Notes under the pieces: generated by a model | What the model saw: the letters and a program-made list of their open reading frames with translations, nothing else | Database searches by the model: none | What the model was told of the DNA's origin: nothing | Translations under genes and position numbers: made by a program | Virus record (IMG/VR): IMGVR_UViG_3300047445_000186 | Coordinates: 186,001 to 250,000 of that record | Length of the DNA: 64,000 nt | Direction: 5' to 3' (one strand) | Shown here: positions 1 to 64,000 of the stretch, in pieces | Position numbering within the stretch: position 1 is the stretch's first letter | Layout of the letters: every line of letters begins with the position of its first letter

Positions 1-1
1 G

Positions 2-1327
2 AACAAGGACACGCAAGTCGGCGTGATGAAGGTCGAGCCGGGCGACGAGAACAACCAAGACGTCTCTGTGCTGGTCGGCAAGACTGATCTGCGGAAGCTC
101 GAGAAGTTCAGCCAGAATCACCCGTACGCTTACACATACGGTGGTGGTCTGAATCGCACGAACCAAGGCCTGATGGACTTCGCCGAAATGTTCAAGGCGA
201 ACATCAAGACGCTGAACCCGTTGCTGATGGCTACGCAAGAGCACAACTACAACGGTACCGAAGCGATCCCAGCGATGCCTTACACCGGCATTATCTGCGC
301 GCACAGCAACGAGTCCGAGTGGTTCGCGTTCAAGAACAACAAGACGAACGAAGCGTTCCTTGACCGTGTGTACATCGTGGACGTGCCGTACTGCCTCCGC
401 GTCGACGAAGAAGTGAAGATCTATCAGAAGCTGATCGCGGGCTCCTCGCTCTCGAAGGCACCGATGGCTCCGTACACTCTCGAGCTGCTCGCTCAGTGGA
501 TGGTTCTGACTCGCCTGAAGGAGCCAGAGAACTCGACGCTGATGGCGAAGATGAAGGTCTATAACGGCGAGAACGTGAAGGACACGATGCCGAACGCAAA
601 GCCGTACGAAGAGTACCGCGATGCTGCCGGGAACGACGAAGGTATGAGCGGCCAAAGCACTCGATTCGCGTTCAAGATCCTGTCGCAATCGTTCGATCTG
701 CGCCCTGAAGAACAACAGGCAAACCCTGTGGATCTGATGTACGTGATCGACGCCGCGGTCAAGAAGGAATCGCTGCCGGAAGAAACCGAGAAGAAGCTCC
801 TGACGCTGATCAAGGATCTGCAACGGAAGTACTTCGATTTCCTCGAAAAGGAACTGCGCGCTGCCTACCTCGACTCGTTCAACAGCTTCGGCCAGAACAT
901 GTTCGATCGGTACTTCCTGTTCGCTGAAGCCTGGATTGCTGATGAGCAATGCCGCGATCCGGAAACTCATCAGATGATGAACCGCGAGAAGCTGAACGCA
1001 GCTCTCGAAGAGACCGAAAAGCCGGCTGGGATCGTGAATGCCAAGGACTTCCGGAACGAGATCGTGAACTACGTGCTGCGGTACAAGAACAAGCACGACG
1101 TCGCTCCTCGCTGGAACGAGTACGAGAAGATCAAGGTCGTGCTCGAGAAGCGGATGTTCAGCGCAACCGAGAACATCATGCCAGTCGTGTCGTTCGGTCC
1201 GAAGGGTGACAAGGAAGCTGAAGAGAAGCACACGAAGTTCGTCGAGCGCATGATCGAGAACGGGTACAGCGAAAACCAAGTGAAGATCCTGGTGTCCTGG
1301 TGGTCGCAAAACAAGAAAGCTGCATAA
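2..1327 (+). CDS. yeaG: PrkA/YeaG-family AAA+ ATPase / serine kinase, 5'-truncated by the window edge
   Basis: Frame is open from base 2 (NKDTQVGVMKVEPGDENNQD). Motifs GGLNRTNQGLMDFAEMFK, AHSNESEW and NEAFLDR are typical of PrkA; yeaH and ycgB homologs follow. Confidence 0.9.
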   Translation, partial: NKDTQVGVMKVEPGDENNQDVSVLVGKTDLRKLEKFSQNHPYAYTYGGGLNRTNQGLMDFAEMFKANIKTLNPLLMATQEHNYNGTEAIPAMPYTGIICAHSNESEWFAFKNNKTNEAFLDRVYIVDVPYCLRVDEEVKIYQKLIAGSSLSKAPMAPYTLELLAQWMVLTRLKEPENSTLMAKMKVYNGENVKDTMPNAKPYEEYRDAAGNDEGMSGQSTRFAFKILSQSFDLRPEEQQANPVDLMYVIDAAVKKESLPEETEKKLLTLIKDLQRKYFDFLEKELRAAYLDSFNSFGQNMFDRYFLFAEAWIADEQCRDPETHQMMNREKLNAALEETEKPAGIVNAKDFRNEIVNYVLRYKNKHDVAPRWNEYEKIKVVLEKRMFSATENIMPVVSFGPKGDKEAEEKHTKFVERMIENGYSENQVKILVSWWSQNKKAA

Positions 1328-1349
1328 GCTAAAGCAGCTCTGAGAGGGT

Positions 1350-1389
1350 GAAGGCGGAGTGGAGGATATCCCTCCGCCTTCTTTAGTTT
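1350..1389 (+). terminator. Probable intrinsic terminator after yeaG
   Basis: Stem GAAGGCGGAG (1350-1359) / CTCCGCCTTC (1372-1381), followed by TTTAGTTT. Confidence 0.7.
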
Positions 1390-1404
1390 CGAACTAGGAC
1401 AAGT

Positions 1405-2778
1405 ATGGAAAAGCTTCCAGTAGCAACATATATTTTCGTGGATCGTCGGAAGACGGGCCGCGGCAAGTCGCTTCCGAATCGTCATCGTCTGCTGCGTCGG
1501 ATTAAGGACGCGATCCGCGCATCGCAACCGCAGGACATCGATGCTGGTGGTGTGAAGGGCGCTGCATCTCCGCAATCGGCATCATCTGGGAACGCCGTGA
1601 AGGTCACGCGGAACTCACTGCATGAGCCGACGTTTCATTACGCGAGCGGTACCGGGAATCACAACATCGTTCTGATCGGAAATGATCAGTGGGAACGTGG
1701 TGATGACTTCCCTCTGAGTGATGAAGACTCGGGTGCAGGGAACGGCCAAGGCGGACCAGGCGACGATGGTGAAGACGACTTCATCGTGAACATCTCGCGT
1801 GATGAGTTCTACAATGTGTTCTTCGAAGATTGCGAGCTGCCGAATCTGCAAGAGACGCATGAGAAGGAACTGCCTGAGATGGTTCCAAAGCACGCTGGCT
1901 TCCAGAAGGAAGGTAACCCAGCGCAGCTGAACGTGATTCGCTCGTACAAGAACGCGCTGCCACGCCGTCGTGCGCTGACCACCGAAGCACGTGAACAGCT
2001 CGAGGAACTTGAGGCCGAGTACGAGAAGCTCATGAATGAGCTGGGCTCGCAGTTCACGCTCGCATCGCGCGCTGAAGTGATCCAAGACCGGATGGCCGAG
2101 ATTGAAGAGCAGATCACTGCACTCCGCAGTCGGATCAGTGCTGTGCCGTTCTTCGAGAAGCTCGATCTGCGGTACACGAAGAAAGAGAAGGTCATGGTGA
2201 AGTCGGCTGACGCCGTGTTCATCATGCTCATGGACATCTCTGGTTCGATGGACGAGACCAAGAAGCGTCTTGCACGAAAGTTCTTCTCGCTTCAGTACGC
2301 GTTCATCAAGCGTAAGCACCCAGGTACGGACCTCGTGTTCGTGGCGCACACTGAAACGCCTGTTGAAATGCAGGAAGAAGAGTTCTTCACGACCCGTAAG
2401 AACGGTGGCACGATCGTTTCGCCAGCGTACAAGCTCGTGAATGATATCGTGAAGGCGCGGTACGACGCAACGCAGACGAATCTCTATCTGTCGCAAGCAT
2501 CTGACGGTGACAACTGGGACGATGACAATGCGGAGATCATTCCAGAACTCGAGGACAGTGGCCTGCTCTCAAAGCTCCGTCACATGAGCTACGTTCAGGT
2601 CGGTGTTCCGTACGACTACGGCGGCTACTCGTTCGGTACCTCGATGTTGACGCTGTGGACGACTCTGACGTCGATCGCGAACACATCGAAGAAGCTCTCG
2701 ATGGTCAAGATCGCTGATGACACGCAAGTGTTCGACGCGTTCCACAAGATCTACAAGAAGAGCAATCAGACGAAATGA
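1405..2778 (+). CDS. yeaH: YeaH/YhbH (DUF444) vWA-domain protein
   Basis: N-terminal IFVDRRKTGRGKSLPNRHRLLRR, MIDAS-like DISGSM, and SQASDGDNW; lies between yeaG and ycgB. Confidence 0.9.
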   Translation: MEKLPVATYIFVDRRKTGRGKSLPNRHRLLRRIKDAIRASQPQDIDAGGVKGAASPQSASSGNAVKVTRNSLHEPTFHYASGTGNHNIVLIGNDQWERGDDFPLSDEDSGAGNGQGGPGDDGEDDFIVNISRDEFYNVFFEDCELPNLQETHEKELPEMVPKHAGFQKEGNPAQLNVIRSYKNALPRRRALTTEAREQLEELEAEYEKLMNELGSQFTLASRAEVIQDRMAEIEEQITALRSRISAVPFFEKLDLRYTKKEKVMVKSADAVFIMLMDISGSMDETKKRLARKFFSLQYAFIKRKHPGTDLVFVAHTETPVEMQEEEFFTTRKNGGTIVSPAYKLVNDIVKARYDATQTNLYLSQASDGDNWDDDNAEIIPELEDSGLLSKLRHMSYVQVGVPYDYGGYSFGTSMLTLWTTLTSIANTSKKLSMVKIADDTQVFDAFHKIYKKSNQTK

Positions 2779-2782
2779 AGTC

Positions 2783-2816
2783 ACAACCCGGTCTTCGCAA
2801 GTACCGGGTTGTTTAC
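2783..2816 (+). terminator. Probable intrinsic terminator after yeaH
   Basis: Stem ACAACCCGGT (2783-2792) / ACCGGGTTGT (2803-2812), short T tail. Confidence 0.6.
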
Positions 2817-2847
2817 TGAATATGATAGACTGATCATAAGGACTTAA

Positions 2848-4392
2848 ATGGACAAACTCGTCATTGACTCTCGCACCGACTGGACGCCTGAAATCCTGCG
2901 CCGTGCTTGGGACGAAATTGCAAAGATCTCGGTCGAAGAGCTCGAGCTGGTTCCTGGCAAGGACCTGTACCCGAATCAGTTCGAGATCGTTTCGGCCGAG
3001 CAGATGCTCGATGCGTACGCCTCGATCGGTCTGCCAGTGCACTACAATCACTGGAGCTTCGGCAAGGAATTCCTGCAGAACCAGAAGTCGTACGAGAAGG
3101 GCCAATCCGGCCTGGCGTACGAAATGGTCATTAACAGCAATCCTTGCGTGAACCTGTTGATGGAAGAGAACCTTGCGTACATGCAAGTGATGGTCATGGC
3201 GCACGCTGGCGTCGGCCATAACGCAGTGTTCGCGAACAACGTGTACTTCAAGGAGTGGACGGCTGCAGGTTCGATCATCGACTACATGCTGTTCGCACGT
3301 GACTACATCCGCCATTGCGAAGAGCGGTACGGCGAGCGTGAAGTTGAAGAGGTGCTCGATGCTGCGCACTCCCTCGCATCGCACGGGATTGATAAGTACA
3401 AGCGGAAGCATCGTCCGCATCTGAGCGAAGAGCAACGTCTGAAGAAGCTCATGAGCGCCGATGACCAGCGCCAGCGTGAACTCGACGTGATCATGCTGAA
3501 GACGTCGCTGAATCGCGCCGATGAAGAAGAACTGATGCTCGACGAAGGCGAATCGTTCGAAGACGGCGAAGAGAATCTGCTGTACTTCATCATGAAGAAG
3601 TCGCCGAATCTCGAGCGTTGGAAGCGCGAAGTTATCCGGATCGTGCACAAGATCAATCAGTACTTCTCGCCGCAAGGTCCGACGAAGACTCTGAATGAAG
3701 GTTGCGCCACGTTCTGCCACTGGTACATCATGAAGCGTCTCGAAGAAAAGGGTATTATCACCCCCGACGCGTACATGGCTTATCTGCACTCGCACAGCGG
3801 CGTGGTCTTCCAACCGTCGTACAAGAGCAAGTACTACAGCGGCCCGAACCCGTACGCCCTTGGGTTCAACATCCTGAAGGACGTGAAGCGGATCTGCGAA
3901 GGCGGTGAATGGATCGAGAAGTCTAGTGGTCGTGAATGGGTCGCTATCACCGACGAAGACCGCGCATGGATGCCACATCTGGTCGGCAAGCGCTGGCAAG
4001 ACATGATCAAGGAAGCTTCGTTCGAACACCGTGATGACTCGTTCATCCAGCAGTACCTGTCGCCGAAGGTCATTCGTGACATGAAGCTCTTCACTGTCGG
4101 AATTCGGTACTCGGAAGACGAAGACTACAAGCACCCGACTGCTACGGCTACGGTTGACGAGATTCACGATGACCTCGGTTACGCGAACATTCGGACTGCT
4201 CTGGCTCGCTCGAAGGAACGCGTGAACTACGTCCCGCAGATCGTGGTCGTGGACGCTGATTTGGAAGGTGACCGCACTCTCCATCTGCGGTACGATTCGT
4301 ACATGGGCCGTGAGCTCGATGAGTCTGACGCCGAAGAAGTCGTGCAGTACCTGGACTTCCTCTGGGGTTACCCAGTCAGGCTCGAAGCATGA
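2848..4392 (+). CDS. ycgB: SpoVR/YcgB-family protein
   Basis: Motifs YASIGLPVHYNHWSFGK, LAYEMVINSNP, AHAGVGHNAVFANN, TKTLNEGCATFCH and NPYALGF. Confidence 0.9.
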   Translation: MDKLVIDSRTDWTPEILRRAWDEIAKISVEELELVPGKDLYPNQFEIVSAEQMLDAYASIGLPVHYNHWSFGKEFLQNQKSYEKGQSGLAYEMVINSNPCVNLLMEENLAYMQVMVMAHAGVGHNAVFANNVYFKEWTAAGSIIDYMLFARDYIRHCEERYGEREVEEVLDAAHSLASHGIDKYKRKHRPHLSEEQRLKKLMSADDQRQRELDVIMLKTSLNRADEEELMLDEGESFEDGEENLLYFIMKKSPNLERWKREVIRIVHKINQYFSPQGPTKTLNEGCATFCHWYIMKRLEEKGIITPDAYMAYLHSHSGVVFQPSYKSKYYSGPNPYALGFNILKDVKRICEGGEWIEKSSGREWVAITDEDRAWMPHLVGKRWQDMIKEASFEHRDDSFIQQYLSPKVIRDMKLFTVGIRYSEDEDYKHPTATATVDEIHDDLGYANIRTALARSKERVNYVPQIVVVDADLEGDRTLHLRYDSYMGRELDESDAEEVVQYLDFLWGYPVRLEA

Positions 4393-4589
4393 TCTTCCTT
4401 GTTGCAGGGTCCGTTCGTAAAACGGACTATGAAGGGGAAACCAGAAGCTTCAAGGTAATCCGTCTCGTCGAAGCAGAAGACGAGACGGAAGCTGACCAGA
4501 AGTTCAGCGAGTACTTCAGGGCGAAGACTCGTGAGTACAGCACGTACTACTCGGCAACGGCGGACGAAATTAGTGAAATGATCGTATGA
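4389..4589 (+). CDS. Hypothetical protein (66 aa)
   Basis: ATGA overlaps with both neighbours; phage-like codon usage. Confidence 0.65.
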   Translation: MIFLVAGSVRKTDYEGETRSFKVIRLVEAEDETEADQKFSEYFRAKTREYSTYYSATADEISEMIV

Positions 4590-4948
4590 ATACTGAATTC
4601 CAAACTGGTGACCGCGTGATCGTGAACGGGCACGGCGATCTGTACTTCGAGTACGAATCCCGTGCGTTCATCGGGAACGCGTGCACGGTCCTGAAGAAGA
4701 CGAAAGGTGGTCTGTACCACGTCTCCTTGGACAGCGATCCGAAGAAGACGTACTCGCTGGCGAAGCGCAATCTTGACCCGATTCCCGATTACAGCTTGCC
4801 AGCTTTCGTGCAGGCAACGGAGCCCGGGGCAGTGCAGTACGAGATCATTTACAAGATCCCACCTCGGGGACCGAGACAGGTCTTCTACATCGAGCCTGAT
4901 CCGACCAAGATCAAGCGAGCGAAAATACAGGCATTAGGTGACAAATAG
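4586..4948 (+). CDS. Hypothetical protein, SH3/KOW-like N-terminus
   Basis: FQTGDRVIV motif; coupled to the upstream ORF. Confidence 0.6.
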   Translation: MNTEFQTGDRVIVNGHGDLYFEYESRAFIGNACTVLKKTKGGLYHVSLDSDPKKTYSLAKRNLDPIPDYSLPAFVQATEPGAVQYEIIYKIPPRGPRQVFYIEPDPTKIKRAKIQALGDK

Positions 4949-4978
4949 CGTTCAGCTGTTCCATTGAAAATTCCGTTG

Positions 4979-4984
4979 TAAATA
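4979..4984 (+). promoter_or_regulatory. TAAATA putative late promoter
   Basis: Resembles T4 late TATAAATA and recurs upstream of structural genes; 58 nt before 5043. Confidence 0.55.
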
Positions 4985-4985
4985 G

Positions 4986-5020
4986 AGTTCCACCGTTGCT
5001 TTTGACGGTGGAACTTTTAT
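4986..5020 (+). terminator. Intrinsic terminator hairpin
   Basis: 11-bp stem AGTTCCACCGT / ACGGTGGAACT, 7-nt loop, followed by TTTATT. Confidence 0.7.
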
Positions 5021-5042
5021 TGCTTTTACAAAGGAAAATTTC

Positions 5043-5945
5043 ATGACAGCAATTTCTCAACTCGATCTTTCTACAACCTCGGCAATTCCAGCAACGCCAC
5101 CCACAGGTGAACTCACCGTCACGGCAAAGGTTAGCAACAACAGCGTGCTTTACGGAGCACCGTATACCCGGCTGACAACCACAGATGAGTTTGGCAAAAC
5201 TCGCAGTTTGGTGATCACTGACACGCCATCACTTGTTCTTGAAACTTCCGGTGGCAATGTGACAATCCCGACTGCCACAGCAGCAATTCCTACGTCTAGC
5301 TTCGCAACTGGACACGTACAGTTTGGAAATGCCGGTACCCCCGCAGCATCCCCATATTTCTGGGGTAGTTCAGACAGCACCAGCGCATATCTTGCGCTTG
5401 GGTACGATATGGCTGCAACAGGTTATGGACCCGCATCTGTGCCGACGACGATCATTATTGGTGGCCAACACAACATTATTTCTGATCCAAATTTGACATA
5501 TTCGCCAAATCTGGCGCTTGGTCTGAATGTGCTGTCAAATGGAACGATGCTCTTGCAAGCTAAGTCAAACCCTGGCACGAGCTCGTCGTATGTCACGCTT
5601 CAAGCAAGCACTGGTATCGTCTTCAAGGACAATGCGAACGTGGTTCTGGCGACTGTGACCTCTGCAACAGGCAATCTCACGTTCCTTAAGAGCTCCGGCA
5701 CGATTTCGTACAACGAATCTGGCGGTAACAAGCGGACGGGTGTGGCAACTCTCGTTGGTGGTACTGTGACGATTTCAGTGACAGGTCTTGCGTCCGGCAA
5801 TCGCTTCTTCCTGACGAATCAGAATGGTGGCACAGCCCCTGGTTCGTTGTACGTCTCTTCGTGGAATTCGTCTGGGTTCACGATCAGCTCGACATCGGCA
5901 ACTGACGACTGCAAGGTTGCATGGCTAATCACGAACAGCAACTAA
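5043..5945 (+). CDS. Probable virion structural protein (Ser/Thr/Gly-rich, beta-rich)
   Basis: 300 aa with RBS AAGGAAA, behind TAAATA; composition resembles the tail-associated proteins nearby. Confidence 0.6.
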   Translation: MTAISQLDLSTTSAIPATPPTGELTVTAKVSNNSVLYGAPYTRLTTTDEFGKTRSLVITDTPSLVLETSGGNVTIPTATAAIPTSSFATGHVQFGNAGTPAASPYFWGSSDSTSAYLALGYDMAATGYGPASVPTTIIIGGQHNIISDPNLTYSPNLALGLNVLSNGTMLLQAKSNPGTSSSYVTLQASTGIVFKDNANVVLATVTSATGNLTFLKSSGTISYNESGGNKRTGVATLVGGTVTISVTGLASGNRFFLTNQNGGTAPGSLYVSSWNSSGFTISSTSATDDCKVAWLITNSN

Positions 5946-5966
5946 TCAGGTCCGCCTGAAATGAAC

Positions 5967-5997
5967 GAGGGACCCTAGGGTCCCTTTCTTGTTTAGC
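5967..5997. terminator. Palindromic bidirectional terminator-like element, copy 1
   Basis: AGGGACCCTAGGGTCCCT perfect palindrome at 5968-5985 between convergent genes; same element at 22708-22727. Confidence 0.7.
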
Positions 5998-6050
5998 CTA
6001 TCACCTTCGCCGTTCGAGTGCAACCGGCGTCGCCTGGTGAGACCGAGCCG

Positions 6051-6599
6051 CTATACGACCCAGGTACCGAGCCTGGCCTTCGCCTCGTCGAACGGAATTC
6101 CGAGACCGGACTTCGTATCCCGAAGAACCAGGCTGATCACCCAACGTTCTTCGTTCGTGCTGTTGAACACTGCATGTGGCTGCCCAACGTTCACGAGGGT
6201 TGGTGTGCCAATTGATTGCGCATGTTTTGGCCGAACATCAGCTTCATTGATCTGGCCGTACGAAAATCCACAGATGTTCGTGGACGATTTGATCAACGAA
6301 GGATCATTCAATCGGTACCAGATCATCAAGCTTCCAGCCGCCCCGTAGCAGAAGTTCAGCTTTGCGAAGTTGTTCAGCTCGCCGCTGTCAAGGTGAACCC
6401 TGAGCTTCGCCTTTGGCGGGGTGTGAAAGATCTCGCAGACCGCGACACGCATGCCAATGCGATTCAGGAATTCCAGCAGCTTCATCGGGAGCTTTGCGGC
6501 TCCCATGGTCGTATGCAGGAACGATGTCCGTGGAACTTCACGGACTACGAGTGGTTCAAGATTACACTCGAACGGGAGTTTGATGTTTGCCGCGTACAT
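6051..6599 (-). CDS. Cupin/DSBH Fe(II)/2OG-oxygenase-like protein
   Basis: HxD motif (RVHLD), distal His (NVGQPHAVFN) and RWVISL; paralog of 36455-37027. Start MYAANIK at 6599 is my choice. Confidence 0.6.
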   Translation of the reverse strand: MYAANIKLPFECNLEPLVVREVPRTSFLHTTMGAAKLPMKLLEFLNRIGMRVAVCEIFHTPPKAKLRVHLDSGELNNFAKLNFCYGAAGSLMIWYRLNDPSLIKSSTNICGFSYGQINEADVRPKHAQSIGTPTLVNVGQPHAVFNSTNEERWVISLVLRDTKSGLGIPFDEAKARLGTWVV

Positions 6600-7332
6600 T
6601 TCGTGTCCTAATGACCTTGATGACATACTGGCCTAAATCAAACCTACCGAAACGCGTATCCTTTGGGCGAGCATGATGATGACCATGCTCCCACTCACCG
6701 CCAGTAAAGAGAAGAAATTCCAACCAGCCCTGGTCAAGAGGGCCTTCGGAGTCGTGTGCGAAGACTTGGTGCGCGGACCCCACAAAGTGCAGCCACCCCA
6801 GAGGAATGAGGTAGCAGAACAGGAGAGCGTTCACTCCAAAAGCCAGCAGACCGAGAACTGCTCCAGCGACGACGAGGCTGTAGTAGTTGTGCAGGAATCG
6901 ATGCATCGGATTCCGGTACAGTCGGCTGATTACGCGACGATTGAACGTCGTTGGTCGGTTCTTCTTCCAAAACAGATACTCCCAACCAGTGTAATGCGGA
7001 TCTTTGTCAGTGTCAGAGTACTTGTGGTGCGAAGAGTGCATCCCCGCCCATTGAACCGTGGATCCATAAACGGCAAGTGTGCCTAGGATACCGAACGTCC
7101 AGTGCCAGAACTTGCTCGTCTTGAACGCAGCATGACAGAACAGACGATGCAGGCCGACCGTCACGCCCATCAAAATCCAGAGCGTAAAGAACAGCATTGG
7201 CAGCAGCCAAAGCAGACTAGCCGCGCCCGTGCAAAGCAAGTATCCACCGTACAGCATCGCCGCGAAGCCGACATACGACGCGATTGGCGTCATCAGCAGG
7301 CGGTGTCCGAAGATTTTGTCAGGCCTAGTCAT
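6562..7332 (-). CDS. Membrane fatty-acid (delta-9-type) desaturase
   Basis: Three His boxes (HRLFCH, HSSHH, HGHHH), DPH motif and hydrophobic spans; ATG at 7332 overlaps the upstream stop. Confidence 0.85.
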   Translation of the reverse strand: MTRPDKIFGHRLLMTPIASYVGFAAMLYGGYLLCTGAASLLWLLPMLFFTLWILMGVTVGLHRLFCHAAFKTSKFWHWTFGILGTLAVYGSTVQWAGMHSSHHKYSDTDKDPHYTGWEYLFWKKNRPTTFNRRVISRLYRNPMHRFLHNYYSLVVAGAVLGLLAFGVNALLFCYLIPLGWLHFVGSAHQVFAHDSEGPLDQGWLEFLLFTGGEWEHGHHHARPKDTRFGRFDLGQYVIKVIRTRNVRGKHQTPVRV

Positions 7333-7831
7333 GGAATTCGAGAAGAATGACGTCATGAAGCGCAAGCACTTCACGAGGTTCTGATGTTCTAAATGTTTTT
7401 TCTTCAGTGAACTCTTTGCCGTTCACTTCGACCGAACCGAGACAGACGAGAAAAGCGCCGTGCATTGTCTGCATCTCGCCTTCCTTCAGCTCGTGCTTCG
7501 TAACAGTAGGAAGCTTCCCGTCGTTGATCTTTGCTGGGATGCAGATCCGGGTCGTTGGTTCGACGTACGTGATCTTGAACTCTCCACCTTGACCGACAAC
7601 CTCGTGTTCTGAAGACAGAACACCAGGAACCCGATCCTTGCGGAGAACACCATCCAACTCGAACTGAGCCCGACCCTTAGTGAACAGGGTCAGAGCTTCA
7701 GTCATCATTGAGTCGCCGTCAACCGTCTGCCAACACCCTTCAGGGAAGTCGCGGAACGTGATAATCCATTTGAACGCCCGCTTGATGCGGGTTTCATCTT
7801 TCTTATCTGCTCCGTGGAGGGTCTCGAGCAC
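7325..7831 (-). CDS. Hypothetical protein, possible cupin-like beta-barrel
   Basis: GTG start, 168 aa, beta-strand-rich pattern (AFLVCLGSVEVNG); coupled to the desaturase. Confidence 0.55.
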   Translation of the reverse strand: MLETLHGADKKDETRIKRAFKWIITFRDFPEGCWQTVDGDSMMTEALTLFTKGRAQFELDGVLRKDRVPGVLSSEHEVVGQGGEFKITYVEPTTRICIPAKINDGKLPTVTKHELKEGEMQTMHGAFLVCLGSVEVNGKEFTEEKTFRTSEPREVLALHDVILLEFHD

Positions 7832-7840
7832 GGCAGGACC

Positions 7841-8209
7841 TTAAGCTTGTGCTTCGCGGACTTCTTCGAGCACTTGATAGATCAGAGCGCGAAGGTACTC
7901 TTCTTGCCAGTCGCCAACAGTCTGAGCCACTTCAGGTGTAGCCACTTCCATGCTGGACTTGTCGACGGTAGTTGTGCCACCCAAGCCGACTTGAACGTCC
8001 GCGCTTGGCGTGACGTCTACGACACGCTGCCATTCAGTCGTTGGCGCATAGCTGCGAACGTGTTCTTCAACATTAACTCCCTCAGCAGGAATTGGAATGT
8101 TCAGTGAACGTGCGAGGCCTGGCGCGCCATCAGGCGTGTACTTCACGACCATGTGATGAGTAGCCATGTCAGTCGATTCAACGACCCAAGAGAAAACGAA
8201 AATTGTCAT
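7841..8209 (-). CDS. Hypothetical protein, possible tail-fibre accessory protein
   Basis: RBS AAGGA, TAAATA 22 nt upstream; follows the adhesin genes. Confidence 0.55.
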   Translation of the reverse strand: MTIFVFSWVVESTDMATHHMVVKYTPDGAPGLARSLNIPIPAEGVNVEEHVRSYAPTTEWQRVVDVTPSADVQVGLGGTTTVDKSSMEVATPEVAQTVGDWQEEYLRALIYQVLEEVREAQA

Positions 8210-8248
8210 GATGTTCCTTAGAAGTTCGAACTATTTATTCTGGCCGGA

Positions 8249-9253
8249 TTAGCCGTTCATGGCGCCGTACGTGTTTCCCCAACCTGCGGGCCAGCTGATA
8301 ATACTTGTGTTGTCAACGGCGGTTCCTGGGGGTCCACCACCTGCACCACCTGTTTGGCCGGCGTTCACGCAACAACCGTCAGGTCCACCGCCACCAGCAC
8401 CCCAGTTACCTTGGTTGCCGCCGGCCCCGCCATCACCACCGGCAACAGCCCCACCGATAACTCCGCGACCTCCACCGCCGCCAGCGTAGTCCCAGCTCGC
8501 ATTGCCACCGCCAGCACCGCTTGCAGCGCCAGCACCGCCAGCTGCGTAGCCGCCGCCGCCGCCACTACCGAATCCACGGCCTCCTCCGCCACCGCCTCCT
8601 CCGCCATGATAGTAGTTCGTTGTTGGGTACTTGCCGCCAGTTGAAATACCATTTCGCGCTGCGCCGCCGCCACCGCCACCACCGCCGCCGCCACCAATTT
8701 GGCCGTAGTTATAGAGTGTCATCGACCCGCGAGCAACAAGGGCTGGCCCACCGCCACCACCGCCGCCGGCTCCGCCGAGAGTGCCATTGTTTGAGGAAGC
8801 ACCACCACCGCCGTTTCCACCTCTACCGATGATGTATGAGTTGTTTGTAAGAATGATGTTTGACCCGGCAGCATAACCCTGCCCCATGTCCCACGCCCAG
8901 TTTCCAGTACTACCAGAGTAACAGACGTTGTTGTTCACGATGTCCGCGTAAACGGGGGAACCACCATTCCAGCCGTTCGCGAGAAGCTGATTCCGCAGGT
9001 TGTAATCCTGTGTGGCAGAACCGAGAGTCTGCCAGAATGTGAACGTTCTAGTCACATTCCGGAACGTGCCAACTTGAAGTGCGCCAGATGATGCAATCGT
9101 TCCGTACCCACCGCTTGAAGTACCAGCAGATACGTAATTTCCTGAGCCGTACCCGCCGTTATTTCGGTAGTATTCGCTTAGTGAAATTGGATTACCACCA
9201 CCGAACTCACCCTGGAGCGTGCTGAAAGAAACTGAACCAGTTCCGATCGTCAT
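8249..9253 (-). CDS. Glycine-rich tail-fibre tip adhesin (gp38-like polyglycine protein) B
   Basis: N-terminal SFSTLQGEFGGGNPISLSEYY; multiple GGGGGGG runs separated by aromatic-rich loops. Confidence 0.7.
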   Translation of the reverse strand: MTIGTGSVSFSTLQGEFGGGNPISLSEYYRNNGGYGSGNYVSAGTSSGGYGTIASSGALQVGTFRNVTRTFTFWQTLGSATQDYNLRNQLLANGWNGGSPVYADIVNNNVCYSGSTGNWAWDMGQGYAAGSNIILTNNSYIIGRGGNGGGGASSNNGTLGGAGGGGGGGPALVARGSMTLYNYGQIGGGGGGGGGGGAARNGISTGGKYPTTNYYHGGGGGGGGGRGFGSGGGGGYAAGGAGAASGAGGGNASWDYAGGGGGRGVIGGAVAGGDGGAGGNQGNWGAGGGGPDGCCVNAGQTGGAGGGPPGTAVDNTSIISWPAGWGNTYGAMNG

Positions 9254-9254
9254 C

Positions 9255-10658
9255 TTAGTATCTCCAGTTGTCGGCCTCGATCAGGACGTTATCCGCCAGA
9301 TCGCGCATCTGCATCGCCATACCACCAGGGCCTTCAGAGTTATTGATCTGGATTTCAATCAGATTACCACCTGGAATGAGATTGAATGTGTTCGAAGTGT
9401 ACACTGCGCCGAAGCCCATGTTCGTGGTCAGTCCGATTTGAACACCGTTCACGTACATGTCGGTCATGATATTGTCGGTCGAACCAACAAGCTTACCTGT
9501 GACGTTCCCACCGCGATTATTCCACCAGACTGAACGCCACCAGATTGAACCTGTGACCCCGGCCGCTTGAGCATTCTGATTCACCCACAACCAGTTCCAG
9601 ATACCGGTATTCCAGCCAGGAGAAACGCCGTTCGTGTTGATACCGAGCGTTCTACCTTGGGAGGTGAACATGTTACCGAGAGTCGTCGCGCCCCAGTTGT
9701 TGAAGAAGCCGAGCACACGACCGAAAGAGCCGGCCCAGATCGGATAACCTGCACCTTCAGATGCGATCGCCCAACCAGCACCACCGCCTCCACCACCGCC
9801 AGCTTCCGTGTATCCACCACCAGCATAACCTGGTTGGCCAAGATTACCGCCATTGCCGCCAGCGCCAGACAGTCCGCCGAGATTAGCACCACCAGCACCA
9901 CCACCGTAGAATTCAGAGCGTGCGCCCCATTGGCCAGCGCCCGGTCCACCGAAGTTATTTCCTGGAGCTCCACCGCCACCGCCACCTTGCCAGCCAGCTC
10001 CACCGCCACCACCGCCACCAGAGCCTCGGTTGTAGTACGGAGTCTTGCCACCAACGTATTGACGACCACCTGCACCGCCACCGCCACCACCGCCACCACC
10101 GGCAATGATGCCGTAGTTGATCAGGTATGTTGGGTGACGAAGAACAAGTCCATGACCGCCCGTACCGCCTCCACCACCGCCAGTTGGAGGATCTCCGCCG
10201 TTACCACCGCCTCCGCCCTGACCGCCGCGGCCAACAATGTACCCGTTGTTGTACAGCGTCATCGTTGAACCAGCAGGAAGTGCATCAACGAAGAACGCGG
10301 CATCCGTAGAGCCGTAACCCGAGCTGAACACGCCAACACCTGGATTGACCGTGACGGTCGCAATCAGAGGAACAGCGCCATTCCAACCTGCAGCCACAGC
10401 CGCCGCAGTCACGGAGTATGTCGCGCCTCGGTCAGAATAGATCGTGTCATTGAACACGAAGTTCTTGTTCAGACCTAGGAAGTTGCCGATCGAGATCGTG
10501 CCGGTGTTTGGCACGGCGCCTTGTTGATACGCGCTCGTAGGAGCAGGGTTCGAAACGTACGCGCCACCTTTGTAGTACTCATTCAGGCCGATGGGTCCAC
10601 CACCGCCGAACTCATTTTGGATGTCTAGAAGACTGGCTGGGCCGGTAGGAACTGTCAT
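9255..10658 (-). CDS. Glycine-rich tail-fibre tip adhesin (gp38-like polyglycine protein) A, with extra C-terminal beta domain
   Basis: N-terminal SLLDIQNEFGGGGPIGLNEYY and IIAGGGGGGGGG; directly follows an S74 fibre gene. Confidence 0.7.
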   Translation of the reverse strand: MTVPTGPASLLDIQNEFGGGGPIGLNEYYKGGAYVSNPAPTSAYQQGAVPNTGTISIGNFLGLNKNFVFNDTIYSDRGATYSVTAAAVAAGWNGAVPLIATVTVNPGVGVFSSGYGSTDAAFFVDALPAGSTMTLYNNGYIVGRGGQGGGGGNGGDPPTGGGGGGTGGHGLVLRHPTYLINYGIIAGGGGGGGGGAGGRQYVGGKTPYYNRGSGGGGGGGAGWQGGGGGGAPGNNFGGPGAGQWGARSEFYGGGAGGANLGGLSGAGGNGGNLGQPGYAGGGYTEAGGGGGGGAGWAIASEGAGYPIWAGSFGRVLGFFNNWGATTLGNMFTSQGRTLGINTNGVSPGWNTGIWNWLWVNQNAQAAGVTGSIWWRSVWWNNRGGNVTGKLVGSTDNIMTDMYVNGVQIGLTTNMGFGAVYTSNTFNLIPGGNLIEIQINNSEGPGGMAMQMRDLADNVLIEADNWRY

Positions 10659-13339
10659 GCTTGACCTTTAAGAGCAGCGATTTCTGCTTTCAATGTTTTC
10701 ATCTCGGTATTTAGGTCCTTCAGAGCCTCAATCAAAAGGCCAACCATGTTCCCGTACGCAACAGACAGAGTACCGTCAGCATTCTCAAGGACAGCTTCAG
10801 GCAGAACTGCTTGAACTTCCTGAGCGATCACACCAGTTCCGCGCTGTTCATCTTCGATTCGAGTGAAGTTCACTCCGCGAATCTGCTGAACCCGATCCAT
10901 GGCACCAGTGATAACCTCGATGTCCTTCTTCTTGCGGATATCCGAGAAAGCGGTAATGTCACCAGCCATCGTCAGATTGCCGGACATGTCCATCTGGAGT
11001 CTGTTCGCCGATGCCGACCAACCACCGATACGGAAGACGTTGTCAGAGTCGAGACCCATGTTCAAACCGAACGCACCAACTCGGTGGAACGACATTGTCG
11101 CGCTTGTGGCACTCGGAGCGAATGCGCACATATTACCAGACTGGCCTGTGTAACCGGTTCCATTCGTCGATTGGAAGTTCTGACCGCCAGTCCAGGTGTA
11201 TGTGCCGCCGAGCGCGTTCGAAACGCTGTACGTATTCGATGCGTCAGTTGCAGAGGCTGCGCTTGTCGCGTACCCTGCATTCGTCGCGTACCCTGCGTTT
11301 CCAGTGATGTTGATCGTCCAGGTACCAGAAGCGCCACCGCCAGTTGCTGATGGAGCTCCGATCGAGTTGTACGAAATGGTCGTGTTCGCACCACCATTGA
11401 ATCCTGTACCGGATGCAGCACCTGCTCCGCCATTGTTGAACGTGACGGTGTTCACCAATCCAATGTTGATGCTCGCGCTGCCGTCAAAGGCCACACCGTT
11501 GATGGTGCGGGCTGAAGAAAGCACTGCTGCAGCTGCAGCAGTTCCTGTTACGTTGATACCCCACGTACCAGAAGCGCCAGTACCCGTGAGAGATGGGGCG
11601 CCGATCGAGTTGTACGAGATTGTTCTAGCAGCCGATCCGTTGAACGTGCTGCCAGAAGCTGCGCCACCACCTGCACTTGACAGAGTGAGCGCGAAATTTG
11701 TGTTCACTGCGATGTCAGCAGAACCATCGAACGGAACACCGTTGATGTTCCGCGGCGTTTCCAAACGTGTTGCCGTCGTTGAAGTCGCTGCATTCCCGGT
11801 GATTGAGATACCCCAGGTACCTGTTGCTCCAGTACCATCCAACGCAACAGCTGCTGGATTAGAACCTGCAGTAACGCGACCCTTCGAGTCAACAGTGACC
11901 GATGTGTACGTGCCAGGAGTACCGACGTTCGTCAGAGCAAGTTGAGCATTACCGGCCGTTGAGCTTGCAAGATTGTCAACGGTCGTCATGATACCACCGC
12001 CAACATAAACGTCAACGACAAGATTACCGCCGCCGTCGAATGTCAGTCCATGCGCTTCCTTGATCGAGACAAGACCACCGACTGCAACGTTCACGCCATT
12101 GCCGGCAGAGGTGATAACTGGACCAGAGATCGAGGTGTACGTGATTGGATCAGTGCCAAGAGCCGTGATTGTCGCGATCTGAATGAACGTACCCTTACCA
12201 TTCACTGTACCGCCAGCAAGCGTGAAAACGGCCTGCTGAGTCATCTCATTTGGATCGTTCGCGTCATTTGCGCGTGGCCAGGCACCAGTTGCTGCAGTGT
12301 AGATACCGTTCTGGCTTGCAGATGCTTGGTCCTTCACGAGGACACGATCACCAACCGAGAGAGCAACACCGTCAACAGTTTGCAGACCGCTCAAGGTGAT
12401 TGGAGTTGAAGTCGCGACCCGAACTGGAGTCGTCCAGTGCAGACCTTGAACGTACACGTCCACGTAGTCTTTGTTCACGGCATCAGAGCCGGAAGTCGGA
12501 GTCGGAACACCAGTGATCTTTGCACCACCAGACAAGATCAAGTTCCCAGTGATCGTGTCACCGGACTTCGAGACCTTCGTGCTTGTGAGCGTGCTCAGAG
12601 CCGAGGAAACCGTAGCTTGGCTGATTGATGTCAGGTACGAGTCAATTCCAAGGATACGATTCACGTCAGCAGAAGAAGCCGTCAGAGCAGTCAGGAACGA
12701 GTACATTCCTGTGCTGAGGTGCTTGTTCGTATCTGCGATGTGGCCATTCACTGTCGCAGTCAGAGTCGTCAGATCAGTGAGCGCCTGTGGAACTGCGTTC
12801 AGATTCGCAGCAGTCAGAGTCGGCAGATTCAGCGCATCGAGGAACGTGTTCTGATTCGCTGTCAAGTGCAGCGTCAGATCAGTCATGTGACCTGGAAGCT
12901 GATTCACCGAGGTTGCTGACAGGGTCGGCAGATTCAGACCATCGAGGAACGTGTTCTGATTCGCTGTCAAGTGCAGTGCGACATCAGAAGCGTGTGTACC
13001 GGCAGTCGAGGTGATCGTGTTCAGCTGAGTCTGAATCGACGATGTGACACCGTCAACGTAGTTCAGCTCGGTAGCCGTGAGCGTTCCAGCAAGACCATCC
13101 AGCAGAGTGTTCTGTGCTGGAGTCAAGTGCATCGCGTAATCGGATTCGTGCGCAGCACCGAGGGTACCGACGTTGATGAACGTCCAACCGAGCGTCGTCA
13201 TGTACACGCGGAGCTGTTCAAGGTCCGTGCGATAGAAGAACTCGCCGACGTTAGGCGTAGAAGGATCAACGGTACCAGAAGGTACCGTCAGATTCATAAT
13301 CGCAGAACCTTCTACGATTTGTGGACGGTCAATAAGCAT
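10655..13339 (-). CDS. Long tail fibre with C-terminal peptidase S74 chaperone
   Basis: FSDIRKKKDIE...GVIAQEVQAVLPEAV...VAYGNMVGLLIEALK; PRNINGVPFDGSADI and ARTINGVAFDGS fibre repeats; DAVNKDYVD. Confidence 0.9.
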   Translation of the reverse strand: MLIDRPQIVEGSAIMNLTVPSGTVDPSTPNVGEFFYRTDLEQLRVYMTTLGWTFINVGTLGAAHESDYAMHLTPAQNTLLDGLAGTLTATELNYVDGVTSSIQTQLNTITSTAGTHASDVALHLTANQNTFLDGLNLPTLSATSVNQLPGHMTDLTLHLTANQNTFLDALNLPTLTAANLNAVPQALTDLTTLTATVNGHIADTNKHLSTGMYSFLTALTASSADVNRILGIDSYLTSISQATVSSALSTLTSTKVSKSGDTITGNLILSGGAKITGVPTPTSGSDAVNKDYVDVYVQGLHWTTPVRVATSTPITLSGLQTVDGVALSVGDRVLVKDQASASQNGIYTAATGAWPRANDANDPNEMTQQAVFTLAGGTVNGKGTFIQIATITALGTDPITYTSISGPVITSAGNGVNVAVGGLVSIKEAHGLTFDGGGNLVVDVYVGGGIMTTVDNLASSTAGNAQLALTNVGTPGTYTSVTVDSKGRVTAGSNPAAVALDGTGATGTWGISITGNAATSTTATRLETPRNINGVPFDGSADIAVNTNFALTLSSAGGGAASGSTFNGSAARTISYNSIGAPSLTGTGASGTWGINVTGTAAAAAVLSSARTINGVAFDGSASINIGLVNTVTFNNGGAGAASGTGFNGGANTTISYNSIGAPSATGGGASGTWTINITGNAGYATNAGYATSAASATDASNTYSVSNALGGTYTWTGGQNFQSTNGTGYTGQSGNMCAFAPSATSATMSFHRVGAFGLNMGLDSDNVFRIGGWSASANRLQMDMSGNLTMAGDITAFSDIRKKKDIEVITGAMDRVQQIRGVNFTRIEDEQRGTGVIAQEVQAVLPEAVLENADGTLSVAYGNMVGLLIEALKDLNTEMKTLKAEIAALKGQA

Positions 13340-13371
13340 AAACGTTCTCTGAAGTGACCGTCTATTTATGA

Positions 13372-13713
13372 TCAGCCAGGCATTCCGTTCGCAGCATGCG
13401 TGACGTCACGTTGCTTCGCCAGATGGATGTACAGCGAATGGAGCATCACGTACAGATCGATGTGATTCGCCGTCTGACCGATTTCGTCACCGGTTGCTGG
13501 ATTTACCAGTGGGAACACGCCTTCTGGATTGAATTCAACCCGAACTGCGCCAACTGGAGTAACTGGCTGATTGAAAGTCGTACCATTCAAAGTAACGACG
13601 TCTTCCTCAGTGAACGTGACGGTCTTCGCACCGGTCAGTGGATTGTCAAGAGTCACGCCCTTAGCACGGCGCCATGCCAATGCTTCTGCTACTGTTTCGC
13701 GATAATCAGCCAT
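13372..13713 (-). CDS. Hypothetical tail-associated protein
   Basis: 113 aa between two fibre genes; overlaps the upstream gene end. Confidence 0.65.
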   Translation of the reverse strand: MADYRETVAEALAWRRAKGVTLDNPLTGAKTVTFTEEDVVTLNGTTFNQPVTPVGAVRVEFNPEGVFPLVNPATGDEIGQTANHIDLYVMLHSLYIHLAKQRDVTHAANGMPG

Positions 13714-14620
13714 TTTCGTTTTCCTTCAATTTTGCTTCCAGTGCTTCCACCTTAGCTGTCAATTCTTTAATGGCCTCAATGAAGAGACCTGCCATATTTC
13801 CGTACGCAACAGACAGCGTGCCGTCTGAATCTTCGTGAATCACCTCAGGCAGAACAACTTGAACTTCCTGAGCGATAACTCCGGTACCACGAACATCATC
13901 TTCGATACGAGTGAAGTTCACTCCTCGAAGCTGATTAACCCGAGCCAGAGCATCAGCGATTACCTCGACGTCTTTCTTCTTACGAATGTCAGAGAACGCG
14001 GTGATGTCTCCGGACATTGTCAGATTGCCGGACATGTCCATCTGGAGTCTGTTCGCCGATGCCGACCAACCGCCAATGCGGAAGTAGTTGTCAGGGTCAA
14101 GACCCATATTGATCGCGTACGCGCCACCTCTGTGGAACGACATCGCGGCGGAACCGCCATCAGTAGAGTACGCTTCCAGTGTATACGTGGTTTGACTACC
14201 TGAGTACGAGCCAGATCCTTTGTTTGACCTGAAGTACTGAGTGGCTTCTGGCCAGGTGTACGATAGACCAACTGCACCAGAAATAGAATTCGTGTTCCCA
14301 GCAGTCGTTGCTGAAGTTGCGGTCGTTGCTGTAGTGGCCGTTGTAGCTGATGTGGCGGTCGTTGCCGATCCGGCCGTCGTAGCTGACGTGGCAGTGCTGG
14401 CATTACCATTCAGCGTGCCATTCAACGTGCCATTCAACGTGTTCGTGAACGTGATCTGCCCATCCGCTGCAATCGCCAAGATCGAACTGCCGAGCGCTCC
14501 CAAGTTACCGCGGTACAGAGTCGCAGTGCCATTTGGCGTATCAGGTGTCTTCAGAACGAAGTTGTTCGAAGCAGTGACGCTGTCGCCAAGCTGAATCGCT
14601 CGTAGTTTGAGATTGGACAT
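13706..14620 (-). CDS. Short tail-fibre protein with C-terminal S74 chaperone
   Basis: ATTA/ATSA repeats; C-terminus closely similar to that of 10655-13339. Confidence 0.85.
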   Translation of the reverse strand: MSNLKLRAIQLGDSVTASNNFVLKTPDTPNGTATLYRGNLGALGSSILAIAADGQITFTNTLNGTLNGTLNGNASTATSATTAGSATTATSATTATTATTATSATTAGNTNSISGAVGLSYTWPEATQYFRSNKGSGSYSGSQTTYTLEAYSTDGGSAAMSFHRGGAYAINMGLDPDNYFRIGGWSASANRLQMDMSGNLTMSGDITAFSDIRKKKDVEVIADALARVNQLRGVNFTRIEDDVRGTGVIAQEVQVVLPEVIHEDSDGTLSVAYGNMAGLFIEAIKELTAKVEALEAKLKENENG

Positions 14621-14627
14621 CGGGTAT

Positions 14628-14909
14628 TTATGCCGCTGGGACGAGCATCTTTTCCATCAAACGCAGGTTAGCTTCGTTCCGTTCGAAACCGCTTGGAAGT
14701 TCACTTGCCATGGCCATCTCTTCACGAGTGCCTGAGATAGCGAGGCCATTCTTCAGACGGAACTGGATATCGTCGTTCACGAGCTCGTCAATTGCGAGAC
14801 GGGCGCGTTCACGGATTGCGTTCTGAATCCATTCGTCAGCACTCAGAGCGACATAATTTAGACCCTTGACTTCAATGTCAGTGAGTTCGATAGTGAATGT
14901 TTGAGACAT
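14628..14909 (-). CDS. Hypothetical protein (93 aa)
   Basis: Compact ORF in the tail operon with RBS AAGGA. Confidence 0.7.
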   Translation of the reverse strand: MSQTFTIELTDIEVKGLNYVALSADEWIQNAIRERARLAIDELVNDDIQFRLKNGLAISGTREEMAMASELPSGFERNEANLRLMEKMLVPAA

Positions 14910-14917
14910 AGTTTTCC

Positions 14918-15442
14918 TTATCCAATGAGGGTAATTGTGGTGCTGTTGTGATTTGATCTGTACATGCCTGGGCTGTTACCAGCCGGACTTGGCGCAGTGT
15001 TCACACTGATCTGAATGGTGTCGCCAACAGCGAGCTGCACCATGGTCTGGAATAGTGAAGGGGTCCAAGCATCATTCGTGTACCAGCAATTGAATCCGTA
15101 CACCGCGCCGTTCTTGATGATCCCGATGTAGCCGTACTTGATGTCAGTGGCGACCGTATTGTTCCCCGAGCCATTTACGATATGCGCCGTGGAAACGAAA
15201 TACAACCCAGCTACTGGTGCCGTGAAAGTCGTATTGCCGGTCCAGGCTCCGCTATTGAGCGTTACCGAATTAATGTTCTGCGGGTATTCACTCACGACCG
15301 ATCCGTCAATGATCGTTGAGCCGTGCATGGCCGGGTAATTTGGGCTGATCACTCGCCCACCGCTGTCAATCTTGGCTCCGGCCGCGCCGAAGCTAAAGTC
15401 AGAACCACCCGTGAGTACGAAGCCATTGATGTCCAGTGCCAT
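14918..15442 (-). CDS. C1q-like domain protein 3
   Basis: FTAPVAGLYFVS and VQLAVGDTIQI are C1q/TNF-like motifs. Confidence 0.7.
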   Translation of the reverse strand: MALDINGFVLTGGSDFSFGAAGAKIDSGGRVISPNYPAMHGSTIIDGSVVSEYPQNINSVTLNSGAWTGNTTFTAPVAGLYFVSTAHIVNGSGNNTVATDIKYGYIGIIKNGAVYGFNCWYTNDAWTPSLFQTMVQLAVGDTIQISVNTAPSPAGNSPGMYRSNHNSTTITLIG

Positions 15443-15984
15443 TACTTGACCAATCCACAGAAGAAGTTACCATGTCGATCCCCGCCGTACCAACCGTTTG
15501 CGGAGGACGCAGGACTTGGAGCCAGATTAATCGCGAAGGAAATCGTGTCACCAATTGCGCAGTCAACCACCGCAGACAATGAAACGTGCGAGTAGTGCGT
15601 TGCAGTATTCCAGTGGCTGAACGCCCACGCTCCACCGTTCTTGATGATCGCGAAGTACCCGTACCCAACCGTGTCGTTCCCTTGAGCTAAACCATTCGCA
15701 ATACCGTTCATGCCAGCCAAGTATCGGCCAGCTACAGGGCACGTGAACTTCCCAGTGCTGTTGTTCCAGGCGCCACCAGTGTTCAGATTAACTGAACCCA
15801 TGACCGCAGAAGCAGTCCGTACGTTGTTACCCTGGCTGCCGAAGTGCCCCTGAAAAGCGACGATTTGTTCGCGTGTCAGTCGGCCAGACGAGTCAACTTT
15901 CAACCACGGTGTTCCACCGTTGTCGATCGAGAAGTTCGTTCCTGCTGAAGAGGAGAGAGTAATCCCAGCTACGTTGAAAGCCAT
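15442..15984 (-). CDS. C1q-like domain protein 2
   Basis: GKFTCPVAGRYL and VDCAIGDTISF. Confidence 0.7.
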   Translation of the reverse strand: MAFNVAGITLSSSAGTNFSIDNGGTPWLKVDSSGRLTREQIVAFQGHFGSQGNNVRTASAVMGSVNLNTGGAWNNSTGKFTCPVAGRYLAGMNGIANGLAQGNDTVGYGYFAIIKNGGAWAFSHWNTATHYSHVSLSAVVDCAIGDTISFAINLAPSPASSANGWYGGDRHGNFFCGLVK

Positions 15985-16526
15985 CAGCTAACCCTCGTAA
16001 TCCAAATGTGGTGATGAGAATCAGGATACCAGCCGTAATTGCCCGATGCCGCACCAGCATTAACGTTCTGCAATGGCGCGTTATTCACATGGAACCGAAG
16101 CGTGTCGCCAGCTGCGCAGTCGAACAGTTGGCAGGTACCGCCCTGACCCCACGAGTTCGTCTGTGAAATGTTGAAGTGCATGTACGCGGAGTTCACGTTG
16201 TTCTTAGAGAATCCAGCATACCCGTGCGTGCCGGCCGAGCCGTACCCGTTCATAATCCCAGCAGCCGAGCAGAGATAACGTCCAGCGATCGGGCATGTGA
16301 ACACCCCAGACGCGATGTGACCGGACGTCCACGCGAACTGATTGAGCGGCCATGGACCATTCGAGGGGCTGTACTGATTCGAATCGGAACCGGGTGAGCC
16401 CTTCCATCCGCTGAAACCTGGCTGCTTCGTCACTGGAGCAGCGACACCAGCTGAATTGAACGCCATCCCACCAATAGTGAGTCCACCGCCAGAAACAATG
16501 ATCTGTTGTCCGTTCGCGTCGATCAT
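15984..16526 (-). CDS. C1q-like domain protein 1
   Basis: GVFTCPIAGRYL and FDCAAGDTLRF. Confidence 0.7.
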   Translation of the reverse strand: MIDANGQQIIVSGGGLTIGGMAFNSAGVAAPVTKQPGFSGWKGSPGSDSNQYSPSNGPWPLNQFAWTSGHIASGVFTCPIAGRYLCSAAGIMNGYGSAGTHGYAGFSKNNVNSAYMHFNISQTNSWGQGGTCQLFDCAAGDTLRFHVNNAPLQNVNAGAASGNYGWYPDSHHHIWITRVS

Positions 16527-16960
16527 GATGTCTGCGCCTTCGCTGGAACAACACTTGGATCAACTTCGATCAGAGCGAACTTGAATGTCTTTCCAGACTT
16601 GTTGTTATACAGGAACAGATCCTCTTCACCTTCGACGATCGTGTAGTCACCGATACCATTCGAGAGTTGCAAGTCATTCGTGTAAATGTTTCGCCAGCGA
16701 AGTGAAGCAGATCCGAGATCGGCGACGTTCGTAACTGTCGGGAGGATGTGACTCACGCTGTTCACGTTCCCAACAGCTGCCGTTCCAGATGTGCTGAATC
16801 CACCAGCAACGAACGTGCCAGTCGACGACAGCGTGCCGGAGATTGTCATTGAGAGAGCTGTAGTGATACCAGAGACGGAGTCGATCTTCAGACGATCAAC
16901 GCCATCAACCATGAGGTATACGTCGGTGCCGGAGCCGGCTCTAATTCCTGCTGTTGCCAT
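16523..16960 (-). CDS. Tail-fibre-associated protein
   Basis: DLGSASLRWRNIYTNDL and YTIVEGEEDLFLYNNKSGK, motifs common in T4-like fibre proteins. Confidence 0.7.
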   Translation of the reverse strand: MATAGIRAGSGTDVYLMVDGVDRLKIDSVSGITTALSMTISGTLSSTGTFVAGGFSTSGTAAVGNVNSVSHILPTVTNVADLGSASLRWRNIYTNDLQLSNGIGDYTIVEGEEDLFLYNNKSGKTFKFALIEVDPSVVPAKAQTS

Positions 16961-16963
16961 AAT

Positions 16964-19894
16964 TTATACGATTGTCCAAGTTGAGCCGCTCGGGATTGTC
17001 ACTGTTTTGCCAGATGCGATAGTGATCGGTCCAGCGGACATTGCGTTCTTGTTCGTCGTGACAGTGTAGTCGTTGTTCACGGTGATGTCATTCTCGAAGA
17101 AGATCTTGTCGCTGCCACCGCCTCGTGCAGCGACGGCTGCCGACAATACGTACGCAGTGCTCGCGGCTGTAGTGTCATTCGTGCCTGGTGAAGCGGTTGG
17201 GATCGTGACCGTGCCAGTGAATGTTGGATTCACCTGTGGTGCGAATGCAGCCGTTTGCGCAGTGCTGACCGGCTTATTCACGTCACTCGTGTTATTCACG
17301 TTCCCAAGGCCGACTTGGGCTGCAGTGACAGAGTGCGGATTTGAAGTATTGCTGAAGTGATCAGAGAACTGCTTCTGCAGCTTGCCAAATGCGCTCAGCA
17401 CTGAATCGCCAGCAGTGATTACCGCGTTCGTAGCGGTACTCAGACCAGCCAGGATCGTTCCGAGGACACGAGACTCGGTGAAGTACTTATTCGTGCTACC
17501 TTCGGTCACTGCATCAGTCGAGCCGGGAGATGCAGTGATTTCAACGTACACTGAACCTGTCCAGCGGTACGGCTTGTTCGTATCCAATGCAACGTAGATC
17601 TTACCAGTCTCTCCAGTGCCAGGGAACGCAGCAAGATTCGCGGCTTCGAGAACGTCGTCAACGTAGCTTGGGAGCTGAGCCGTTGGGACCTTACCGCCAG
17701 AATCAAGAGATGCAACACCGTTCGCGGCGCCAACCAAAGAGGTGCTGACCTTAGCAGCCACGTCTGTGAGTGTCGCGAGAGTGCCGGTTGTCGGGAGCGT
17801 GACGTTCGTGCTGCCAGTGGCTGTCAGTGTGATACCACCGCCCGTGGTAGTGAAAGCAGCACCAAGAGTAAGATCACCGCCAATGGTCAGAACACGACTG
17901 GCATTGTTCAGCTTCCAAGTCAGGACCGTACCAGCCGAGGCCGTGTCGTTGTACTGATGAGTCAGGAAGAACGAGCCAGAACCGATGTTCTGCATCTTCA
18001 CGGATGTCAGTGACAGTGCGCCCGTTGCCTTGTCGAACGTGAAGCCTGAATTTCCAGCAAGCGCGCCGCCATCGTTGAACTGAACTTGCTTATCGGTTCC
18101 AGCAACGCCTACAGAAGCTGGTGTCCATGCAGCGTTCTTTCGAACGTAGTTCTGCCCATCTGACGGAGCATCGCCGATCTTCAGTGCGATTGCAGCAGCT
18201 TGCGCTGTGCTGACTGGCTTGTTCGCGTCACTGGTGTTATCCACATTACCGAGACCGACCATGGTGGCCGTGATACCAGACACGGTACCAGTGAAGGTTG
18301 GGTTTGCCTTGTCCGCCTTCAGATCCAACGCGGTTTGCTGAGCCGTGCTGACTGGCTTGTTCGCGTCTGACGTATTCGTCACGTTACCGAGACCGACCAT
18401 AGCGGCCGTGATACCAGACACGGTACCTGTGAAAGTTGGGCTGGCCTTGTCTGCCTTCAGGTCCAACGCCGTTTGCTGCGCTGTGCTGACTGGCTTAGCC
18501 GCATCAGACGTGTTCGTCACGTTACCGAGACCGACCATAGCGGCCGTGATACCCGTTACCGTGCCTGTGAAGGCAGGACTTGCCTTGTCTGCCTTCAGAT
18601 TCAATGCGGACAACTGAGCAGTGCTGACTGGCTTCGCGGCATCGGACGTGTTATCTACCTGATCCAGACCAACAGTAGTCTTCGTCAAACCAATGACCGT
18701 GCTACCCGTGAATGATGTCGTGCCTGTGAAGGTCGGATCGGAAACTACAGGACCTGTCAGATTGGTCGTCGTCCAGCCAACGCCGGCTGCGGCGTCAGGG
18801 TACGCACTAGTTGGTGCAGTGAAGTTCGACGTGTACCGAGCCGCACCCTTTGTCCAGCGCAACTCGTCGATGTAGCCATTGAAGAAAGCGTAAACAGAAG
18901 GATTGTTCGCGTCAGTACCACCACTGGCGCCGAGTCGAGCAGGCTGATCAGTTCGCGTGGTCAACATCCCGTTCGTGCTGCTGCCGAAGTTAGTACCGCT
19001 TACCCACGCACCGGCCTTCTCCACACCGTCGATGAAAATCTTGATCTGTCCGCTAACGAACACTACGGCAATATGGTACCACGTGTTCGCCACAACTTCA
19101 GAACCGGTGTTCAGCGCCCAACGGCAGAACCACCCAGGTACTGTGTTCGCCACCGTGTAGTTCTGGCTAACTGAGACGTACAGACGACCAGTCTGCTCGT
19201 AGATTTCCCAGCCGCCTCGGGCCGTACCGCCAGAGCCAGGCAAGGCGTGCATGAAGATCACTCGCTGCGTGCCGTTCACGACGTTCCAGCGGATGTGCGC
19301 CTCCCAGGTCATGGCCGAGGCCGAAGTCATCGCACCAAGATCGAACTCTGGCCCGTTCGTCGTCAAGGTAATGTAGTCACCTGTACCGTCCAACGAGAGT
19401 GAGGTGCTACCGAATTTGGCTGCAGTTGTGCTCAGCTTCGCATCGCCAGTGGCTGTCCATGACAGACCCTTCTGGTCAGTGAAGGTTGTCGCGTTGTTCG
19501 CACCATCGAAGTGCAACAGCGAAACTACGTACCCGAAGTTCGAATCCATCGACGAACCGGATGCCGAGTACATCCAGAGCTTGTTCGCGGTCGTGTCGAA
19601 TACGATTGGCAGCGATCCAGTCGGCACATTCACTGGAACCCCAGTCGGAGTTCCTGTTGTAGTTGGGATCGTGATGAAGCCACTAGTGGCAGTCGTCAGG
19701 AGCGCAACACCAGCACCGCCATCAAGCTGAATGTTCCCGCCTGGACTTGGTTGGAGCGTGAGATTGCTCGCACCCTTTACCAGACCTGGTGTTACTGTTC
19801 CGGCAACAGTCAGCCCGCCTGCGACGGTCGAAGTGCCTGTCCCTGTAACCTCAAGGAGATTCTTTACCTTGAAGTTCGGATTGATCGTTGCCAT
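16964..19894 (-). CDS. Tail fibre with LamG/concanavalin-like domain and 46-aa tandem repeats
   Basis: SLLHFDG...WYHIAV...GYIDELRWTKGAARYTSNF (LamG-like) plus GLGNVxNTSDxxKPVSTAQ repeats. Confidence 0.85.
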   Translation of the reverse strand: MATINPNFKVKNLLEVTGTGTSTVAGGLTVAGTVTPGLVKGASNLTLQPSPGGNIQLDGGAGVALLTTATSGFITIPTTTGTPTGVPVNVPTGSLPIVFDTTANKLWMYSASGSSMDSNFGYVVSLLHFDGANNATTFTDQKGLSWTATGDAKLSTTAAKFGSTSLSLDGTGDYITLTTNGPEFDLGAMTSASAMTWEAHIRWNVVNGTQRVIFMHALPGSGGTARGGWEIYEQTGRLYVSVSQNYTVANTVPGWFCRWALNTGSEVVANTWYHIAVVFVSGQIKIFIDGVEKAGAWVSGTNFGSSTNGMLTTRTDQPARLGASGGTDANNPSVYAFFNGYIDELRWTKGAARYTSNFTAPTSAYPDAAAGVGWTTTNLTGPVVSDPTFTGTTSFTGSTVIGLTKTTVGLDQVDNTSDAAKPVSTAQLSALNLKADKASPAFTGTVTGITAAMVGLGNVTNTSDAAKPVSTAQQTALDLKADKASPTFTGTVSGITAAMVGLGNVTNTSDANKPVSTAQQTALDLKADKANPTFTGTVSGITATMVGLGNVDNTSDANKPVSTAQAAAIALKIGDAPSDGQNYVRKNAAWTPASVGVAGTDKQVQFNDGGALAGNSGFTFDKATGALSLTSVKMQNIGSGSFFLTHQYNDTASAGTVLTWKLNNASRVLTIGGDLTLGAAFTTTGGGITLTATGSTNVTLPTTGTLATLTDVAAKVSTSLVGAANGVASLDSGGKVPTAQLPSYVDDVLEAANLAAFPGTGETGKIYVALDTNKPYRWTGSVYVEITASPGSTDAVTEGSTNKYFTESRVLGTILAGLSTATNAVITAGDSVLSAFGKLQKQFSDHFSNTSNPHSVTAAQVGLGNVNNTSDVNKPVSTAQTAAFAPQVNPTFTGTVTIPTASPGTNDTTAASTAYVLSAAVAARGGGSDKIFFENDITVNNDYTVTTNKNAMSAGPITIASGKTVTIPSGSTWTIV
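18207..18700 (-). repeat. In-frame 138-nt (46-aa) tandem repeat, about 4 copies
   Basis: GTGCTGACTGGCTT occurs at 18207, 18345, 18483 and 18621 (period exactly 138). Confidence 0.9.
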
Positions 19895-19933
19895 CAGTTT
19901 CCCTATCCACCATTGGCATGATGAGCTAGCTCA

Positions 19934-21370
19934 TCAGTTGTTAAAAATTACAGCTTGAAACTTTAGTTGAGTACTGTTCGTTGATGCTGGCGTAACTAGA
20001 AGACGAACATTTGCGCTGCCGTCGTAATCAGCCGTAAAATCAACGAGATAAGTGCCACTCACAATGGTTCCATACTCTGAGATGTACACGTTATTCGAGT
20101 TCGTTCTACTGACCAGAATCTCTGTGAACATCACTGCACCTGACACAGTGTCAAGTACCTGAACAACATATTTAGCTGAGCGATACGTGCTCACTGGCCA
20201 TGAGTCGAGACTCACTTGCGTTACTGCTGCCGTGGTCAAAGCGCCAGCACGTTCACCGAACATCGCACCTGCTGAGAGCACGGTCGAAGTTGTTGTGCCT
20301 GTACCGAGCGCGATCGTTGGAGCTGCGAGCGAGCCGGCTGTCAGTGCACCTGCTACGGACAACGAACCGGCGATCGACGATGAACCCAGTCCAGACGTGG
20401 TCAGTGTGCCAGCGGTAATTGAAGCCTGAGTGTACAGTGGCAGATAATTCGGAGTGCCAGCCCCGTCGATCATCGTGAACCGATCGTTCGTCTCATCCCA
20501 GATGAACTTCACAATGCCATAATCACCGCGACGGACTTGGAAGCCGGCATCAGCGCTCGGAATACCTGTCGTGAATGAGCTGTTCAGCTCGATGATGTTA
20601 TCGGAGATCAGAACAGTCTGAGTGTTCACTGTAGTGGTCGTGCCAGAGAACGTGACATTTCCAGAGAACGTTTTGTTCCCGGCAATTGTCTGATCACCCG
20701 TAGTCCGAACAATCGTGCTGTCGCTGGAAGTCAGACCGTCAACGTACCCCTTGTTCACACCGTCTGTGGAGGTCGATGGATTCCCTACATTCAGTAGCTT
20801 CCGACCACCAAGGTCAATATCGTTCCCGAACAGGATCTTCACGCCTGCGGTATCGGTGATTACGCTTCCAGAGGTAATGTGTAGCGTGCCCTTGATAATC
20901 ACGGCACCACCAGCACCGGTCTGCAGTTCCAAATTACCGGTGCCAGACGTCTGAATTCGCAGATTCTGATTAATGTCCGTGCTGAACGTGATCGTGTCTG
21001 ACACATCCTCGAGGATCTTCTTGCCATTCATGTAGATCGAACCAGGACCTACGTAAATGTCGCGCCACATCATCGTTGGCGAGCCAAGATCGTACGTGAT
21101 GTTCGCAGTCGGAATGATGCTTGCCGACATGTTCAGATTGCCGGTCATCGTGCCGCCGGCTAGTGGCAGGTAAGCACCAGTAGCGCTCGAAAATCCAAGG
21201 CGTTGCCAAGAACCGTTCACATAAACGTGCATACCTTTGACTGAGGTATCCGCGTCAGAGCGAAAGAACAGTTCTCCTTCATCAGCCGAGCCAGGGAAGG
21301 AAGTGCCAGAGTTGATCACCGGATTGGTGAACTTCGAACCTTCTTCGAGTTGAATGCCGTGGAACTTCAT
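19934..21370 (-). CDS. Tail/baseplate-associated fibre-like structural protein
   Basis: Start MKFHGIQLEEGS (21370) aligns with MLIDRPQIVEGS of 10655-13339; DGVNKGYVD and GDQTIAGNKTF fibre motifs. Confidence 0.7.
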   Translation of the reverse strand: MKFHGIQLEEGSKFTNPVINSGTSFPGSADEGELFFRSDADTSVKGMHVYVNGSWQRLGFSSATGAYLPLAGGTMTGNLNMSASIIPTANITYDLGSPTMMWRDIYVGPGSIYMNGKKILEDVSDTITFSTDINQNLRIQTSGTGNLELQTGAGGAVIIKGTLHITSGSVITDTAGVKILFGNDIDLGGRKLLNVGNPSTSTDGVNKGYVDGLTSSDSTIVRTTGDQTIAGNKTFSGNVTFSGTTTTVNTQTVLISDNIIELNSSFTTGIPSADAGFQVRRGDYGIVKFIWDETNDRFTMIDGAGTPNYLPLYTQASITAGTLTTSGLGSSSIAGSLSVAGALTAGSLAAPTIALGTGTTTSTVLSAGAMFGERAGALTTAAVTQVSLDSWPVSTYRSAKYVVQVLDTVSGAVMFTEILVSRTNSNNVYISEYGTIVSGTYLVDFTADYDGSANVRLLVTPASTNSTQLKFQAVIFNN

Positions 21371-21396
21371 GTCTTGACCTGATGCTGGAACAGGAG

Positions 21397-21412
21397 TATT
21401 TAGGCATAAATA
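21397..21412. promoter_or_regulatory. Back-to-back TAAATA putative late promoters
   Basis: TAAATA on the minus strand at 21397-21402 and on the plus strand at 21407-21412, between divergent genes. Confidence 0.65.
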
Positions 21413-21432
21413 GCCCATACAAGGATTGATCT

Positions 21433-22326
21433 ATGTTCTCACTGCTGAAACAAATTCTCACCGAGGGTGGGAAAGCTACCGAAAAGCTCGGTACCGTTCG
21501 CGCCGATCAGGCTGCCATGAAGGCTGCGATCGAGTTCGTATCGAAGACCACTGGCATGAAGGCCTCTGTTCTGGCCGATCGACTGCTCGGCTCTGCTCGC
21601 CTGACGTACAACGGGAAGCAGAAAGACAGCGGTGACGTGGACATCGCCGTGAATGAAACGGAAGTCGATAAGGACTCGATCGTTCAGAAGATGACCGATG
21701 CATGCGGAAATCCTCCACACGTCACTGGTGGTTCGACGTACAGCTTCGCGGTTCCGGCTGGTGAGATCAAAGTTCAGGTTGACCTGATGTTCGTGCCTGA
21801 TGTCGATTGGGCAAAGTTCTCGCACTTCGCAGCAGAGAACAGCAAGCACAAGAGCGGCGTTCGTAATGAGCTGATTCACTCGGCCCTGAAGTACTCGATG
21901 AAGGCAGGTCAGGACGTTCGTGTGAAGGACAAGGAAGGGAACGACATCGTTCGCGCTTCGCGTGCGTACAAGCTGGACGTTGGTGTCGAGCGCCTGTTCA
22001 AGGTTGCCCCAATCCGCAAGGACGGCAAGGGTCGCGTGAAGGGCGTGAAGCCAGCGAATCCAGACGAAGTCGAGCAGACTCTAAAGGACCTCGGTCTGAA
22101 GCGGAACTTCAGCAAAGAACCTGACATCATTCGCGACCCGACCACGTTCGCGAACATGCTCTTTGGTCCAGACGTTTCGCCAGATGACATGGCCTCGACC
22201 GAGCAGATGATCGCGCTGATCGCGAAGTACAAGAAAAAGTACGCGGCCGAGATCTTCCGTGACGCGGTGAAGGGGATCAAGCGCCTGAAGTTCCCGGTTC
22301 CTGACGAACTGAAACAGTACGAGTAA
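21433..22326 (+). CDS. Pol-beta-superfamily nucleotidyltransferase-like protein
   Basis: LLGS-x9-SGDVDIAV and a later VQVDLMF (third acidic residue). Confidence 0.6.
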   Translation: MFSLLKQILTEGGKATEKLGTVRADQAAMKAAIEFVSKTTGMKASVLADRLLGSARLTYNGKQKDSGDVDIAVNETEVDKDSIVQKMTDACGNPPHVTGGSTYSFAVPAGEIKVQVDLMFVPDVDWAKFSHFAAENSKHKSGVRNELIHSALKYSMKAGQDVRVKDKEGNDIVRASRAYKLDVGVERLFKVAPIRKDGKGRVKGVKPANPDEVEQTLKDLGLKRNFSKEPDIIRDPTTFANMLFGPDVSPDDMASTEQMIALIAKYKKKYAAEIFRDAVKGIKRLKFPVPDELKQYE

Positions 22327-22364
22327 CCGACCGTTACGAAGTCTGGCCGGCCATGGTGTACAAT
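22323..22364 (+). promoter_or_regulatory. GTTAC(G)-N20-TACAAT promoter, copy 1
   Basis: GTAAC 22323, GTTACG 22333-22338, TG-TACAAT 22359-22364, ATG at 22370. Confidence 0.65.
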
Positions 22365-22369
22365 TTACC

Positions 22370-22687
22370 ATGACCAAACCATCTACCCCGCGGCAGATGA
22401 ACAAGACCGTGGCCGAGTACTTCGAGGCCAGTGGGTGGAGTTCGTCCCTGTTCGTCGAGCACGCGAAGTACGTGTTCGCAGAGCTCAAGGAAGCTCAGAT
22501 CATCATCGGCCGGACCGTGATCCACGTCGAAAAAGGTCCGAAGAAGATCAAAGTGTACGTGCACTACGCCGGGAAGTCGCGTGAATTCGTGACGATCACG
22601 GACCGGTACGGCATGCCGATCGAGGTGTACCACTACAAGTCCAGTCCTGAAGCTCTGCTGAAGGCGATCAGGGACCACCTGGTCTGA
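22370..22687 (+). CDS. Hypothetical protein (105 aa)
   Basis: Directly downstream of the TACAAT box; phage-like codon usage. Confidence 0.7.
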   Translation: MTKPSTPRQMNKTVAEYFEASGWSSSLFVEHAKYVFAELKEAQIIIGRTVIHVEKGPKKIKVYVHYAGKSREFVTITDRYGMPIEVYHYKSSPEALLKAIRDHLV

Positions 22688-22696
22688 CGGTGTTTA

Positions 22697-22727
22697 GCTA
22701 AACAAAAGAGGGACCCTAGGGTCCCTC
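22697..22727. terminator. Palindromic bidirectional terminator-like element, copy 2
   Basis: GAGGGACCCTAGGGTCCCTC 20-bp palindrome at 22708-22727 between convergent genes. Confidence 0.7.
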
Positions 22728-22754
22728 GGCTGTTTCTGGTGGCACGGTAAGTGC

Positions 22755-24599
22755 TTAGGCACCGCACTTGCACATGCCGGCCTTCAGCTCGTCGATCTGA
22801 GCTTGCTGGGCCTTCACAGCTTCAACGAGCAGACCAACCAAGTTACCGTACGCGACCGACAGGTAACCTTCTTCGTGCGTTTCAACAGCTTCAGGAGCGA
22901 CAGCAATGACGTCCTGAGCGATCAGACCAGTACCACGGATACCGTCGTGAATGCGGGTGAAGTTCACACCAGTAAGCTTCATGACCTTAGCGATCGCGTC
23001 TTCGATCGGCGTAATGTCCTTCTTAGCGCGGCGGTCAGAGAAAGCCGTGACGTTACCCTGAGCGGTGATCGCGCCACCAGCGTAGATGTTACCCGTCATC
23101 GAAGCGCCACCTGCAACACGAAGAGCGCCGTTGTCAGCGTTCCAGTTACCGGAGTTTGCACCGCTCTGAGCGATCAGGTACTGACCGTACGCGGCGTTCG
23201 TTGCCACGGTGTTCACACCTTGGACGTTACCCGTATTGGAAACGATAGCACCACCACCAGAAGTGATCTGACCAGTTGCGTAGATCGCACCAGCGGTCGA
23301 GATCGCGGATGTTGCGTGCGTGAACGTGATGCCGTTGATGACCAGATTGCCGGACATCGTGGAACCATCGCGACGGACGTAGTTCGCGTTCGCCACGGTT
23401 GCTGAGACGTATCCAACTGCATTGCCGAGCTGGCCAACTTCAGTCAGATTCTGATTGTCCCAGAGCGTTCCCCATGCACCCCACGAGCCGACTGTACCGC
23501 TGTCATCGTTCACACGGAAGCGCAGACCGCGAGCAGCAGTTTCTTCAAGGTTCCAGTTCGCTGCGATCTGCAGACCACGAGCGCCTGCTGGAGCAGATTG
23601 ACCCATCAGCGTCAGACCAACTTGGTATTGGCCGATGTCAGACGTGAAGTAGCTGTCAAAGCCGGAGATCGAGTAAGCGGGGAATGTCGTTGGAGCTGGG
23701 GAAGCGGTGCCTGCATCACCGAAATCATAGAACAGAGTTGGACGGCCGGAGACGCCAGTCCAAGGCACGTTCGATGCGTTCGTTGCATTGATCGCGTTCG
23801 TGGCGTTATTTGCGTTGTTCGCAGTAGATGCGTTCGTCGCGAATCCGACGCTCAGGGCGGATTGGGATGCCCACGTTGGAGCAGCAGCACCACCAGAGAG
23901 CAGGACTTGCAGCGCAACACCAGCGGCTGTCGTACCGATCTGCGAAGTGCTAGCGCCGTAAGCGACACCACCAGCGATCGTCGAAGTAGAACCCGTACCA
24001 CCGCGCGTGACAGCGAGGGTACCAGTCGCCATGTTCGATGCGTTCTGATAAAAAGCGCCTTGTTGACCGTCAAGCAGGTCAGCGTCAAGAGTCGAACCAG
24101 CGCCGTCATTGCCAGCGTGCCAGACTTGTTGACCGAGCCATGTCAGACCCGCATCGAGAGACTGAACGCTGATTCCAAGCCCTGGAGTGAGGGTGCCACC
24201 AGTCGACCAATTCGTACCTTGACCGATATTCAGATTGCCGTTCAGACCTTCGAGAACGACTGGCAGCGCGCCGCCATTCTGATTGCCGATCAGGATACGC
24301 TGAACACCGGTGTTCTTCGTGACGCGCAGAACATCAGGAACTGTCAGTGGGCCTGTCAGGACACCACCACCTGTGCTCAGGTACAGATCAGGCGAAACGG
24401 CCGAGGTCCAACCTTGTTGAACTTGCGAGCCGAACTGGCCTGGGTTCGAGTCCTTGATGAACCCGAACAGGTACAGACCCGACGAACCGCCGATCGCGCT
24501 GTCTGTTTTGTAGAACAATGCACCGTCTGATGCTTGTCCTACGGTAGGCAGCGTCGGACCGTAAGAAATGAGTGCGCCGCCGTTGAGGATCTTTGCCAT
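22755..24599 (-). CDS. Tail fibre with C-terminal S74 chaperone
   Basis: Start MAKILNGG with GGAG RBS and TAAATA at 24635-24640; LDADLLDG, TLAVTRGGTG, FSDRRAKKDI...VAYGNLVGLLVEAVK. Confidence 0.85.
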   Translation of the reverse strand: MAKILNGGALISYGPTLPTVGQASDGALFYKTDSAIGGSSGLYLFGFIKDSNPGQFGSQVQQGWTSAVSPDLYLSTGGGVLTGPLTVPDVLRVTKNTGVQRILIGNQNGGALPVVLEGLNGNLNIGQGTNWSTGGTLTPGLGISVQSLDAGLTWLGQQVWHAGNDGAGSTLDADLLDGQQGAFYQNASNMATGTLAVTRGGTGSTSTIAGGVAYGASTSQIGTTAAGVALQVLLSGGAAAPTWASQSALSVGFATNASTANNANNATNAINATNASNVPWTGVSGRPTLFYDFGDAGTASPAPTTFPAYSISGFDSYFTSDIGQYQVGLTLMGQSAPAGARGLQIAANWNLEETAARGLRFRVNDDSGTVGSWGAWGTLWDNQNLTEVGQLGNAVGYVSATVANANYVRRDGSTMSGNLVINGITFTHATSAISTAGAIYATGQITSGGGAIVSNTGNVQGVNTVATNAAYGQYLIAQSGANSGNWNADNGALRVAGGASMTGNIYAGGAITAQGNVTAFSDRRAKKDITPIEDAIAKVMKLTGVNFTRIHDGIRGTGLIAQDVIAVAPEAVETHEEGYLSVAYGNLVGLLVEAVKAQQAQIDELKAGMCKCGA

Positions 24600-24666
24600 T
24601 TGTGCTCCAGGACTTCTGGGTAAATTCGATCCAGTATTTAGCCCGAACCTCCTCTCTGGACGAACT

Positions 24667-24688
24667 TGTAACGTCTGTTCGTTACAAT
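24667..24688 (+). promoter_or_regulatory. TGTAAC-N8-GTTACAAT promoter/operator
   Basis: Inverted repeat whose right arm overlaps a TACAAT -10 box, 21 nt upstream of 24710. Confidence 0.6.
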
Positions 24689-24709
24689 TGAACATTCATA
24701 GGAGAGTAC

Positions 24710-25762
24710 ATGGAACATATGCAATTGGGGCATCTGAACAACGATTTTCGGACGTGCCTGCATCATCTGAATGCGCACGGCATGACTGCGCACCCACGTG
24801 GAACGACCACGAAAGAGCTGCTGAATTACAACATTTCGCTCGGCGATCCACGCAATCGGATCATCAATTTCCCTGATCGGAAGACCAATCTGAAGTACCT
24901 GCTCGGTGAATTCTGCTGGTATCTCGCTGGTGACAACGACCCTGACAGCATCATCCCGTACAGCAAGTTCTGGGACAACATCCGCAATTCTGGCGACATG
25001 CCGGGATACGCGAAGGGCACGATCAATTCGAACTACGGCTATCGTCTGTTCGGTCTGGACAACGAGATGCTCGTTCCGCATGTCGAGAAGGCAATGACTC
25101 CGTACGGTTGCGATGAGACCGGTGCAGTCGTGATCGAGCCGCATGAGACGACAGTGATTCGTGGTCAGAGCCAGTGGGCAGCAGTAGTCGACATGCTCAA
25201 GGCCGACAAGGATTCGCGTCAAGCGATCATGAACATCCATCGCCCAAGTGATCGTCACGTCGGGAACAAGGACGTTGCATGTACCCTGACCCTGCAGTTC
25301 TTCATTCGTGAGAACAAGTTGTTCATGATCACGAACATGCGATCGAACGACATCATTCTCGGCTTCACGAACGACGTGTTCCAGTTCACGATGCTGCAAG
25401 AAGGCCTGATGGTTCAACTGCGTGAAACGTACCCTGAGCTTGAGCTCGGCGCGTACTACCACAATGCAGGTTCGATGCACATCTACGACAGGCACTTCGA
25501 GATGGCGAACAAGATCGTCGCTGACGAACGAGCACTCGAGCTGTCAATGGTTCCAATGGATCGATTCGACTCCGAGATTCTGGACAGCCTGGTCGAGATT
25601 GAAACTGAGTGGCGCAAGGACGGCATGAAGAAGGACTTCAACTTCAATCTGTACACCTCGTACCAGAAGCTCACACCGTACTGGCAGAACCTGATTCAAA
25701 TGTGCTTCGCCGAAGATGGTGAAGCAATGCACGCCGTGTTCGGCATCCCAGAGGAGCATTGA
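24710..25762 (+). CDS. T4 gp42-like dCMP hydroxymethylase/hydroxylase (thymidylate synthase fold)
   Basis: INSNYG, DSRQAIMNIHRPS, catalytic ACT, MRSNDIILGFTND (Asp at the dCMP-specifying position, like gp42 D179) and NAGSMHIYDRHF. Confidence 0.85.
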   Translation: MEHMQLGHLNNDFRTCLHHLNAHGMTAHPRGTTTKELLNYNISLGDPRNRIINFPDRKTNLKYLLGEFCWYLAGDNDPDSIIPYSKFWDNIRNSGDMPGYAKGTINSNYGYRLFGLDNEMLVPHVEKAMTPYGCDETGAVVIEPHETTVIRGQSQWAAVVDMLKADKDSRQAIMNIHRPSDRHVGNKDVACTLTLQFFIRENKLFMITNMRSNDIILGFTNDVFQFTMLQEGLMVQLRETYPELELGAYYHNAGSMHIYDRHFEMANKIVADERALELSMVPMDRFDSEILDSLVEIETEWRKDGMKKDFNFNLYTSYQKLTPYWQNLIQMCFAEDGEAMHAVFGIPEEH

Positions 25763-25763
25763 A

Positions 25764-25940
25764 ATGGAAATGGCATTTGCGCTGTTGCTAGTTCTGATCG
25801 GAGGCTTCGGCCTTCTGGTCGGCTTGAACTTCAGCCACAAGGAAGGTGACGGCGACATGTCGACGTTGTACGCCATAATTGGCGGTGCTTGGGCTGCTGG
25901 CCTTTGCACGTTCGCAGCGAAAGTGATGCACCTCACATGA
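25764..25940 (+). CDS. Small two-TM membrane protein
   Basis: 58 aa with two hydrophobic spans; ATGA-coupled to the next ORF. Confidence 0.65.
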   Translation: MEMAFALLLVLIGGFGLLVGLNFSHKEGDGDMSTLYAIIGGAWAAGLCTFAAKVMHLT

Positions 25941-26146
25941 GCGATAACCTGGTTGGATATAGAGGCGCGACCACTATGGACACCGGGTATTTCTACTGTC
26001 CTTATCCGTTCGGGTCTACTGAAGAGCAGATCCGAGCGATAAACGCGAGCCTTGAAGCATCGCGTCTGACGGAAGAACAACGTGCGTTCCAGCAGAAGCT
26101 CGCAAAGAGCATCAAAGACACACCGAAGGTTCCATGGAAAAGCTGA
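25937..26146 (+). CDS. Small protein with a gp23 major-capsid-like N-terminal motif
   Basis: LVGYRGATTMDTGYFYCPY versus T4 gp23 VGYKGPNEMDAGIYYAPY (recalled). Confidence 0.6.
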   Translation: MSDNLVGYRGATTMDTGYFYCPYPFGSTEEQIRAINASLEASRLTEEQRAFQQKLAKSIKDTPKVPWKS

Positions 26147-26601
26147 CAATCATTGCGTACTACAGGCCTGAAAGCGATAAGAACGCGTTCGCCATCCGCG
26201 GCGAAGTCTCTGAACGGTACGAGTCGCTATACAAGTGGCTGAGTGGCGGGAAGTGCTCGGCTCGGTCCGTGTACAGCGACATGCCGTGGGACGTGATCGT
26301 TTTCGATGATCCATTCGATGAGCAATCGTTCCTCGTGTTCTATGAAGGTGACATCGAATTCAGCACCATGCAGGGAGACGAGCCGTACCGTCCGCTGCCG
26401 AAGATCAAGTACAAGCAAGGTGTCGTGCCGGCCGAAGAGCGAGTGATCGGTCAGTCGTACCTTGGGAACTGCGGGCACTATCACGTTCATCAGGACCCGA
26501 ACCGGGATTTCATGGGCGAACTTGCAGACACTTTGGCCGCCGAGATCTCTCGGGAGATTGACAACGAGATCCTAGAACAGCTCCGCAAAGAATTCACTTA
26601 A
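26134..26601 (+). CDS. Hypothetical protein with a gp23 major-capsid-like C-terminal helix
   Basis: ELADTLAAEISREIDNEIL versus T4 gp23 ELSGILATEIMLEINREVV (recalled). Confidence 0.6.
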   Translation: MEKLTIIAYYRPESDKNAFAIRGEVSERYESLYKWLSGGKCSARSVYSDMPWDVIVFDDPFDEQSFLVFYEGDIEFSTMQGDEPYRPLPKIKYKQGVVPAEERVIGQSYLGNCGHYHVHQDPNRDFMGELADTLAAEISREIDNEILEQLRKEFT

Positions 26602-26617
26602 AGTCTAGAATACCTCA

Positions 26618-28363
26618 ATGAGATACGAAAAACAAATTCTCGAGGCGTACGATCGCCTTGAGTTCAAACCACGTGGTCGTCAGGTCGAAGACATCGACAC
26701 GATCATGACCTCGTTCCTCGATGAGGGATTCAAGACCGTGATTCTGTCGGCTCCGACTGGCACGGGTAAGTCGATCATTGGTGCCGTTACTGCTGAAGCT
26801 CTGCACCGCATTCGCTGGCCGGATCTGAACGCGAACGCGAGCTTCTTGCTCACGCCAACGAACATTCTGTCTCAGCAGTACCACGACACCTTCCAAGAAG
26901 GACGTGATCCGAATGACACGCGTTTCCGGATGATCAAGGGCGCTGGGAACTTCCCATGCGAGGCTCTTAGCACGGAGTCTGAACCGCAGACCGCCGAGTC
27001 GTGCGCGCTCCGTCTGTTCCAGAAAGAGCAGATGACTTCGATGATCGACACGTTCTGCAATGGATGTGACTTCGCCCATCAGAAGAAGATGCGTGACAAG
27101 TCGCGCCATCTGATCACGAACTACGCGTACTACTTCATCGATCGGATGTACATGGAGATGCTCGCGAAGCGAACCGTGTGCGTGTTCGACGAAGCGCATT
27201 TGCTGAACGATCTGTTCACCGAGCACAACGCGATCTACTTCAGCGATTCGCGTCTGAAGAAGATGGCCGAGGAAATCAACGAAGGCCTATCGCTCGGGCA
27301 CACTGAAGTGTTCAAGATCCTGAAGACGGTGAAGACGGATCTGAATGCCGGGAAGATCAACGATCAGACGTACATGAACTATCTGCACCAGCTTGCAGAC
27401 GCGTACGGGCAAGTCACTGAAGCGGCTCAAGAAGCGGCTGAACGTGAAGTGCGGAATCCGAAGAAGTACCTGCAACTCTCGCGCCTGTCGAAGAAGTACT
27501 TCGGCCTTGGCTGCAAGATTGGTGACCTTGTTGAGTACGGGTACCCACATGCATTCGAGTACAAGGAACGGAATCCGAAGTTCAATCAGCACGAAGACGA
27601 AATCTCCGTGAAGCCAATCTTCGTTGGCGACATGTTCGACAAGCTGATCAACGCAGATTACAACCTACTGATGTCGGCAACGTTCAGCGAGCAGTTCGCT
27701 CGTCGTACCCTGACCCTCGAGAACGCGAAGCACATCCGTCTGCAACCTTCGTTCCCGAAAGAGAACAAGAAGGTCGTGTTCTACAAGCCGCAGAATCTGA
27801 ACTTCACCTCGCTGAAAGAGTCGAAGACAGTGAAGCAGCTTCAAGCGACCTGCTACGAGATCGCGAAGCACCACACCGACAAGGGTGAACGTGGTATCGT
27901 GCTCGCTCCGAGCTTCGCGCTGAATGAAGGCATTGCCGCTGCGTTCGACGTGATGGGTCTGAAGGCACGAGTGTTCGAGCACAAGCGCGGTGAGAAGCTC
28001 GCTGAAGTTCTGGGTCGATTCAAGCGACACACTGACGGACCTGCAGTGATGCTCACTCCGTCTGGCTTCGAGGGTATGGACTTGGCTGGTGATCTGAGCC
28101 GTTATCAGATCATCTTGAAGGCACCGTTCGGTTCGCTGGGTGAAGCGCGGATGAAGAAGATTCTGGCAACGTGGCCTGACATTTACTCGCTGCTTTGCAC
28201 GATGAAGCTCGTTCAAGGTGCTGGTCGTTCGGTCCGTGGGCCAGATGACTACGCCACGACGTACATGCTCGACACGAACATTCAGCGTCTCTGGACAGCG
28301 AAGAACATGGAATGGGCTGATGAGTTCCAGACGATCTTCACTTCGATGCTGAGCGACGACTAA
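26618..28363 (+). CDS. DinG/Rad3-like SF2 helicase
   Basis: SAPTGTGKS, FDEAHLL, LMSATF, GFEGMDL and QGAGRSVRGPDD. Confidence 0.85.
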   Translation: MRYEKQILEAYDRLEFKPRGRQVEDIDTIMTSFLDEGFKTVILSAPTGTGKSIIGAVTAEALHRIRWPDLNANASFLLTPTNILSQQYHDTFQEGRDPNDTRFRMIKGAGNFPCEALSTESEPQTAESCALRLFQKEQMTSMIDTFCNGCDFAHQKKMRDKSRHLITNYAYYFIDRMYMEMLAKRTVCVFDEAHLLNDLFTEHNAIYFSDSRLKKMAEEINEGLSLGHTEVFKILKTVKTDLNAGKINDQTYMNYLHQLADAYGQVTEAAQEAAEREVRNPKKYLQLSRLSKKYFGLGCKIGDLVEYGYPHAFEYKERNPKFNQHEDEISVKPIFVGDMFDKLINADYNLLMSATFSEQFARRTLTLENAKHIRLQPSFPKENKKVVFYKPQNLNFTSLKESKTVKQLQATCYEIAKHHTDKGERGIVLAPSFALNEGIAAAFDVMGLKARVFEHKRGEKLAEVLGRFKRHTDGPAVMLTPSGFEGMDLAGDLSRYQIILKAPFGSLGEARMKKILATWPDIYSLLCTMKLVQGAGRSVRGPDDYATTYMLDTNIQRLWTAKNMEWADEFQTIFTSMLSDD

Positions 28364-28374
28364 CCCGGTACAGG

Positions 28375-28400
28375 GATGGAGGGTGTTCCCCTCCATCTTA
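28375..28400 (+). terminator. Hairpin after the helicase gene
   Basis: GATGGAGGG / CCCTCCATC stem; weak T tail. Confidence 0.45.
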
Positions 28401-28409
28401 GAATGATTC

Positions 28410-29528
28410 ATGGCAAATCAACCTCTCGCAAGAAAAGCAAAGCGCGAGCAGAAGGCAACACGCTCCACCCGCCGCCGACTGTCAGATAATCCCAGACACG
28501 CAGTTTACGAAGACAACTTCATGGATGAACCACAACTAGAAAATTCGCGGAACGCAGGGCCTGATGGCGTTGTGTTCGGTGTGTACGGTCTCGATGACTG
28601 GGTCACGAACACATACCTCCGAAATGCCGTCGAAAAAGGCATGAACACCCTCAGCCTTGAGGGCACATGGATCACCCCGTCGAGCTGGAAGCTCCATGAG
28701 TGGGTCACGGCGAAAGCTGAGCGATTCAACTTCATGTCGGCCAATCGTGCTCTCGCATGGTTCAGCTGGGGCATGATCGAACTGACCCTGACATCGGGTA
28801 AGCTCTGCATCGAGCTGAACGGTACGCCAGAAGAAGTCGTCGCATTCGTTGCATCGGTTGACGGTGAAATGAAGCGCGCCGAGAATCTGATCGAGTGGAT
28901 CTACAACACGAAGGGCGACAGCATCTCGGTTCCGCTGAACTATCGTGCAGCAGTTCCAGGCGCGTACCCTTGGCTCCCAACGGAGATCGGTGAGTACATC
29001 GACGGGTACATGAACTCGAACGCGAGTGTGCTCGTTCTGATCGGCCCTCCAGGCACCGGCAAGACGTCGTTCATCAAGCAGCTCATTCACCGCTCTGGCA
29101 GTGACGCGAAGATCACGTACGACGAGAAGGTCATGAGCGACGACTCGCTGTTCGCAGGGTTCGTGGAAGACGATGCAAAGTTCCTGATCATGGAAGATGC
29201 GGACGCATTCCTGAAGAGCCGAGCCGATGGGAACACGATGATGCATCGCTTCCTGAACGTGTCGGATGGTTTGATCTCGGCCCGCGACAAGAAGCTCGTG
29301 TTCAGCACGAATCTCCCGTCGATCCGTGACATCGATGACGCGCTTCTCCGGGCTGGTCGCTGCTACGACGTGATCGAGTTCCGTGCTCTCACGCGAGCTG
29401 AAGCCGAGCCAGTGGCTGCCGAGCTTGGGCTGGAGCTCCGAGATGGTGCCGAGTTCACACTGGCCGAGCTGTTCAATGAGCAACCTTCCAGTGGTCGTAA
29501 AAATGTTCGAAAGGTCGGATTCGTATGA
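28410..29528 (+). CDS. AAA-family ATPase
   Basis: Walker A GPPGTGKT, Walker B IMEDAD, FSTN sensor and LLRAGRC arginine finger. Confidence 0.85.
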   Translation: MANQPLARKAKREQKATRSTRRRLSDNPRHAVYEDNFMDEPQLENSRNAGPDGVVFGVYGLDDWVTNTYLRNAVEKGMNTLSLEGTWITPSSWKLHEWVTAKAERFNFMSANRALAWFSWGMIELTLTSGKLCIELNGTPEEVVAFVASVDGEMKRAENLIEWIYNTKGDSISVPLNYRAAVPGAYPWLPTEIGEYIDGYMNSNASVLVLIGPPGTGKTSFIKQLIHRSGSDAKITYDEKVMSDDSLFAGFVEDDAKFLIMEDADAFLKSRADGNTMMHRFLNVSDGLISARDKKLVFSTNLPSIRDIDDALLRAGRCYDVIEFRALTRAEAEPVAAELGLELRDGAEFTLAELFNEQPSSGRKNVRKVGFV

Positions 29529-29716
29529 AGAAAGTTCTCCTCTCCCTCGCCGTTCTGACAGCCCTCATGGGCTGTGGCAAGATCGATCGCATGACTGCTG
29601 CATGGGCCGGTGACGGCACGAAGACGTGCGTTGACGGTGTCACGTACCTGCAGTTCACGAGCGGCGCGACTCTCCAAGTGGACCGGACTGGCAAGCCAGT
29701 TCCTTGCGGCAAATGA
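29525..29716 (+). CDS. Small lipoprotein
   Basis: Signal peptide MKKVLLSLAVLTALMG-C (lipobox). Confidence 0.75.
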   Translation: MKKVLLSLAVLTALMGCGKIDRMTAAWAGDGTKTCVDGVTYLQFTSGATLQVDRTGKPVPCGK

Positions 29717-30006
29717 CAACGATCTCGTCCCGCAAGGGGACGACTTCAAATAGCCTGACGTTCGATGACCTAACCGACGCAGAGCTCGAGCTGATCTCGG
29801 CCTTGGTCTACAATGTACGACTCGGCAAGGGAAGTATCTATCGCGAAGCTGCGTACGATCTGATGAACAAGATCGAATCCTTCAAGCAGGACGATGACTA
29901 CATCAGCCGAGCCAGTGCACTCGTGGACCCTGAATGTGATGTGCTTGACAGCCATGGCACGCCAGCGTTCACGATCCGTAATCAAGACTACGAAGTCGTC
30001 GTATGA
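29713..30006 (+). CDS. Hypothetical protein
   Basis: ATGA overlaps on both sides. Confidence 0.65.
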   Translation: MTTISSRKGTTSNSLTFDDLTDAELELISALVYNVRLGKGSIYREAAYDLMNKIESFKQDDDYISRASALVDPECDVLDSHGTPAFTIRNQDYEVVV

Positions 30007-30590
30007 GCATAAACAAATTTCTGATCGAGGGTCTCGATCGTCTCGGCAAAGACACCCTGATCGATGGGATCATGCACCAGCGCGGGTACCATCAGGTCCT
30101 GCACTTCTCGAAGCCACGTCATCTCGCTCGGTACATGCCAAGCCCAACGGGCATGACTGCAGCCGAGATGGAGAGTGTCTCGTTCAAGGAGTACCAAGAG
30201 CAATCGTTCAGGACAATGTTCGCGATGCTCCGCAATCTGCCGTACACTCAGATCATTTGCAATCGGGCGCACCTTGGCGAATGCGTGTACGCTCCCCTGT
30301 ACCGCGGGTACGCAGGCGAGTACGTGTTCGACATCGAGAAGCAGTTCTTGAAGGGCGATTCGCGAACCATTCGTCTGATCCTGCTCACTGAAGACTTCAG
30401 CGTGTCGAAGCACTTCGTCGATGACGGTGAGTCATTCGACATCGCAAAGCGCGAGCAAGAGCAGGACCTGTTCAAGGCTGCGTTCGAGAAGTCGTGCATC
30501 AGTGACAAGCGAATCGTGAACGTCACCGATCGCGAAACTGGCGGCTATCGCTCGAAGCAAGACATTCTGCTTGAGGTCACCTCACTATGA
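30003..30590 (+). CDS. dNMP (thymidylate-kinase-like) kinase
   Basis: P-loop IEGLDRLGKDT, ICNRAHLGECVYAPLYRG. Confidence 0.75.
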   Translation: MSINKFLIEGLDRLGKDTLIDGIMHQRGYHQVLHFSKPRHLARYMPSPTGMTAAEMESVSFKEYQEQSFRTMFAMLRNLPYTQIICNRAHLGECVYAPLYRGYAGEYVFDIEKQFLKGDSRTIRLILLTEDFSVSKHFVDDGESFDIAKREQEQDLFKAAFEKSCISDKRIVNVTDRETGGYRSKQDILLEVTSL

Positions 30591-30979
30591 TCCGCGCACC
30601 ATTCAAGGGGACGATCTCGATCAATCGCCGCTCTGACGACAAGATCAGCGTCTCGTTCGTCGACGATGCATCGCGAACCGAATTCCTCGATGTTCAGCTC
30701 TCAATGTCAGAAATGATGAGCGCCCTCACTGGCCTGGCGTACGTGCCGGTTAAAGGTGAGGTTCGCGGGCTTGACGTGGTCGGCAAGGAGCGTGTTCGCG
30801 AGAAGCGCTCGATCACCTACCCTGGAAGATCATCCGATCGCAGTGTCATGCAAAAGTGGCTCACTGAGAACGCCCAAGAAGAGGGCTGGACCGTTGACTC
30901 GTACCTTGGTTCGCAGTCGTCGATCTCGTACAAGGACGGCGAAACGATCCTGAACTACGCGGTGTTCAAGTTCGTCTGA
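30587..30979 (+). CDS. Hypothetical protein
   Basis: Coupled ORF, 130 aa. Confidence 0.65.
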   Translation: MIRAPFKGTISINRRSDDKISVSFVDDASRTEFLDVQLSMSEMMSALTGLAYVPVKGEVRGLDVVGKERVREKRSITYPGRSSDRSVMQKWLTENAQEEGWTVDSYLGSQSSISYKDGETILNYAVFKFV

Positions 30980-30982
30980 ACG

Positions 30983-31010
30983 GGAAAAGGGCCCATCAGG
31001 GCCCAGTTCC
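30983..31010. terminator. Hairpin between convergent genes
   Basis: GGGCCC-ATCA-GGGCCC, with TTTT on the minus-strand side. Confidence 0.55.
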
Positions 31011-31024
31011 GGTAGCGCGGTCGA

Positions 31025-31207
31025 TCAGACGTCGAGCAGAGCCTTCAGCTTGTCGATGTGCTTCTCGATGCCCTCGAGCTGCTCCTTCGAGATCTTCGCG
31101 CGGATCGCCGCCGTGGTGAGCTGCGTCTTCATGCGCTCGTGGATCGGGGGCGGTGCACGACGTTCACGTGCGGGTTTTGCTTCCTTGGTGGCAGTGGCTG
31201 TGGCCAT
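31025..31207 (-). CDS. Small basic protein (60 aa)
   Basis: RBS CAGGAG and a TACATT box upstream; Lys/Arg/Ala-rich. Confidence 0.7.
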   Translation of the reverse strand: MATATATKEAKPARERRAPPPIHERMKTQLTTAAIRAKISKEQLEGIEKHIDKLKALLDV

Positions 31208-31352
31208 GATCAATCTCCTGGTTTAATCGACCACCATCGGCCGATGTGTCTAATGTATCCCGAACCTGGCCAAACGTGTTTGGCGAATTGTAATGAACTG
31301 TAACAGCCGGCCAACTCAGTATTTCATCGTCCCAATTTGGCCCCGAGAAGCC

Positions 31353-31371
31353 TGAACAATTCGGTTACAAT
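31353..31371 (+). promoter_or_regulatory. TGAAC-N6-GTTACAAT promoter/operator variant
   Basis: TGAACAATTCGGTTACAAT closely resembles TGTAACGATTTCGGTTACAAT at 44390. Confidence 0.55.
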
Positions 31372-31394
31372 CTCCTTTGGATTTGGGGAACTCT

Positions 31395-31835
31395 ATGACA
31401 CTAATATTTGAAATCAAAGCGGCCCAATTGGCCGCTCGTAAAGAACGTCGGGCAGCGGATGTTGCTGTGCTGACGACCCTGATCGGTGAGGCGGAAATCA
31501 TCGGCAAGAACGATGGAAATCGCGCAGTCACGGACCAGGAAGTGCAGGCCGTAATTAAGAAGTTCATCAAGAATATCGATGAGGTTCTGAAGGTCGTAAA
31601 TCCTGGGTCTGATCAATTCACGACCGCTCAGGAAGAGAAGATTCTTCTGAGCACGTTCCTGCCTGTGCAGCTCTCTGAAGCTGACCTGCGGCTGATCATT
31701 CAAACCGTGATCGATGCACATCAGCTCGTGGCTCCAAAGGGTCTCGGTGTTCTGATGAAGGAACTGAAGGACTCGCATAACGGCACGTACGATGGTGCGC
31801 TTGCCTCGAAACTTGCAAAGGAATTGTTGAAGTGA
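31395..31835 (+). CDS. GatB/YqeY-domain protein
   Basis: EEKILLSTFLPVQLSEADL, GVLMKELK and YDGALAS match the YqeY pattern. Confidence 0.8.
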   Translation: MTLIFEIKAAQLAARKERRAADVAVLTTLIGEAEIIGKNDGNRAVTDQEVQAVIKKFIKNIDEVLKVVNPGSDQFTTAQEEKILLSTFLPVQLSEADLRLIIQTVIDAHQLVAPKGLGVLMKELKDSHNGTYDGALASKLAKELLK

Positions 31836-33001
31836 AAGTTGGTGTAGTTAAACTTGGTGCTCGCATTACCTGGGAAACCGACGCAGCTGTCGGTCCTGGT
31901 GAAGCGATCTCGATCTGCAAGGCACTCACGCGAGGTGGGGCTGAGGTCCATGTGTTCACGAAGATTCTGGCGAAGGACACGCTCGATCCGTCGATTCAGT
32001 GGCACAATACGGTTGGCAGCGATGCACGTTCAATCCATGCAGGTCAAGACCTCGACACGACCGGTCTCGATGCTCTGCTCGTGATTAACGGGAATGTGAA
32101 CTTCTTCGGTGGCGCCGAAGATCGTGCTCAGATTCTGAATTACACGATCATCAATCGGTTCGCGGGTCCGGTGATCTACGTGATGTGCGACCCTGAACTG
32201 CCGATGCTGCAGATCTGGGAGAACGTCTCGAAGAAGCAAGTCGATCCGAAGTACAACTGGGAGAACGTGTACGCTGAGTCGGACATTCGTGTCACGAAGC
32301 CGATCAATGTGCTCTGCCAGCCGTTCAATGTTCAGGCAATGCAGGAAACGTGGAAGAGCAAGAAGGGCGCTGTGCCACTCGGCACGATGTTCCACTTCCC
32401 GATGGAACGCTTCCCGCTCCTGAACGAGTGGCTAGATTACGCCGAAACTCCGGCAGTCGATCTGCTCTACGGCGGTACGGCTCGTGGTGGGCGCCGCATT
32501 CCGAATCTGTACAAGTGGTACTGCGGTCTGCCTGAAGATCTGAACGTCGAAATCTTCGGCAAGATCGACAATGAAGACTTCGAGAAGCACAACAAGATCG
32601 GGAAGCTTCCAGTGAAACGGTACCCAACGTTCACGGGTATGGTGAAGTACTCTGAAGTGCTACCAAAGATGAACAACGCTCTTGCGCATCTGGTCACTGG
32701 CGATCCGTCGTACGAAACGCTCGATCTGATTCCTCAACGCGTTGCCGAGTGCATCGCCGCTGGGAACATCGTGTTCATCGACGCGAACATCGACAAGAGC
32801 CGTCGGATCTATCCTGTTGGAACCGAGGCGCATGACTTCCTGTACGTGCAGACGCAAGATGAACTCGTCGAGCGACTGCGTGTGCTGAAGGAAGAGCCAA
32901 GTCTGCGCTCCACTCTGTGGCAGCAACAGACGATCGCAACGAACTTCAACGCCGACACGTTCACAAAGTCGTTGGTCACGAAGATCGCGGAGTTCGTATG
33001 A
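31832..33001 (+). CDS. bgt: T4 beta-glucosyltransferase-family DNA glycosyltransferase (GT-B)
   Basis: Colinear with T4 BGT: LLVINGNVNFFGG, DLLYGGTARGGRR, VEIFGK, PTFTG, FIDANIDKSRRI. The sugar donor is not established. Confidence 0.85.
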   Translation: MKVGVVKLGARITWETDAAVGPGEAISICKALTRGGAEVHVFTKILAKDTLDPSIQWHNTVGSDARSIHAGQDLDTTGLDALLVINGNVNFFGGAEDRAQILNYTIINRFAGPVIYVMCDPELPMLQIWENVSKKQVDPKYNWENVYAESDIRVTKPINVLCQPFNVQAMQETWKSKKGAVPLGTMFHFPMERFPLLNEWLDYAETPAVDLLYGGTARGGRRIPNLYKWYCGLPEDLNVEIFGKIDNEDFEKHNKIGKLPVKRYPTFTGMVKYSEVLPKMNNALAHLVTGDPSYETLDLIPQRVAECIAAGNIVFIDANIDKSRRIYPVGTEAHDFLYVQTQDELVERLRVLKEEPSLRSTLWQQQTIATNFNADTFTKSLVTKIAEFV

Positions 33002-33186
33002 CCAGGAAGCAGGAGCTCGAATCTCTTGCTCGCAAGAAGGATGCATTCATGACACAACACGAAATTATCGAAGCGCTCGAAGAGATCATCCGTGAAGCGG
33101 ATGAGCGGGATGATTTTCCCGAAGTGCCACAAGGCATGGTTGAGACCTGGACTCTACAAAGTCTGATCAACAGGATCAAGAAGTAA
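32998..33186 (+). CDS. Hypothetical protein (62 aa)
   Basis: ATGA-coupled to bgt. Confidence 0.65.
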   Translation: MTRKQELESLARKKDAFMTQHEIIEALEEIIREADERDDFPEVPQGMVETWTLQSLINRIKK

Positions 33187-33198
33187 TAAAATGGGGTC

Positions 33199-33693
33199 AT
33201 GCCTTCTCTGAACCAATTCAAGAAGCTTGACCCCGAGCTTCGTAAAGACCTGATCGAGCGAGTGATCCTTCGTAAGAAGCGATTCCTCGCTCTGACTGGC
33301 AAGCGTGGTACGTTCGATCCGTCGACGTGCGACGTTCTGCTGGTTGGCGATCGACCGGCCCCATCGGCCCCTGATGACGCGAATTTCCATTACACTCCAT
33401 TCGGTGCCCTCTGGAACTCCTCGTTGTACGTGAACATGGAACTACACAAGGGCGGAATCGATGAAGCTCGGTTGGCCTGGGTGAACTCGGCCGACTTCCA
33501 TGGCGTGCCTCAAGACTATTCGGTTCTCGATCTGCCGTGGAAACACGTGATCGCTCTCGGAGGAGCGGGATCGAAGTGGCTGAAAAAATCGCCGCAGAAA
33601 ATTCCGCACGAAATTTTTCACCACCCCAGTTCTTGGAAACGATTCCACTCCAAGGAACCGTACCCGCTGATTGACTACCTGAAGACGATATGA
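33199..33693 (+). CDS. Uracil-DNA-glycosylase-superfamily fold protein
   Basis: Ordered motifs DVLLVGDRP, PF, WVNS, VIALG and HHPS. Confidence 0.6.
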   Translation: MPSLNQFKKLDPELRKDLIERVILRKKRFLALTGKRGTFDPSTCDVLLVGDRPAPSAPDDANFHYTPFGALWNSSLYVNMELHKGGIDEARLAWVNSADFHGVPQDYSVLDLPWKHVIALGGAGSKWLKKSPQKIPHEIFHHPSSWKRFHSKEPYPLIDYLKTI

Positions 33694-33974
33694 CCCCGAA
33701 GATTCTTGCGCGCATGATCACCCCACGTCCGTTCTACGCGATGTGGCAGCGGGGGCTTGTCACGCAAGATGGTCGAACATTCGAGTGGATGAACCGTCAG
33801 CCGTATTACACACGCAATCTCGAGGTTGGTGATCGCGTATGGATCGCGAAGCGCCTCCCTGTTTCAGGATACGACTGGTGCTTTGAGGTCTATCAGATCA
33901 CGATCGAGCAGACCGATTACGGCACGCCAAAGCTCTGGCTTGGCAAAGGTCGGCAACTGCTCTTGCCCACCTGA
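33690..33974 (+). CDS. Hypothetical protein, possible PUA/ASCH/EVE-like fold
   Basis: LEVGDRVWIAK motif; weak. Confidence 0.5.
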   Translation: MTPKILARMITPRPFYAMWQRGLVTQDGRTFEWMNRQPYYTRNLEVGDRVWIAKRLPVSGYDWCFEVYQITIEQTDYGTPKLWLGKGRQLLLPT

Positions 33975-34042
33975 TCCTCCTCTCAGGACGCCGCGAAGGT
34001 GTCCGAATGTAACAATGCTTCTATTCCCACGGAGCATTGTGA

Positions 34043-34729
34043 ATGCACTTCAACACCCCTACACTGGTCACTCTGACCGCCCCATCTTGCGCTGGCAAGA
34101 GTTACCTGCTCGAGGCAATGGTTGACAGCCTTGGCATGCAGCGTATTGTGTCCACCACTGATCGCGCTCCACGAGCCGGTGAAATCGAAGGTGTGCACTA
34201 CAACTTCATCACGACGAACGAATCTCTGCAGTACGAAGCTGAAGGAAAGTTCGCCGAGCTTGTGACGTTCAATGGCACTCGGTACGGTGTCACTCACGAG
34301 GAAATGGAGAAGAAGCTCGTTCCTGGTGCACCAGCTCCGATCGTGATTCTCGAGCCGAACGGTGTGAACATCTACCGCCAGTACTGTGGTTCGAAGAACT
34401 GGTCGATCTTCACCGTGTTCGTCTCGACGCCTGAAGCCGTTCGCCTTGAACGCCTCGCTGCTCGTACCACTGCTGATCTGCTGAACATTGCAGTGAATGG
34501 CGGTGATCTGGAGAAGAGCCTTCTTGCACGCGGCAATTTGTTCGACCGGTTCGAGAAGATCGTTCACGCGAACAACAAGCGCCTGAAGGCGATCATCGAA
34601 CAAGAACGTCTCTGGGCTGCCACGAACCTGTGGGATGCGCAGATCACAGGTCAAGACCTGAACGTTGCACTCTCGCACCTGAAGCAATCGATCGCCAGCC
34701 GTAACGCCCGCTCCGCAATCTACGCCTAA
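34043..34729 (+). CDS. gmk: Guanylate-kinase-family NMP kinase
   Basis: APSCAGKS P-loop, STTDRAPRAGEIEGVHYNF and TFNGTRYG. Confidence 0.85.
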   Translation: MHFNTPTLVTLTAPSCAGKSYLLEAMVDSLGMQRIVSTTDRAPRAGEIEGVHYNFITTNESLQYEAEGKFAELVTFNGTRYGVTHEEMEKKLVPGAPAPIVILEPNGVNIYRQYCGSKNWSIFTVFVSTPEAVRLERLAARTTADLLNIAVNGGDLEKSLLARGNLFDRFEKIVHANNKRLKAIIEQERLWAATNLWDAQITGQDLNVALSHLKQSIASRNARSAIYA

Positions 34730-34731
34730 TC

Positions 34732-35061
34732 ATGAAAACCCTCGCCGTAGTACTGTTCATGCTCGGTTCGCACGCTTATGCAGGTGCATTCCTCACTGGG
34801 AAAGACCTGCTTCGCCAATCAACTGAATTCACGACTGGCTTTGTGGCCGGTGCGGTGGACAGCTTGAGTGGTGCTGGTCTCGTGTGCGTCCCGCCGCAGA
34901 CCAAGCTCGGTGAGGTTCATGAGCTGGTAATCGCATGGGTGAAGAACAAGCCAGAACGTCGTGATGGAGCAGCAGTTGAGCTGTTGTTCGAGGTTCTGAC
35001 GAATCGCTACCCATGCGTAAAGCAAGCCCCGACTCTGTCAGCACGTCGGGCAGACGTTTAA
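34732..35061 (+). CDS. Secreted Rap1a-like (T6SS amidase immunity) protein
   Basis: Signal peptide, then TGKDLL, GFVAGAVD, CVP, KNKPE and RYPC. Confidence 0.7.
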   Translation: MKTLAVVLFMLGSHAYAGAFLTGKDLLRQSTEFTTGFVAGAVDSLSGAGLVCVPPQTKLGEVHELVIAWVKNKPERRDGAAVELLFEVLTNRYPCVKQAPTLSARRADV

Positions 35062-35101
35062 CTCTCGGCGAAAATCGCCGTTTTAACCACTGAAGGAAAC
35101 T

Positions 35102-35383
35102 ATGACAAAAGCAATCAACAAAGCACTGCAAACCCCTGAAGCCCAAGCTCTCCTGGCCGCTGGCCTGAAGCTGAAGTCGACCAAGCGTCAACTCGCGAAC
35201 GGCACGATCGCCCTGACCGGCCGCGTGAAGAAGCGCGCTGTGTCGTACAAGATCACGGCCACTGGTTCGGTCTTGAGCAATGAGTTCGTCGCTCGTCGCG
35301 TTCTCGAATCCACCGAAGGTCAACTGTACCGCGCTGGTCTCCGCGCTGCTGCTGAACTGCTCGCCAAGCGCAAGGCTGCCTGA
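35102..35383 (+). CDS. Hypothetical basic protein
   Basis: RBS AAGGAA; strong codon bias. Confidence 0.75.
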   Translation: MTKAINKALQTPEAQALLAAGLKLKSTKRQLANGTIALTGRVKKRAVSYKITATGSVLSNEFVARRVLESTEGQLYRAGLRAAAELLAKRKAA

Positions 35384-35904
35384 TGCAGTTGTACACCGCT
35401 CCCGAGCCCGTACCGTTCGGCCTTGATCCAGTTCCGTCTGTGTTCTTGGCTGGTTCGATCGAGCAGGGTACCGCAATTGACTGGCAGCACGAAGTGCTGG
35501 ACGAGATCAGCGATCTGCGGGTAGTGGTGTTCAACCCACGACGCAAGGCATGGGACGCGTCGTGGGTGCAATCAATCGACAACCCTCAGTTCAACAAGCA
35601 AGTGAACTGGGAGCTCGACAATCTGTCTCGTTCAGACATCGCGTTCTTCTACTTCGATCCAAAGACGAAGTCGCCAATCACGCTCATGGAACTTGGTTTC
35701 ATGCTTGGCCAATCCATGCAAGGTGGATGGTACGAGATCATCGTGGTTTGCCCAGACGGCTTTTGGCGTCAAGGGAATGTCGAGATCATGTGTGCTCGAG
35801 CCGTCGTGGCTGATGGCACTCGCGTTTCGTACGTGACCGAGCTTGACGCAGGGATTTCGATTCTACGCGACGACATTGAACGCCAGCTGGAACGCGCGAT
35901 TTAA
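35383..35904 (+). CDS. Nucleoside 2-deoxyribosyltransferase-like protein (NDT/DNPH1/MilB superfamily)
   Basis: SVFLAGSI, FNPRR, QVNWELDNL and SPITLMELG. Confidence 0.8.
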   Translation: MQLYTAPEPVPFGLDPVPSVFLAGSIEQGTAIDWQHEVLDEISDLRVVVFNPRRKAWDASWVQSIDNPQFNKQVNWELDNLSRSDIAFFYFDPKTKSPITLMELGFMLGQSMQGGWYEIIVVCPDGFWRQGNVEIMCARAVVADGTRVSYVTELDAGISILRDDIERQLERAI

Positions 35905-36458
35905 AGTCCCGTATCAGACGAGATCAGACGGAGCGGAGCTCCGTTGTTCTTGAACGTGAACGCAAGTTCTAAGAGTTGCTTGACTGCTTCGGTGGTCAAG
36001 CACTTTTTCGTATCGAAGCCAGGGTGATGCTTCAAAAATAGCTCAGTAGCGACCATGCCAAATCGGACCGTCGTGACTTTGCATGCGTAAGTCGAGTTGT
36101 TCGTCAATTTCGCTGCTTCCTCAAGACCGATCTTCGCGATTCGGTACTCCCACCATCTCTGATTCTCCGTGACCGCATCGACGACCGTGCTCGATGACGT
36201 GACCATGTGTGTTTTCCGGCTCTTGTTCGCGGCTGCCCATTCCAGAGCGAGCTTCGTCTGCGCAGAGACATGGTACGCATTGTTCAAGAACACGTCAGCG
36301 ATCAGAGATTTCTCGATGATCTGTTTCTGAACGTCCTCAAGCGAGATGTCCTGCCCATCTGATTTATCGAAGCCGATTACTTCGTAGCCAAGTCCGCTTA
36401 GGACTTCAGCGCCAAGCTTACCGATTCCGGCCAGATGGCCCGTGATTACGGCGATCAT
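35901..36458 (-). CDS. Short-chain dehydrogenase/reductase
   Basis: TGxxxGIG (ITGHLAGIG), NNA and YxxxK (YRIAK). Confidence 0.8.
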   Translation of the reverse strand: MIAVITGHLAGIGKLGAEVLSGLGYEVIGFDKSDGQDISLEDVQKQIIEKSLIADVFLNNAYHVSAQTKLALEWAAANKSRKTHMVTSSSTVVDAVTENQRWWEYRIAKIGLEEAAKLTNNSTYACKVTTVRFGMVATELFLKHHPGFDTKKCLTTEAVKQLLELAFTFKNNGAPLRLISSDTGL

Positions 36459-37027
36459 GTGATCAAGTGCCCGATAGGTTCGCTGAATCGCAGCGAAAGA
36501 GAAACACGGATCGTGTTCTTGAAGTTCTGAACGTTGTGCGCGGTGCCGACGTTCAGCCAGTACGGTTTGTTCAGCTCAACGCGCGAGATCTCGGTTGCGT
36601 TCTCGTACTTCGCGTACCCAAGCGTGCGTCTTGCGTTCGTGCCACCGTCGAACGGATCATCTTGCACGTCAACATGTACGTGCAGTTTCTCGGCCTTGCC
36701 TTCGGGCTCGTAGAACACGGTGTGCGTGCCATCGCAGTGATGGATCGGAAAGTTCAGCGCCAGGAACCGATCGTCCTCTAGATCTGCGTGAACAGGAATG
36801 TCGCTGTTCGGCATGATCACAATCAGCTGCGCAGCATCGACGAACGGTAGAACACCGCTTACCTCGAGAGCTTCCGAGAGTTCAGGCGCGGCCGCCAAGA
36901 GCTTCGGTAGATCTAGCGTCAGGAAGCGAGGAACCTTGATCGAATAGAAGTTCACCTGACGCAGAATGGCACGCGTTAACGCGCTCTTGAACGTGTACTC
37001 GGGCTGGAATGGTTTGAAACGGAACAT
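36455..37027 (-). CDS. Cupin/DSBH Fe(II)/2OG-oxygenase-like protein
   Basis: PVHAD, NVGTAHNVQN and RVS; paralog of 6051-6599; TAAATA 4 nt before the ATG. Confidence 0.65.
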   Translation of the reverse strand: MFRFKPFQPEYTFKSALTRAILRQVNFYSIKVPRFLTLDLPKLLAAAPELSEALEVSGVLPFVDAAQLIVIMPNSDIPVHADLEDDRFLALNFPIHHCDGTHTVFYEPEGKAEKLHVHVDVQDDPFDGGTNARRTLGYAKYENATEISRVELNKPYWLNVGTAHNVQNFKNTIRVSLSLRFSEPIGHLIT

Positions 37028-37102
37028 CGGGTATTTACCAAGTCGTTACGACGTTACAGATTCGTCGTCCCAGATCCTCGGCGCTGGTATAAGATGCCAG
37101 TC

Positions 37103-37486
37103 ATGCTACAAACGACCTACAAACTGAACACGCTCACGGCCACCGGCTGGGTCCGTTCGGAAACGACCGAGCTGAACGTGGGCGACAAGATCACGTTCAG
37201 GTGCAATGGCCGCGGTCGTGGTGGTCACTTCAACGTCACGGCGATCGTGACGAAGATCAAGCGGAAGACGATCGACTGCACGGAAGCCGAGCGCTCGTAC
37301 CGCCCAGGAACTCCCTGGTGCGTGAACAAGGAAGATGTCACGATTATGCGTGAAGCGCCGACCGTGTTCCTTCCGCTCGAGATGTCCGAGCGCGCGATCA
37401 AGCGCAGGATGGAAACCGCGTGGGACCTGCCCGGTGGATTTCTCGACAAGATCAATCTCGACATTCCCGTGCGGGAAATGAAATGA
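37103..37486 (+). CDS. Hypothetical protein, SH3-like
   Basis: LNVGDKITF; start is 37094 or 37103. Confidence 0.65.
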   Translation: MLQTTYKLNTLTATGWVRSETTELNVGDKITFRCNGRGRGGHFNVTAIVTKIKRKTIDCTEAERSYRPGTPWCVNKEDVTIMREAPTVFLPLEMSERAIKRRMETAWDLPGGFLDKINLDIPVREMK

Positions 37487-37563
37487 AAAACCTCGTTCGC
37501 GTTCTCGCGCTCCTGCTCGCGTGCGCGATCGTTCTCTCTGGCGTAATTTGGGTGACACGATGA
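37483..37563 (+). CDS. 26-aa membrane micro-protein
   Basis: MKNLVRVLALLLACAIVLSGVIWVTR; ATGA overlaps at both ends. Confidence 0.6.
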   Translation: MKNLVRVLALLLACAIVLSGVIWVTR

Positions 37564-37835
37564 GACTTGTGCTTTTCTTCACGGACGGCGATGGCTGCTC
37601 CTGGTCCGCAGACACGACCCTCCCGTTCGAGTGGGAGTCGGCCGAAGCTGCGATCGTCGAGTTCGAGCGAGCCTGCAAGACCGCGTTCGCCGAGCGTCAG
37701 CAGACATTCATGTTCGCAGGTCACGAGCTCTCGCCGGACGCATTCTACCCGCGCGATTCGTACTTGCAACCGAAGTACCAAGCTCCGTCGATCATGACGG
37801 TCGATGAGTGGTTCGAAAACTACGGAGGTCAATGA
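37560..37835 (+). CDS. Hypothetical protein
   Basis: Coupled small ORF. Confidence 0.6.
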   Translation: MRLVLFFTDGDGCSWSADTTLPFEWESAEAAIVEFERACKTAFAERQQTFMFAGHELSPDAFYPRDSYLQPKYQAPSIMTVDEWFENYGGQ

Positions 37836-38218
37836 TGGCTGCAACAATCCAGTGGCAGAAGAACTGCTACGGCTGCACGGAAGCGGAACTTCGTGACGGC
37901 CTTGCGCGAGCGATCGCGCTGAGCGGACCGGCGATGATCGCGATGTCGATCCTGTCGGACTCGCAGGAAATTCTCGAGGGGCCGAAGGGCGACAAGGATC
38001 TCGCGAGACAGTTCATGAACCGCGCGAAGTGGGTAATCGCCGAGCACATGCCGCGGATGATCCACGCGGGCTGGGAAGGTCGCCAGCTCTACCATGACGA
38101 GAACGTCTGGAGCTCGTGGAAGCCGATCGAAAAGGGCGATCTCGAAAGGTGGATGGCGCGTCAAGGCGACCGGAACTACGAGATGCGCAAACTGTTCATT
38201 GAAGAAAAGAGGGACTGA
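37832..38218 (+). CDS. Hypothetical protein
   Basis: RBS GGAGG, coupled. Confidence 0.65.
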   Translation: MMAATIQWQKNCYGCTEAELRDGLARAIALSGPAMIAMSILSDSQEILEGPKGDKDLARQFMNRAKWVIAEHMPRMIHAGWEGRQLYHDENVWSSWKPIEKGDLERWMARQGDRNYEMRKLFIEEKRD

Positions 38219-38219
38219 C

Positions 38220-38615
38220 ATGAAAGCTTGGGACAAATACAAGACGAACCTGCCGTACCCGTCGAAGAGCGAGTTCACGACCACGTACTACTACCGTCGT
38301 GGCGAGCTGATCGCGAAGAAGCTCGGTGATGCAACGGCGGTTTACGAGCCGAACTGCATGACCGTCGCGCTCGACCAGTGCGTGACCGAGAAGGTCGTCG
38401 ACGAAGCCGCATTCAAGAAAGCGCGGAATGAGTACGGCACGGAAGAGCGCCGGCTGCAGGAAGAATTCGAGAAAGATCTGTACGAAGATCTCGGCATCGT
38501 CGGCCACCCAAAGGCCTCGCGCCTGTACGGCATGGCCTGGGAAGACGGACACGCGAACGGGTACAGCGAGGTGTACAGCCGTGCTGCGGTGCTGGTCGAT
38601 CTGATCAAGGACTGA
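38220..38615 (+). CDS. Hypothetical protein
   Basis: C-terminal LYGMAWEDGHANGYSEV; strong codon bias. Confidence 0.7.
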   Translation: MKAWDKYKTNLPYPSKSEFTTTYYYRRGELIAKKLGDATAVYEPNCMTVALDQCVTEKVVDEAAFKKARNEYGTEERRLQEEFEKDLYEDLGIVGHPKASRLYGMAWEDGHANGYSEVYSRAAVLVDLIKD

Positions 38616-38618
38616 CGC

Positions 38619-38822
38619 GTGCACAGGCAGAAAATCCTGATCGACAAGGTTCGGCCTGTGCACTCTGGCGGGCGATTGCACGCGCTGATCCACACGATCC
38701 CCGAGCCGTACCAATCGCAGTTCTTGGCGGATACCGATCCAGCGCTGCTTGTTCGCTCGAATCGAGGGAAGGTCATGATTCCGTTCCTCGTGTGGCAGCG
38801 CTGGATGCAGAAACAGGTGTGA
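38619..38822 (+). CDS. Hypothetical protein
   Basis: GTG start directly after the previous stop. Confidence 0.5.
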   Translation: MHRQKILIDKVRPVHSGGRLHALIHTIPEPYQSQFLADTDPALLVRSNRGKVMIPFLVWQRWMQKQV

Positions 38823-39183
38823 CATGGGAACACGTCAATATCAACTAGGATTGCGGCACGCTGAGAAAGGCGTGCCGTACATGAGCCATCGGAAATTCCC
38901 GTACAACGGAAGATCCGATCAACGCAGTTACGACCACGGATATCGAGATGGTAAGAGCCCTCCTCACAGCAGAACGAATTCGACAAATCGGAACGGTCCA
39001 GCCGTTTAACGTGTCGCTTGATGCTCTCCAGTACGTGGCTGGTCAGCTCTCGGCGCGGTGCAGCACCTTCGAGGAAGTTCTCGAGCAGGAGTCGTATCTC
39101 GAAGATCTCGAGAACGCGGTTCGGAAACTGCGCCTCGCGTACGAAACAGCAAAGGCGTTAGCGCCAGTCAAAGGAAGAAGATC

Positions 39184-39456
39184 ATGAGTTTGCCAGTTCA
39201 GATGGAAGCAATCAAGAAGAGCATGCAGAAAGACACGATCTCGTCTTTCTGGACGATGCTTCAAGAACTCGACTCCGTTGCTCGAGATACGAAGGACAAG
39301 GTCCTGATGCACTGGGTCGTGTGCTGGTACAAGCAGTGGAATGCGATCACGAACGACGAGAAGGTTCCGTCGTGGCTGCGTGATCAAGCGAACACGTACA
39401 CCGACACGCTGATCGACAAGCTCACGGAATCGGCAGCCAAGAATCTCGAGGGCTAG
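39184..39456 (+). CDS. Hypothetical protein
   Basis: RBS AAGGAAG; start MSLPVQM. Confidence 0.6.
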   Translation: MSLPVQMEAIKKSMQKDTISSFWTMLQELDSVARDTKDKVLMHWVVCWYKQWNAITNDEKVPSWLRDQANTYTDTLIDKLTESAAKNLEG

Positions 39457-39459
39457 ACT

Positions 39460-39549
39460 ATGAACTGGCATCTTGTCTGGACTCTGTCTCCAGTCTGGGG
39501 ACCCATTCTCGTACTTGGCCTCGCGCTGATCGTGAAAGGGGAGTTGTAA
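39460..39549 (+). CDS. 29-aa membrane micro-protein
   Basis: MNWHLVWTLSPVWGPILVLGLALIVKGEL fills the intergenic gap. Confidence 0.5.
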   Translation: MNWHLVWTLSPVWGPILVLGLALIVKGEL

Positions 39550-39595
39550 CGGTGCCGATCACCGTTACAGATTGACCCTGCAAGTGTGGTACAAT
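39545..39595 (+). promoter_or_regulatory. TGTAAC-N13-GTTACA-N20-TACAAT promoter, copy 2
   Basis: TGTAACGGT / ACCGTTACA inverted repeat; GTTACA 39564-39569, TACAAT 39590-39595. Confidence 0.7.
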
Positions 39596-39601
39596 TCACC
39601 C

Positions 39602-41143
39602 ATGAACACCACACTGAACCCTGTCGCCGAAGCTGCTGCCGCAGTCTTCCTGCCCAGCCCTCAGCAAGCGGACTTCTTCAAGTGGATCCTTGAAGGCGTT
39701 GGCTCCTGCGTTCTGGAAGCTGTCGCTGGTGCCGGCAAGACGACCACGCTGATTCAAGCGCTTGGCCTGATGGTCGGAACGATCTTCCTCGGTGCATTCT
39801 CGAAGAACATCGCGGTCGAGATCGAAGCACGCGCGCCGAAGAAGCCGGGTCTGTTCATCAGCACGATGCATGCTGCTGGTTTCAGGGCCTGGCGCCGCGC
39901 CGCTCCGAAGGTCCGCATCGACGAAGACAAGTGCCGGAACATCTTCCGCAATGCGTGCCTGAAGTACCCCGAGTACAAGCCATTCGAGCAGCCGGTCCTG
40001 AAGCTCGTCGAAATGGCAAAGCAATCCGCCGTCGGTATCACGAAGTCCGAAGCTGACCGGAACGTGTGGGTCGAGATCATCGAGCACTTCGACATCGAGA
40101 CTTTCGACGAAGAACTCGGCGTCGACAACACGAACAAGATCATCAGCCTCGCTCGCAAGACCCTGCAACGTTCGCAAGAGATGGACATGGACGCCGTTGA
40201 CTTCAACGACATGATCTACGCGCCGCTGTTCCACAACGTGCGTATGTTCGAACACGACTGGGTGCTGGTTGATGAAGCCCAAGACACGAACGAGATTCGT
40301 CGCCTTCTCGCCCTGCGGATGCTGAAGCGCGGTGGACGTCTGGTCGCAGTTGGTGATCGTCACCAAGCGATCTTCGGTTTCACCGGTGCCGATTCGAAGG
40401 CACTCGAGATGATCGCGACGGCCGTGAACGCGAAGCTCCTCCCGCTCACGATCACGTATCGCTGCCCGAAGTCAGTCGTTGCTTACGCAAAGCAATGGGT
40501 GAACCACATCGAAGCTGCCGAAACCGCGCCTGAAGGCGTCGTGTCCCACGGTGATGTGAACAACCTGTTCAGCCTCGCGGTTCCTGGTGACGCAATCCTC
40601 TGCCGCTTCAACGCGCCGCTGATCAAGTATGTGTATCAGTTCATCGCCCGCGGTATTCCCGCGAAGGTCGAAGGTCGCGAAATTGGCGAAGGTCTGAAGG
40701 TCCTCGCACGTCGCTGGAAGGTCAAGAAGCTCGCTGCCATGACCGACAAGCTCGACGCGTACCTCGAGCGTGAAGTCGCGAAATGGCGCGTGAAGGAACA
40801 AGAAGCGAAGGCCGCCGCGGTCGAAGACAAGGTGAACTGCCTCCGCGTGATCATCGATCGCGTCGCCAAGATCGATCCGAACTGCGCGAATCCGGTCGAA
40901 CGCGTTTGTGAAGAAGTCGACGCGATCTTCACCCAAGAAAAGGGACAGAAGGTCGTGCTGTTCAGCTCGATCCACAAGGCCAAGGGTCGCGAATGGCACA
41001 AGGTTGTTTGGCTCCAAACCGGTCCTTCTGCTTGGGCTCGCAAGGAATGGGAACAAGAGCAAGAGGATAACCTCTGCTACGTTGCAGCAACTCGTGCAAA
41101 GCACGAACTCTGCCTGGTCGATATCTCGAAGGAAGAAAAGTGA
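39602..41143 (+). CDS. UvrD/Rep-like SF1 helicase
   Basis: AVAGAGKTT, LVDEAQD, VGDRHQAIFGF, TYRCP, SIHKAKGREW and YVAATRAK. Confidence 0.9.
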   Translation: MNTTLNPVAEAAAAVFLPSPQQADFFKWILEGVGSCVLEAVAGAGKTTTLIQALGLMVGTIFLGAFSKNIAVEIEARAPKKPGLFISTMHAAGFRAWRRAAPKVRIDEDKCRNIFRNACLKYPEYKPFEQPVLKLVEMAKQSAVGITKSEADRNVWVEIIEHFDIETFDEELGVDNTNKIISLARKTLQRSQEMDMDAVDFNDMIYAPLFHNVRMFEHDWVLVDEAQDTNEIRRLLALRMLKRGGRLVAVGDRHQAIFGFTGADSKALEMIATAVNAKLLPLTITYRCPKSVVAYAKQWVNHIEAAETAPEGVVSHGDVNNLFSLAVPGDAILCRFNAPLIKYVYQFIARGIPAKVEGREIGEGLKVLARRWKVKKLAAMTDKLDAYLEREVAKWRVKEQEAKAAAVEDKVNCLRVIIDRVAKIDPNCANPVERVCEEVDAIFTQEKGQKVVLFSSIHKAKGREWHKVVWLQTGPSAWARKEWEQEQEDNLCYVAATRAKHELCLVDISKEEK

Positions 41144-41502
41144 AAATTCAAATTCAAGGAAAGCCAGAGTTCGAGATCAGCCTGACGAAGGAGCACGTGC
41201 TCCTTCTCATGAAGCTCTCAAGCTGCCACTACGATTCGCGTTGCAAGAACGCCAGCCAGCCTCGCGGTTTCCTGTTCGGCTGGAACAACATCCTCGGCCT
41301 CACGCCCGACGGCGAGACCCTCCCGATTCGCGCGACTTGGCACGAACTCGACACGGTCCTGAAGATCATCGAGATGCCGCCGCCCCTGACCGCGGACGAG
41401 ATCCATCTCCGCGCCGAAATGCAGCGCTGCTTTTTCGCAGCTTTCCGCCTGGCAAACGAGGTCTACAGTGCGTGGACAGTGACACTCGAGGACCCAGCCT
41501 AA
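41140..41502 (+). CDS. Hypothetical protein
   Basis: GTGA overlap with the helicase stop. Confidence 0.6.
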   Translation: MKIQIQGKPEFEISLTKEHVLLLMKLSSCHYDSRCKNASQPRGFLFGWNNILGLTPDGETLPIRATWHELDTVLKIIEMPPPLTADEIHLRAEMQRCFFAAFRLANEVYSAWTVTLEDPA

Positions 41503-41586
41503 GAACCTATCACTGAGCGCGACGAAAGTTCCCTGACGTCACCTCGTGTCGCCGAGCCTACCTTCAAACCACCTTAGGAGAATGCA

Positions 41587-41844
41587 ATGCCGAAAGAGAA
41601 AGCAGTGATCTTCCGTGTTCTGATCGAGCCGAAGTCCCTCGCCCGCGTGCTTGTCCACGCTGTTGAGCTCGACGCTCAGAACTTCCATGTTCAGGACGAT
41701 CGTGGTGGCACGGGTTACTGGCACGTGAACTTCACCGACATCCAACGGAACGTCGTTCGACAGATCGTCGGTCCTGGCGTCGACATTCAAGATCTCGACG
41801 AACATGGCCGCCCGATCCGGGTGCTAGCCTTCGCTGAGGAGTGA
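41587..41844 (+). CDS. Hypothetical protein
   Basis: RBS AGGAG. Confidence 0.65.
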   Translation: MPKEKAVIFRVLIEPKSLARVLVHAVELDAQNFHVQDDRGGTGYWHVNFTDIQRNVVRQIVGPGVDIQDLDEHGRPIRVLAFAEE

Positions 41845-42053
41845 ACATGGACGAGTTCTACCAATACCACCTGAGCGAACAAGGTCGGGCAGAGATTGCC
41901 AAGAAAGCCGAGGAACTCAGGAAGAAGCTCGAAGAAAGCCGCGAGAAGCGCGTGCCATTCAAGCTGCACGACATCGGCCAGCGCGGGGTTGCTGAAAGCT
42001 GAACGCTATCTGCCACCTAATGCCTGTATAACTCGCACCTCATGGAGAATTGA

Positions 42054-42275
42054 ATGGCTTCGATAGGAAACGGACGATGCTGCTGGGTTCTAGTTCCCGC
42101 GAAAGCAGGACAAGAAGCAGTGTTCTGCGAGAAGCCGACGGGGTACGACATGCCTCGCGACGACGATGGAAATCGACATCGCAAGTACCGCACGTTCTGC
42201 CCAGAGCACGAGGTGATCGCAAGTAAACAGGACGAGGATGAGACTCGTTCGCATGAGGACTACGGGGACTCTTGA
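42054..42275 (+). CDS. Small Cys/His-rich protein (possible Zn finger)
   Basis: CC...C...CPEH pattern; RBS GGAG. Confidence 0.5.
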   Translation: MASIGNGRCCWVLVPAKAGQEAVFCEKPTGYDMPRDDDGNRHRKYRTFCPEHEVIASKQDEDETRSHEDYGDS

Positions 42276-42287
42276 TCCCGAACCCAA

Positions 42288-42806
42288 ATGAAGGTTGCAT
42301 ATGACGTCGTGATTGGTCGGCCAGCGTGTATAGTTCTAGCTATGCGCCTAGGCGCCGACATTGCGACTTCGTTGATCTTCGACAAGAAGCACTGGTTGAT
42401 GGAACAGACCGCGAACATGAGAGTACACGACGTATCGTTCGCGACCCTTCGAAATATGGTGTACCTCTCAGAGGCGCGCTGGAACCAATGGAGCAGAGAG
42501 ATGGACAAACCGCTGGACAAATCTGAAATCACGATTCGCAAGGGTGGTGGAATGTCGATCGTCGGCGCAGACGCCACGAACCTCTACCGCGCCGTGATGC
42601 TCGGGCAGGCACTGAGGATGTACGCGAAGACCAAGATGCTCGCGACACGGAATGCGACTCCGAGCGTGATGCTCAGGATGGCGGCCGAATACTCTGGCAA
42701 GACGTACAAGCGTGGCCAGTACGTGCAGGCGGCCGATGATCTCCAGATCTGGATCGACACCATGAAGGCCGCGTTGCCGATCAACTACGAGGACGAGAAG
42801 TCATGA
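42288..42806 (+). CDS. Hypothetical protein
   Basis: The C-terminal half has strong phage codon bias; the start is uncertain. Confidence 0.55.
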   Translation: MKVAYDVVIGRPACIVLAMRLGADIATSLIFDKKHWLMEQTANMRVHDVSFATLRNMVYLSEARWNQWSREMDKPLDKSEITIRKGGGMSIVGADATNLYRAVMLGQALRMYAKTKMLATRNATPSVMLRMAAEYSGKTYKRGQYVQAADDLQIWIDTMKAALPINYEDEKS

Positions 42807-43027
42807 CCTGGCTGAAGCTCTACCGCTGGTGGAAAGGCGGTCGGTGGGTGAAACACGAGAACAAGTGGTACCTCGCTGACGTGAACGGCTACATCCGCGG
42901 CGAGTGTCTGAGCGACGAAGGGCGACCATCGTACTTCTCATGCCACGCCGATTTCAAGGGGAACCAAGCGGTCGAAGACTACCGCGCCCCGTACAAGAAT
43001 TCCCCATTCAACAAGAAAGCAAAATGA
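42803..43027 (+). CDS. Hypothetical Trp-rich protein
   Basis: ATGA overlaps. Confidence 0.55.
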   Translation: MTWLKLYRWWKGGRWVKHENKWYLADVNGYIRGECLSDEGRPSYFSCHADFKGNQAVEDYRAPYKNSPFNKKAK

Positions 43028-43485
43028 GCTACCGCCTTTACACCTTCGTGAACCACATCTACATGAGCGAGAAGCAGTTCGGTATCCAGACCGCGCACCT
43101 CGTCTCGACGATGATGAACAACGTCGCCGAACTCAAGGGCGAAGACATGCGGTCGTACCACAAGGTGCATGCATGGGCCGCTGAGTCACCAACGATCATC
43201 ATGTGTCAGGGTGGGAACGTTGCAATGCTGACTGAGTTGTACGAGAAGTTGAAGCCTCTCGCAGCCGATCTGCAGTTGCCCGTCGCGAAGTTCCACGAAG
43301 ATGAACAGAGCCTTGGTGGTGTAATCACCTGCGTCGGGGTTCTCGTTCCTGAGTACCTGTTCGACGCTGAAGTGGTATGGATCGCTGGTTCTCCAGTGTT
43401 CACGATCACGCAAGACAACCCGCGCCCTGCAACTCTGCTCGAGAACGAGTTCCTGGGGATCGTGAAGATCGCGCGTCTCGCGTAA
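43024..43485 (+). CDS. PTH2-like (peptidyl-tRNA hydrolase 2 fold) protein
   Basis: GIQTAH, a W..ESPTII segment, FHEDEQSLGGVITCVG. Confidence 0.55.
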   Translation: MSYRLYTFVNHIYMSEKQFGIQTAHLVSTMMNNVAELKGEDMRSYHKVHAWAAESPTIIMCQGGNVAMLTELYEKLKPLAADLQLPVAKFHEDEQSLGGVITCVGVLVPEYLFDAEVVWIAGSPVFTITQDNPRPATLLENEFLGIVKIARLA

Positions 43486-43495
43486 GGAGTCTCCC

Positions 43496-43981
43496 ATGAC
43501 TGATGACAACATTGACAAGTTCTTCAACGATGCAGGGTTCGCCGCTTGGCACGCCAAGATCGCGCTCACGATCGCTAAAAGTGGTCATCAGCTCATGGGC
43601 GTGTTCGATCATGAAGGCACCATGGCAAGCTTCACGTATACGATTGGTCTTGAGAAACAACTCGGATTCGAGCTGATCGTGTTCGGCCTCCCGTACAAAT
43701 ATGCAGGTCTACTTCTGAATTACATCGCGGCTCAAGTGAAAGCTGGCGAAAAGCTGGTCCTCGATGTACCAGATCAGCGGTGGGCGCAGATTCCGCTGCT
43801 GTTCAAGAAGGCCGATGAAAGAGCGCGAGGATACGTGTGCCAAGCTGATCGGTACTACGGGCACGATGTGCAGACCGTCCAGATCGTGCTACCCGATAAG
43901 AATGCTCGTTTTCCTGGAGACGCGGAGTACGATATTGAGTACATGGAACCCCGCCAATCTCTGCTCTATGACCCAACATAA
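43496..43981 (+). CDS. DUF4262-like protein
   Basis: FTYTIGL, ELIVFGLP and VQIVLPD...FP. Confidence 0.65.
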   Translation: MTDDNIDKFFNDAGFAAWHAKIALTIAKSGHQLMGVFDHEGTMASFTYTIGLEKQLGFELIVFGLPYKYAGLLLNYIAAQVKAGEKLVLDVPDQRWAQIPLLFKKADERARGYVCQADRYYGHDVQTVQIVLPDKNARFPGDAEYDIEYMEPRQSLLYDPT

Positions 43982-44360
43982 AATCGTTCACGTCCTCGTT
44001 CCAGTCCATGATCAGGGCCGCAAGGGCCCTGTCGGGGTTTTGATTCTGCATCATGTCGAAACAGAGATGTGGTTCATGCCTGCCGATTACCTTGGCGACG
44101 AGACGGCGAAGGAAGCGGCCTCGAGAATTCTACGGGACCGAACGTTCATCGACATTCCGTCTTCGCAGTTCCGGTTCGTTGCGCATCGTGGAGGCATGAC
44201 TGAAGTGTTCATGCTCTCTCAGACACCCCTGACGGTGGCCGAGGTGGACCGAGTGACACCGACCGGCGAGTATGATATGGCTACACTAGGCTCGCCAGTC
44301 GATGTCCTCGGCTCACGTGTCGAGACTGACATTCTCAGGGATCTTTCGTACTGGTCCTGA
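43968..44360 (+). CDS. Degenerate Nudix-fold protein
   Basis: WFMPADYLGDETAKEAASRILRDRT resembles a Nudix box lacking the REUxEE glutamates. Confidence 0.45.
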   Translation: MTQHKIVHVLVPVHDQGRKGPVGVLILHHVETEMWFMPADYLGDETAKEAASRILRDRTFIDIPSSQFRFVAHRGGMTEVFMLSQTPLTVAEVDRVTPTGEYDMATLGSPVDVLGSRVETDILRDLSYWS

Positions 44361-44389
44361 ACCCGACATCCCGGGTGTGAGGTTCAAGT

Positions 44390-44410
44390 TGTAACGATTT
44401 CGGTTACAAT
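44390..44410 (+). promoter_or_regulatory. TGTAAC-N7-GTTACAAT promoter/operator
   Basis: Inverted repeat overlapping TACAAT, upstream of the isomerase gene. Confidence 0.6.
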
Positions 44411-44438
44411 TACATGCATAGCTTACTGGGAGACATGC

Positions 44439-45179
44439 ATGTCAACAAACCTCGCACTTCAGTGCATTGAACGTCAAATCGAAGCGCTTCGTGCGCTTCC
44501 CACCCTCGTCGAAACCTCGGAGGAATACAAGAAGATCGTCACGATCGTCACTGAGGTCGCGTTGAGCGAGCACGGAGCTCGTGTCCTGCTTGCCGGCGTC
44601 GGCAAGAACTCGAACATCGCGTCCAAGGTCAGTCAGACCATGGCCAGCCTCGGCATTCCGTCGATGCCGTTGAATGTCTCGCACCTTGGTCACGGCGACT
44701 ACGGCTTCATTGGGAAGTACGATGTGATCATTCACATCAGCCGTTCTGGCATGACCCGTGAAATGCTGGAAGGGATCGAGCACATCTCGCTCATTCGCCC
44801 ATTCGTGACGCAAATCCTGATTCACTGCAAGGCCGGCAAGGTCAAGAACGAGCATGCCGAGATTGAGCTCTTCCTGCCTGATGTCCTCGAAGGCGATGAG
44901 CATGGTCTTGCACCAACAACCTCGACGACCGCGCTGCTCTGCATTCTGGATTGCATCTCGGTTCAAGCATCGGCGAACATCGAGTTCGAACGTCTGGACT
45001 TCCTGAAGTTCCACCCTGATGGCGCACTCGGCGAAATGCTGAAGGCCGAGAAGGCGAAGAAGGTTCACACTGATATTTCGGCCGCCGTTCCTGTCGAAGG
45101 CGTGCCAATCAATGATCCAGCGATCGCAGCATTGGTCACTCCTGAATCCGCTGAAGCAGCACGAAAGTTGGTTGTATGA
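44439..45179 (+). CDS. kdsD: SIS-domain D-arabinose-5-phosphate isomerase (KdsD/GutQ-like, no CBS pair)
   Basis: GVGKNSNIASK, HGDYGFI, ISRSGMTRE, APTTSTT and FHPDGALG. Confidence 0.85.
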   Translation: MSTNLALQCIERQIEALRALPTLVETSEEYKKIVTIVTEVALSEHGARVLLAGVGKNSNIASKVSQTMASLGIPSMPLNVSHLGHGDYGFIGKYDVIIHISRSGMTREMLEGIEHISLIRPFVTQILIHCKAGKVKNEHAEIELFLPDVLEGDEHGLAPTTSTTALLCILDCISVQASANIEFERLDFLKFHPDGALGEMLKAEKAKKVHTDISAAVPVEGVPINDPAIAALVTPESAEAARKLVV

Positions 45180-45337
45180 ACGTCGTAAACATTGGCCTCA
45201 AGACCTTTGACGACGCGGGCCTGGATTGGGATGCGTTCGTGTCGCTGAAACACGAGAATGGAAACACTGAAGACATCCGCCTCACTGAACTTATTGAACG
45301 GATCGTAGAGCGGAAGATCAAGGAAAAACAAGAATGA
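45176..45337 (+). CDS. Hypothetical protein (53 aa)
   Basis: ATGA overlaps with both kdsD and the NTP transferase gene. Confidence 0.6.
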   Translation: MNVVNIGLKTFDDAGLDWDAFVSLKHENGNTEDIRLTELIERIVERKIKEKQE

Positions 45338-46944
45338 ATATCGTGATTGTTGCGGGTGGGCTTGGTTCCCGCCTCGCTCCACTGACAAACAACGTGCCGA
45401 AGTTCCTCGTGAACATCGGGAAGAACACGGGGTATGTGGAGCAAGTTCGGTACTGGGCGAAGCAAATTGATTTTTCTCCGTTCAGCGAAACAAATGACAC
45501 GCTCACCGTGATCGTTCACAGCGCGTACGAAGCTCTGATCAATGCGTACCACAAGGTGTACTTCCCGAACATTCCGCTGATCGTGCAAACGGTTGACGTG
45601 GCGAACGGCTCTGCACACGCGATCTTGAGTACATGTCGTCATTTGAACGGCAAGCCAGTGGTCTTCCAGTGGTGCGACGTTATGCCTGCCGTTCCGCTTC
45701 CAGATTTCGACAAGGAACAGAACGCGATCTTCACGAACTACGATCACTCAAATCGCTATGGCCTTTCGTATGCGAAGACTCCAGGCGGTGGGTGCATTCC
45801 TACACCTCAGCCGGATGGCAAGGGTGGTGTGTTCGGCATGTACTACATCGCGAACTTCCACACGAGTGTGACGTCCCATGATGGTGAAGACTTCGTTGAC
45901 GTGATCACCCAGTACGGCAAGATCCAAGAAGTGAAGCTTGATGGCATCATCGACTGGGGCGACATGCCTAAGCTGAATCAGACCCGTGATACGGCTGATG
46001 CCGCACGTGAGTTCAACAGCATCTCGGTCCAAGGGAACTTGGTCATGAAGTCCGCGCTGAACAAGCAGGGCGAAACGCTGATCGCTCGTGAGATCAATTG
46101 GTACCGCAAGGTCCACAAGGATGGGTACGGCGTTTCGATCCCTGAGATCTGGCCAGCAGATGACGGCAAGAGCTTCATCATGGACAAGGTCGAAGGCGAG
46201 CCGATCTTCAAGGTCTGGCCTGCACTTGATCCTCAAGGACGTGGAATCGTTCTGCGGAAGATCTTCGAGCAGCTCGATCGCCTCCATGACGATGGTGATC
46301 TGTTCGCCGTAGGGACTGACACTGTTCTGCGTGACGTGAAGATCGAAGCTTGTGACAAGCTCCTTGCTCGCTATCGCGAAATCAAGGACGTGATCAAGGC
46401 GTTCGGCCCTATCACGCACGTGAACGGTCTGTACATCGGCGATCTGAATCCAGAGGTCACGATCCACAAGCTGTACGCACGTCTGCACGAGCACTATGCT
46501 GGCACAGAAGATTACAGCATGATCCACGGTGATCTGCAGATGTCGAACAGCATGATCGATACCAGCAATCTCGAAGTGTCGTTCATCGACCCACGCGGTT
46601 ATTTCGGCAAGAGCGAGCTCATGGGTCTGCCAGATTACGACATCGCGAAGGTTTACTACAGCCTGAGCGGGTACGATCTGTTTAACTACAGCCGCGATTT
46701 CCACATCAAGGAACTCGCTGACGGACATCTGGAGTTCGAGATTCCGAAGCCGAATCTCGATGGATGCGAAGACGTGATGGGTGAGCGATTCTGGCACCAA
46801 CATCGCCTGTGGCTCGCGGTGATCTGGATCGGTCTTGCAGGGTACATCAAGAACGACCCGGTGAAATCACTGTGCGCGCACTACCACGGCCTCGCGATCG
46901 CGGAACAAATCTTCCGCGACACGTTCGATCCGTTCAAGCCATGA
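45334..46944 (+). CDS. Bifunctional sugar nucleotidyltransferase + APH/choline-kinase-family kinase
   Basis: N-terminal VAGGLGSRLAPLT...PKFLV and WCD; C-terminal IHGDLQMSN, FIDPRG and YDIAK. Confidence 0.85.
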   Translation: MNIVIVAGGLGSRLAPLTNNVPKFLVNIGKNTGYVEQVRYWAKQIDFSPFSETNDTLTVIVHSAYEALINAYHKVYFPNIPLIVQTVDVANGSAHAILSTCRHLNGKPVVFQWCDVMPAVPLPDFDKEQNAIFTNYDHSNRYGLSYAKTPGGGCIPTPQPDGKGGVFGMYYIANFHTSVTSHDGEDFVDVITQYGKIQEVKLDGIIDWGDMPKLNQTRDTADAAREFNSISVQGNLVMKSALNKQGETLIAREINWYRKVHKDGYGVSIPEIWPADDGKSFIMDKVEGEPIFKVWPALDPQGRGIVLRKIFEQLDRLHDDGDLFAVGTDTVLRDVKIEACDKLLARYREIKDVIKAFGPITHVNGLYIGDLNPEVTIHKLYARLHEHYAGTEDYSMIHGDLQMSNSMIDTSNLEVSFIDPRGYFGKSELMGLPDYDIAKVYYSLSGYDLFNYSRDFHIKELADGHLEFEIPKPNLDGCEDVMGERFWHQHRLWLAVIWIGLAGYIKNDPVKSLCAHYHGLAIAEQIFRDTFDPFKP

Positions 46945-47171
46945 ACGAAGGCACGTTCAGTGCCGAAGATTTGGTAGCGTGCTATGCGCCGCCAAATCTT
47001 CGCTCAGTAATGCCTGGGAACAAAGTGATGCTCCGCTCTGGCGGGCCAGAGATGATCGTTACTGGCGTTGACGCCGGTGGCTACGCAATTTGCGTGTGGC
47101 CAAATGACGCTGGGATCCTACAGCGCCGAGCATTCGCTCTCGAATGCTTGACTTGTTATGGTGCTAAGTAA
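46941..47171 (+). CDS. YodC/DUF2158-like protein
   Basis: VMLRSGGPEMIV...ICVW. Confidence 0.7.
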   Translation: MNEGTFSAEDLVACYAPPNLRSVMPGNKVMLRSGGPEMIVTGVDAGGYAICVWPNDAGILQRRAFALECLTCYGAK

Positions 47172-47224
47172 GGCGCTTGCCACCGCGAAGCCACCACAAC
47201 CAAAGGTTCCAACCGTGTGCCATA

Positions 47225-47773
47225 TCAGACCTTGATCTCTTTGCCGTTGCAGTAGTACATCTTTGCATCAGGCTTAACCGTCTGCGTTCCGCGCTCTACC
47301 ACAATCCCGTGTTCTTCGATGAACTTGAAGAACTCGGGCGTCAGGTCACGAGCGCGAAGCCCGTAGAAGTGGAACTGCACTGGCATTGGAATCTGGCCAT
47401 TGATTGCAGCGAACGCATCTGAACGAGCGCGGCCTTCATGGCCCTTGACCTTCACGGCTTCAGGAGCTTCTGGCTCTCCTTCGATGTCCAAGATCAGAAA
47501 TGGCGCGCCGATCGCCTTCCCATCACGCATCTTCTGCTCGAGGTTCTTCGCGTCATCGGCGCGATCCGCTTCCAACGCAAGCTTGCGGAACGTGTTCGGC
47601 TTCATCCAAGCCACGCAGCCGCGGTACATCACGTTCGCGTTATTAGGCGTTGCGCCCAGACCATCCACATTGTCGAACGTCGTATTTCCAACGTTGTAAA
47701 CGCCGTCCACGTTGTTCGGCGACGGCAGGGATTCGTTCAGGTTCGAGACTTCTTGGAGCAGTTTCATGATCAT
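47225..47773 (-). CDS. Hypothetical protein, possible ParB/Srx-like domain
   Basis: APFL...GHEGRAR motif; TAAATA at 47792-47797. Confidence 0.5.
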   Translation of the reverse strand: MIMKLLQEVSNLNESLPSPNNVDGVYNVGNTTFDNVDGLGATPNNANVMYRGCVAWMKPNTFRKLALEADRADDAKNLEQKMRDGKAIGAPFLILDIEGEPEAPEAVKVKGHEGRARSDAFAAINGQIPMPVQFHFYGLRARDLTPEFFKFIEEHGIVVERGTQTVKPDAKMYYCNGKEIKV

Positions 47774-47859
47774 GCAAGGTATGTGAACCCGTATTTACGC
47801 TGCCAGAACGAGGTTACGCGATGTACGATTCACCATCGCATCACTAACCTGGAGACAAA

Positions 47860-48141
47860 ATGCGTTCTGGCAGTTTTGGTTACCGTGAAAATGGCGGCTC
47901 GAAGGTCACAAAGGCCTCGCTGCAAGAAGGAATCTTCTCGATGGATTTCATCAGCACGCTGCAGCACCAGCCGCTGGACATCGCGAAACAGGTCTGTCTC
48001 GAGCGAATCGACAATTCGACCGCCACGCCCGAGAACAAGATGAAGGCGCAACAAGCGGTCACGAAGGCAGCCAGCCTGAAGAATCTTCTCCTCACGACTT
48101 CGAACTTCAGCCTCGCGCATCAAGGCATGAAAGTTCTGTAA
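47860..48141 (+). CDS. Hypothetical protein
   Basis: TG-TACGAT box and RBS TGGAG upstream. Confidence 0.65.
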   Translation: MRSGSFGYRENGGSKVTKASLQEGIFSMDFISTLQHQPLDIAKQVCLERIDNSTATPENKMKAQQAVTKAASLKNLLLTTSNFSLAHQGMKVL

Positions 48142-48186
48142 CGGTTACCGACTCGTTACAGAGTCGGCCCAGGTTTGGTGTACAAT
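48137..48186 (+). promoter_or_regulatory. TGTAAC-N12-GTTACA-N20-TACAAT promoter, copy 3
   Basis: GTTACA 48155-48160, TG-TACAAT 48181-48186. Confidence 0.7.
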
Positions 48187-48214
48187 GCACCATCGCATCA
48201 AACCTGGAGCTTGA

Positions 48215-48439
48215 ATGCCGCGAACGCAAGACGAACTCTCGGCTGCTTTTGACCTCGTCAAGAACAGCACGCACTGGAAGAAGCCGATCAACGCACGTGT
48301 CGCCCTGACGGATGAGCAGGTCGACGCCGTGCACGAAGCCGTGATCCACTTCACTGGCTCGATCGCCACGATCACGAACCTCCCGAACGGCAAGCGCCAC
48401 GTCCGCGCCGCCGGGTACTACGCCACGATCGGAGCTTGA
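48215..48439 (+). CDS. Hypothetical protein
   Basis: RBS TGGAG; C-terminal VRAAGYYATIG. Confidence 0.7.
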   Translation: MPRTQDELSAAFDLVKNSTHWKKPINARVALTDEQVDAVHEAVIHFTGSIATITNLPNGKRHVRAAGYYATIGA

Positions 48440-48440
48440 C

Positions 48441-48728
48441 ATGCTGAAGTTCAAACTGGGCCAGCGCGTCGTCGCGACCCGCACGATCCACAAAGGCGCC
48501 GTTGGCACGATCGCGATGATCCCCTCCTCGCTGCGCGAAGGCAAACGCTGGGTGTACGTCCAGCGCGATGATCGCGTGTCGCCGACCTGGTTCTTCGAGG
48601 ACGAGCTCGAGGCGACGACCGAGCGCGTTCAAGACCTTCGCGCTCGCCTTGCCGTGATGCAGAACGACCCCACGCACGCCTTGATGGCGACCACCATTTC
48701 CAAACTGATCGGAGAACCGAATGTCTGA
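48441..48728 (+). CDS. Hypothetical protein, SH3/KOW-like
   Basis: FKLGQRVV...KGAVGTI. Confidence 0.6.
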   Translation: MLKFKLGQRVVATRTIHKGAVGTIAMIPSSLREGKRWVYVQRDDRVSPTWFFEDELEATTERVQDLRARLAVMQNDPTHALMATTISKLIGEPNV

Positions 48729-49017
48729 CTTCCACATCGACCTCGATTTCGTGCTCGAAGAAACGCGGAACAAGATGAACCGCGTGTGCGTCCAAGGCGA
48801 GCTGCGCGCGGAGCTGAAGAAGCGCGCGATCACGAGCCGCGTTCTCCAGGAGAACGGCCCGGCCGGCGGGAACCCGCTCGTTCGTTTGTACGGCACGCGC
48901 CGCGCGCTCGAGACGTACGTTCGTGAAGAGTACTGCAAGGAAAACGGGGCCGAAGACGCCGAGTTCCACATCGGGTTCATCAAGCGAAACGAGGGTCGCA
49001 GCCATGGCCAAGTCTAA
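48721..49017 (+). CDS. Hypothetical protein
   Basis: RBS GGAG; contains GPAGGNP. Confidence 0.65.
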   Translation: MSDFHIDLDFVLEETRNKMNRVCVQGELRAELKKRAITSRVLQENGPAGGNPLVRLYGTRRALETYVREEYCKENGAEDAEFHIGFIKRNEGRSHGQV

Positions 49018-49276
49018 GTTGCTCAGCATCAACGACGTCTGGGACGCTCGTCGTGTCTCGAAGTACCTCGGGCCCATGCTGGTCGATCTCGAAGATTCGA
49101 TTATGAAGACCCCGACGGGGCCGGCCCGCGACGTCCTGACCGAGGCGAACATCCTCGTGATGCAGGCCCAGGCGCTCCTTCACGCGTTCGATGGGCGATG
49201 CGTGAAGGAGCACTACCAGCGCACGCCAGAAGATTGGGCGGCCGAGCTCCCAAAGGACGGAGGGCATGATGCCTGA
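49004..49276 (+). CDS. Hypothetical protein
   Basis: RBS GAGGG; overlaps both neighbours. Confidence 0.6.
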   Translation: MAKSKLLSINDVWDARRVSKYLGPMLVDLEDSIMKTPTGPARDVLTEANILVMQAQALLHAFDGRCVKEHYQRTPEDWAAELPKDGGHDA

Positions 49277-50132
49277 AGGACCTGAAGTGAAACGGATCGC
49301 GGCGGGCCTCGAGTCCCTCCAAGGGAAGACGATCGCAAGCGGGCAAGTCGTGTCGGGCCGTTATCTGCGCGGCCAAGAGATCACGTTCGAGACGATCATC
49401 GGCGCGAAGGTCGAGCGCGTGATCTGCAAGGGGAAGCTGATCGCGTTTCACTTGAAGGGTGCCGAGGGGCCGCTGGCGATCTTGAGCACGATGGGGATGA
49501 TGGGCCGTTGGATCGTCTTGACCGAGGCGAACAGCGACTTGGATGCGCACCGTCGTGTCGAGCTCACGTTCGATGACGGCACAATCGCCGCGTTCTTCGA
49601 CCCTCGGAATTTCGGCACGTTCAAGATCGTGTCGTACGCCGAGATGAAGCGGAAAATGCAGGAGCTCGGCCCCGACATCCTCACGGCGCCAGGGCACTGG
49701 CATGCAATCGCCCTGCCCGAGTTCTACGAGCGCGTTCGCCGATTTGGCAAGGATCTCTCGCTTGCCGAAGGGCTTCTGGACCAACGAATCTGCTCTGGCT
49801 GTGGGAACTACATCAGGGCCGACGCGATGTGGCTGGCGCGCTTCTCGCCCAAACGGCGCATGTCCGAGATGACTGACGCCGATCTGAAGCGGATCTGGAT
49901 CGCGATGCATGAAATCGCGATCGCGGCGGCCGAGAACAAGGTCCCACCACTGCACATGGACGGCGAAGGGCATCACAGCGCTCTGATCCAGATCTCGAAA
50001 GAGATCAGCGCCGTCGGCGAATTCTTCAACCTCGCTTATGGCCAGCCCGAAACTGCAAGTGGCGGTATGATCGAGTCTTACAAGGACTCGAATGGTCGCA
50101 CGGTGTGGTGGTGCCCCAAGGAACAGAAATGA
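49269..50132 (+). CDS. Fpg/Nei-family DNA glycosylase/AP lyase
   Basis: N-terminal MPEGPEV, KGK, MGMMG and H2TH LLDQRICSGCGNYIRADAMW; no four-Cys zinc finger. Confidence 0.9.
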   Translation: MPEGPEVKRIAAGLESLQGKTIASGQVVSGRYLRGQEITFETIIGAKVERVICKGKLIAFHLKGAEGPLAILSTMGMMGRWIVLTEANSDLDAHRRVELTFDDGTIAAFFDPRNFGTFKIVSYAEMKRKMQELGPDILTAPGHWHAIALPEFYERVRRFGKDLSLAEGLLDQRICSGCGNYIRADAMWLARFSPKRRMSEMTDADLKRIWIAMHEIAIAAAENKVPPLHMDGEGHHSALIQISKEISAVGEFFNLAYGQPETASGGMIESYKDSNGRTVWWCPKEQK

Positions 50133-50326
50133 AAATCGACAATCTCTCGAAAATCCTCGCAGTTATCACCGCTGCTGGCAAAGGTGAGCACACGATCTGC
50201 GCCGAGCATGACGCAATCTTCTTGTTGCCGTCAGATGAAATCGAAGAAGACAGCGTCGCTGGGAAACAGCTCATCGAGCTTGACTGTTTTTACGACGAAA
50301 GCTCGGGCTGGGCGGTCTTCGTATGA
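50129..50326 (+). CDS. Hypothetical protein
   Basis: ATGA overlaps. Confidence 0.6.
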   Translation: MKIDNLSKILAVITAAGKGEHTICAEHDAIFLLPSDEIEEDSVAGKQLIELDCFYDESSGWAVFV

Positions 50327-50592
50327 GCGTGTGGTTCGGCGGCTGTAGCAGCCCTCCAATGGAGGACCCGAATGAGTACGATGTCGTGCTCACCAAGATC
50401 ACGGCTGAAGATCGATTCAAGGTCTGGTGGCGAGTGCGCTATCTCACGCTCCTCGATGGAGTGAGCGCGAAACGGCTGATCGACAATCTGCCGCAGACGT
50501 TGAAGACACACGTGACAGATTGGCGAGCTGAAAGCATTCGTCAAGAATTTGCCGAGGTTGGTGGGATAATCGAAGTGAAGCGATCAAAATGA
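50323..50592 (+). CDS. Ribosomal protein bL12 (L7/L12) C-terminal-domain homolog
   Basis: EYDVVL...VRYLTLLDGVSAKRLIDNLPQTLKTHVTDWRAESIRQEFAEVGGIIEVK is colinear with the bL12 CTD (EFDVIL...EAGAEVEVK). Confidence 0.7.
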   Translation: MSVWFGGCSSPPMEDPNEYDVVLTKITAEDRFKVWWRVRYLTLLDGVSAKRLIDNLPQTLKTHVTDWRAESIRQEFAEVGGIIEVKRSK

Positions 50593-50990
50593 AGAAGTGC
50601 AAACACATCACCGCGTGGACGGACTACCCTTTCGTCGAACTCGGCGATACTGCGGGTGAGCTCGCGCCGATTCGCCACGTGAACGTGATCTCATACGATG
50701 GTGACAAGTACGTCACGGTCTCGTTCGAAGATAACGGGTCGCATCTCGAAGTCAAGGCCGGGTACCTGTACCAGAAGGCCACTCGATACGGCGGCTCGAA
50801 GCAGATCAGCACGCTGAAACTCGCACGCATGGGCGATGGCAAGGTCTATCGCCACCATGTTCGCTGGGAGCGCGAGTTCGCGAGACGTGAACGGCAGTTC
50901 ATGCAACATTGCCGTGAAACGCCGTGGTGCGAAGATGACGTGCATCTCGTGACCGCAACCGACCCAATCGCCATCTACGAAGGAGCGTGA
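50589..50990 (+). CDS. Hypothetical protein
   Basis: Coupled ORF. Confidence 0.6.
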   Translation: MKKCKHITAWTDYPFVELGDTAGELAPIRHVNVISYDGDKYVTVSFEDNGSHLEVKAGYLYQKATRYGGSKQISTLKLARMGDGKVYRHHVRWEREFARRERQFMQHCRETPWCEDDVHLVTATDPIAIYEGA

Positions 50991-51250
50991 TGTTCTCACC
51001 AATAGAAAAAGAAATCTTCGCCAAAATCCTCAGCGAGGCAGAAGATGCAATGAGCAACAACGGGTGCAATGACTTCGAGGTCAAAGTCACACGAAAGAAC
51101 AAAGCTGATCTGTTGGTCTTCATCAATGAGATGTGTCCGAACAGCGACGAGGAAGAGCGCCTGGTTGAACAGGTCGAAACCGGCACCGTGTACTTCGTCG
51201 ACTGGTTGCTACTCGCGTACCTGAAGCACAAGATTCTGAACACGAAATGA
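50987..51250 (+). CDS. Hypothetical protein
   Basis: Coupled ORF. Confidence 0.6.
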   Translation: MMFSPIEKEIFAKILSEAEDAMSNNGCNDFEVKVTRKNKADLLVFINEMCPNSDEEERLVEQVETGTVYFVDWLLLAYLKHKILNTK

Positions 51251-51459
51251 GCACTCCACGCTTTACAATCGAGGTCGAGTGGCAAGTGCTCGCGACCCAA
51301 AAGGCCGTGCTCGTTGTCACTGACCAGCAGGACATGCTGAATCAACTTGCTGCGCACGACGCGCAGATTCGCAGCACTGCGCTAGTGACCAAGGCGAAAC
51401 GTGACAAGCACGGAAAGTACGAATTCCATGAACTGAGCAAGGACTGGGACCTGCCATGA
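51247..51459 (+). CDS. Hypothetical protein
   Basis: Coupled ORF. Confidence 0.55.
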   Translation: MSTPRFTIEVEWQVLATQKAVLVVTDQQDMLNQLAAHDAQIRSTALVTKAKRDKHGKYEFHELSKDWDLP

Positions 51460-51641
51460 GCCGCGGAACCGGCGTTCTGACGCTGAACACGATGTGGCCC
51501 GATGATTTCGGGAACGTGTACGTGCAGTACATTCCTCTGTGTGTGGACGACTTCGGCAATCAGTGGGCGGAGCGCTGGGTTTTCGGCGACTGGTGGGGAT
51601 CGCGTTATTACTTCTTTACAGGAGAGCCAGATGGAGATTGA
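51456..51641 (+). CDS. Hypothetical protein with an internal DDFGN repeat
   Basis: PDDFGNVY and VDDFGNQW. Confidence 0.5.
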   Translation: MSRGTGVLTLNTMWPDDFGNVYVQYIPLCVDDFGNQWAERWVFGDWWGSRYYFFTGEPDGD

Positions 51642-52092
51642 AGACTTCTACACGTACCTGTACAACGGTGCGGCGGCCGTAGTTGCTGACAAGACGGAGC
51701 ACGTGCCGATGATGTTCGCCCTGCTTGACTCAGGTGGAATCGCGGTCATACCGACTCCAGGCATGACGAAATCACAGATGGAATCGTTTCAAGAGTACCT
51801 TGTGCAGCAGCCGCCAATTCGAGCGGCTGCTCTGGTATTCGAAGCGTACGGAGTTCGCGTTCAACATCCTGAGGAGCTCCCTCGGAACACGAGCATCGCA
51901 AATCACCCAGGCAGATTCGAAGCGGTCGTGATCAGCATTCTCACGCATGGCCGTCAGGCATTCATTCAATGCGAGATCGATCGCACGAATGACACACTCG
52001 CGAAAGCACCGTTCAAGTGGATGAACGAGAAAGGTGGTGGTCCAGTCGGGGTTGGTCGCTTCATTCGAGGTTCAGGATTGAATGGCTCATGA
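51631..52092 (+). CDS. Hypothetical protein
   Basis: RBS AGGAG before MEIEDFY. Confidence 0.65.
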   Translation: MEIEDFYTYLYNGAAAVVADKTEHVPMMFALLDSGGIAVIPTPGMTKSQMESFQEYLVQQPPIRAAALVFEAYGVRVQHPEELPRNTSIANHPGRFEAVVISILTHGRQAFIQCEIDRTNDTLAKAPFKWMNEKGGGPVGVGRFIRGSGLNGS

Positions 52093-52132
52093 AGCACGAT
52101 AGAATAGCGACTGAATTTCATCCGAAAGCTAC

Positions 52133-54037
52133 ATGACAAAACACATCGCACAAACGTACCAGGTGCTCGACGAGATCGAACACGTCCGTCGCAGAACGGG
52201 CATGTACGCAGGCAGCACCGAGCTGCAGACCGCCAGTGAGTGGGTGTACGACCCGATCGAAAAGAAGATGGTCAAGCGGACTATCTCGTACATCCCAGCG
52301 CTGGTGAAGGTCTTCTCCGAAATTCTGGACAACGCAATCGACGAGCATCGTCGCCAGCCCATGGATTCGATTCGCGTCGAGTTCGATCCAAGCGGCATGA
52401 TCAGCGTTCAAGACTCTGGCCGAGGCATTCCAGTCGAGATTCACCCGCAGACCGGGAAGTACGTCGCTGAGACGATCTTCTCGAACATGCGAGCTGGCTC
52501 GAACTTCAATGACAGCGAAGACCAACAACTGATCGGCACGAACGGCGTCGGCTCGACCCTGACGAACATTCTGTCGAAGCACTTCCGCGTCGAATCTTGC
52601 GATGGCAAGAAGCTTCTCACGCAAGACTTCTATGACGGTCTGCGCGAGCGCACCGAGCCGAAGATCAAGCCTGACACGAAGAACCGCACGAAGATCTCAT
52701 TCGTTCCTGACTACGAGTTCTTCAAGCTCCAAGGTCTCGATGGTGATCACGCGCTGAAGATGACGAAGAAGATCGTCGATGCAGCCGCATGTAATCCCGC
52801 TGTGAAGTTCTACGTGAACGGCGAGCGGATCAACGTGCGCGACTTCGGCGATTACATCGGCCTGTACTCAGACGAGTACGTGTACGACGACACCGAAGAC
52901 TGGAAAGTCGGGGTCTCGGCATCGGACGGTTTCGAGCAGATCTCGTTCGTGAACTCGGTCGAGACATACCAAGGCGGAACGCACGTGTTCTACGTGATGG
53001 ACCAGATCACGGAAGCTGTCCGTGCATTCATCAAGAAGAAGCACAAGATCGAGGTGAAGCCAGCCGACATTCGGAATCACATGCGCGTTTACATCAGCGC
53101 GAACGTGAACCGTCCGAAGTTCTCCAGCCAGACGAAGGAGAACATGATCAGCCAGCCCGGCACTTACAAGACCACGTGGTCAGTGCCAGACAAGATGATC
53201 AACAAGCTCTTGAAGAGCCCAATCATTCAGTCCGTTCTGGATTGGGTCACGGCGAAGAGCAAGGCGGCCGAGCTCGCGGAACTGCGGAAAGCTGGTAAGG
53301 ACATCGCGAAGGCGAATCCAAAGCGCGTTGACAAGTTCACTGATGCAGTCGAGAAGCGCGATCGCCACCTGTGCGAATGCTACTTCACCGAAGGCGACTC
53401 TGCTCGGAACTCGATTCAATCGGCTCGAGGGAAGAACAAACTGATCGGCTCGTTCTCGCTGCGTGGCAAGCCACTGAATGTGTACGACACCGAGACGAAG
53501 GAAATCCTGGCGCCCCGCAAGAACGGCGACATGAGTGAATTCGCGAACGTGATGGTCGTCACAGGTTTGCAGTTCGGTGAAACGATCAATCACGTCAGCC
53601 AGCTCCGGTTCGGTAAGCTCGTTGTTCTGTCTGATCAGGACTTGGACGGCTTCCACGTGACCTCGCTGGTCCTGAGCTTCTTCGCGAAGTACTGGCCAGA
53701 ACTGTTCAAGCTTGGCGTGATCTACCGGATGAACACCCCGTTGTACATCGCGACCACGACCAAGGGCGATGTGTTCGAGTTCTTCACCGAAGAAGAGTAC
53801 GAGACCTGGGCAGCCACGGCACCGAAGCACAAGGCCGATTACTTCAAGGGTCTGGGTGGTTTCGATACCGAGACGTTCGAGCGCTTCCTCGAGAATCGCG
53901 AGCGTTATCTGACCCGCATCACTGCGCTCGAAGCCGCCGACTTGGCGAAATTCGAACTCGCGTTCTCGAACACTGAACAGGACGCTCGTAAAGAGTGGCT
54001 CCAAGACATTCGGTACTTCGAGCCAATCGGAGAATAA
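52133..54037 (+). CDS. Type IIA topoisomerase large subunit (T4 gp39+gp60 / GyrB-like, uninterrupted)
   Basis: EHVRRRTGMY, EILDNAIDE, GRGIP, GTNGVGS, EGDSA, LRGKPLN and DQDLDG. Confidence 0.95.
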   Translation: MTKHIAQTYQVLDEIEHVRRRTGMYAGSTELQTASEWVYDPIEKKMVKRTISYIPALVKVFSEILDNAIDEHRRQPMDSIRVEFDPSGMISVQDSGRGIPVEIHPQTGKYVAETIFSNMRAGSNFNDSEDQQLIGTNGVGSTLTNILSKHFRVESCDGKKLLTQDFYDGLRERTEPKIKPDTKNRTKISFVPDYEFFKLQGLDGDHALKMTKKIVDAAACNPAVKFYVNGERINVRDFGDYIGLYSDEYVYDDTEDWKVGVSASDGFEQISFVNSVETYQGGTHVFYVMDQITEAVRAFIKKKHKIEVKPADIRNHMRVYISANVNRPKFSSQTKENMISQPGTYKTTWSVPDKMINKLLKSPIIQSVLDWVTAKSKAAELAELRKAGKDIAKANPKRVDKFTDAVEKRDRHLCECYFTEGDSARNSIQSARGKNKLIGSFSLRGKPLNVYDTETKEILAPRKNGDMSEFANVMVVTGLQFGETINHVSQLRFGKLVVLSDQDLDGFHVTSLVLSFFAKYWPELFKLGVIYRMNTPLYIATTTKGDVFEFFTEEEYETWAATAPKHKADYFKGLGGFDTETFERFLENRERYLTRITALEAADLAKFELAFSNTEQDARKEWLQDIRYFEPIGE

Positions 54038-54038
54038 G

Positions 54039-54254
54039 ATGTTCATACACGGCAAGCGGTACTACACCGATGGGAAGACGACTGCGCAGTTGGAGCACAT
54101 GCTTCAGCTCGCGAAAGACGAACTCGTTCATTACAGGATCGCTTGCCGGAACTATCCTCCTGGTCGCATGGAGCGGCATGGAACGCCGTTCATCATGCGG
54201 CTCGAAGCGAACATCAATGAAATCCAGACTGCATTGAAGGACGATCACTCGTGA
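54039..54254 (+). CDS. Hypothetical protein
   Basis: First of three small ORFs between the topoisomerase genes. Confidence 0.6.
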   Translation: MFIHGKRYYTDGKTTAQLEHMLQLAKDELVHYRIACRNYPPGRMERHGTPFIMRLEANINEIQTALKDDHS

Positions 54255-54496
54255 CAGCAGACCTCCCAGGAAATCCGTGGACGATCACGTACGTTGCTCG
54301 CCACCCGCGCACTGCAAGCGACGTCGAAAAGAAGTACGTCCAATTCGGCCGGCACGCGAACAACGCCGCGATCTTCAAGGAAGTTCGGCGTGATCTGGCC
54401 GAGATCCGTCTGTGGGACATCTATGATGGACACACGAACGAGGCACGTGAAGGCGCGAAGGCCGCACTCCGCCGAATTCTCGATCGGGAACCATGA
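54251..54496 (+). CDS. Hypothetical protein
   Basis: GTGA overlap. Confidence 0.55.
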   Translation: MTADLPGNPWTITYVARHPRTASDVEKKYVQFGRHANNAAIFKEVRRDLAEIRLWDIYDGHTNEAREGAKAALRRILDREP

Positions 54497-54684
54497 TCGA
54501 CGCTAAGACACTCGAGTTCATCAAGACAACTCTGAACGAATCGCAGCAAGAGCATCACTATCTTCCGGGTCATCATGCGGCGAATGTGGAGCATTGCCGC
54601 CGGATCTTGAATCGCGAGATCAAGATCCAAAAGAACCTGAAATTGCTCGGGCAGACTGCAGAACAAGAACATAAAATTCAATAA
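54493..54684 (+). CDS. Hypothetical protein
   Basis: Overlaps both neighbours. Confidence 0.6.
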   Translation: MIDAKTLEFIKTTLNESQQEHHYLPGHHAANVEHCRRILNREIKIQKNLKLLGQTAEQEHKIQ

Positions 54685-56060
54685 TGGCAAAAGAACTTCC
54701 GAACTACAAATTCACGATGGCGGCGTCAGCGCTTGAGCTGAGCGCGTCTCAGTTCATCGACGACAAGCTTCGCCTATATTCCGCGCACTCGAATATCCGT
54801 GGCATTCCATTCATTGGTGACGGCTTCAAGCAGTCCCATCGGAAAGCTCTATGGGGCATGATGCGCCGCGGCGAGAACGCCGACAAGGACACCGTCGAGC
54901 GTATCGCAGCAGCTGGTGCTTCAGCAACCGATTACCACCACGGTGTCGGCTCGTTCGAAGGCACGATCGTTGGGATGGCGCAGGACTATGCGGGCTCGAA
55001 CAATCTGCCGCTCTTCGAAGCGCATGGCCAGTTCGGCAATCGTCTGAACAAGCTCGCGTCTGCTTCGCGGTACATCAAGACGAAGTTCAGCCCGATCTTC
55101 CGTCAACTCTTCCGCAAGGAAGATGACCTGATCTTCGAGCACAACATGTCAAATGGCATGGCCGTCGAACCGAAGTACTTCACACCGATTCTGCCGCTCG
55201 TGCTGATCAACGGCGCCGAAGGCATGGGCACTGGTCACAGCACGTACATCTTGTCGTACAAACCCGACGACATTCGCGCCGCTGTCTTGAAGCTCCTCGA
55301 TGGAAAGACCCTGAAGCCGAACGGCCTGCTCCCATGGTGGCGCGGTTTCAACGGCACGGTTTCTCGCGATCCAGTGTCTGGCCAGATCTCGATCGAAGGG
55401 AAGTACGAGCTGAAGGAAGGGCGATCGCCGACAATCACGATCACCGAGCTTCCGATTGGCGCGCAGTCCGATTCGTACGAAGCCGTTCTGCAGAAGCTCG
55501 AAGACAAGGGTGTGATCGTCTCGTACGACAATCTGTCTGACAAGCGTGGCTTCGAGTTCATCGTGTCCATTCCCCGGATCGCGACAATGATGTCCGACGA
55601 GGAGATCAAGAAGACGTTCAAGCTCATTAGCCGTGAAACCGAGAACCTCACGGTCTGGGACGGTGATGGTGTCCTCACTCGGTACGAAACGGTTGAAGAC
55701 CTCCTCACTGAGTGGACCGTATGGCGTGTCGAGCGGTACGAAGACCGTCGCCTTGCACTGATCAAGAAGATCGAGGCCGACATCACGTGGGCCAGCCTGA
55801 AGATCCGCTTCATTCGGTTCTACCTCGCGAACTACAAGTACTTCCGTGACACGGCGAACAAGGAGCTGAACGCTCGTCTGATCGCTGAAGGGTTTGATCG
55901 CCATGACGAGCTGCTTGCGATGCCGATGCGGAACCTCACGCACGACAAGATCAAGGAACTCGAGGCGGACGTCGAAGATCTGAAGCTGAAGTTGGCCAGT
56001 CTGCAGAAGGACAACGCGATCGAGATGTTCAAGCGCGAGCTGAAAGAACTGAAGCTGTGA
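54684..56060 (+). CDS. Type IIA topoisomerase DNA-cleavage subunit (T4 gp52 / GyrA-like)
   Basis: DGFKQSHRK, YHHG, GQFG, catalytic SRY, LINGAEGMGTG and ITELP. Confidence 0.95.
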   Translation: MAKELPNYKFTMAASALELSASQFIDDKLRLYSAHSNIRGIPFIGDGFKQSHRKALWGMMRRGENADKDTVERIAAAGASATDYHHGVGSFEGTIVGMAQDYAGSNNLPLFEAHGQFGNRLNKLASASRYIKTKFSPIFRQLFRKEDDLIFEHNMSNGMAVEPKYFTPILPLVLINGAEGMGTGHSTYILSYKPDDIRAAVLKLLDGKTLKPNGLLPWWRGFNGTVSRDPVSGQISIEGKYELKEGRSPTITITELPIGAQSDSYEAVLQKLEDKGVIVSYDNLSDKRGFEFIVSIPRIATMMSDEEIKKTFKLISRETENLTVWDGDGVLTRYETVEDLLTEWTVWRVERYEDRRLALIKKIEADITWASLKIRFIRFYLANYKYFRDTANKELNARLIAEGFDRHDELLAMPMRNLTHDKIKELEADVEDLKLKLASLQKDNAIEMFKRELKELKL

Positions 56061-56269
56061 TCTACTCCCGACCACAGGCGGCTCCCGCGTTCGCGCAAAA
56101 GGAGCTCGTGATCACGGACGATCGCACTGTCGATCCAGCGGTTCTGACTGTTGAGCTTGATGGGCAGCTCATCCTGGCGAAACCATCTGGTGATCCGTTC
56201 TCGATGTTCGATCTATTCTCGATCGTCGGGGCCCTTGGGCACGGGGTTGACTACTCCGAGATCCACTGA
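56057..56269 (+). CDS. Hypothetical protein
   Basis: GTGA overlap. Confidence 0.5.
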   Translation: MIYSRPQAAPAFAQKELVITDDRTVDPAVLTVELDGQLILAKPSGDPFSMFDLFSIVGALGHGVDYSEIH

Positions 56270-56296
56270 CCAGAAACTGAAGTTCACTCTGAACTC

Positions 56297-56334
56297 AGGG
56301 CGGTAGAATGAAAGTTCTACCGCCCTTTTGGTTT
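56297..56334 (+). terminator. Intrinsic terminator
   Basis: 12-bp stem AGGGCGGTAGAA / TTCTACCGCCCT followed by TTTGGTTT. Confidence 0.8.
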
Positions 56335-56339
56335 CTGAT

Positions 56340-56648
56340 ATGTCCTTTTCAAAACTGCAACCCGCCCACAAGTACGTGACCGAGATCGCGCAGATGCCGA
56401 CGACCGAACACTGGGCCGTCGTGTACGACGAATCATTCACGTATGACGATGGGTACGGCGACGATCGTCATGGCAAGAGCTACTCCACGAAGTCATACAT
56501 GACGTACCTGTCGTTCGACAATGTCGAGCAGGTCATTGCGTGGATCCATGAGAACGAGAACACGAAGTACGGCTCGCCAAAGACCTTCCGCGTTCTGCAT
56601 GTGAAGCCAGGTGCCGTGAACAAGCAAGTGTCGATCTCGATCGAATGA
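56340..56648 (+). CDS. Hypothetical protein
   Basis: Coupled to the J-domain gene. Confidence 0.65.
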   Translation: MSFSKLQPAHKYVTEIAQMPTTEHWAVVYDESFTYDDGYGDDRHGKSYSTKSYMTYLSFDNVEQVIAWIHENENTKYGSPKTFRVLHVKPGAVNKQVSISIE

Positions 56649-57556
56649 ATCCGTACCTCGTTCTCGGTCTTGAACGGACAGCTACCAAGAAGCAAGCCAA
56701 GGTAGCGTACCGCAAGCTCGCCATGATCCATCACCCGGATCGGGGCGGGGACAAGGCGCGCTTTCAAGAAATTCAGGCCGCCTGGGCCTGGATCGAGAGC
56801 GACAAGCCGGTGCCCCCGGAGACACCCGAGCCGGCCGTTGAGAAGACATACACGTCTTCGTTCACAGACCCACAGGGCCGCACGAGGCCACCTCCACGAC
56901 CGTCTCCGGGCTTTCAGTCCGATCGCCCGACGCAGACCAGAGCCGGTAAGCCGGCTCCAGGTTACGAGGCGAAGGGTCCGCCAAAGCTGCCGAAGACGAA
57001 GACGCACGGTCGAGATCACTCGGTTGTTCTCGAGGTCACGCCACAGCAAGCCGCTCTTGGCTGTATGGTTCCGTTCTTACATACAGATTACGGACGGCCT
57101 TCAAAGCTCGAGCACTGGGTTGCTCCAGGCTCTGGCCCGTACACGGTGTACTGCAGATTCGTGACGGACGAGATGATCGGCTCGCAAGCGCATTCGGTCG
57201 GAATTCATGTCACGGTCAAGATCATCACGCCGAACACGCATGAGTTCATGCACGAGTCGGAGCTGAACGAGAAACCAACTGGGAACATGAAGGTCACGCT
57301 TCGCGTTTCAGCATTGGCGCTTTTCACCGGTGGTCTGCTCGAGACGAAGGACTACCTTGGTGAGACGGTTCCTGTGGTGATGCCACCTGGGTACGATCCA
57401 AGCAAGCCGCTCGTGGTGAACAACAAGGGGTATGGACCGAAGAATAATCGAGGAGATCTGTACGTGCACGTCGAACCGGTCTTCAAGGATCCGAGCAAGT
57501 TAACAACAAGTGATAAGACGCTCTTGACGCGTCTTTACGAACAGGTGAACAGATGA
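56645..57556 (+). CDS. J-domain (DnaJ/CbpA-like) protein 1
   Basis: YLVLGL...[15 protein letters not shown], Pro-rich linker, DnaJ-C-like [13 protein letters not shown]. Confidence 0.85.
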
Positions 57557-58401
57557 GTGATTTGTACGCGACGCTAGGTGTCGCAAAGAATGCGTCGCAA
57601 GACGAGATCAAGAAGGCATACCGAAAGCTTGCGCAGACGCATCACCCTGACAAGGGCGGTGACGAAGCGAAGTTCAAGGAAATCCAGACTGCGTACGACA
57701 CGCTTGGCGACGAGCAGAAGCGAGCTCAACATGATCGCGGTGGGAACGGTCACCAACCATTCGGCGCGTACGGAAATTCGCAGATGGACGACATCTTGCG
57801 GCAGATGCGTGAGTCCATGCATCGAGCGCAGCAAACGTTGCACATGCAGATTCGCGTTCCAATCGCGAAGGCATTCAAGGGCGAGAAGCTTCCGATCACT
57901 GTGAACGGCCGCTCGATCGCGTACCAAGTGAAGGCAGGTATTCCGCAAGGCGTGACGTACATCGACGAGATCCCGTTCGAAGACAAGATGCTCCGCGCCG
58001 AAGTCTCGATCGTGATCGATGGTGGACCATTCCGCTTCATTCGCCCAGGCACGATGGACGGCAGATTCTTCAGCGGCGATCTCGAAGCCGATATCGAAGT
58101 CGACGCGCTTGATCTGATCCTCGGTGGCTGGACTGTCGTGACTGACTTCCTTGGTAAGCAACTTCAAGTCCGCATTCCTGAAGGGTTCGATCTCGCTACT
58201 CGTCTACGCGTTGCTGGCCACGGGTACTCGCACTGGGTCGGCGATGCGCAAAGCGAACGCGGTGATCTGCATCTGCGCGTGATTCCGAAGTTCGGCACAA
58301 TCAAGGATCTCGACGTGAAGAAGATTGAGGACCTCGCAGCTCGAGTTGTTGCAGCGCATGCCGAGCCTGAAGCTCCCGCTGCGGCTGAAGGAGAAGTGTA
58401 A
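57553..58401 (+). CDS. J-domain (DnaJ/CbpA-like) protein 2
   Basis: [32 protein letters not shown]; DnaJ-C-like LRVAGHG...RGDLHL; no Zn finger. Confidence 0.9.
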
Positions 58402-58447
58402 CGCCCATTACACTCGTTACAAACTCGACCGGCGGATGTAGTACAAT
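58397..58447 (+). promoter_or_regulatory. TGTAAC-N13-GTTACA-N20-TACAAT promoter, copy 4
   Basis: GTTACA 58416-58421, TACAAT 58442-58447. Confidence 0.7.
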
Positions 58448-58476
58448 CAACCCATCGCACAACGATGGAGTTCCAA

Positions 58477-58689
58477 ATGAAGCTTGCTTATCTGCCAGTC
58501 GCATCCAATCCCGCTGCACTGGACGTGTTCCTGGCCCGCGACGCTGGTCCTCACCACGTCGGGTACGTCGAACTCGAAGATGGCGTTTTCAAGTTCCGCC
58601 CGAACGACGCTGGCGCGGACATCGGCTTCATGGAAGCGCACAGCGAAACCTCCGCTGCCACAGCAGTCTCGGTCGGCCGCCCACTCTAA
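58477..58689 (+). CDS. Hypothetical protein
   Basis: RBS TGGAG. Confidence 0.6.
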   Translation: MKLAYLPVASNPAALDVFLARDAGPHHVGYVELEDGVFKFRPNDAGADIGFMEAHSETSAATAVSVGRPL

Positions 58690-58701
58690 AGGAGCACGAA
58701 C

Positions 58702-58971
58702 ATGGGAAAGCTCAATCTCACTTTCACCCTCCTGAAGACCGAGAACCTCACGGTCAAGGCCGGGAAGAAGATGAAGACCGAGGAGGCGTACTTCTACCAG
58801 GGCTCGAACGGCGCGAAGGTCGCGTTCCACGCTCATCCCACCCGCGCCTGGAACTGGGTGCTCGTTCCCGAAGGTTCGAACGAGCTCGGTCAGGTGATGG
58901 CGAACGCGGTGATCGACGAATTCTGCCGAGTCGGCGCCGAGCCCGAAGCGATCAAGTCCCTGTCCGTCTGA
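58702..58971 (+). CDS. Hypothetical protein
   Basis: RBS AAGGAG. Confidence 0.7.
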   Translation: MGKLNLTFTLLKTENLTVKAGKKMKTEEAYFYQGSNGAKVAFHAHPTRAWNWVLVPEGSNELGQVMANAVIDEFCRVGAEPEAIKSLSV

Positions 58972-58980
58972 GGAGTTCCC

Positions 58981-59265
58981 ATGAGCTTCAACATCCCTCC
59001 GCATGACCATGTCCTGCGCCCGTTCATCGATCTCGAGCAGATCGCGAGCTTGCAGTTCGCCGAGAATCGCATGAAGCTCCGCGGAATCGTGAAGACCCGC
59101 GTCGAGGGACGGAAGATGCTCGCTGCGAACAAGGAAATCAAGTTCCTGTTCATGCTCGCGGAAACCGTGCATGACGATCTGGTCCTGATCCGCGTGGACA
59201 AATTCTCGCAAACCGTCGAATGGAACTTCGGTTCCCTGTTGCAATTCCAAGGAGATCAAGTATGA
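58981..59265 (+). CDS. Hypothetical protein
   Basis: RBS GAGGAG. Confidence 0.65.
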   Translation: MSFNIPPHDHVLRPFIDLEQIASLQFAENRMKLRGIVKTRVEGRKMLAANKEIKFLFMLAETVHDDLVLIRVDKFSQTVEWNFGSLLQFQGDQV

Positions 59266-59397
59266 CCGGTCGCGAACTCTTCCGCAAGTACGTTCTGGCA
59301 GGTCTCTGCACGAACACCGTGTACCTCTGGGACGATCTGTCTCCTGTGATGCAGGAGCGCTGGAACCTCCTCGCCACTCAGCTCAAGGAAGTCTGAC

Positions 59398-60021
59398 ATG
59401 TCGCTCTTGAACGACAAAACGTGGCTGATGGAACAAGCCCTCCCCCTCCCCAAACAGAGAGTCGAAAAGATGTACGCAGGACTTCGCAAGGTTATCAGTG
59501 GCGGCCAAACGGGCGCTGATCAAGCAGGGCTGATCGCTGCTGCGAAGATGAAGATTCCGACTGGTGGCACTGCCCCAGCGAATTGGATGACGCAAGCGGG
59601 TCCGAACCCCCTGCTCGAAGTTCTCGGCCTGAAGGCGGAAGGCACGCTCAGAACTCGCACGATCAAGAACATCACGGACTCCGTCGGCACCGTGCTCCTG
59701 ACCGTCTCGCCGAACTCGCCTGGTTCGGTCCTCACGCGGAACGAGTGCAAGCGCCAAGGGAAGCCGATCCTCGAGATCGACCTGGTGCCTGTTCTCGAAG
59801 GCCTGCAGAAGGGTGGTGGTCAAGACTTCGCGAACCTCGTGCAGAAAGAAAGCGCGAAGGTCACGCAGTGGATGATCACGGAAGGCGTCACGGTCTTGAA
59901 CGTCGCCGGCAACCGCGAACGCGGCGAAGCCCTGATGACGACCACAGCCGTCACGACGATCTTGACGAACGCGTTCAAGGCACTCGACAACGTCGACGCA
60001 ATCGTGCGGGAATTCGCATGA
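59398..60021 (+). CDS. SLOG-superfamily (MoCo-carrier-like) protein
   Basis: KVISGGQTGADQAGL, RTIKNITDSVGT and VLNVAGNRE. Confidence 0.75.
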   Translation: MSLLNDKTWLMEQALPLPKQRVEKMYAGLRKVISGGQTGADQAGLIAAAKMKIPTGGTAPANWMTQAGPNPLLEVLGLKAEGTLRTRTIKNITDSVGTVLLTVSPNSPGSVLTRNECKRQGKPILEIDLVPVLEGLQKGGGQDFANLVQKESAKVTQWMITEGVTVLNVAGNRERGEALMTTTAVTTILTNAFKALDNVDAIVREFA

Positions 60022-60218
60022 GCACGAAACTGCACGTACTCGTGAAGGTCGTTTACAGCGACTTCGACATCGCGGTGCCCACGCCGATCGCTGTTTCGGC
60101 GAACGTGGAACGCCTTCGCATCGAAGCGGCTGAGCTGAACACGAAGCTCACGGCCGAAGAGCGTCGCGTGGAAACGCACTACAAGGTGCAGGGCCAGGTG
60201 AAGTTCCTCGATGTCTGA
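60018..60218 (+). CDS. Hypothetical protein
   Basis: ATGA overlap. Confidence 0.55.
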   Translation: MSTKLHVLVKVVYSDFDIAVPTPIAVSANVERLRIEAAELNTKLTAEERRVETHYKVQGQVKFLDV

Positions 60219-60423
60219 GTTCACACCAGGAACGGACGAGGACATCGAGCATCTTGAGTTCCGTGTCAGGACTGCCGCGAAGGTCCTTGCTGACGTGGAT
60301 GTCCAAGACCAGCTCGCGTTCATGGCGAATCTGATGTGGCTGAAGCAGAACCATGAGAATCTCGAGATCAGCCGAATGCTTCGCCATCGAATCCGTGAAG
60401 AGGAAGCGCGATTCCCTAAATAA
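60211..60423 (+). CDS. Hypothetical protein
   Basis: Overlapping small ORF. Confidence 0.55.
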   Translation: MSEFTPGTDEDIEHLEFRVRTAAKVLADVDVQDQLAFMANLMWLKQNHENLEISRMLRHRIREEEARFPK

Positions 60424-60427
60424 GGGC

Positions 60428-60847
60428 ATGCTGATCACTGAACTCTTCTCCAAAGACACGACTCTCACAGTCGTGAAAGACACGCCACAGGAATTCTCGA
60501 CTCGATCCAAGATTGCTGGGCGCGTCATTGAGTTCACCGCAAAGCTCGCTGCAGGCAGCTGGTTGATCTTCTTCGTCGAGAAAGATCCTGACGGCAAGAG
60601 CATTTACGACACCACGACCCCCACTGGAAATGGTGCTGAGTTCGAAGTGTTCTCGATGGTCTTCCAAAGCCTTCGCGAGTTCATCAAGAAGCGCAATCCA
60701 GAGAAGATGGACTTCGCTGCCGCTGGAACCAATCGCGCAAGTCTGTACCGTCGGATGCTGAAGCGTTTGGTGGGGTATGACTTCACCGAAACCAAGCCGC
60801 AACCTGGCGTTTCAGGGTTCAAGATCTTCAAGCAACCCAAGACCTGA
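60428..60847 (+). CDS. Hypothetical protein (putative late)
   Basis: TAAATA 5 nt upstream; MLITELF start; NRASLYRRMLKR. Confidence 0.65.
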   Translation: MLITELFSKDTTLTVVKDTPQEFSTRSKIAGRVIEFTAKLAAGSWLIFFVEKDPDGKSIYDTTTPTGNGAEFEVFSMVFQSLREFIKKRNPEKMDFAAAGTNRASLYRRMLKRLVGYDFTETKPQPGVSGFKIFKQPKT

Positions 60848-60882
60848 TGTAGCTCAGGTTTCATGCGCCTTACAATAGGTGC

Positions 60883-61431
60883 ATGACACTCACAGACAAA
60901 AGCAAGTTCCTCGCGTTCTTGCTGAGGCATAAGCCGCAAGAAGCAAACCTGATTCTCGACAAGCAGGGCTGGTGCCCGATCGCTGACATCACAGCGAACA
61001 CCGAGATCACCTTCGAAGATTTGATCTCGATTGTCGACACCGATAAAAAGGGTCGGTACTCGTTCGATCAGCCGAAGCAGTCCTCGCAAGCGCCGACAAA
61101 AATCCGCGCAAATCAAGGGCACAGCACCGACAAGGTCAAGCTCTCGTTCAAGACGGCCGTTCCTCCAGTCGTTCTGTACCATGGCACTTCAGCCGAAGCT
61201 GCCGTTCAAATCTGCCGCATTGGCCTGCTCGCGATGAGCCGCCATCACGTCCATCTCTCTGCTGACATCGAGACTGCCCGCACCGTCGCATCCCGGCGTA
61301 AGGGCAAGACAGCGATGTTCCTCGTGGACGCTAAGCGAATGCTCGCCGACGGGTTGAAGTTCCAGCTCTCTGAGAATGGAGTCTGGTTGGTTGACGCCGT
61401 ACCCGCTAAGTACCTTACACAGGAAACTTAA
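60883..61431 (+). CDS. kptA: RNA 2'-phosphotransferase (KptA/Tpt1)
   Basis: SKFLAFLLRH, IRANQGHS, LYHGT, RHHVHLS and SENGVWLV. Confidence 0.92.
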   Translation: MTLTDKSKFLAFLLRHKPQEANLILDKQGWCPIADITANTEITFEDLISIVDTDKKGRYSFDQPKQSSQAPTKIRANQGHSTDKVKLSFKTAVPPVVLYHGTSAEAAVQICRIGLLAMSRHHVHLSADIETARTVASRRKGKTAMFLVDAKRMLADGLKFQLSENGVWLVDAVPAKYLTQET

Positions 61432-62369
61432 TGGATAACATGTACACCTTCGAAGACGAATACCTGGATCTGCTCGATTTCATTCTGAAGCGCGGCGAAG
61501 ACCGCGGTGATCGCACTGGAACTGGAACACGCGCCGTGTTCGGCCAGCGCCTGCAGATTGATTTGAAGCAGGGTTTTCCGATCATGACGACCAAGAAGGT
61601 CGGTCTGAAGTCAATCATCTCTGAGCTCCTCTGGTTCGTTGAAGGCAGTGGTGATGAGCGGCGTCTGTGTGAGATTCTGTACGGTACCCGTGACGCTGCA
61701 AAGCGCACAATCTGGACCGACAATGCGAACTCCTCGTACTGGAAGCCGAACGCAGAATTTGAGGGTGACCTCGGACGCGTCTACGGTGTTCAGTGGAGGC
61801 ACTGGAAGAGTCTTACACTGAAAGAATCCGGGGCCCACGTCGATCATTCTGGTGGTTCCGAGACACATTTCGACGCGAAGGTTCTCGTGCAAGAGGTCGA
61901 TCAACTGAAGCGAGTGATCGATACCCTGAAGACGAACCCGACCGATCGTCGTCTCGTCCTGACGGCCTGGAACCCAGGCGAACTCGGCTCGATGGCTCTG
62001 CCACCATGCCACATGTTCGCGCAGTTCTTCTTGTCGAACAAGAACGAGCTGAGCTGCCAAATGTACCAGCGCTCGGTTGACGTGTTCCTCGGCTTGCCGT
62101 ACAACATCGCGTCGTACGCAGCACTGACGCACATGATTGCTCGAGTGATCGGTGCTGAGGTTGGTGAGCTGATCATGGTTCTCGGCGACACGCACATTTA
62201 TCAGAATCACATCGATCAAGTGAAGCTCCAGCTCAGCCGCGAACGATTCGATCTGCCAAAGCTCGTGATCAGCGGTGAGCAAAAATCCATTGACGATTTC
62301 AAGCTCGCCGATTTCTCCCTTGAAGGTTACCAGTGTCACGAAGCGATCAACGCCACAATGGCGATCTGA
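61431..62369 (+). CDS. thyA: Thymidylate synthase (canonical, dUMP-specific)
   Basis: DRTGTGT, ELLWF, PTDRR, MALPPCH, YQRSVDVFLGLPYNIASY (Asn) and DTHIYQNH. Confidence 0.95.
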   Translation: MDNMYTFEDEYLDLLDFILKRGEDRGDRTGTGTRAVFGQRLQIDLKQGFPIMTTKKVGLKSIISELLWFVEGSGDERRLCEILYGTRDAAKRTIWTDNANSSYWKPNAEFEGDLGRVYGVQWRHWKSLTLKESGAHVDHSGGSETHFDAKVLVQEVDQLKRVIDTLKTNPTDRRLVLTAWNPGELGSMALPPCHMFAQFFLSNKNELSCQMYQRSVDVFLGLPYNIASYAALTHMIARVIGAEVGELIMVLGDTHIYQNHIDQVKLQLSRERFDLPKLVISGEQKSIDDFKLADFSLEGYQCHEAINATMAI

Positions 62370-62854
62370 AGCCATCGGTTTTCTATCGGTACATCCGCCC
62401 GGCTCGGTTCCTTGAGAACCGCGCTGAGGTCGTCGTATCGCCGAACGGTGGGGTGTGTCTTCGTTTCGAGATCTACAGCGGTCAGCTCTGGTTCACGTTC
62501 GCTCGTGGATCTTCAAAGGACCGATTCTCAAAGGACGTCGCTAAGAAGATCGCGGATCATCGCTCGATGTCGGCACGAATCGTTCCAATCGGCGATATCA
62601 CTCCGTTCGCAGGAATTCTGCCAAAGGTCACGAAGGATACGGACGAGCTGATCACGCTCGTGATCGACTGGTGCCTGACTTGGTCAGCCCCTGAAACGCC
62701 AACTGGGAAATTCCTTCAGGTCGAGTACGATGAGCTCGCGAAACAGCTCGCGGAAATTCGCTTGAAAAATTCCCAGCAAGAAAAAACCGCCGAAGAATGG
62801 AAATCCATTCAGGCTGCAGCAAATTTCGCAGGACAATATCGTGCTCCAACGTGA
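62333..62854 (+). CDS. Hypothetical protein (start uncertain)
   Basis: Fills the gap between thyA and the macro-domain gene. Confidence 0.55.
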   Translation: MSRSDQRHNGDLKPSVFYRYIRPARFLENRAEVVVSPNGGVCLRFEIYSGQLWFTFARGSSKDRFSKDVAKKIADHRSMSARIVPIGDITPFAGILPKVTKDTDELITLVIDWCLTWSAPETPTGKFLQVEYDELAKQLAEIRLKNSQQEKTAEEWKSIQAAANFAGQYRAPT

Positions 62855-63362
62855 AGGCAATCTCCTTGACCATGTCAAGGCTGGGATCATCGTTCAACAA
62901 GTGAACGCCCAAGGCGTAATGGGATCTGGGATCGCGAAATCGATTCGAGATAAGTGGCCGGTCGTCTGGGAAGAGTACTCAAGGGTGGTTCGTCAGAGCA
63001 CGATTGACATGGGCGCCGGGTACATGGGGATGATCATTCCAGTCGAAGTCGAGAAGAACCTCTGGGTCGTGAACATCGTCGGCCAACAGTTCTATGGTCG
63101 TGAACCTGGGAAACGACCTGGCGGACGGTACACCTCGTACGACGCGCTTGACCTCGGCTTCCAGCGACTAGGCGCATTCGCTCTCGAGAACATGATCGTC
63201 GAAGATGGGCACTACACTGGATACCCGCAAATTCACTTCCCCTTGATCGGCTGCGGTCTTGGTGGCGGTAAGTGGAGTGTCGTTCAGGCGCTGATCAAGG
63301 ATCGGCTGCCTGGATTCCACAAGTTCCTTTGGACCCTTCCGGGGACGAAGGTACCGGCCTGA
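62841..63362 (+). CDS. Macro-domain (ADP-ribose / Appr-1''-p processing) protein
   Basis: GNLL, QQVNAQGVMGSGIA and PLIGCGLGGGKW. Confidence 0.88.
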   Translation: MLQREGNLLDHVKAGIIVQQVNAQGVMGSGIAKSIRDKWPVVWEEYSRVVRQSTIDMGAGYMGMIIPVEVEKNLWVVNIVGQQFYGREPGKRPGGRYTSYDALDLGFQRLGAFALENMIVEDGHYTGYPQIHFPLIGCGLGGGKWSVVQALIKDRLPGFHKFLWTLPGTKVPA

Positions 63363-63403
63363 CGCCTAAATATCAGGTCAAGAACACCGCTTAGCGGGAT
63401 TAT

Positions 63404-63577
63404 ATGGGACAACACATCAACACAAAGTCTACCAAGCGCAAGGTCAAAGAGCACGACGAAGGTGCTCGCCGTCAGCGCACGTCTTTCAAGCAGTACCTCC
63501 GGAATCTGGAAGAGTCCCTGCTTGAAGAAGAACTGGAAGACGACCTCGACGACTTGACAGGCTTGAACGACGAGTAA
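63404..63577 (+). CDS. 57-aa protein with a basic N-half and acidic C-half
   Basis: Translated by hand: MGQHINTKSTKRKVKEH...EESLLEEELEDDLDDLTGLNDE; TAAATA at 63367-63372. Confidence 0.65.
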   Translation: MGQHINTKSTKRKVKEHDEGARRQRTSFKQYLRNLEESLLEEELEDDLDDLTGLNDE

Positions 63578-63632
63578 CCCGGTTGGATTGAGGTTTGGTC
63601 TGTAAATAGCAGATCAAACTCCGAGTCCAACC

Positions 63633-64000
63633 ATGTTCGTCGTTCCCCTGATCGGTGACAGCATTGATGTCGGTGCAGGTGTTACGCACACTGTACTGTC
63701 TTATGCTGCGCTCAAAGATCAACCTGCAGTGTACGTTGAAAGCGAAGGTGCTGACACGCAAAGTGTCGAGTTCTCCGCGATCAAGAAAATCAACGGCACC
63801 CCAGTCACCCTGAGCACCAGCAAGATCTTCACTGCTAGTTCGCTCGTGAAGCGCACTGTCCAGCTCCCGCAGCCGGGTGACAAGGTCACTGTTGGCGGCC
63901 AGGTCCTGAAGGTAAAGGCTCTGAAACTCCGAGAACATGGAAAGCTGACGAACGGTCTGCTGGTAGCAGGTGTACCAGAAGGCTCGGACGAAGTAACCAC
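63633..64000 (+). CDS. Hypothetical protein, 3'-truncated by the window edge
   Basis: Open frame MFVVPLIGDSIDVG... to the window end; TAAATA at 63603-63608. Confidence 0.65.
   Translation, partial: MFVVPLIGDSIDVGAGVTHTVLSYAALKDQPAVYVESEGADTQSVEFSAIKKINGTPVTLSTSKIFTASSLVKRTVQLPQPGDKVTVGGQVLKVKALKLREHGKLTNGLLVAGVPEGSDEVT

What the first reader, a model, noticed from the sequence alone, without database searches (positions are those of the whole stretch)
33199..33974. UDG-fold protein and possible modified-base reader directly behind the DNA glycosyltransferase
Seen: after bgt and a 62-aa ORF comes a 164-aa protein with UDG-superfamily motifs in order, but with GDRP in place of the usual GEAP/GQDP and no Fe-S cysteines. 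It is coupled to a 94-aa ORF with a weak PUA/EVE-like signature. Inference: a quality-control or discrimination module for modified DNA. It could remove deaminated modified cytosine, attack unmodified host DNA, or recognise the sugar-modified base.
Basis: inference. Interest (0 to 1): 0.62.

Follow-up and report, generated by a model that had tools for sequence, protein, structure and literature searches.

The report
Phage UDG-fold enzyme tied to hydroxymethylcytosine DNA
A jumbo phage that replaces cytosine with sugar-decorated hydroxymethylcytosine encodes, next to its DNA glucosyltransferase, a previously unclassified uracil-DNA-glycosylase-fold enzyme. Relatives of this enzyme occur almost only in phages that make modified cytosine and are often fused to a nucleotide kinase; the small neighbouring gene is not a recognisable modified-base reader.

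Summary

Its family has 1275 cluster representatives and is essentially phage-only. Across 234 diverse members it keeps a motif-A acid, the stacking Phe, the Asn and the motif-B His-Pro plus Arg, so it looks catalytic.

Linkage to bgt holds only in the closest jumbo-phage clade. The broader link is to a dCMP-modifying thymidylate-synthase homolog:
- Such a homolog lies beside ORF-A relatives in 32 of 69 viral loci.
- It is present in 10 of 10 complete or near-complete genomes checked.
- About 30 loci carry an in-frame fusion to a TMK-like kinase that is homologous to window gene 30003-30590.

Best reading (about 0.45): a monofunctional DNA glycosylase for uracil-type bases (U, 5-hmU, possibly glucosyl-hmU, but not T). 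It would keep cytosine-replaced phage DNA free of deaminated or misincorporated pyrimidines. The substrate is inferred, not shown.

ORF-B (33690-33974, 94 aa) is a real, translationally coupled gene with one known homolog. No PUA/EVE fold was found.

Verdict: a new variant of a known kind, moderately interesting.

The parts
33199..33693 (+). ORF-A, 164 aa: UDG-superfamily-fold protein of an unclassified, phage-restricted family. Predicted active-site residues are D51 (motif A, GDRPAP), F68, N96 and H142-P143 with K147-R148 (motif B).
33690..33974 (+). ORF-B, 94 aa: small beta-rich protein of unknown function, translationally coupled to ORF-A by an ATGA overlap. It is lineage-specific.
   Evidence: One homolog only, at the syntenic position in L002 (33-37% identity, E 6e-10). 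AF2 pLDDT 65.7. No PUA/EVE match.
32998..33186 (+). 62-aa ORF between bgt and ORF-A. This slot is variable: other loci hold unrelated small ORFs here, or none.
   Evidence: no tblastn hit in 69 loci.
31832..33001 (+). DNA beta-glucosyltransferase homolog (T4 BGT family).
   Evidence: PF09198 3.7e-17; phrog_7922 4e-46.
30003..30590 (+). TMK-like P-loop nucleotide kinase, the counterpart of the kinase that is fused to the UDG-fold domain in about 30 other phage loci.
   Evidence: hhalign of fused-kinase profile A3 against A4: 96.7%, E 3.7e-10, 80 columns. It lies directly upstream of the ORF-A homolog in L020, L021 and L027.
34043..34729 (+). Guanylate-kinase-like P-loop kinase, the conserved downstream neighbour in the jumbo clade.
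   Evidence: PF00625 4.8e-15; phrog_1815 1.4e-28. Synteny. It shares only the P-loop with the fused kinase.
24710..25762 (+). Thymidylate-synthase homolog of dCMP hydroxymethylase type (L143D, D169 kept, N177D in E. coli ThyA numbering). It supplies 5-hydroxymethyl-dCMP.
   Evidence: Best PDB matches are MilA at 7e-27 and T4 dCMP hydroxymethylase at 1e-16. Signature residues; criteria from PMC13326640.
61458..62366 (+). Canonical thymidylate synthase ThyA. It shows that thymine is kept in this phage's DNA.
   Evidence: PF00303 334 bits; LPPCH and PYNIAS motifs.

Best explanation
ORF-A is a catalytically competent, monofunctional DNA glycosylase of the UDG superfamily. It belongs to a phage-specific family, without an Fe-S cluster, that resembles family 4 and UdgX in fold and SMUG1 in its likely substrate range.

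Proposed mechanism (inferred): the enzyme flips a pyrimidine out of DNA. The base stacks on F68, and N96 reads its uracil-type O4/N3-H face. H142 stabilises the O2 oxyanion, and D51 positions the attacking water. K147 and R148 fill the gap left in the duplex.

Proposed substrates (inferred): uracil-type bases that should not be in a genome whose cytosines are all 5-hydroxymethylated and glucosylated. These are 5-hmU and possibly glucosyl-hmU from deamination of the modified cytosine, and U or 5-hmU misincorporated because the phage's own dCMP deaminase and promiscuous kinases make dUMP and hm-dUMP. Thymine must be spared, because the phage keeps ThyA. Host AP endonuclease, polymerase and ligase would complete the repair.

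Proposed coupling (inferred from gene fusion): the enzyme works beside the TMK-like nucleotide kinase of the modified-dCMP pathway, probably at or near the replisome.

Shown: the fold, the conserved active-site residues, the phage restriction of the family, the link to dCMP-modifying TS homologs, and the kinase fusion. Inferred: glycosylase activity, substrate, physical coupling to the kinase, and biological role.
For: Fold:
- AF2 pLDDT 95.4.
- All 50 best Foldseek PDB hits are UDG-superfamily members.
- BFVD and the ESM atlas return phage UDGs and UDG clusters.

Active site, across 234 diverse members, fused and standalone alike:
- motif-A acid 229/234 (D164, E65)
- P67 227, F68 232
- N96 234/234
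- H142-P143 234/234
- R148 234/234, K147 217

Uracil-type rather than cytosine-type base: Brig1, the UDG-fold enzyme that excises glucosyl-hmC, has Glu where UDGs have Asn (PMC11078745, section 10). Here the Asn is invariant.

Room for a 5-substituent: motif A reads G-[DE]-x-P-[AG]-P, with a small residue where family 1 has the Tyr that blocks C5 (with established UDG knowledge).

Pathway link:
- 29 neighbouring TS homologs all carry Asp at the ThyA-N177 position, and nearly all carry D/E at L143.
- Seven of seven complete jumbo genomes that hold a homolog in other contexts have such an enzyme, as do RsoM2USA, AXL3 and the window's own genome.
- AXL3 DNA resists every G/C-site restriction enzyme tested (PMC7504290).

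Kinase link:
- About 30 of 69 loci are in-frame kinase-UDG fusions.
- The fused kinase is homologous to window gene 30003-30590.

Need for the activity: the own genome has a dCMP deaminase, but no PF00692 dUTPase and no canonical PF03167 UDG.
Against: - No biochemical data exist for any member.
- Fold plus conserved residues does not prove hydrolysis: UdgX crosslinks instead, and vaccinia D4 serves as a replisome subunit.
- An Asn can in principle read cytosine if its amide is flipped, so the argument from Asn is suggestive only.
- A lytic phage gains little from repairing rare spontaneous deamination, which makes the strict conservation and the kinase fusion hard to explain by repair alone.
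- No phage AP endonuclease was found (PF03372, PF01261).
- The predicted ORF-A and TMK-like kinase complex gave no answer.
- The pocket geometry could not be inspected with the tools at hand.
Confidence: 0.45

Rival explanations
1. Cytosine-directed 'modification police'. On this reading ORF-A excises unmodified cytosine, and 5-substituted cytosines are sterically excluded. Host DNA, and any phage DNA that has incorporated plain C, would be riddled with abasic sites. That would make the enzyme a glycosylase analogue of T4 endonucleases II and IV.
For: - Every complete genome with the family replaces cytosine: a dCMP hydroxymethylase-type TS is present in 10 of 10 genomes.
- The gene sits in or is fused to the pathway that makes the replacement nucleotide.
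- A single substrate, plain C, would explain its presence beside hydroxymethylase-, 5hoC-synthase- and methylase-type TS homologs alike.
- The UDG fold can excise cytosine derivatives, as Brig1 shows (PMC11078745).
Against: - The base-reading residue is an invariant Asn (234/234).
- The two known cytosine-excising UDG-fold enzymes carry an acid there: Brig1 E147 (PMC11078745) and the engineered human UNG N204D (established knowledge).
- Excising cytosine would also waste the dCMP that the hydroxymethylase needs.
- No natural cytosine-DNA glycosylase of this kind is known.
Confidence: 0.15
2. A non-hydrolytic role. The UDG fold would serve as a base-flipping or DNA-tethering module. It might hold the nucleotide kinase, and perhaps BGT, on replicating DNA, much as vaccinia D4 is a polymerase processivity subunit. 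Alternatively it might bind free pyrimidine nucleotides as a regulatory or substrate-selecting domain of the kinase.
For: - The in-frame fusion to a kinase with intact P-loop and DR motifs is widespread.
- UDG-like domains are often attached to phage family-A DNA polymerases (BFVD hits).
- UdgX binds dUMP (6ajp).
Against: - All the residues needed for catalysis, and not only those for binding, are invariant in both fused and standalone forms.
- D4 itself keeps its glycosylase activity.
- No complex with the kinase was predicted, although that result counts neither for nor against binding.
Confidence: 0.15
3. An ordinary uracil-DNA glycosylase. On this reading its position near bgt and the kinases reflects only that phage nucleotide- and DNA-metabolism genes cluster together, and it has no special relation to cytosine modification.
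For: - The canonical UDG catalytic set is conserved.
- In about 12 loci the homolog lies between the terminase and the gp32 / UvsX / UvsY replication-recombination genes, with no modification gene within 6 kb.
Against: - The genomes in that last group that could be checked whole also encode a dCMP hydroxymethylase-type TS elsewhere.
- In DNA without plain C, uracil cannot arise by deamination.
- The family is absent from cellular genomes: 4 MAG contigs among 185,579 species.
- It escapes the Pfam UDG model.
Confidence: 0.15

Closest known systems
Family 4 UDG and UdgX (e.g. PDB 4zbx, 1ui0, 6iod)
   Same: - Motif A starts G-E/D.
- The Phe after motif A, the Asn at the end of strand 2, the motif B His-Pro and a following Arg are all shared.
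   Different: - ORF-A has no 4Fe-4S cysteines.
- It is about 30 residues shorter and has its own N-terminal helix.
- It lacks the UdgX R-loop His.
- There is no detectable sequence similarity: profile against PDB gives 0 hits at E<=10, and Pfam PF03167 is not matched.
- The family is phage-restricted.
SMUG1 (family 3 UDG)
   Same: - Same superfamily fold (hits).
- The motif-A pattern x-P-[AG]-P resembles GMNPGP.
- The proposed substrate range (U, 5-hmU and 5-hoU, but not T) is the established range of SMUG1.
   Different: - SMUG1 has Asn, not an acid, at the catalytic motif-A position.
- It is a cellular repair enzyme and is larger.
- Specificity for 5-substituted uracils is only inferred for ORF-A.
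Brig1, bacterial anti-phage glycosylase (PMC11078745)
   Same: - It is a UDG-superfamily fold acting in the world of glucosyl-hmC phage DNA.
   Different: - Brig1 is host-encoded and excises alpha-glucosyl-hmC.
- It uses Glu147 where ORF-A has the invariant Asn.
- ORF-A is phage-encoded and must spare the phage's own modified cytosine.
Vaccinia D4 and the UDG-like N-terminal domains of phage family-A DNA polymerases
   Different: Here the fusion partner is a TMK-like nucleotide kinase, not a polymerase or a processivity factor.
T4 endonucleases II and IV (denA, denB)
   Same: They would be functional analogues only if the rival 'unmodified-C' reading is right. They are phage enzymes that destroy cytosine-containing DNA while hmC DNA is spared.
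   Different: They are nucleases with unrelated folds, and there is no homology.

Membership tests
UDG superfamily (fold level) | Alpha/beta fold with a four-stranded parallel sheet | tested here: met
   [not shown]
UDG superfamily | Motif A directly after strand 1, with the water-activating or polar residue | tested here: met
   G50-D51-R52-P53. The Gly is present in 228/234 members and an acid (D or E) in 229/234.
UDG superfamily | Aromatic residue that stacks on the flipped base, and an Asn at the end of strand 2 that reads the base | tested here: met
   F68 232/234; N96 234/234. The positions agree with the secondary structure. Their placement in the pocket was not inspected in 3D.
UDG superfamily | Motif B (His-Pro-...) after strand 4, with an intercalating or plugging residue | tested here: met
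   H142-P143 234/234; K147 217; R148 234/234.
UDG superfamily | Match to the curated sequence model (Pfam PF03167) | tested here: not met
   No hit for ORF-A at E<=1 or in the six-frame own genome. The RsoM2USA homolog scores only 18.7 bits, below the 24.3 cut-off. The A1 profile finds no PDB sequence.
UDG superfamily | N-glycosidic bond cleavage of a base in DNA | not testable with these tools
   This needs an enzyme assay.
Family 4 UDG | Four cysteines binding a 4Fe-4S cluster | tested here: not met
   There is one Cys (C44), and it is not conserved.
PUA / EVE / ASCH modified-base readers (for ORF-B) | PUA-like beta-barrel fold or a family-model match | tested here: not met
   - No Pfam, PHROG or NCBIfam hit.
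- Foldseek best E 0.57, prob 0.08.
- The PUA-like atlas row scores 0.78, which is noise level.
- Caveat: the model is only pLDDT 65.7, built from two sequences, so a distant relationship is not excluded.
aGPT-Pplase / 5-HMUDK thymidine hypermodification system | Helix-hairpin-helix glycosylase-like transferase working with a 5-hmdU DNA kinase on hmU DNA | tested here: not met
   - ORF-A has a UDG fold, not the HhH fold (PMC8989533).
- The associated TS homologs are cytosine-specific (N177D), not dUMP hydroxymethylases.
- Thymine is kept, since ThyA is present.

The most novel reading that the evidence does not exclude
ORF-A and its roughly 1300-cluster family are natural cytosine-DNA glycosylases that remove only unmodified cytosine. 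They would give phages with fully replaced cytosine a way to destroy host DNA and to proofread their own genome for lapses in modification. The kinase fusion would couple this policing to the supply of the replacement nucleotide.
Probability: 0.15. Interest if true: 0.9.

Novelty: new variant of a known kind. Interest (0 to 1): 0.6.

Why it matters
Phages with hypermodified cytosine are being mined for restriction and CRISPR evasion and for enzymes used in epigenetic sequencing. This work defines a large family of UDG-fold enzymes that current annotation does not recognise: Pfam, PHROGs and NCBIfam are blank, and the cultured-phage copies are labelled 'hypothetical' or 'thymidylate kinase'. 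In the genomes examined the family tracks dCMP hydroxymethylase-type pathways, and it is often fused to the pathway's kinase.

If the enzyme removes 5-hmU or glucosyl-hmU, it would be the first phage-encoded quality control for modified-cytosine DNA. It would also be a compact, Fe-S-free glycosylase that could be useful for mapping 5-hmU or base J. If it instead removes plain cytosine, it would be a new host-takeover weapon and a natural counterpart of engineered cytosine glycosylases.

Two cultured phages carry it, Stenotrophomonas AXL3 and Ralstonia RsoM2USA, so the question can be tested directly.

Tried and rejected
- **Sequence-level annotation.** Pfam, PHROGs, NCBIfam and PDB sequence searches, with a single sequence and with a profile, gave nothing for ORF-A or ORF-B. 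A weak NiFe-hydrogenase match (E 0.03) and a Kelch-design match for ORF-B were dismissed as chance.
- **Near-identical phage DNA.** None was found in the phage collection.
- **Thymidine-hypermodification idea** (UDG-like domain as partner of a 5-hmdU DNA kinase, or an aGPT-Pplase analogue). Rejected. The aGPT-Pplases have an HhH fold (PMC8989533), the linked TS homologs are cytosine-specific, and thymine is kept.
- **5-hydroxycytosine pathway** (PMC13326640) for this phage. Rejected for the window, whose TS homolog keeps D169. The D169N signature appears only beside two fused homologs (L040, L051).
- **Predicted complex of ORF-A with the TMK-like kinase.** The verdict was 'no answer' (ipSAE 0.00), which is evidence neither for nor against binding.
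- **Unknown 395-416 aa protein after the ORF-A homolog in L020 and L027, tested as a divergent BGT.** hhalign probability 2% and no PDB hit, so this is not shown.
- **Promoter and terminator scan.** Nothing above the shuffled expectation.
- **AP endonuclease families in the phage genome.** None found.
- **Literature.** No paper in the held library describes a kinase-UDG fusion or this family. Iyer et al. 2013 could not be read.
- **Not used.** Read laying and the look-up of sequencing runs were not used. No alternative genetic code was needed.

Full report
**What is there**

The window is bases 186001-250000 of a 331,776-bp IMG/VR virus record that is 94% complete, i.e. a jumbo phage. The region of the finding holds a co-directional run of genes:
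- an XPD-like helicase (26618-28363)
- an AAA ATPase (28410-29528)
- a TMK-like P-loop kinase (30003-30590)
- a 130-aa ORF
- a YqeY-like protein (31377-31835)
- a T4-type DNA beta-glucosyltransferase (31832-33001; PF09198 3.7e-17, phrog_7922 4e-46)
- a 62-aa ORF (32998-33186)
- ORF-A (33199-33693, 164 aa)
- ORF-B (33690-33974, 94 aa)
- a guanylate-kinase-like protein (34043-34729)
- a nucleoside 2-deoxyribosyltransferase-like protein (35383-35904)

ORF-A's stop and ORF-B's start overlap as ATGA.

**ORF-A has a UDG fold**

ORF-A has no hit in Pfam, PHROGs, NCBIfam or PDB sequences. A profile of 43 homologs also finds no PDB sequence at E<=10.

With that alignment AlphaFold2 gives a confident model, pLDDT 95.4 and pTM 0.89.
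- All 50 best Foldseek matches in the PDB are UDG-superfamily proteins: UdgX, family 4, SMUG1, SMUG2 and family 1. Probabilities are about 1.0, although E-values are only about 1e-3.
- BFVD and the ESM atlas return phage UDGs, UDG-like N-domains of phage PolA, and viral 311-340-aa clusters, one of which carries Thymidylate_kin in 45% of its members.

The motif positions fit the fold:
- GDRPAP follows strand 1.
- PF starts the next helix region.
- N96 ends strand 2.
- HP follows strand 4.

There is one non-conserved Cys, so no Fe-S cluster.

**The family is large, phage-restricted and looks catalytic**

The word search found 46 close homologs, all metagenomic and several on contigs of 140-340 kb. 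The exhaustive profile search found 1275 cluster representatives at E<=1e-3 and 601 at E<=1e-10. Many of these are 280-330 aa long, with the domain at the C-terminus.

Across 234 non-identical members (79 fused, 139 standalone) the conservation is as follows:
- motif-A acid D/E in 229
- F68 in 232
- N96 in 234
- H142-P143 in 234
- R148 in 234
- K147 in 217

A scan of one genome for each of 185,579 prokaryotic species found only four MAG contigs. The phage's own genome has no canonical UDG.

**Linkage: bgt locally, dCMP modification and a kinase globally**

*Jumbo clade.* In the closest relatives (47-60% identity; L002-L006, L010-L014) the order helicase, AAA, TMK-like, (YqeY), BGT, (small ORF), ORF-A, (small ORF), GK-like is kept. 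Whole-region synteny is kept there too, so adjacency alone says little.

*Next relatives.* In L020, L021 and L027 the homolog directly follows the TMK-like kinase. It is itself followed by an NAD epimerase, an unknown 395-416-aa protein and a UDP-galactopyranose mutase, with no BGT.

*Fused form.* In about 30 loci the domain is the C-terminal half of a 289-404-aa protein whose N-terminal half is a P-loop kinase. This protein is flanked by a TS homolog, a dCMP deaminase, a MazG-like pyrophosphatase and a methyltransferase. Stenotrophomonas phage AXL3 gp29, annotated 'thymidylate kinase', is such a fusion.

*Which window kinase matches.* Profile-profile comparison shows the fused kinase is homologous to the window's TMK-like kinase: 96.7%, E 3.7e-10, with shared EG-D-GK and DR...E..Y motifs. 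With the GK-like protein it shares only the P-loop. Its best solved relative is YorR. YorR is also the hit reported for the 'nucleotide kinase' in the published 5-hydroxycytosine clusters (PMC13326640, Table 1).

*Other contexts.* Some loci show terminase, ORF-A, gp32, UvsX, UvsY. Another group shows a weak 2OG-oxygenase-like neighbour.

**Which modification**

All 29 TS homologs next to family members, AXL3 gp28 and the window's own enzyme (24710-25762) carry Asp at the position of E. coli ThyA N177, which marks cytosine specificity. All but one carry D/E at L143, which marks the hydroxymethylase type. Only L040 and L051 carry D169N, the published signature of 5-hydroxy-dCMP synthases, and L039 keeps Leu143, the methylase type (criteria from PMC13326640 sections 24 and 28).

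The window enzyme's best solved relatives are MilA (7e-27) and T4 dCMP hydroxymethylase (1e-16).

All seven complete jumbo genomes whose homolog sits in another context also encode an L143D/N177D TS homolog elsewhere. The three records without one are 31-55% complete. RsoM2USA has one too.

AXL3 DNA is cut only by the two tested enzymes with A/T-only sites and resists 35 enzymes with G/C in their sites (PMC7504290). Canonical ThyA, or ThyX in AXL3, is also present, so thymine is kept.

The window phage therefore most likely makes 5-hmC and glucosylates it. Its dCMP deaminase and MazG-like genes lie elsewhere in the genome, and it has no PF00692 dUTPase.

No background rate of N177D TS homologs in phages without the family was measured, so the association is strong but not formally tested.

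**How it most likely works**

The full canonical UDG residue set is invariant, which argues for catalysis rather than mere binding.

The base-reading residue is Asn in every member. Brig1, the UDG-fold defence enzyme that excises alpha-glucosyl-hmC, uses Glu at that spot, and mutating it abolishes activity (PMC11078745, section 10). Engineered cytosine-excising UNG likewise needs Asn-to-Asp (established knowledge). This favours a uracil-type substrate.

In DNA without plain C, such bases are 5-hmU or glucosyl-hmU from deamination, or U and 5-hmU misincorporated through the phage's own deaminase and kinases. Thymine must be spared. The small residue in motif A (P-[AG]-P, as in SMUG1's GMNPGP), where family 1 has the C5-blocking Tyr, is compatible with 5-substituted uracils.

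I therefore put a SMUG1-like clean-up glycosylase for cytosine-replaced DNA first, at about 0.45, functionally coupled to the TMK-like kinase.

The rivals each stand at about 0.15:
- A glycosylase for unmodified cytosine. This is attractive because one substrate would fit all three TS chemistries, but the invariant Asn disfavours it.
- A non-hydrolytic tether or nucleotide-binding role beside the kinase.
- An ordinary UDG with no special tie to the modification.

**ORF-B**

ORF-B is a real gene. It has a 33-37% identical homolog at the same position in L002 (E 6e-10) and is translationally coupled to ORF-A. No other relative exists in the 5.8-billion-protein index. The slot is empty or holds unrelated small ORFs in other relatives.

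My working guess, at low confidence, is a clade-specific accessory or modulator of ORF-A. It is not part of the conserved module.

**Verdict**

What emerges is a phage-specific, Fe-S-free UDG-superfamily family that in the genomes examined accompanies dCMP-modifying TS homologs and is frequently fused to the pathway's kinase. This is a new variant of a known kind, with a substrate question that can be tested directly in two cultured phages.

Noticed in passing
L007 (Stenotrophomonas phage AXL3, NC_071036) 6389-8162: gp29, annotated 'thymidylate kinase', is a TMK-like kinase plus UDG-fold fusion. gp28, annotated 'thymidylate synthase', has KDVPCT and PYDVFNF (L143D, N177D), so it is a dCMP hydroxymethylase-type enzyme. 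This fits the published resistance of AXL3 DNA to all G/C-site restriction enzymes. The base itself has not been identified.
   Followed up: partly
L040 7256-7969 and L051 3103-3873: These TS homologs beside kinase-UDG fusions carry D169N together with L143E and N177D. That is the published signature of 5-hydroxy-dCMP synthases, so the UDG-fold family also accompanies 5-hydroxycytosine pathways. L039 6375-7739 keeps Leu143 with N177D (dCMP methylase type).
   Followed up: partly
L020 / L021 6557-10141; L027 6576-10508: Downstream of the ORF-A homolog lie an NAD-dependent epimerase, an unknown 395-416-aa protein (phrog_14998) and a UDP-galactopyranose mutase. This looks like a different DNA-sugar pathway in the place held by BGT in the window. 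The unknown protein could not be shown to be a glycosyltransferase.
   Followed up: partly
window 30003-30590: The TMK-like kinase has an unusual Walker A, GLDRLGKDT, with Asp rather than Ser/Thr after the Lys. It is invariant in eight homologs (alignment A4).
   Followed up: no
window 35383-35904: This nucleoside 2-deoxyribosyltransferase-like protein (PF15891, 2e-29; phrog_30579) is conserved three to four genes downstream of ORF-A in L011-L013. Its role in the modified-nucleotide economy is unknown. The pairing is reminiscent of MilA and MilB in mildiomycin synthesis.
   Followed up: no
L001 (Ralstonia phage RsoM2USA, MG752970) 5989-6447; L096: This cultured jumbo phage has an ORF-A homolog annotated 'hypothetical' (33% identity). 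It also has a dCMP hydroxymethylase-type TS (KDVPCT / GNDAPCF) far away in the genome, and an RNA ligase gene lies two genes downstream of the homolog.
   Followed up: partly
window 16964-24695, minus strand: Large tail-fibre and baseplate-like genes (976 aa with repeated collagen-like or fibre PHROG matches; 646 aa resembling a long tail fibre distal subunit) lie immediately upstream of the nucleotide-metabolism block.
   Followed up: no
L033 4785-5363 and related loci L032, L034, L047: In one group of loci the gene just upstream of the ORF-A homolog matches the anti-CBASS protein Acb1 (PF23474, 2.9e-17).
   Followed up: no

What the first reader, a model, noticed from the sequence alone, without database searches (positions are those of the whole stretch)
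44439..46944. SIS isomerase plus nucleotidyltransferase/APH-kinase fusion: a compact NDP-sugar pathway
Seen: a CBS-less KdsD-like isomerase is translationally coupled, through a 53-aa ORF, to a 536-aa protein with an N-terminal GGLGSR nucleotidyltransferase and a C-terminal HGD...IDP kinase domain. Established: the ADP-heptose pathway uses an SIS isomerase, a bifunctional kinase/nucleotidyltransferase and a phosphatase (GmhA, HldE, GmhB). AmgK (APH-fold anomeric kinase) and MurU form a similar pair. Inference: Ru5P to Ara5P to Ara-1,5-P2 to Ara-1-P to NDP-Ara, with the phosphatase not recognised in this window.
Basis: partly seen in the sequence, partly recalled or inferred. Interest (0 to 1): 0.72.

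Follow-up and report, generated by a model that had tools for sequence, protein, structure and literature searches.

The report
Jumbo-phage UDP-arabinose genes for DNA sugar-coating
These two genes of an uncultured 332-kb phage are relatives of a recently characterised phage pathway that makes UDP-arabinose to sugar-coat phage DNA, but here they sit with T4-type hydroxymethylcytosine genes and without the usual phosphatase.

Summary
In detail: three overlapping + strand ORFs at 44439-46944 encode a CBS-less SIS isomerase, an orphan 53-aa ORF, and a 536-aa nucleotidyltransferase/APH-kinase fusion.

There, an arabinose-5-phosphate isomerase, bifunctional AfhE and the phosphatase AfhF make UDP-arabinose to arabinosylate 5-hydroxycytosine in phage DNA. 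The window's proteins match RB69 and DLP1 orthologues over full length (45-48% and 30-37% identity), and all motifs are intact.

The gene pair is therefore a new member of a known kind. The setting differs:
- **Host genome:** a 331,776-bp jumbo phage, distantly related to Ralstonia phage RsoM2USA.
- **Base-modifying enzyme:** its thymidylate-synthase homologue carries the T4 gp42 signature (Asp169 kept), not the Asn169 signature of the 5-hydroxycytosine enzymes.
- **Transferase:** the DNA glycosyltransferase is a T4 beta-glucosyltransferase homologue.
- **Phosphatase:** no AfhF homologue exists in this genome or in its near-complete relatives.

My best reading is UDP-arabinose supply for glycosylating 5-hydroxymethylcytosine DNA. 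The acceptor and the phosphatase step are inferred, not shown.

The parts
44439..45179 (+). Arabinose-5-phosphate isomerase: SIS domain only, no CBS pair. The conserved core is residues 1-208; residues 209-246 are a tail unique to this genome.
   Evidence: PHROG 5670 at 8.7e-66. PDB 5uqi, 3etn and 2xhz at 2e-20 to 1.5e-12. 45% identity to RB69 gp55 and 48% to the DLP1 isomerase. KdsD K59, H88, E111, E152 and H193 are invariant in alignment A4. Homology to relatives ends near residue 208.
45176..45337 (+). Orphan 53-aa ORF with ATGA overlaps on both sides. Coding status is uncertain and it is not part of the conserved module.
   Evidence: No Pfam or PHROG match. No tblastn match in 17 related loci, RsoM2USA or G001. 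Relatives have the isomerase abutting the fusion gene, or gaps of variable length.
45334..46944 (+). AfhE-like bifunctional enzyme. Residues 1-228 form a sugar-1-phosphate nucleotidyltransferase domain; residues ~222-530 form an APH-fold sugar kinase domain.
   Evidence: PHROG 4098 at 1e-115. tblastn finds 369 phage records at 97% coverage and 27-37% identity. 30% identity to RB69 gp53 and 36% to gp52. Motifs are invariant across 32 homologues. AF2 model pLDDT 94.1, with two-domain fold matches.
24710..25762 (+). Divergent thymidylate-synthase homologue with the dCMP hydroxymethylase (T4 gp42) active-site signature.
   Evidence: PF00303 at 8e-22. Best PDB matches are MilA and T4 gp42. Alignment shows Cys146 kept, residues 168-169 = ND as in T4 gp42 (RB69 gp48 and DLP1 have QN), and Asn177 replaced by Asp.
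31832..33001 (+). T4 beta-glucosyltransferase-family DNA glycosyltransferase, the candidate transferase for the sugar.
   Evidence: PF09198 at 3.7e-17. PHROG 7922 at 4e-46. BLASTP to T4 b-gt gives 26% identity over 369 aa, 3e-36, with T4 E22, D100, R191, R195, R269 and E272 aligned to identical residues. It is the only PF09198 match in the genome.
34043..34729 (+). Guanylate-kinase-like protein, a candidate kinase for the modified dCMP.
   Evidence: PF00625 at 4.8e-15. PHROG 1815. Conserved in G001, L045 and L046 near the module and absent from RsoM2USA. The role is inferred only.
61431..62369 (+). Canonical thymidylate synthase. It shows that the divergent copy is an extra, specialised enzyme.
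   Evidence: PF00303 at 6.8e-101, 334 bits.
49266..50132 (+). Fpg/Nei-family DNA glycosylase. It is a conserved downstream neighbour of the module in this clade; its link to the module is unknown.
   Evidence: PF01149 at 3.9e-20. Found downstream in L043, L045 and G001 and in 6 of the jumbo-clade IMG/VR loci. Absent from RsoM2USA.
43496..43981 (+). DUF4262 protein, a frequent upstream neighbour of the module. It is not a phosphatase by fold.
   Evidence: PF14081 at 9e-23. Upstream of the SIS gene in L045, G001 and L043. Atlas structure neighbours are DUF4261/SUFU-like. Also present in RsoM2USA.

Best explanation
The window lies in a 331,776-bp uncultured jumbo phage. The genes at 44439-46944 are its sugar-nucleotide supply module.

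Proposed route:
1. The SIS isomerase converts host ribulose-5-phosphate to D-arabinose-5-phosphate.
2. The C-terminal APH-fold kinase domain of the 536-aa enzyme phosphorylates C1, giving arabinose-1,5-bisphosphate.
3. A phosphatase removes the 5-phosphate. It is not the AfhF type, and it is either a host enzyme or an unrecognised phage enzyme.
4. The N-terminal nucleotidyltransferase domain condenses arabinose-1-phosphate with an NTP, probably UTP, to give NDP-arabinose.

The sugar nucleotide is then used to glycosylate the phage's own DNA. In this lineage the acceptor is most likely 5-hydroxymethylcytosine, made by the T4 gp42-type thymidylate-synthase homologue at 24710-25762. The transferase is most likely the T4 beta-glucosyltransferase homologue at 31832-33001.

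Shown here: homology, domain folds, intact motifs, and conserved gene pairing and gene content. Inferred: every catalytic step, the nucleotide used, the phosphatase, and which base and which transferase receive the arabinose.
For: **Orthology to the characterised module**
- The isomerase is 45-48% identical to RB69 gp55 and the DLP1 isomerase. The fusion protein is 30-37% identical over 97% of its length to the RB69 gp52:53 / DLP1 gp80 class.
- PMC13326640 section 27 equates these proteins with the biochemically characterised AfhE.

**Catalytic features are intact**
- KdsD K59, H88, E111, E152 and H193 are invariant in the isomerase alignment.
- The G-x-G-x-R...PK, HGD...N and IDPRGYFG motifs are invariant in 32 homologues.
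- The two-domain fold is modelled with confidence.

**The pairing is conserved**
- The isomerase and fusion genes are adjacent in T4-like phages, in 12 jumbo-clade loci, in G008, and in some more distant loci.

**DNA-modification context**
- The genome carries an extra thymidylate-synthase homologue with C146, D169 and D177 as in T4 gp42.
- It carries a single T4 b-gt homologue in which T4 BGT residues E22, D100, R191, R195, R269 and E272 align to identical residues. Their catalytic and UDP-binding roles are recalled from memory.
- A canonical ThyA is also present.
- The module sits among replication and repair genes: helicases, topoisomerase II and Fpg.

**Comparative genomics**
- Relatives G001-G005 all combine the module with a b-gt homologue and a D169-type synthase.
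- The nearest isolate, RsoM2USA, has the b-gt homologue and the D169-type synthase but lacks the module.
- In the independent jumbo contig G008 the genes lie on one strand within 8 kb in the order isomerase, fusion enzyme, b-gt homologue, AfhF-like HAD.
Against: - No activity has been measured for any protein of this lineage.
- The AfhF phosphatase is absent. In T4-like phages it always lies directly downstream. Here PHROG 1238, a local HMM, PF13419 and PF08645 all find nothing, and G002-G005 also lack it. The published route is therefore incomplete here unless another enzyme substitutes.
- The b-gt homologue is also present in RsoM2USA, which lacks the module. It could simply use host UDP-glucose, with the arabinose going elsewhere: to a second sugar, to another transferase such as the GT4-like gene at G000:C1:128217-129359, or to a non-DNA target.
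- The 5hmC call rests on one diagnostic residue proposed in a single paper (PMC13326640, section 28).
- No dCTPase of the MazG type was found.
- The nucleotide (UTP versus another NTP) and the ring form of the sugar are unknown.
Confidence: 0.7

Rival explanations
1. The module is the same, but the acceptor base is 5-hydroxycytosine as in RB69 and DLP3. On this view the Asp169 signature does not predict the product in this divergent thymidylate-synthase branch, and the system is an ordinary ara-5hoC system in a new phage lineage.
For: - All experimentally characterised arabinosylated phage DNAs carry the sugar on 5hoC (abstract).
- The best PDB match of the window enzyme, MilA, is also the best match reported for the 5hoC synthases.
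- A jumbo-phage fragment, G007, does combine a fusion-enzyme homologue (44% identity) with an Asn169 synthase and an Aat-like transferase.
Against: - The window enzyme and all its clade relatives keep Asp169 with the RSND...ND motif shared with T4 gp42. Every 5hoC synthase aligned here has Asn169.
- No homologue of the RB69/DLP Aat transferases is present.
- The only dedicated DNA transferase homologue belongs to the 5hmC-specific T4 b-gt family.
Confidence: 0.15
2. The NDP-arabinose is not used for DNA. It feeds glycosylation of virion proteins, or remodelling of a host surface polysaccharide, as an auxiliary metabolic function.
For: - Full-length homologues of the fusion enzyme occur in giant-virus metagenome bins and other distant contigs with no thymidylate-synthase or DNA transferase gene within 6 kb.
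- In the window's clade the module is about 12 kb from the b-gt homologue and 20 kb from the synthase, so it is not clustered with them.
- A GT4-like transferase of unknown target exists elsewhere in the genome.
Against: - The only demonstrated role of this enzyme family is DNA arabinosylation.
- The module lies among DNA metabolism genes.
- In G008 it is interleaved with a b-gt homologue.
- The GT4-like gene is shared with RsoM2USA, which lacks the module.
Confidence: 0.1
3. The fusion protein is a LicA/LicC-like or AmgK/MurU-like enzyme acting on another substrate (choline to CDP-choline, or an amino sugar to its UDP derivative), and the isomerase next to it is functionally unrelated.
For: - The structural neighbours of the two domains include LicC (Z 20.5) and the choline kinase LicA (Z 15.1), as well as MurU (Z 19.2) and aminoglycoside kinases.
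- Sequence similarity to any solved enzyme is marginal.
Against: - The isomerase is adjacent to the fusion gene in several independent viral lineages.
- Homologues in RB69-like phages are tied to arabinose in DNA, and AfhE was shown to act on arabinose-5-phosphate.
- Fold similarity alone does not define substrate.
Confidence: 0.05

Closest known systems
UDP-arabinose module of arabinosyl-5-hydroxycytosine phages: arabinose-5-phosphate isomerase, AfhE and AfhF of HY126; RB69 gp55, gp52:53 and gp51; DLP3 gp83, gp82 and gp81
   Same: - The isomerase and the bifunctional kinase/pyrophosphorylase are homologous over their full length.
- Gene order is the same (isomerase, then fusion enzyme).
- Motifs and the two-domain fold are the same.
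- It is phage-encoded and lies among DNA metabolism genes.
   Different: - There is no AfhF phosphatase anywhere in the genome.
- The partner thymidylate-synthase homologue has Asp169, not Asn169.
- There are no Aat-type transferases.
- The host genome is a 332-kb jumbo phage, not a ~170-kb T4-like phage.
- The module is not clustered with the base-modifying genes.
T4 glucosyl-5-hydroxymethylcytosine system (gp42 dCMP hydroxymethylase plus beta-glucosyltransferase)
   Same: - An extra thymidylate-synthase homologue carries the gp42 active-site pattern.
- There is a full-length b-gt homologue in which six T4 BGT residues (E22, D100, R191, R195, R269, E272) align to identical residues.
- A canonical ThyA is present as well.
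   Different: - T4 uses host UDP-glucose and encodes no sugar-nucleotide pathway. This phage adds an NDP-arabinose module.
- No alpha-glucosyltransferase was looked for, and no MazG-type dCTPase was found.
Ralstonia phage RsoM2USA (MG752970), the nearest cultured relative
   Same: It shares topoisomerase II (46% identity), the b-gt homologue (39-42%), the D169-type synthase (37%), ThyA, the GT4-like transferase and many core genes.
   Different: It lacks the isomerase, the fusion enzyme, the guanylate-kinase-like gene, the Fpg-like gene and the HAD_SAK_2 gene. Its DNA modification has not been studied.
ADP-heptose pathway (GmhA, HldE, GmhB) and the AmgK/MurU recycling pair
   Same: - The logic is the same as ADP-heptose synthesis: SIS isomerase, anomeric kinase, phosphatase, nucleotidyltransferase.
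- The N-terminal domain has a MurU-like fold (Z 19.2).
   Different: - These are analogies, not homology for the kinase. By my own knowledge the HldE kinase is ribokinase-like, whereas this one is APH-fold.
- AmgK itself was not among the listed structural matches.

Membership tests
AfhE-type bifunctional arabinose-5-phosphate kinase / UDP-arabinose pyrophosphorylase | Full-length homology to the RB69 gp52:53 / DLP gp80-82 class | tested here: met
   tblastn covers 97% at 27-37% identity, E to 4e-78. PHROG 4098 at 1e-115. BLASTP to RB69 gp53 gives 1e-24 and to gp52 gives 6e-49.
AfhE-type bifunctional arabinose-5-phosphate kinase / UDP-arabinose pyrophosphorylase | N-terminal sugar-1-phosphate nucleotidyltransferase domain plus C-terminal APH-fold kinase domain, with catalytic motifs | tested here: met
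   Pfam finds both domains above cut-off. VIA gives Z 19-22 for residues 1-228 and Z 15-17 for residues 222-530. GGLGSR...PK, HGD..N and IDPRGYFG are invariant.
AfhE-type bifunctional arabinose-5-phosphate kinase / UDP-arabinose pyrophosphorylase | Kinase activity on Ara5P and pyrophosphorylase activity giving UDP-arabinose | not testable with these tools
   Needs enzyme assays. The activity is known only for the HY126 AfhE, as summarised in PMC13326640.
Phage UDP-arabinose module (isomerase + AfhE + AfhF) | AfhF-type HAD phosphatase encoded next to AfhE | tested here: not met
   PHROG 1238 finds nothing in the genome and a local HMM of RB69 gp51 and DLP1 gp79 finds nothing. It is absent from G002-G005 and from all 12 jumbo-clade loci, but present directly downstream in the T4-like loci.
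KdsD/GutQ-type arabinose-5-phosphate isomerase | SIS domain homologous to solved arabinose-5-phosphate isomerases, with catalytic residues | tested here: met
   PDB 5uqi, 3etn and 2xhz match at 2e-20 to 1.5e-12. KdsD K59, H88, E111, E152 and H193 are invariant in A4. The roles of these residues are recalled from the literature, not tested here.
KdsD/GutQ-type arabinose-5-phosphate isomerase | C-terminal CBS domain pair | tested here: not met
   No counterpart in alignment A4 and no CBS match in Pfam. The phage isomerases of RB69 and DLP1 lack it too.
Arabinosyl-5-hydroxycytosine DNA hypermodification system (RB69/DLP3 type) | 5hodCMP synthase with Asn at E. coli ThyA position 169 | tested here: not met
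   The window enzyme and G001-G005, G008 and RsoM2USA have Asp169. RB69 gp48, DLP1 and G007 have Asn169.
Arabinosyl-5-hydroxycytosine DNA hypermodification system (RB69/DLP3 type) | Aat-type GT-B arabinosyltransferases (PHROG 3891 / 8302 class) | tested here: not met
   tblastn of three DLP1 transferases against the genome gives only E of 0.67 or worse.
T4-type glycosyl-5-hydroxymethylcytosine system | dCMP hydroxymethylase-type thymidylate-synthase homologue (Cys146, Asp169, Asn177 replaced by Asp) | tested here: met
   Alignments. T4 gp42 is a PDB match at 1e-16. The product itself was not tested.
T4-type glycosyl-5-hydroxymethylcytosine system | Beta-glucosyltransferase homologue with catalytic and UDP-binding residues | tested here: met
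   PF09198 at 3.7e-17. BLASTP to T4 b-gt at 3e-36, with E22, D100, R191, R195, R269 and E272 aligned to identical residues. The roles of these residues are recalled from memory.
T4-type glycosyl-5-hydroxymethylcytosine system | dCTPase to exclude cytosine from DNA | tested here: inconclusive
   There is no MazG (PF03819) match in the genome. The T4 gp56 family was not searched.
ADP-heptose pathway (GmhA/HldE/GmhB) | HldE-type kinase and adenylyltransferase domains | tested here: not met
   The domains found are APH-fold and RmlA/MurU-like. The resemblance is one of pathway logic only.

The most novel reading that the evidence does not exclude
A widespread clade of ~310-380-kb jumbo phages decorates 5-hydroxymethylcytosine, not 5-hydroxycytosine, with arabinose. 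A T4 beta-glucosyltransferase-family enzyme has switched donor to NDP-arabinose. This would give arabinosyl-5hmC, the base once proposed for RB69 and later revised. The pathway runs without the AfhF phosphatase, so a non-homologous phosphatase, a host enzyme, or a different intermediate must be involved.
Probability: 0.35. Interest if true: 0.7.

Novelty: new variant of a known kind. Interest (0 to 1): 0.45.

Why it matters
Sugar-coated DNA decides which restriction, CRISPR and type IV systems can stop a phage. So far arabinosylation is known only on 5-hydroxycytosine, in T4-like phages.

If this jumbo-phage clade puts arabinose on 5-hydroxymethylcytosine through a b-gt-family enzyme, three things would follow:
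- A new natural DNA base would be added to the list.
- It would show that sugar-supply modules and base-modifying modules are mixed and matched between phage lineages.
- It would provide a b-gt variant with a pentose donor, which may be useful for 5hmC labelling chemistry.

The missing phosphatase also marks a concrete gap in the pathway that can be tested. If the acceptor instead turns out to be ordinary, the finding is simply a correct annotation of a known pathway in a new lineage.

Tried and rejected
- **Nucleotide search:** megablast of the 2.5-kb region against phage records found nothing.
- **Neighbours of the isomerase tested as the missing phosphatase:**
  - 42904-43485 (PHROG 3668 'hydrolase') has no PDB match and only a weak PTH2 hint, and RsoM2USA has it too.
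  - 43968-44360 has no match anywhere.
  - DUF4262 has a SUFU/DUF4261-like fold.
- **Family searches for a phosphatase in the genome:**
  - PF13419, PF08645 and PF00300 found nothing.
  - PF00149 gave two matches. The one at C1:135303 lies in an ORF with a tblastn match in RsoM2USA; the one at C1:81390 was not examined further.
- **The only HAD-type gene, G000:C1:131535-132107 (PF18143, 2.8e-14):**
  - It is present in G002 and G004, but not in G003 or RsoM2USA.
  - It belongs to a general viral HAD family.
  - It has no PDB sequence match.
  - Its AlphaFold model was poor (pLDDT 52.6), so no fold search was run.
  - It remains a weak candidate only.
- **GT4-like transferase at C1:128217-129359:** considered as the arabinosyltransferase, but RsoM2USA shares it.
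- **Promoter and terminator scan of 41500-48500:** nothing above the shuffled expectation.
- **Papers not in the library:** the primary papers on HY126 (He et al.) and on the Serratia/Bas46 phages (Mahler et al.) could not be read. Their content is cited only through PMC13326640.
- **No complex prediction was run**, because no binding claim is made.
Full report
**1. The observation**

Both junctions are ATGA overlaps.

The 246-aa protein matches only the SIS domain in Pfam, weakly. It matches PHROG 5670 'arabinose 5-phosphate isomerase' at 8.7e-66 and the solved isomerases 5uqi, 3etn and 2xhz at 2e-20 to 1.5e-12. Aligned with E. coli KdsD it has no CBS pair. KdsD positions K59, H88, E111, E152 and H193 are invariant; I recall these as the catalytic residues from the literature.

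The 536-aa protein has GGLGSR at residues 8-13, HGD at 398-400 and IDP at 418-420. Pfam finds NTP_transferase and APH, both above cut-off. An AlphaFold model built on 32 homologues is confident (pLDDT 94.1, pTM 0.91). Residues 1-228 match sugar-1-phosphate nucleotidyltransferases: RmlA at Z 21.7, LicC at 20.5 and MurU at 19.2. Residues 222-530 match the aminoglycoside, choline, fructosamine and methylthioribose kinase fold at Z 15-17.

The 53-aa ORF and the last ~38 residues of the isomerase have no homologue in 17 related loci. In several relatives a 215-221-aa isomerase abuts the fusion gene directly. In others the gap varies from about 280 bp to 2.7 kb. The small ORF is a private insertion at a variable spot, and its coding status is open.

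**2. What the window is**

The window is bases 186001-250000 of a single 331,776-bp IMG/VR virus record, with a CheckV completeness estimate of 94%. It carries tail-fibre genes, helicases, topoisomerase II and other phage replication genes. The nearest cultured phage by topoisomerase II is the 344-kb Ralstonia phage RsoM2USA, at 46% identity. This is an uncultured jumbo phage.

**3. The pathway is already known**

PMC13326640 (Nucleic Acids Res. 2026) reports that RB69 and Acinetobacter phage DLP3 replace cytosine by mono- to tri-arabosylated 5-hydroxycytosine. Section 27 lays out the sugar supply, drawing on biochemistry done on phage HY126:

1. An arabinose-5-phosphate isomerase (RB69 gp55, DLP3 gp83) turns Ru5P into Ara5P.
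2. The C-terminal kinase domain of the bifunctional AfhE (RB69 gp52:53, DLP3 gp82) makes Ara-1,5-P2.
3. The HAD phosphatase AfhF (RB69 gp51, DLP3 gp81) removes the 5-phosphate.
4. The N-terminal domain of AfhE makes UDP-arabinofuranose.

The window proteins are homologues of these enzymes:

- The isomerase is 45% identical to RB69 gp55 (8e-59) and 48% identical to the DLP1 isomerase.
- The fusion protein matches 369 phage records at about 97% coverage and 27-37% identity, mostly T4-like phages.
- It is 30% identical to RB69 gp53, 36% to gp52 and 35% to DLP1 gp80.

The gene order (isomerase, then fusion enzyme) is the same as in RB69 and DLP1. I could not read the primary HY126 paper or the Mahler et al. 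paper. What I say of them comes from PMC13326640.

**4. What differs here**

*(a) The phosphatase.* In every T4-like locus fetched from IMG/VR, an AfhF homologue lies directly downstream of the fusion gene, followed by the thymidylate-synthase homologue and an Aat-type transferase. In all 12 loci of the window's clade (fusion enzyme 50-62% identical), none of these lies within 6 kb.

Genome-wide, PHROG 1238 (the AfhF family), a local HMM of RB69 gp51 and DLP1 gp79, HAD_2 and PNK3P all find nothing. The relatives G002 (336 kb, 98% complete), G003, G004 (343 kb, terminal repeats) and G005 also lack AfhF.

*(b) The base-modifying enzyme.* The genome has a canonical ThyA (61431-62369, 334 bits) and a divergent homologue (24710-25762). 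The divergent copy aligns as follows with E. coli ThyA, T4 gp42, RB69 gp48 and the DLP1 enzyme:

- It keeps Cys146.
- It has Asp at position 177, which indicates a cytosine substrate.
- It reads RSND at positions 166-169, like T4 gp42. The two 5-hydroxycytosine synthases read RSQN.

PMC13326640 section 28 proposes Asn169 as diagnostic for 5hodCMP synthases. By my own knowledge, Asp169 contacts the folate pterin in thymidylate synthase, which fits these enzymes having changed cofactor. All clade relatives, G008 and RsoM2USA keep Asp169. One jumbo fragment, G007, has Asn169.

*(c) The transferase.* No homologue of the DLP1 Aat transferases is present. Instead, 31832-33001 is the genome's only T4 beta-glucosyltransferase-family gene. 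It is 26% identical to T4 b-gt over 369 residues (3e-36). T4 residues E22, D100, R191, R195, R269 and E272 align to identical residues. I recall their roles from memory.

Among cultured phages this family occurs in RsoM2USA and in glucosyl-5hmC phages. No record appears in both the listed rows of that search and those of the fusion-enzyme search. Both lists are only samples, so this is suggestive rather than conclusive.

**5. Comparative evidence for a link**

G001-G005 all combine the module with a b-gt homologue, a D169-type synthase and ThyA. RsoM2USA has the b-gt homologue, the D169-type synthase and ThyA, but no fusion enzyme and no isomerase. The arabinose module is therefore an add-on to a 5hmC-plus-b-gt backbone.

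In the independent 278-kb contig G008, the genes lie on one strand within 8 kb in this order: SIS isomerase, fusion enzyme, one ORF, b-gt homologue, three unknown ORFs, AfhF-like HAD. That genome's synthase keeps Asp169. This is the best evidence that b-gt-family enzymes work with this sugar module.

It is not proof for the window's phage. There the b-gt gene could still use host UDP-glucose, as it presumably does in RsoM2USA.

**6. The missing phosphatase**

The neighbours of the isomerase gave nothing. The only HAD-superfamily gene is at G000:C1:131535-132107, outside the window:

- It carries motif I (FLDIDGVL) and matches PF18143 at 2.8e-14.
- It lies near a GT4-like transferase and a non-specific endonuclease gene.
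- It is present in G002 and G004, and absent from G003 (87% complete) and from RsoM2USA.
- It belongs to a general viral HAD family.
- Its model was too poor to search with.

I rate it a weak candidate. A host phosphatase such as GmhB is at least as likely.

**7. How widespread**

More than 120 protein clusters at 42-65% identity to the fusion enzyme exist in public metagenomes. Many sit on contigs of 270-383 kb. More distant full-length homologues (26-30% identity) occur in giant-virus metagenome bins, some with a SIS gene beside them.

**8. Verdict**

As a gene pair it is a new member of a known kind.

As a system it is a variant: a jumbo-phage host, a T4 gp42-type synthase, a b-gt-type transferase and no AfhF. 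I found no paper in the searchable library describing this combination.

I put 0.7 on NDP-arabinose synthesis for DNA glycosylation. I put about 0.35 on the more novel reading, that the product is arabinosyl-5-hydroxymethylcytosine made by a b-gt-family enzyme.

Noticed in passing
window 59398-63362: A run of genes linked to NAD or ADP-ribose and to RNA ends: cpYpsA SLOG protein (59398-60021), Tpt1/KptA RNA 2'-phosphotransferase (60883-61431, 9e-45) and a Macro domain protein (62841-63362). They flank the canonical ThyA. The same set recurs in relatives L043 and L045. It may be a counter-defence or RNA-repair set.
   Followed up: no
window 56645-58401: Two adjacent DnaJ/DnaJ_C paralogues (303 and 282 aa) lie downstream of the topoisomerase II genes.
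   Followed up: no
L082 (IMGVR_UViG_3300014204_000108, 278 kb) 5255-13175: A compact single-strand cluster: SIS isomerase, fusion enzyme, T4 b-gt homologue, three unknown ORFs of 345, 143 and 350 aa, and an AfhF-like HAD. The genome's synthase keeps Asp169. It is a good system for testing arabosylation of 5hmC.
   Followed up: partly
L059 (IMGVR_UViG_3300028874_000010, 112-kb fragment): A fusion-enzyme homologue (44% identity) lies next to an Asn169-type synthase and an Aat-like transferase, with no AfhF in the fragment. Large phages of both synthase types therefore exist.
   Followed up: partly
L085-L108 and others (IMG/VR GVMAG records): Full-length homologues of the fusion enzyme (26-30% identity) occur in giant-virus metagenome bins. 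Some have a SIS gene beside them, and none has a thymidylate-synthase or DNA transferase gene within 6 kb. Contamination of the bins by phage contigs was not excluded.
   Followed up: no
G000:C1:128217-132107 (outside the window): A cluster of a GT4-like glycosyltransferase, an AAA_28 kinase-like protein, a DNA/RNA non-specific endonuclease (1e-43) and the HAD_SAK_2 protein. The transferase and the kinase-like gene are shared with RsoM2USA; the endonuclease and the HAD are not.
   Followed up: partly
window 49266-50132: An Fpg/Nei-family DNA glycosylase is a conserved downstream neighbour of the arabinose module in this clade and is absent from RsoM2USA. What a base-excision enzyme does next to a DNA-glycosylation module is unexplained.
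   Followed up: partly
window 35383-35904: A nucleoside 2-deoxyribosyltransferase-like protein (PF15891, 2e-29) is conserved in G001, L045 and RsoM2USA (61% identity). It lies next to the guanylate-kinase-like gene. The family includes nucleotide N-glycosidases, so it could help deplete canonical dCMP.
   Followed up: no
window 45050-45337 and the same position in L048, L050, L051, L057, L059: The space between the isomerase and the fusion gene varies from 0 to about 2.7 kb among relatives. It appears to be a hot spot for small insertions.
   Followed up: partly
G000:C1:321589-330471 (outside the window): A single 2,960-aa ORF on the minus strand is conserved in G001 (57% identity) and RsoM2USA (30%).
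   Followed up: no
whole genome: A preprint on phages of ammonia-oxidising bacteria reports a 338.7-kb jumbo phage, 'roc1' (10.64898/2026.05.02.722434). Its size is close to this record's. Kinship and host were not tested.
   Followed up: no
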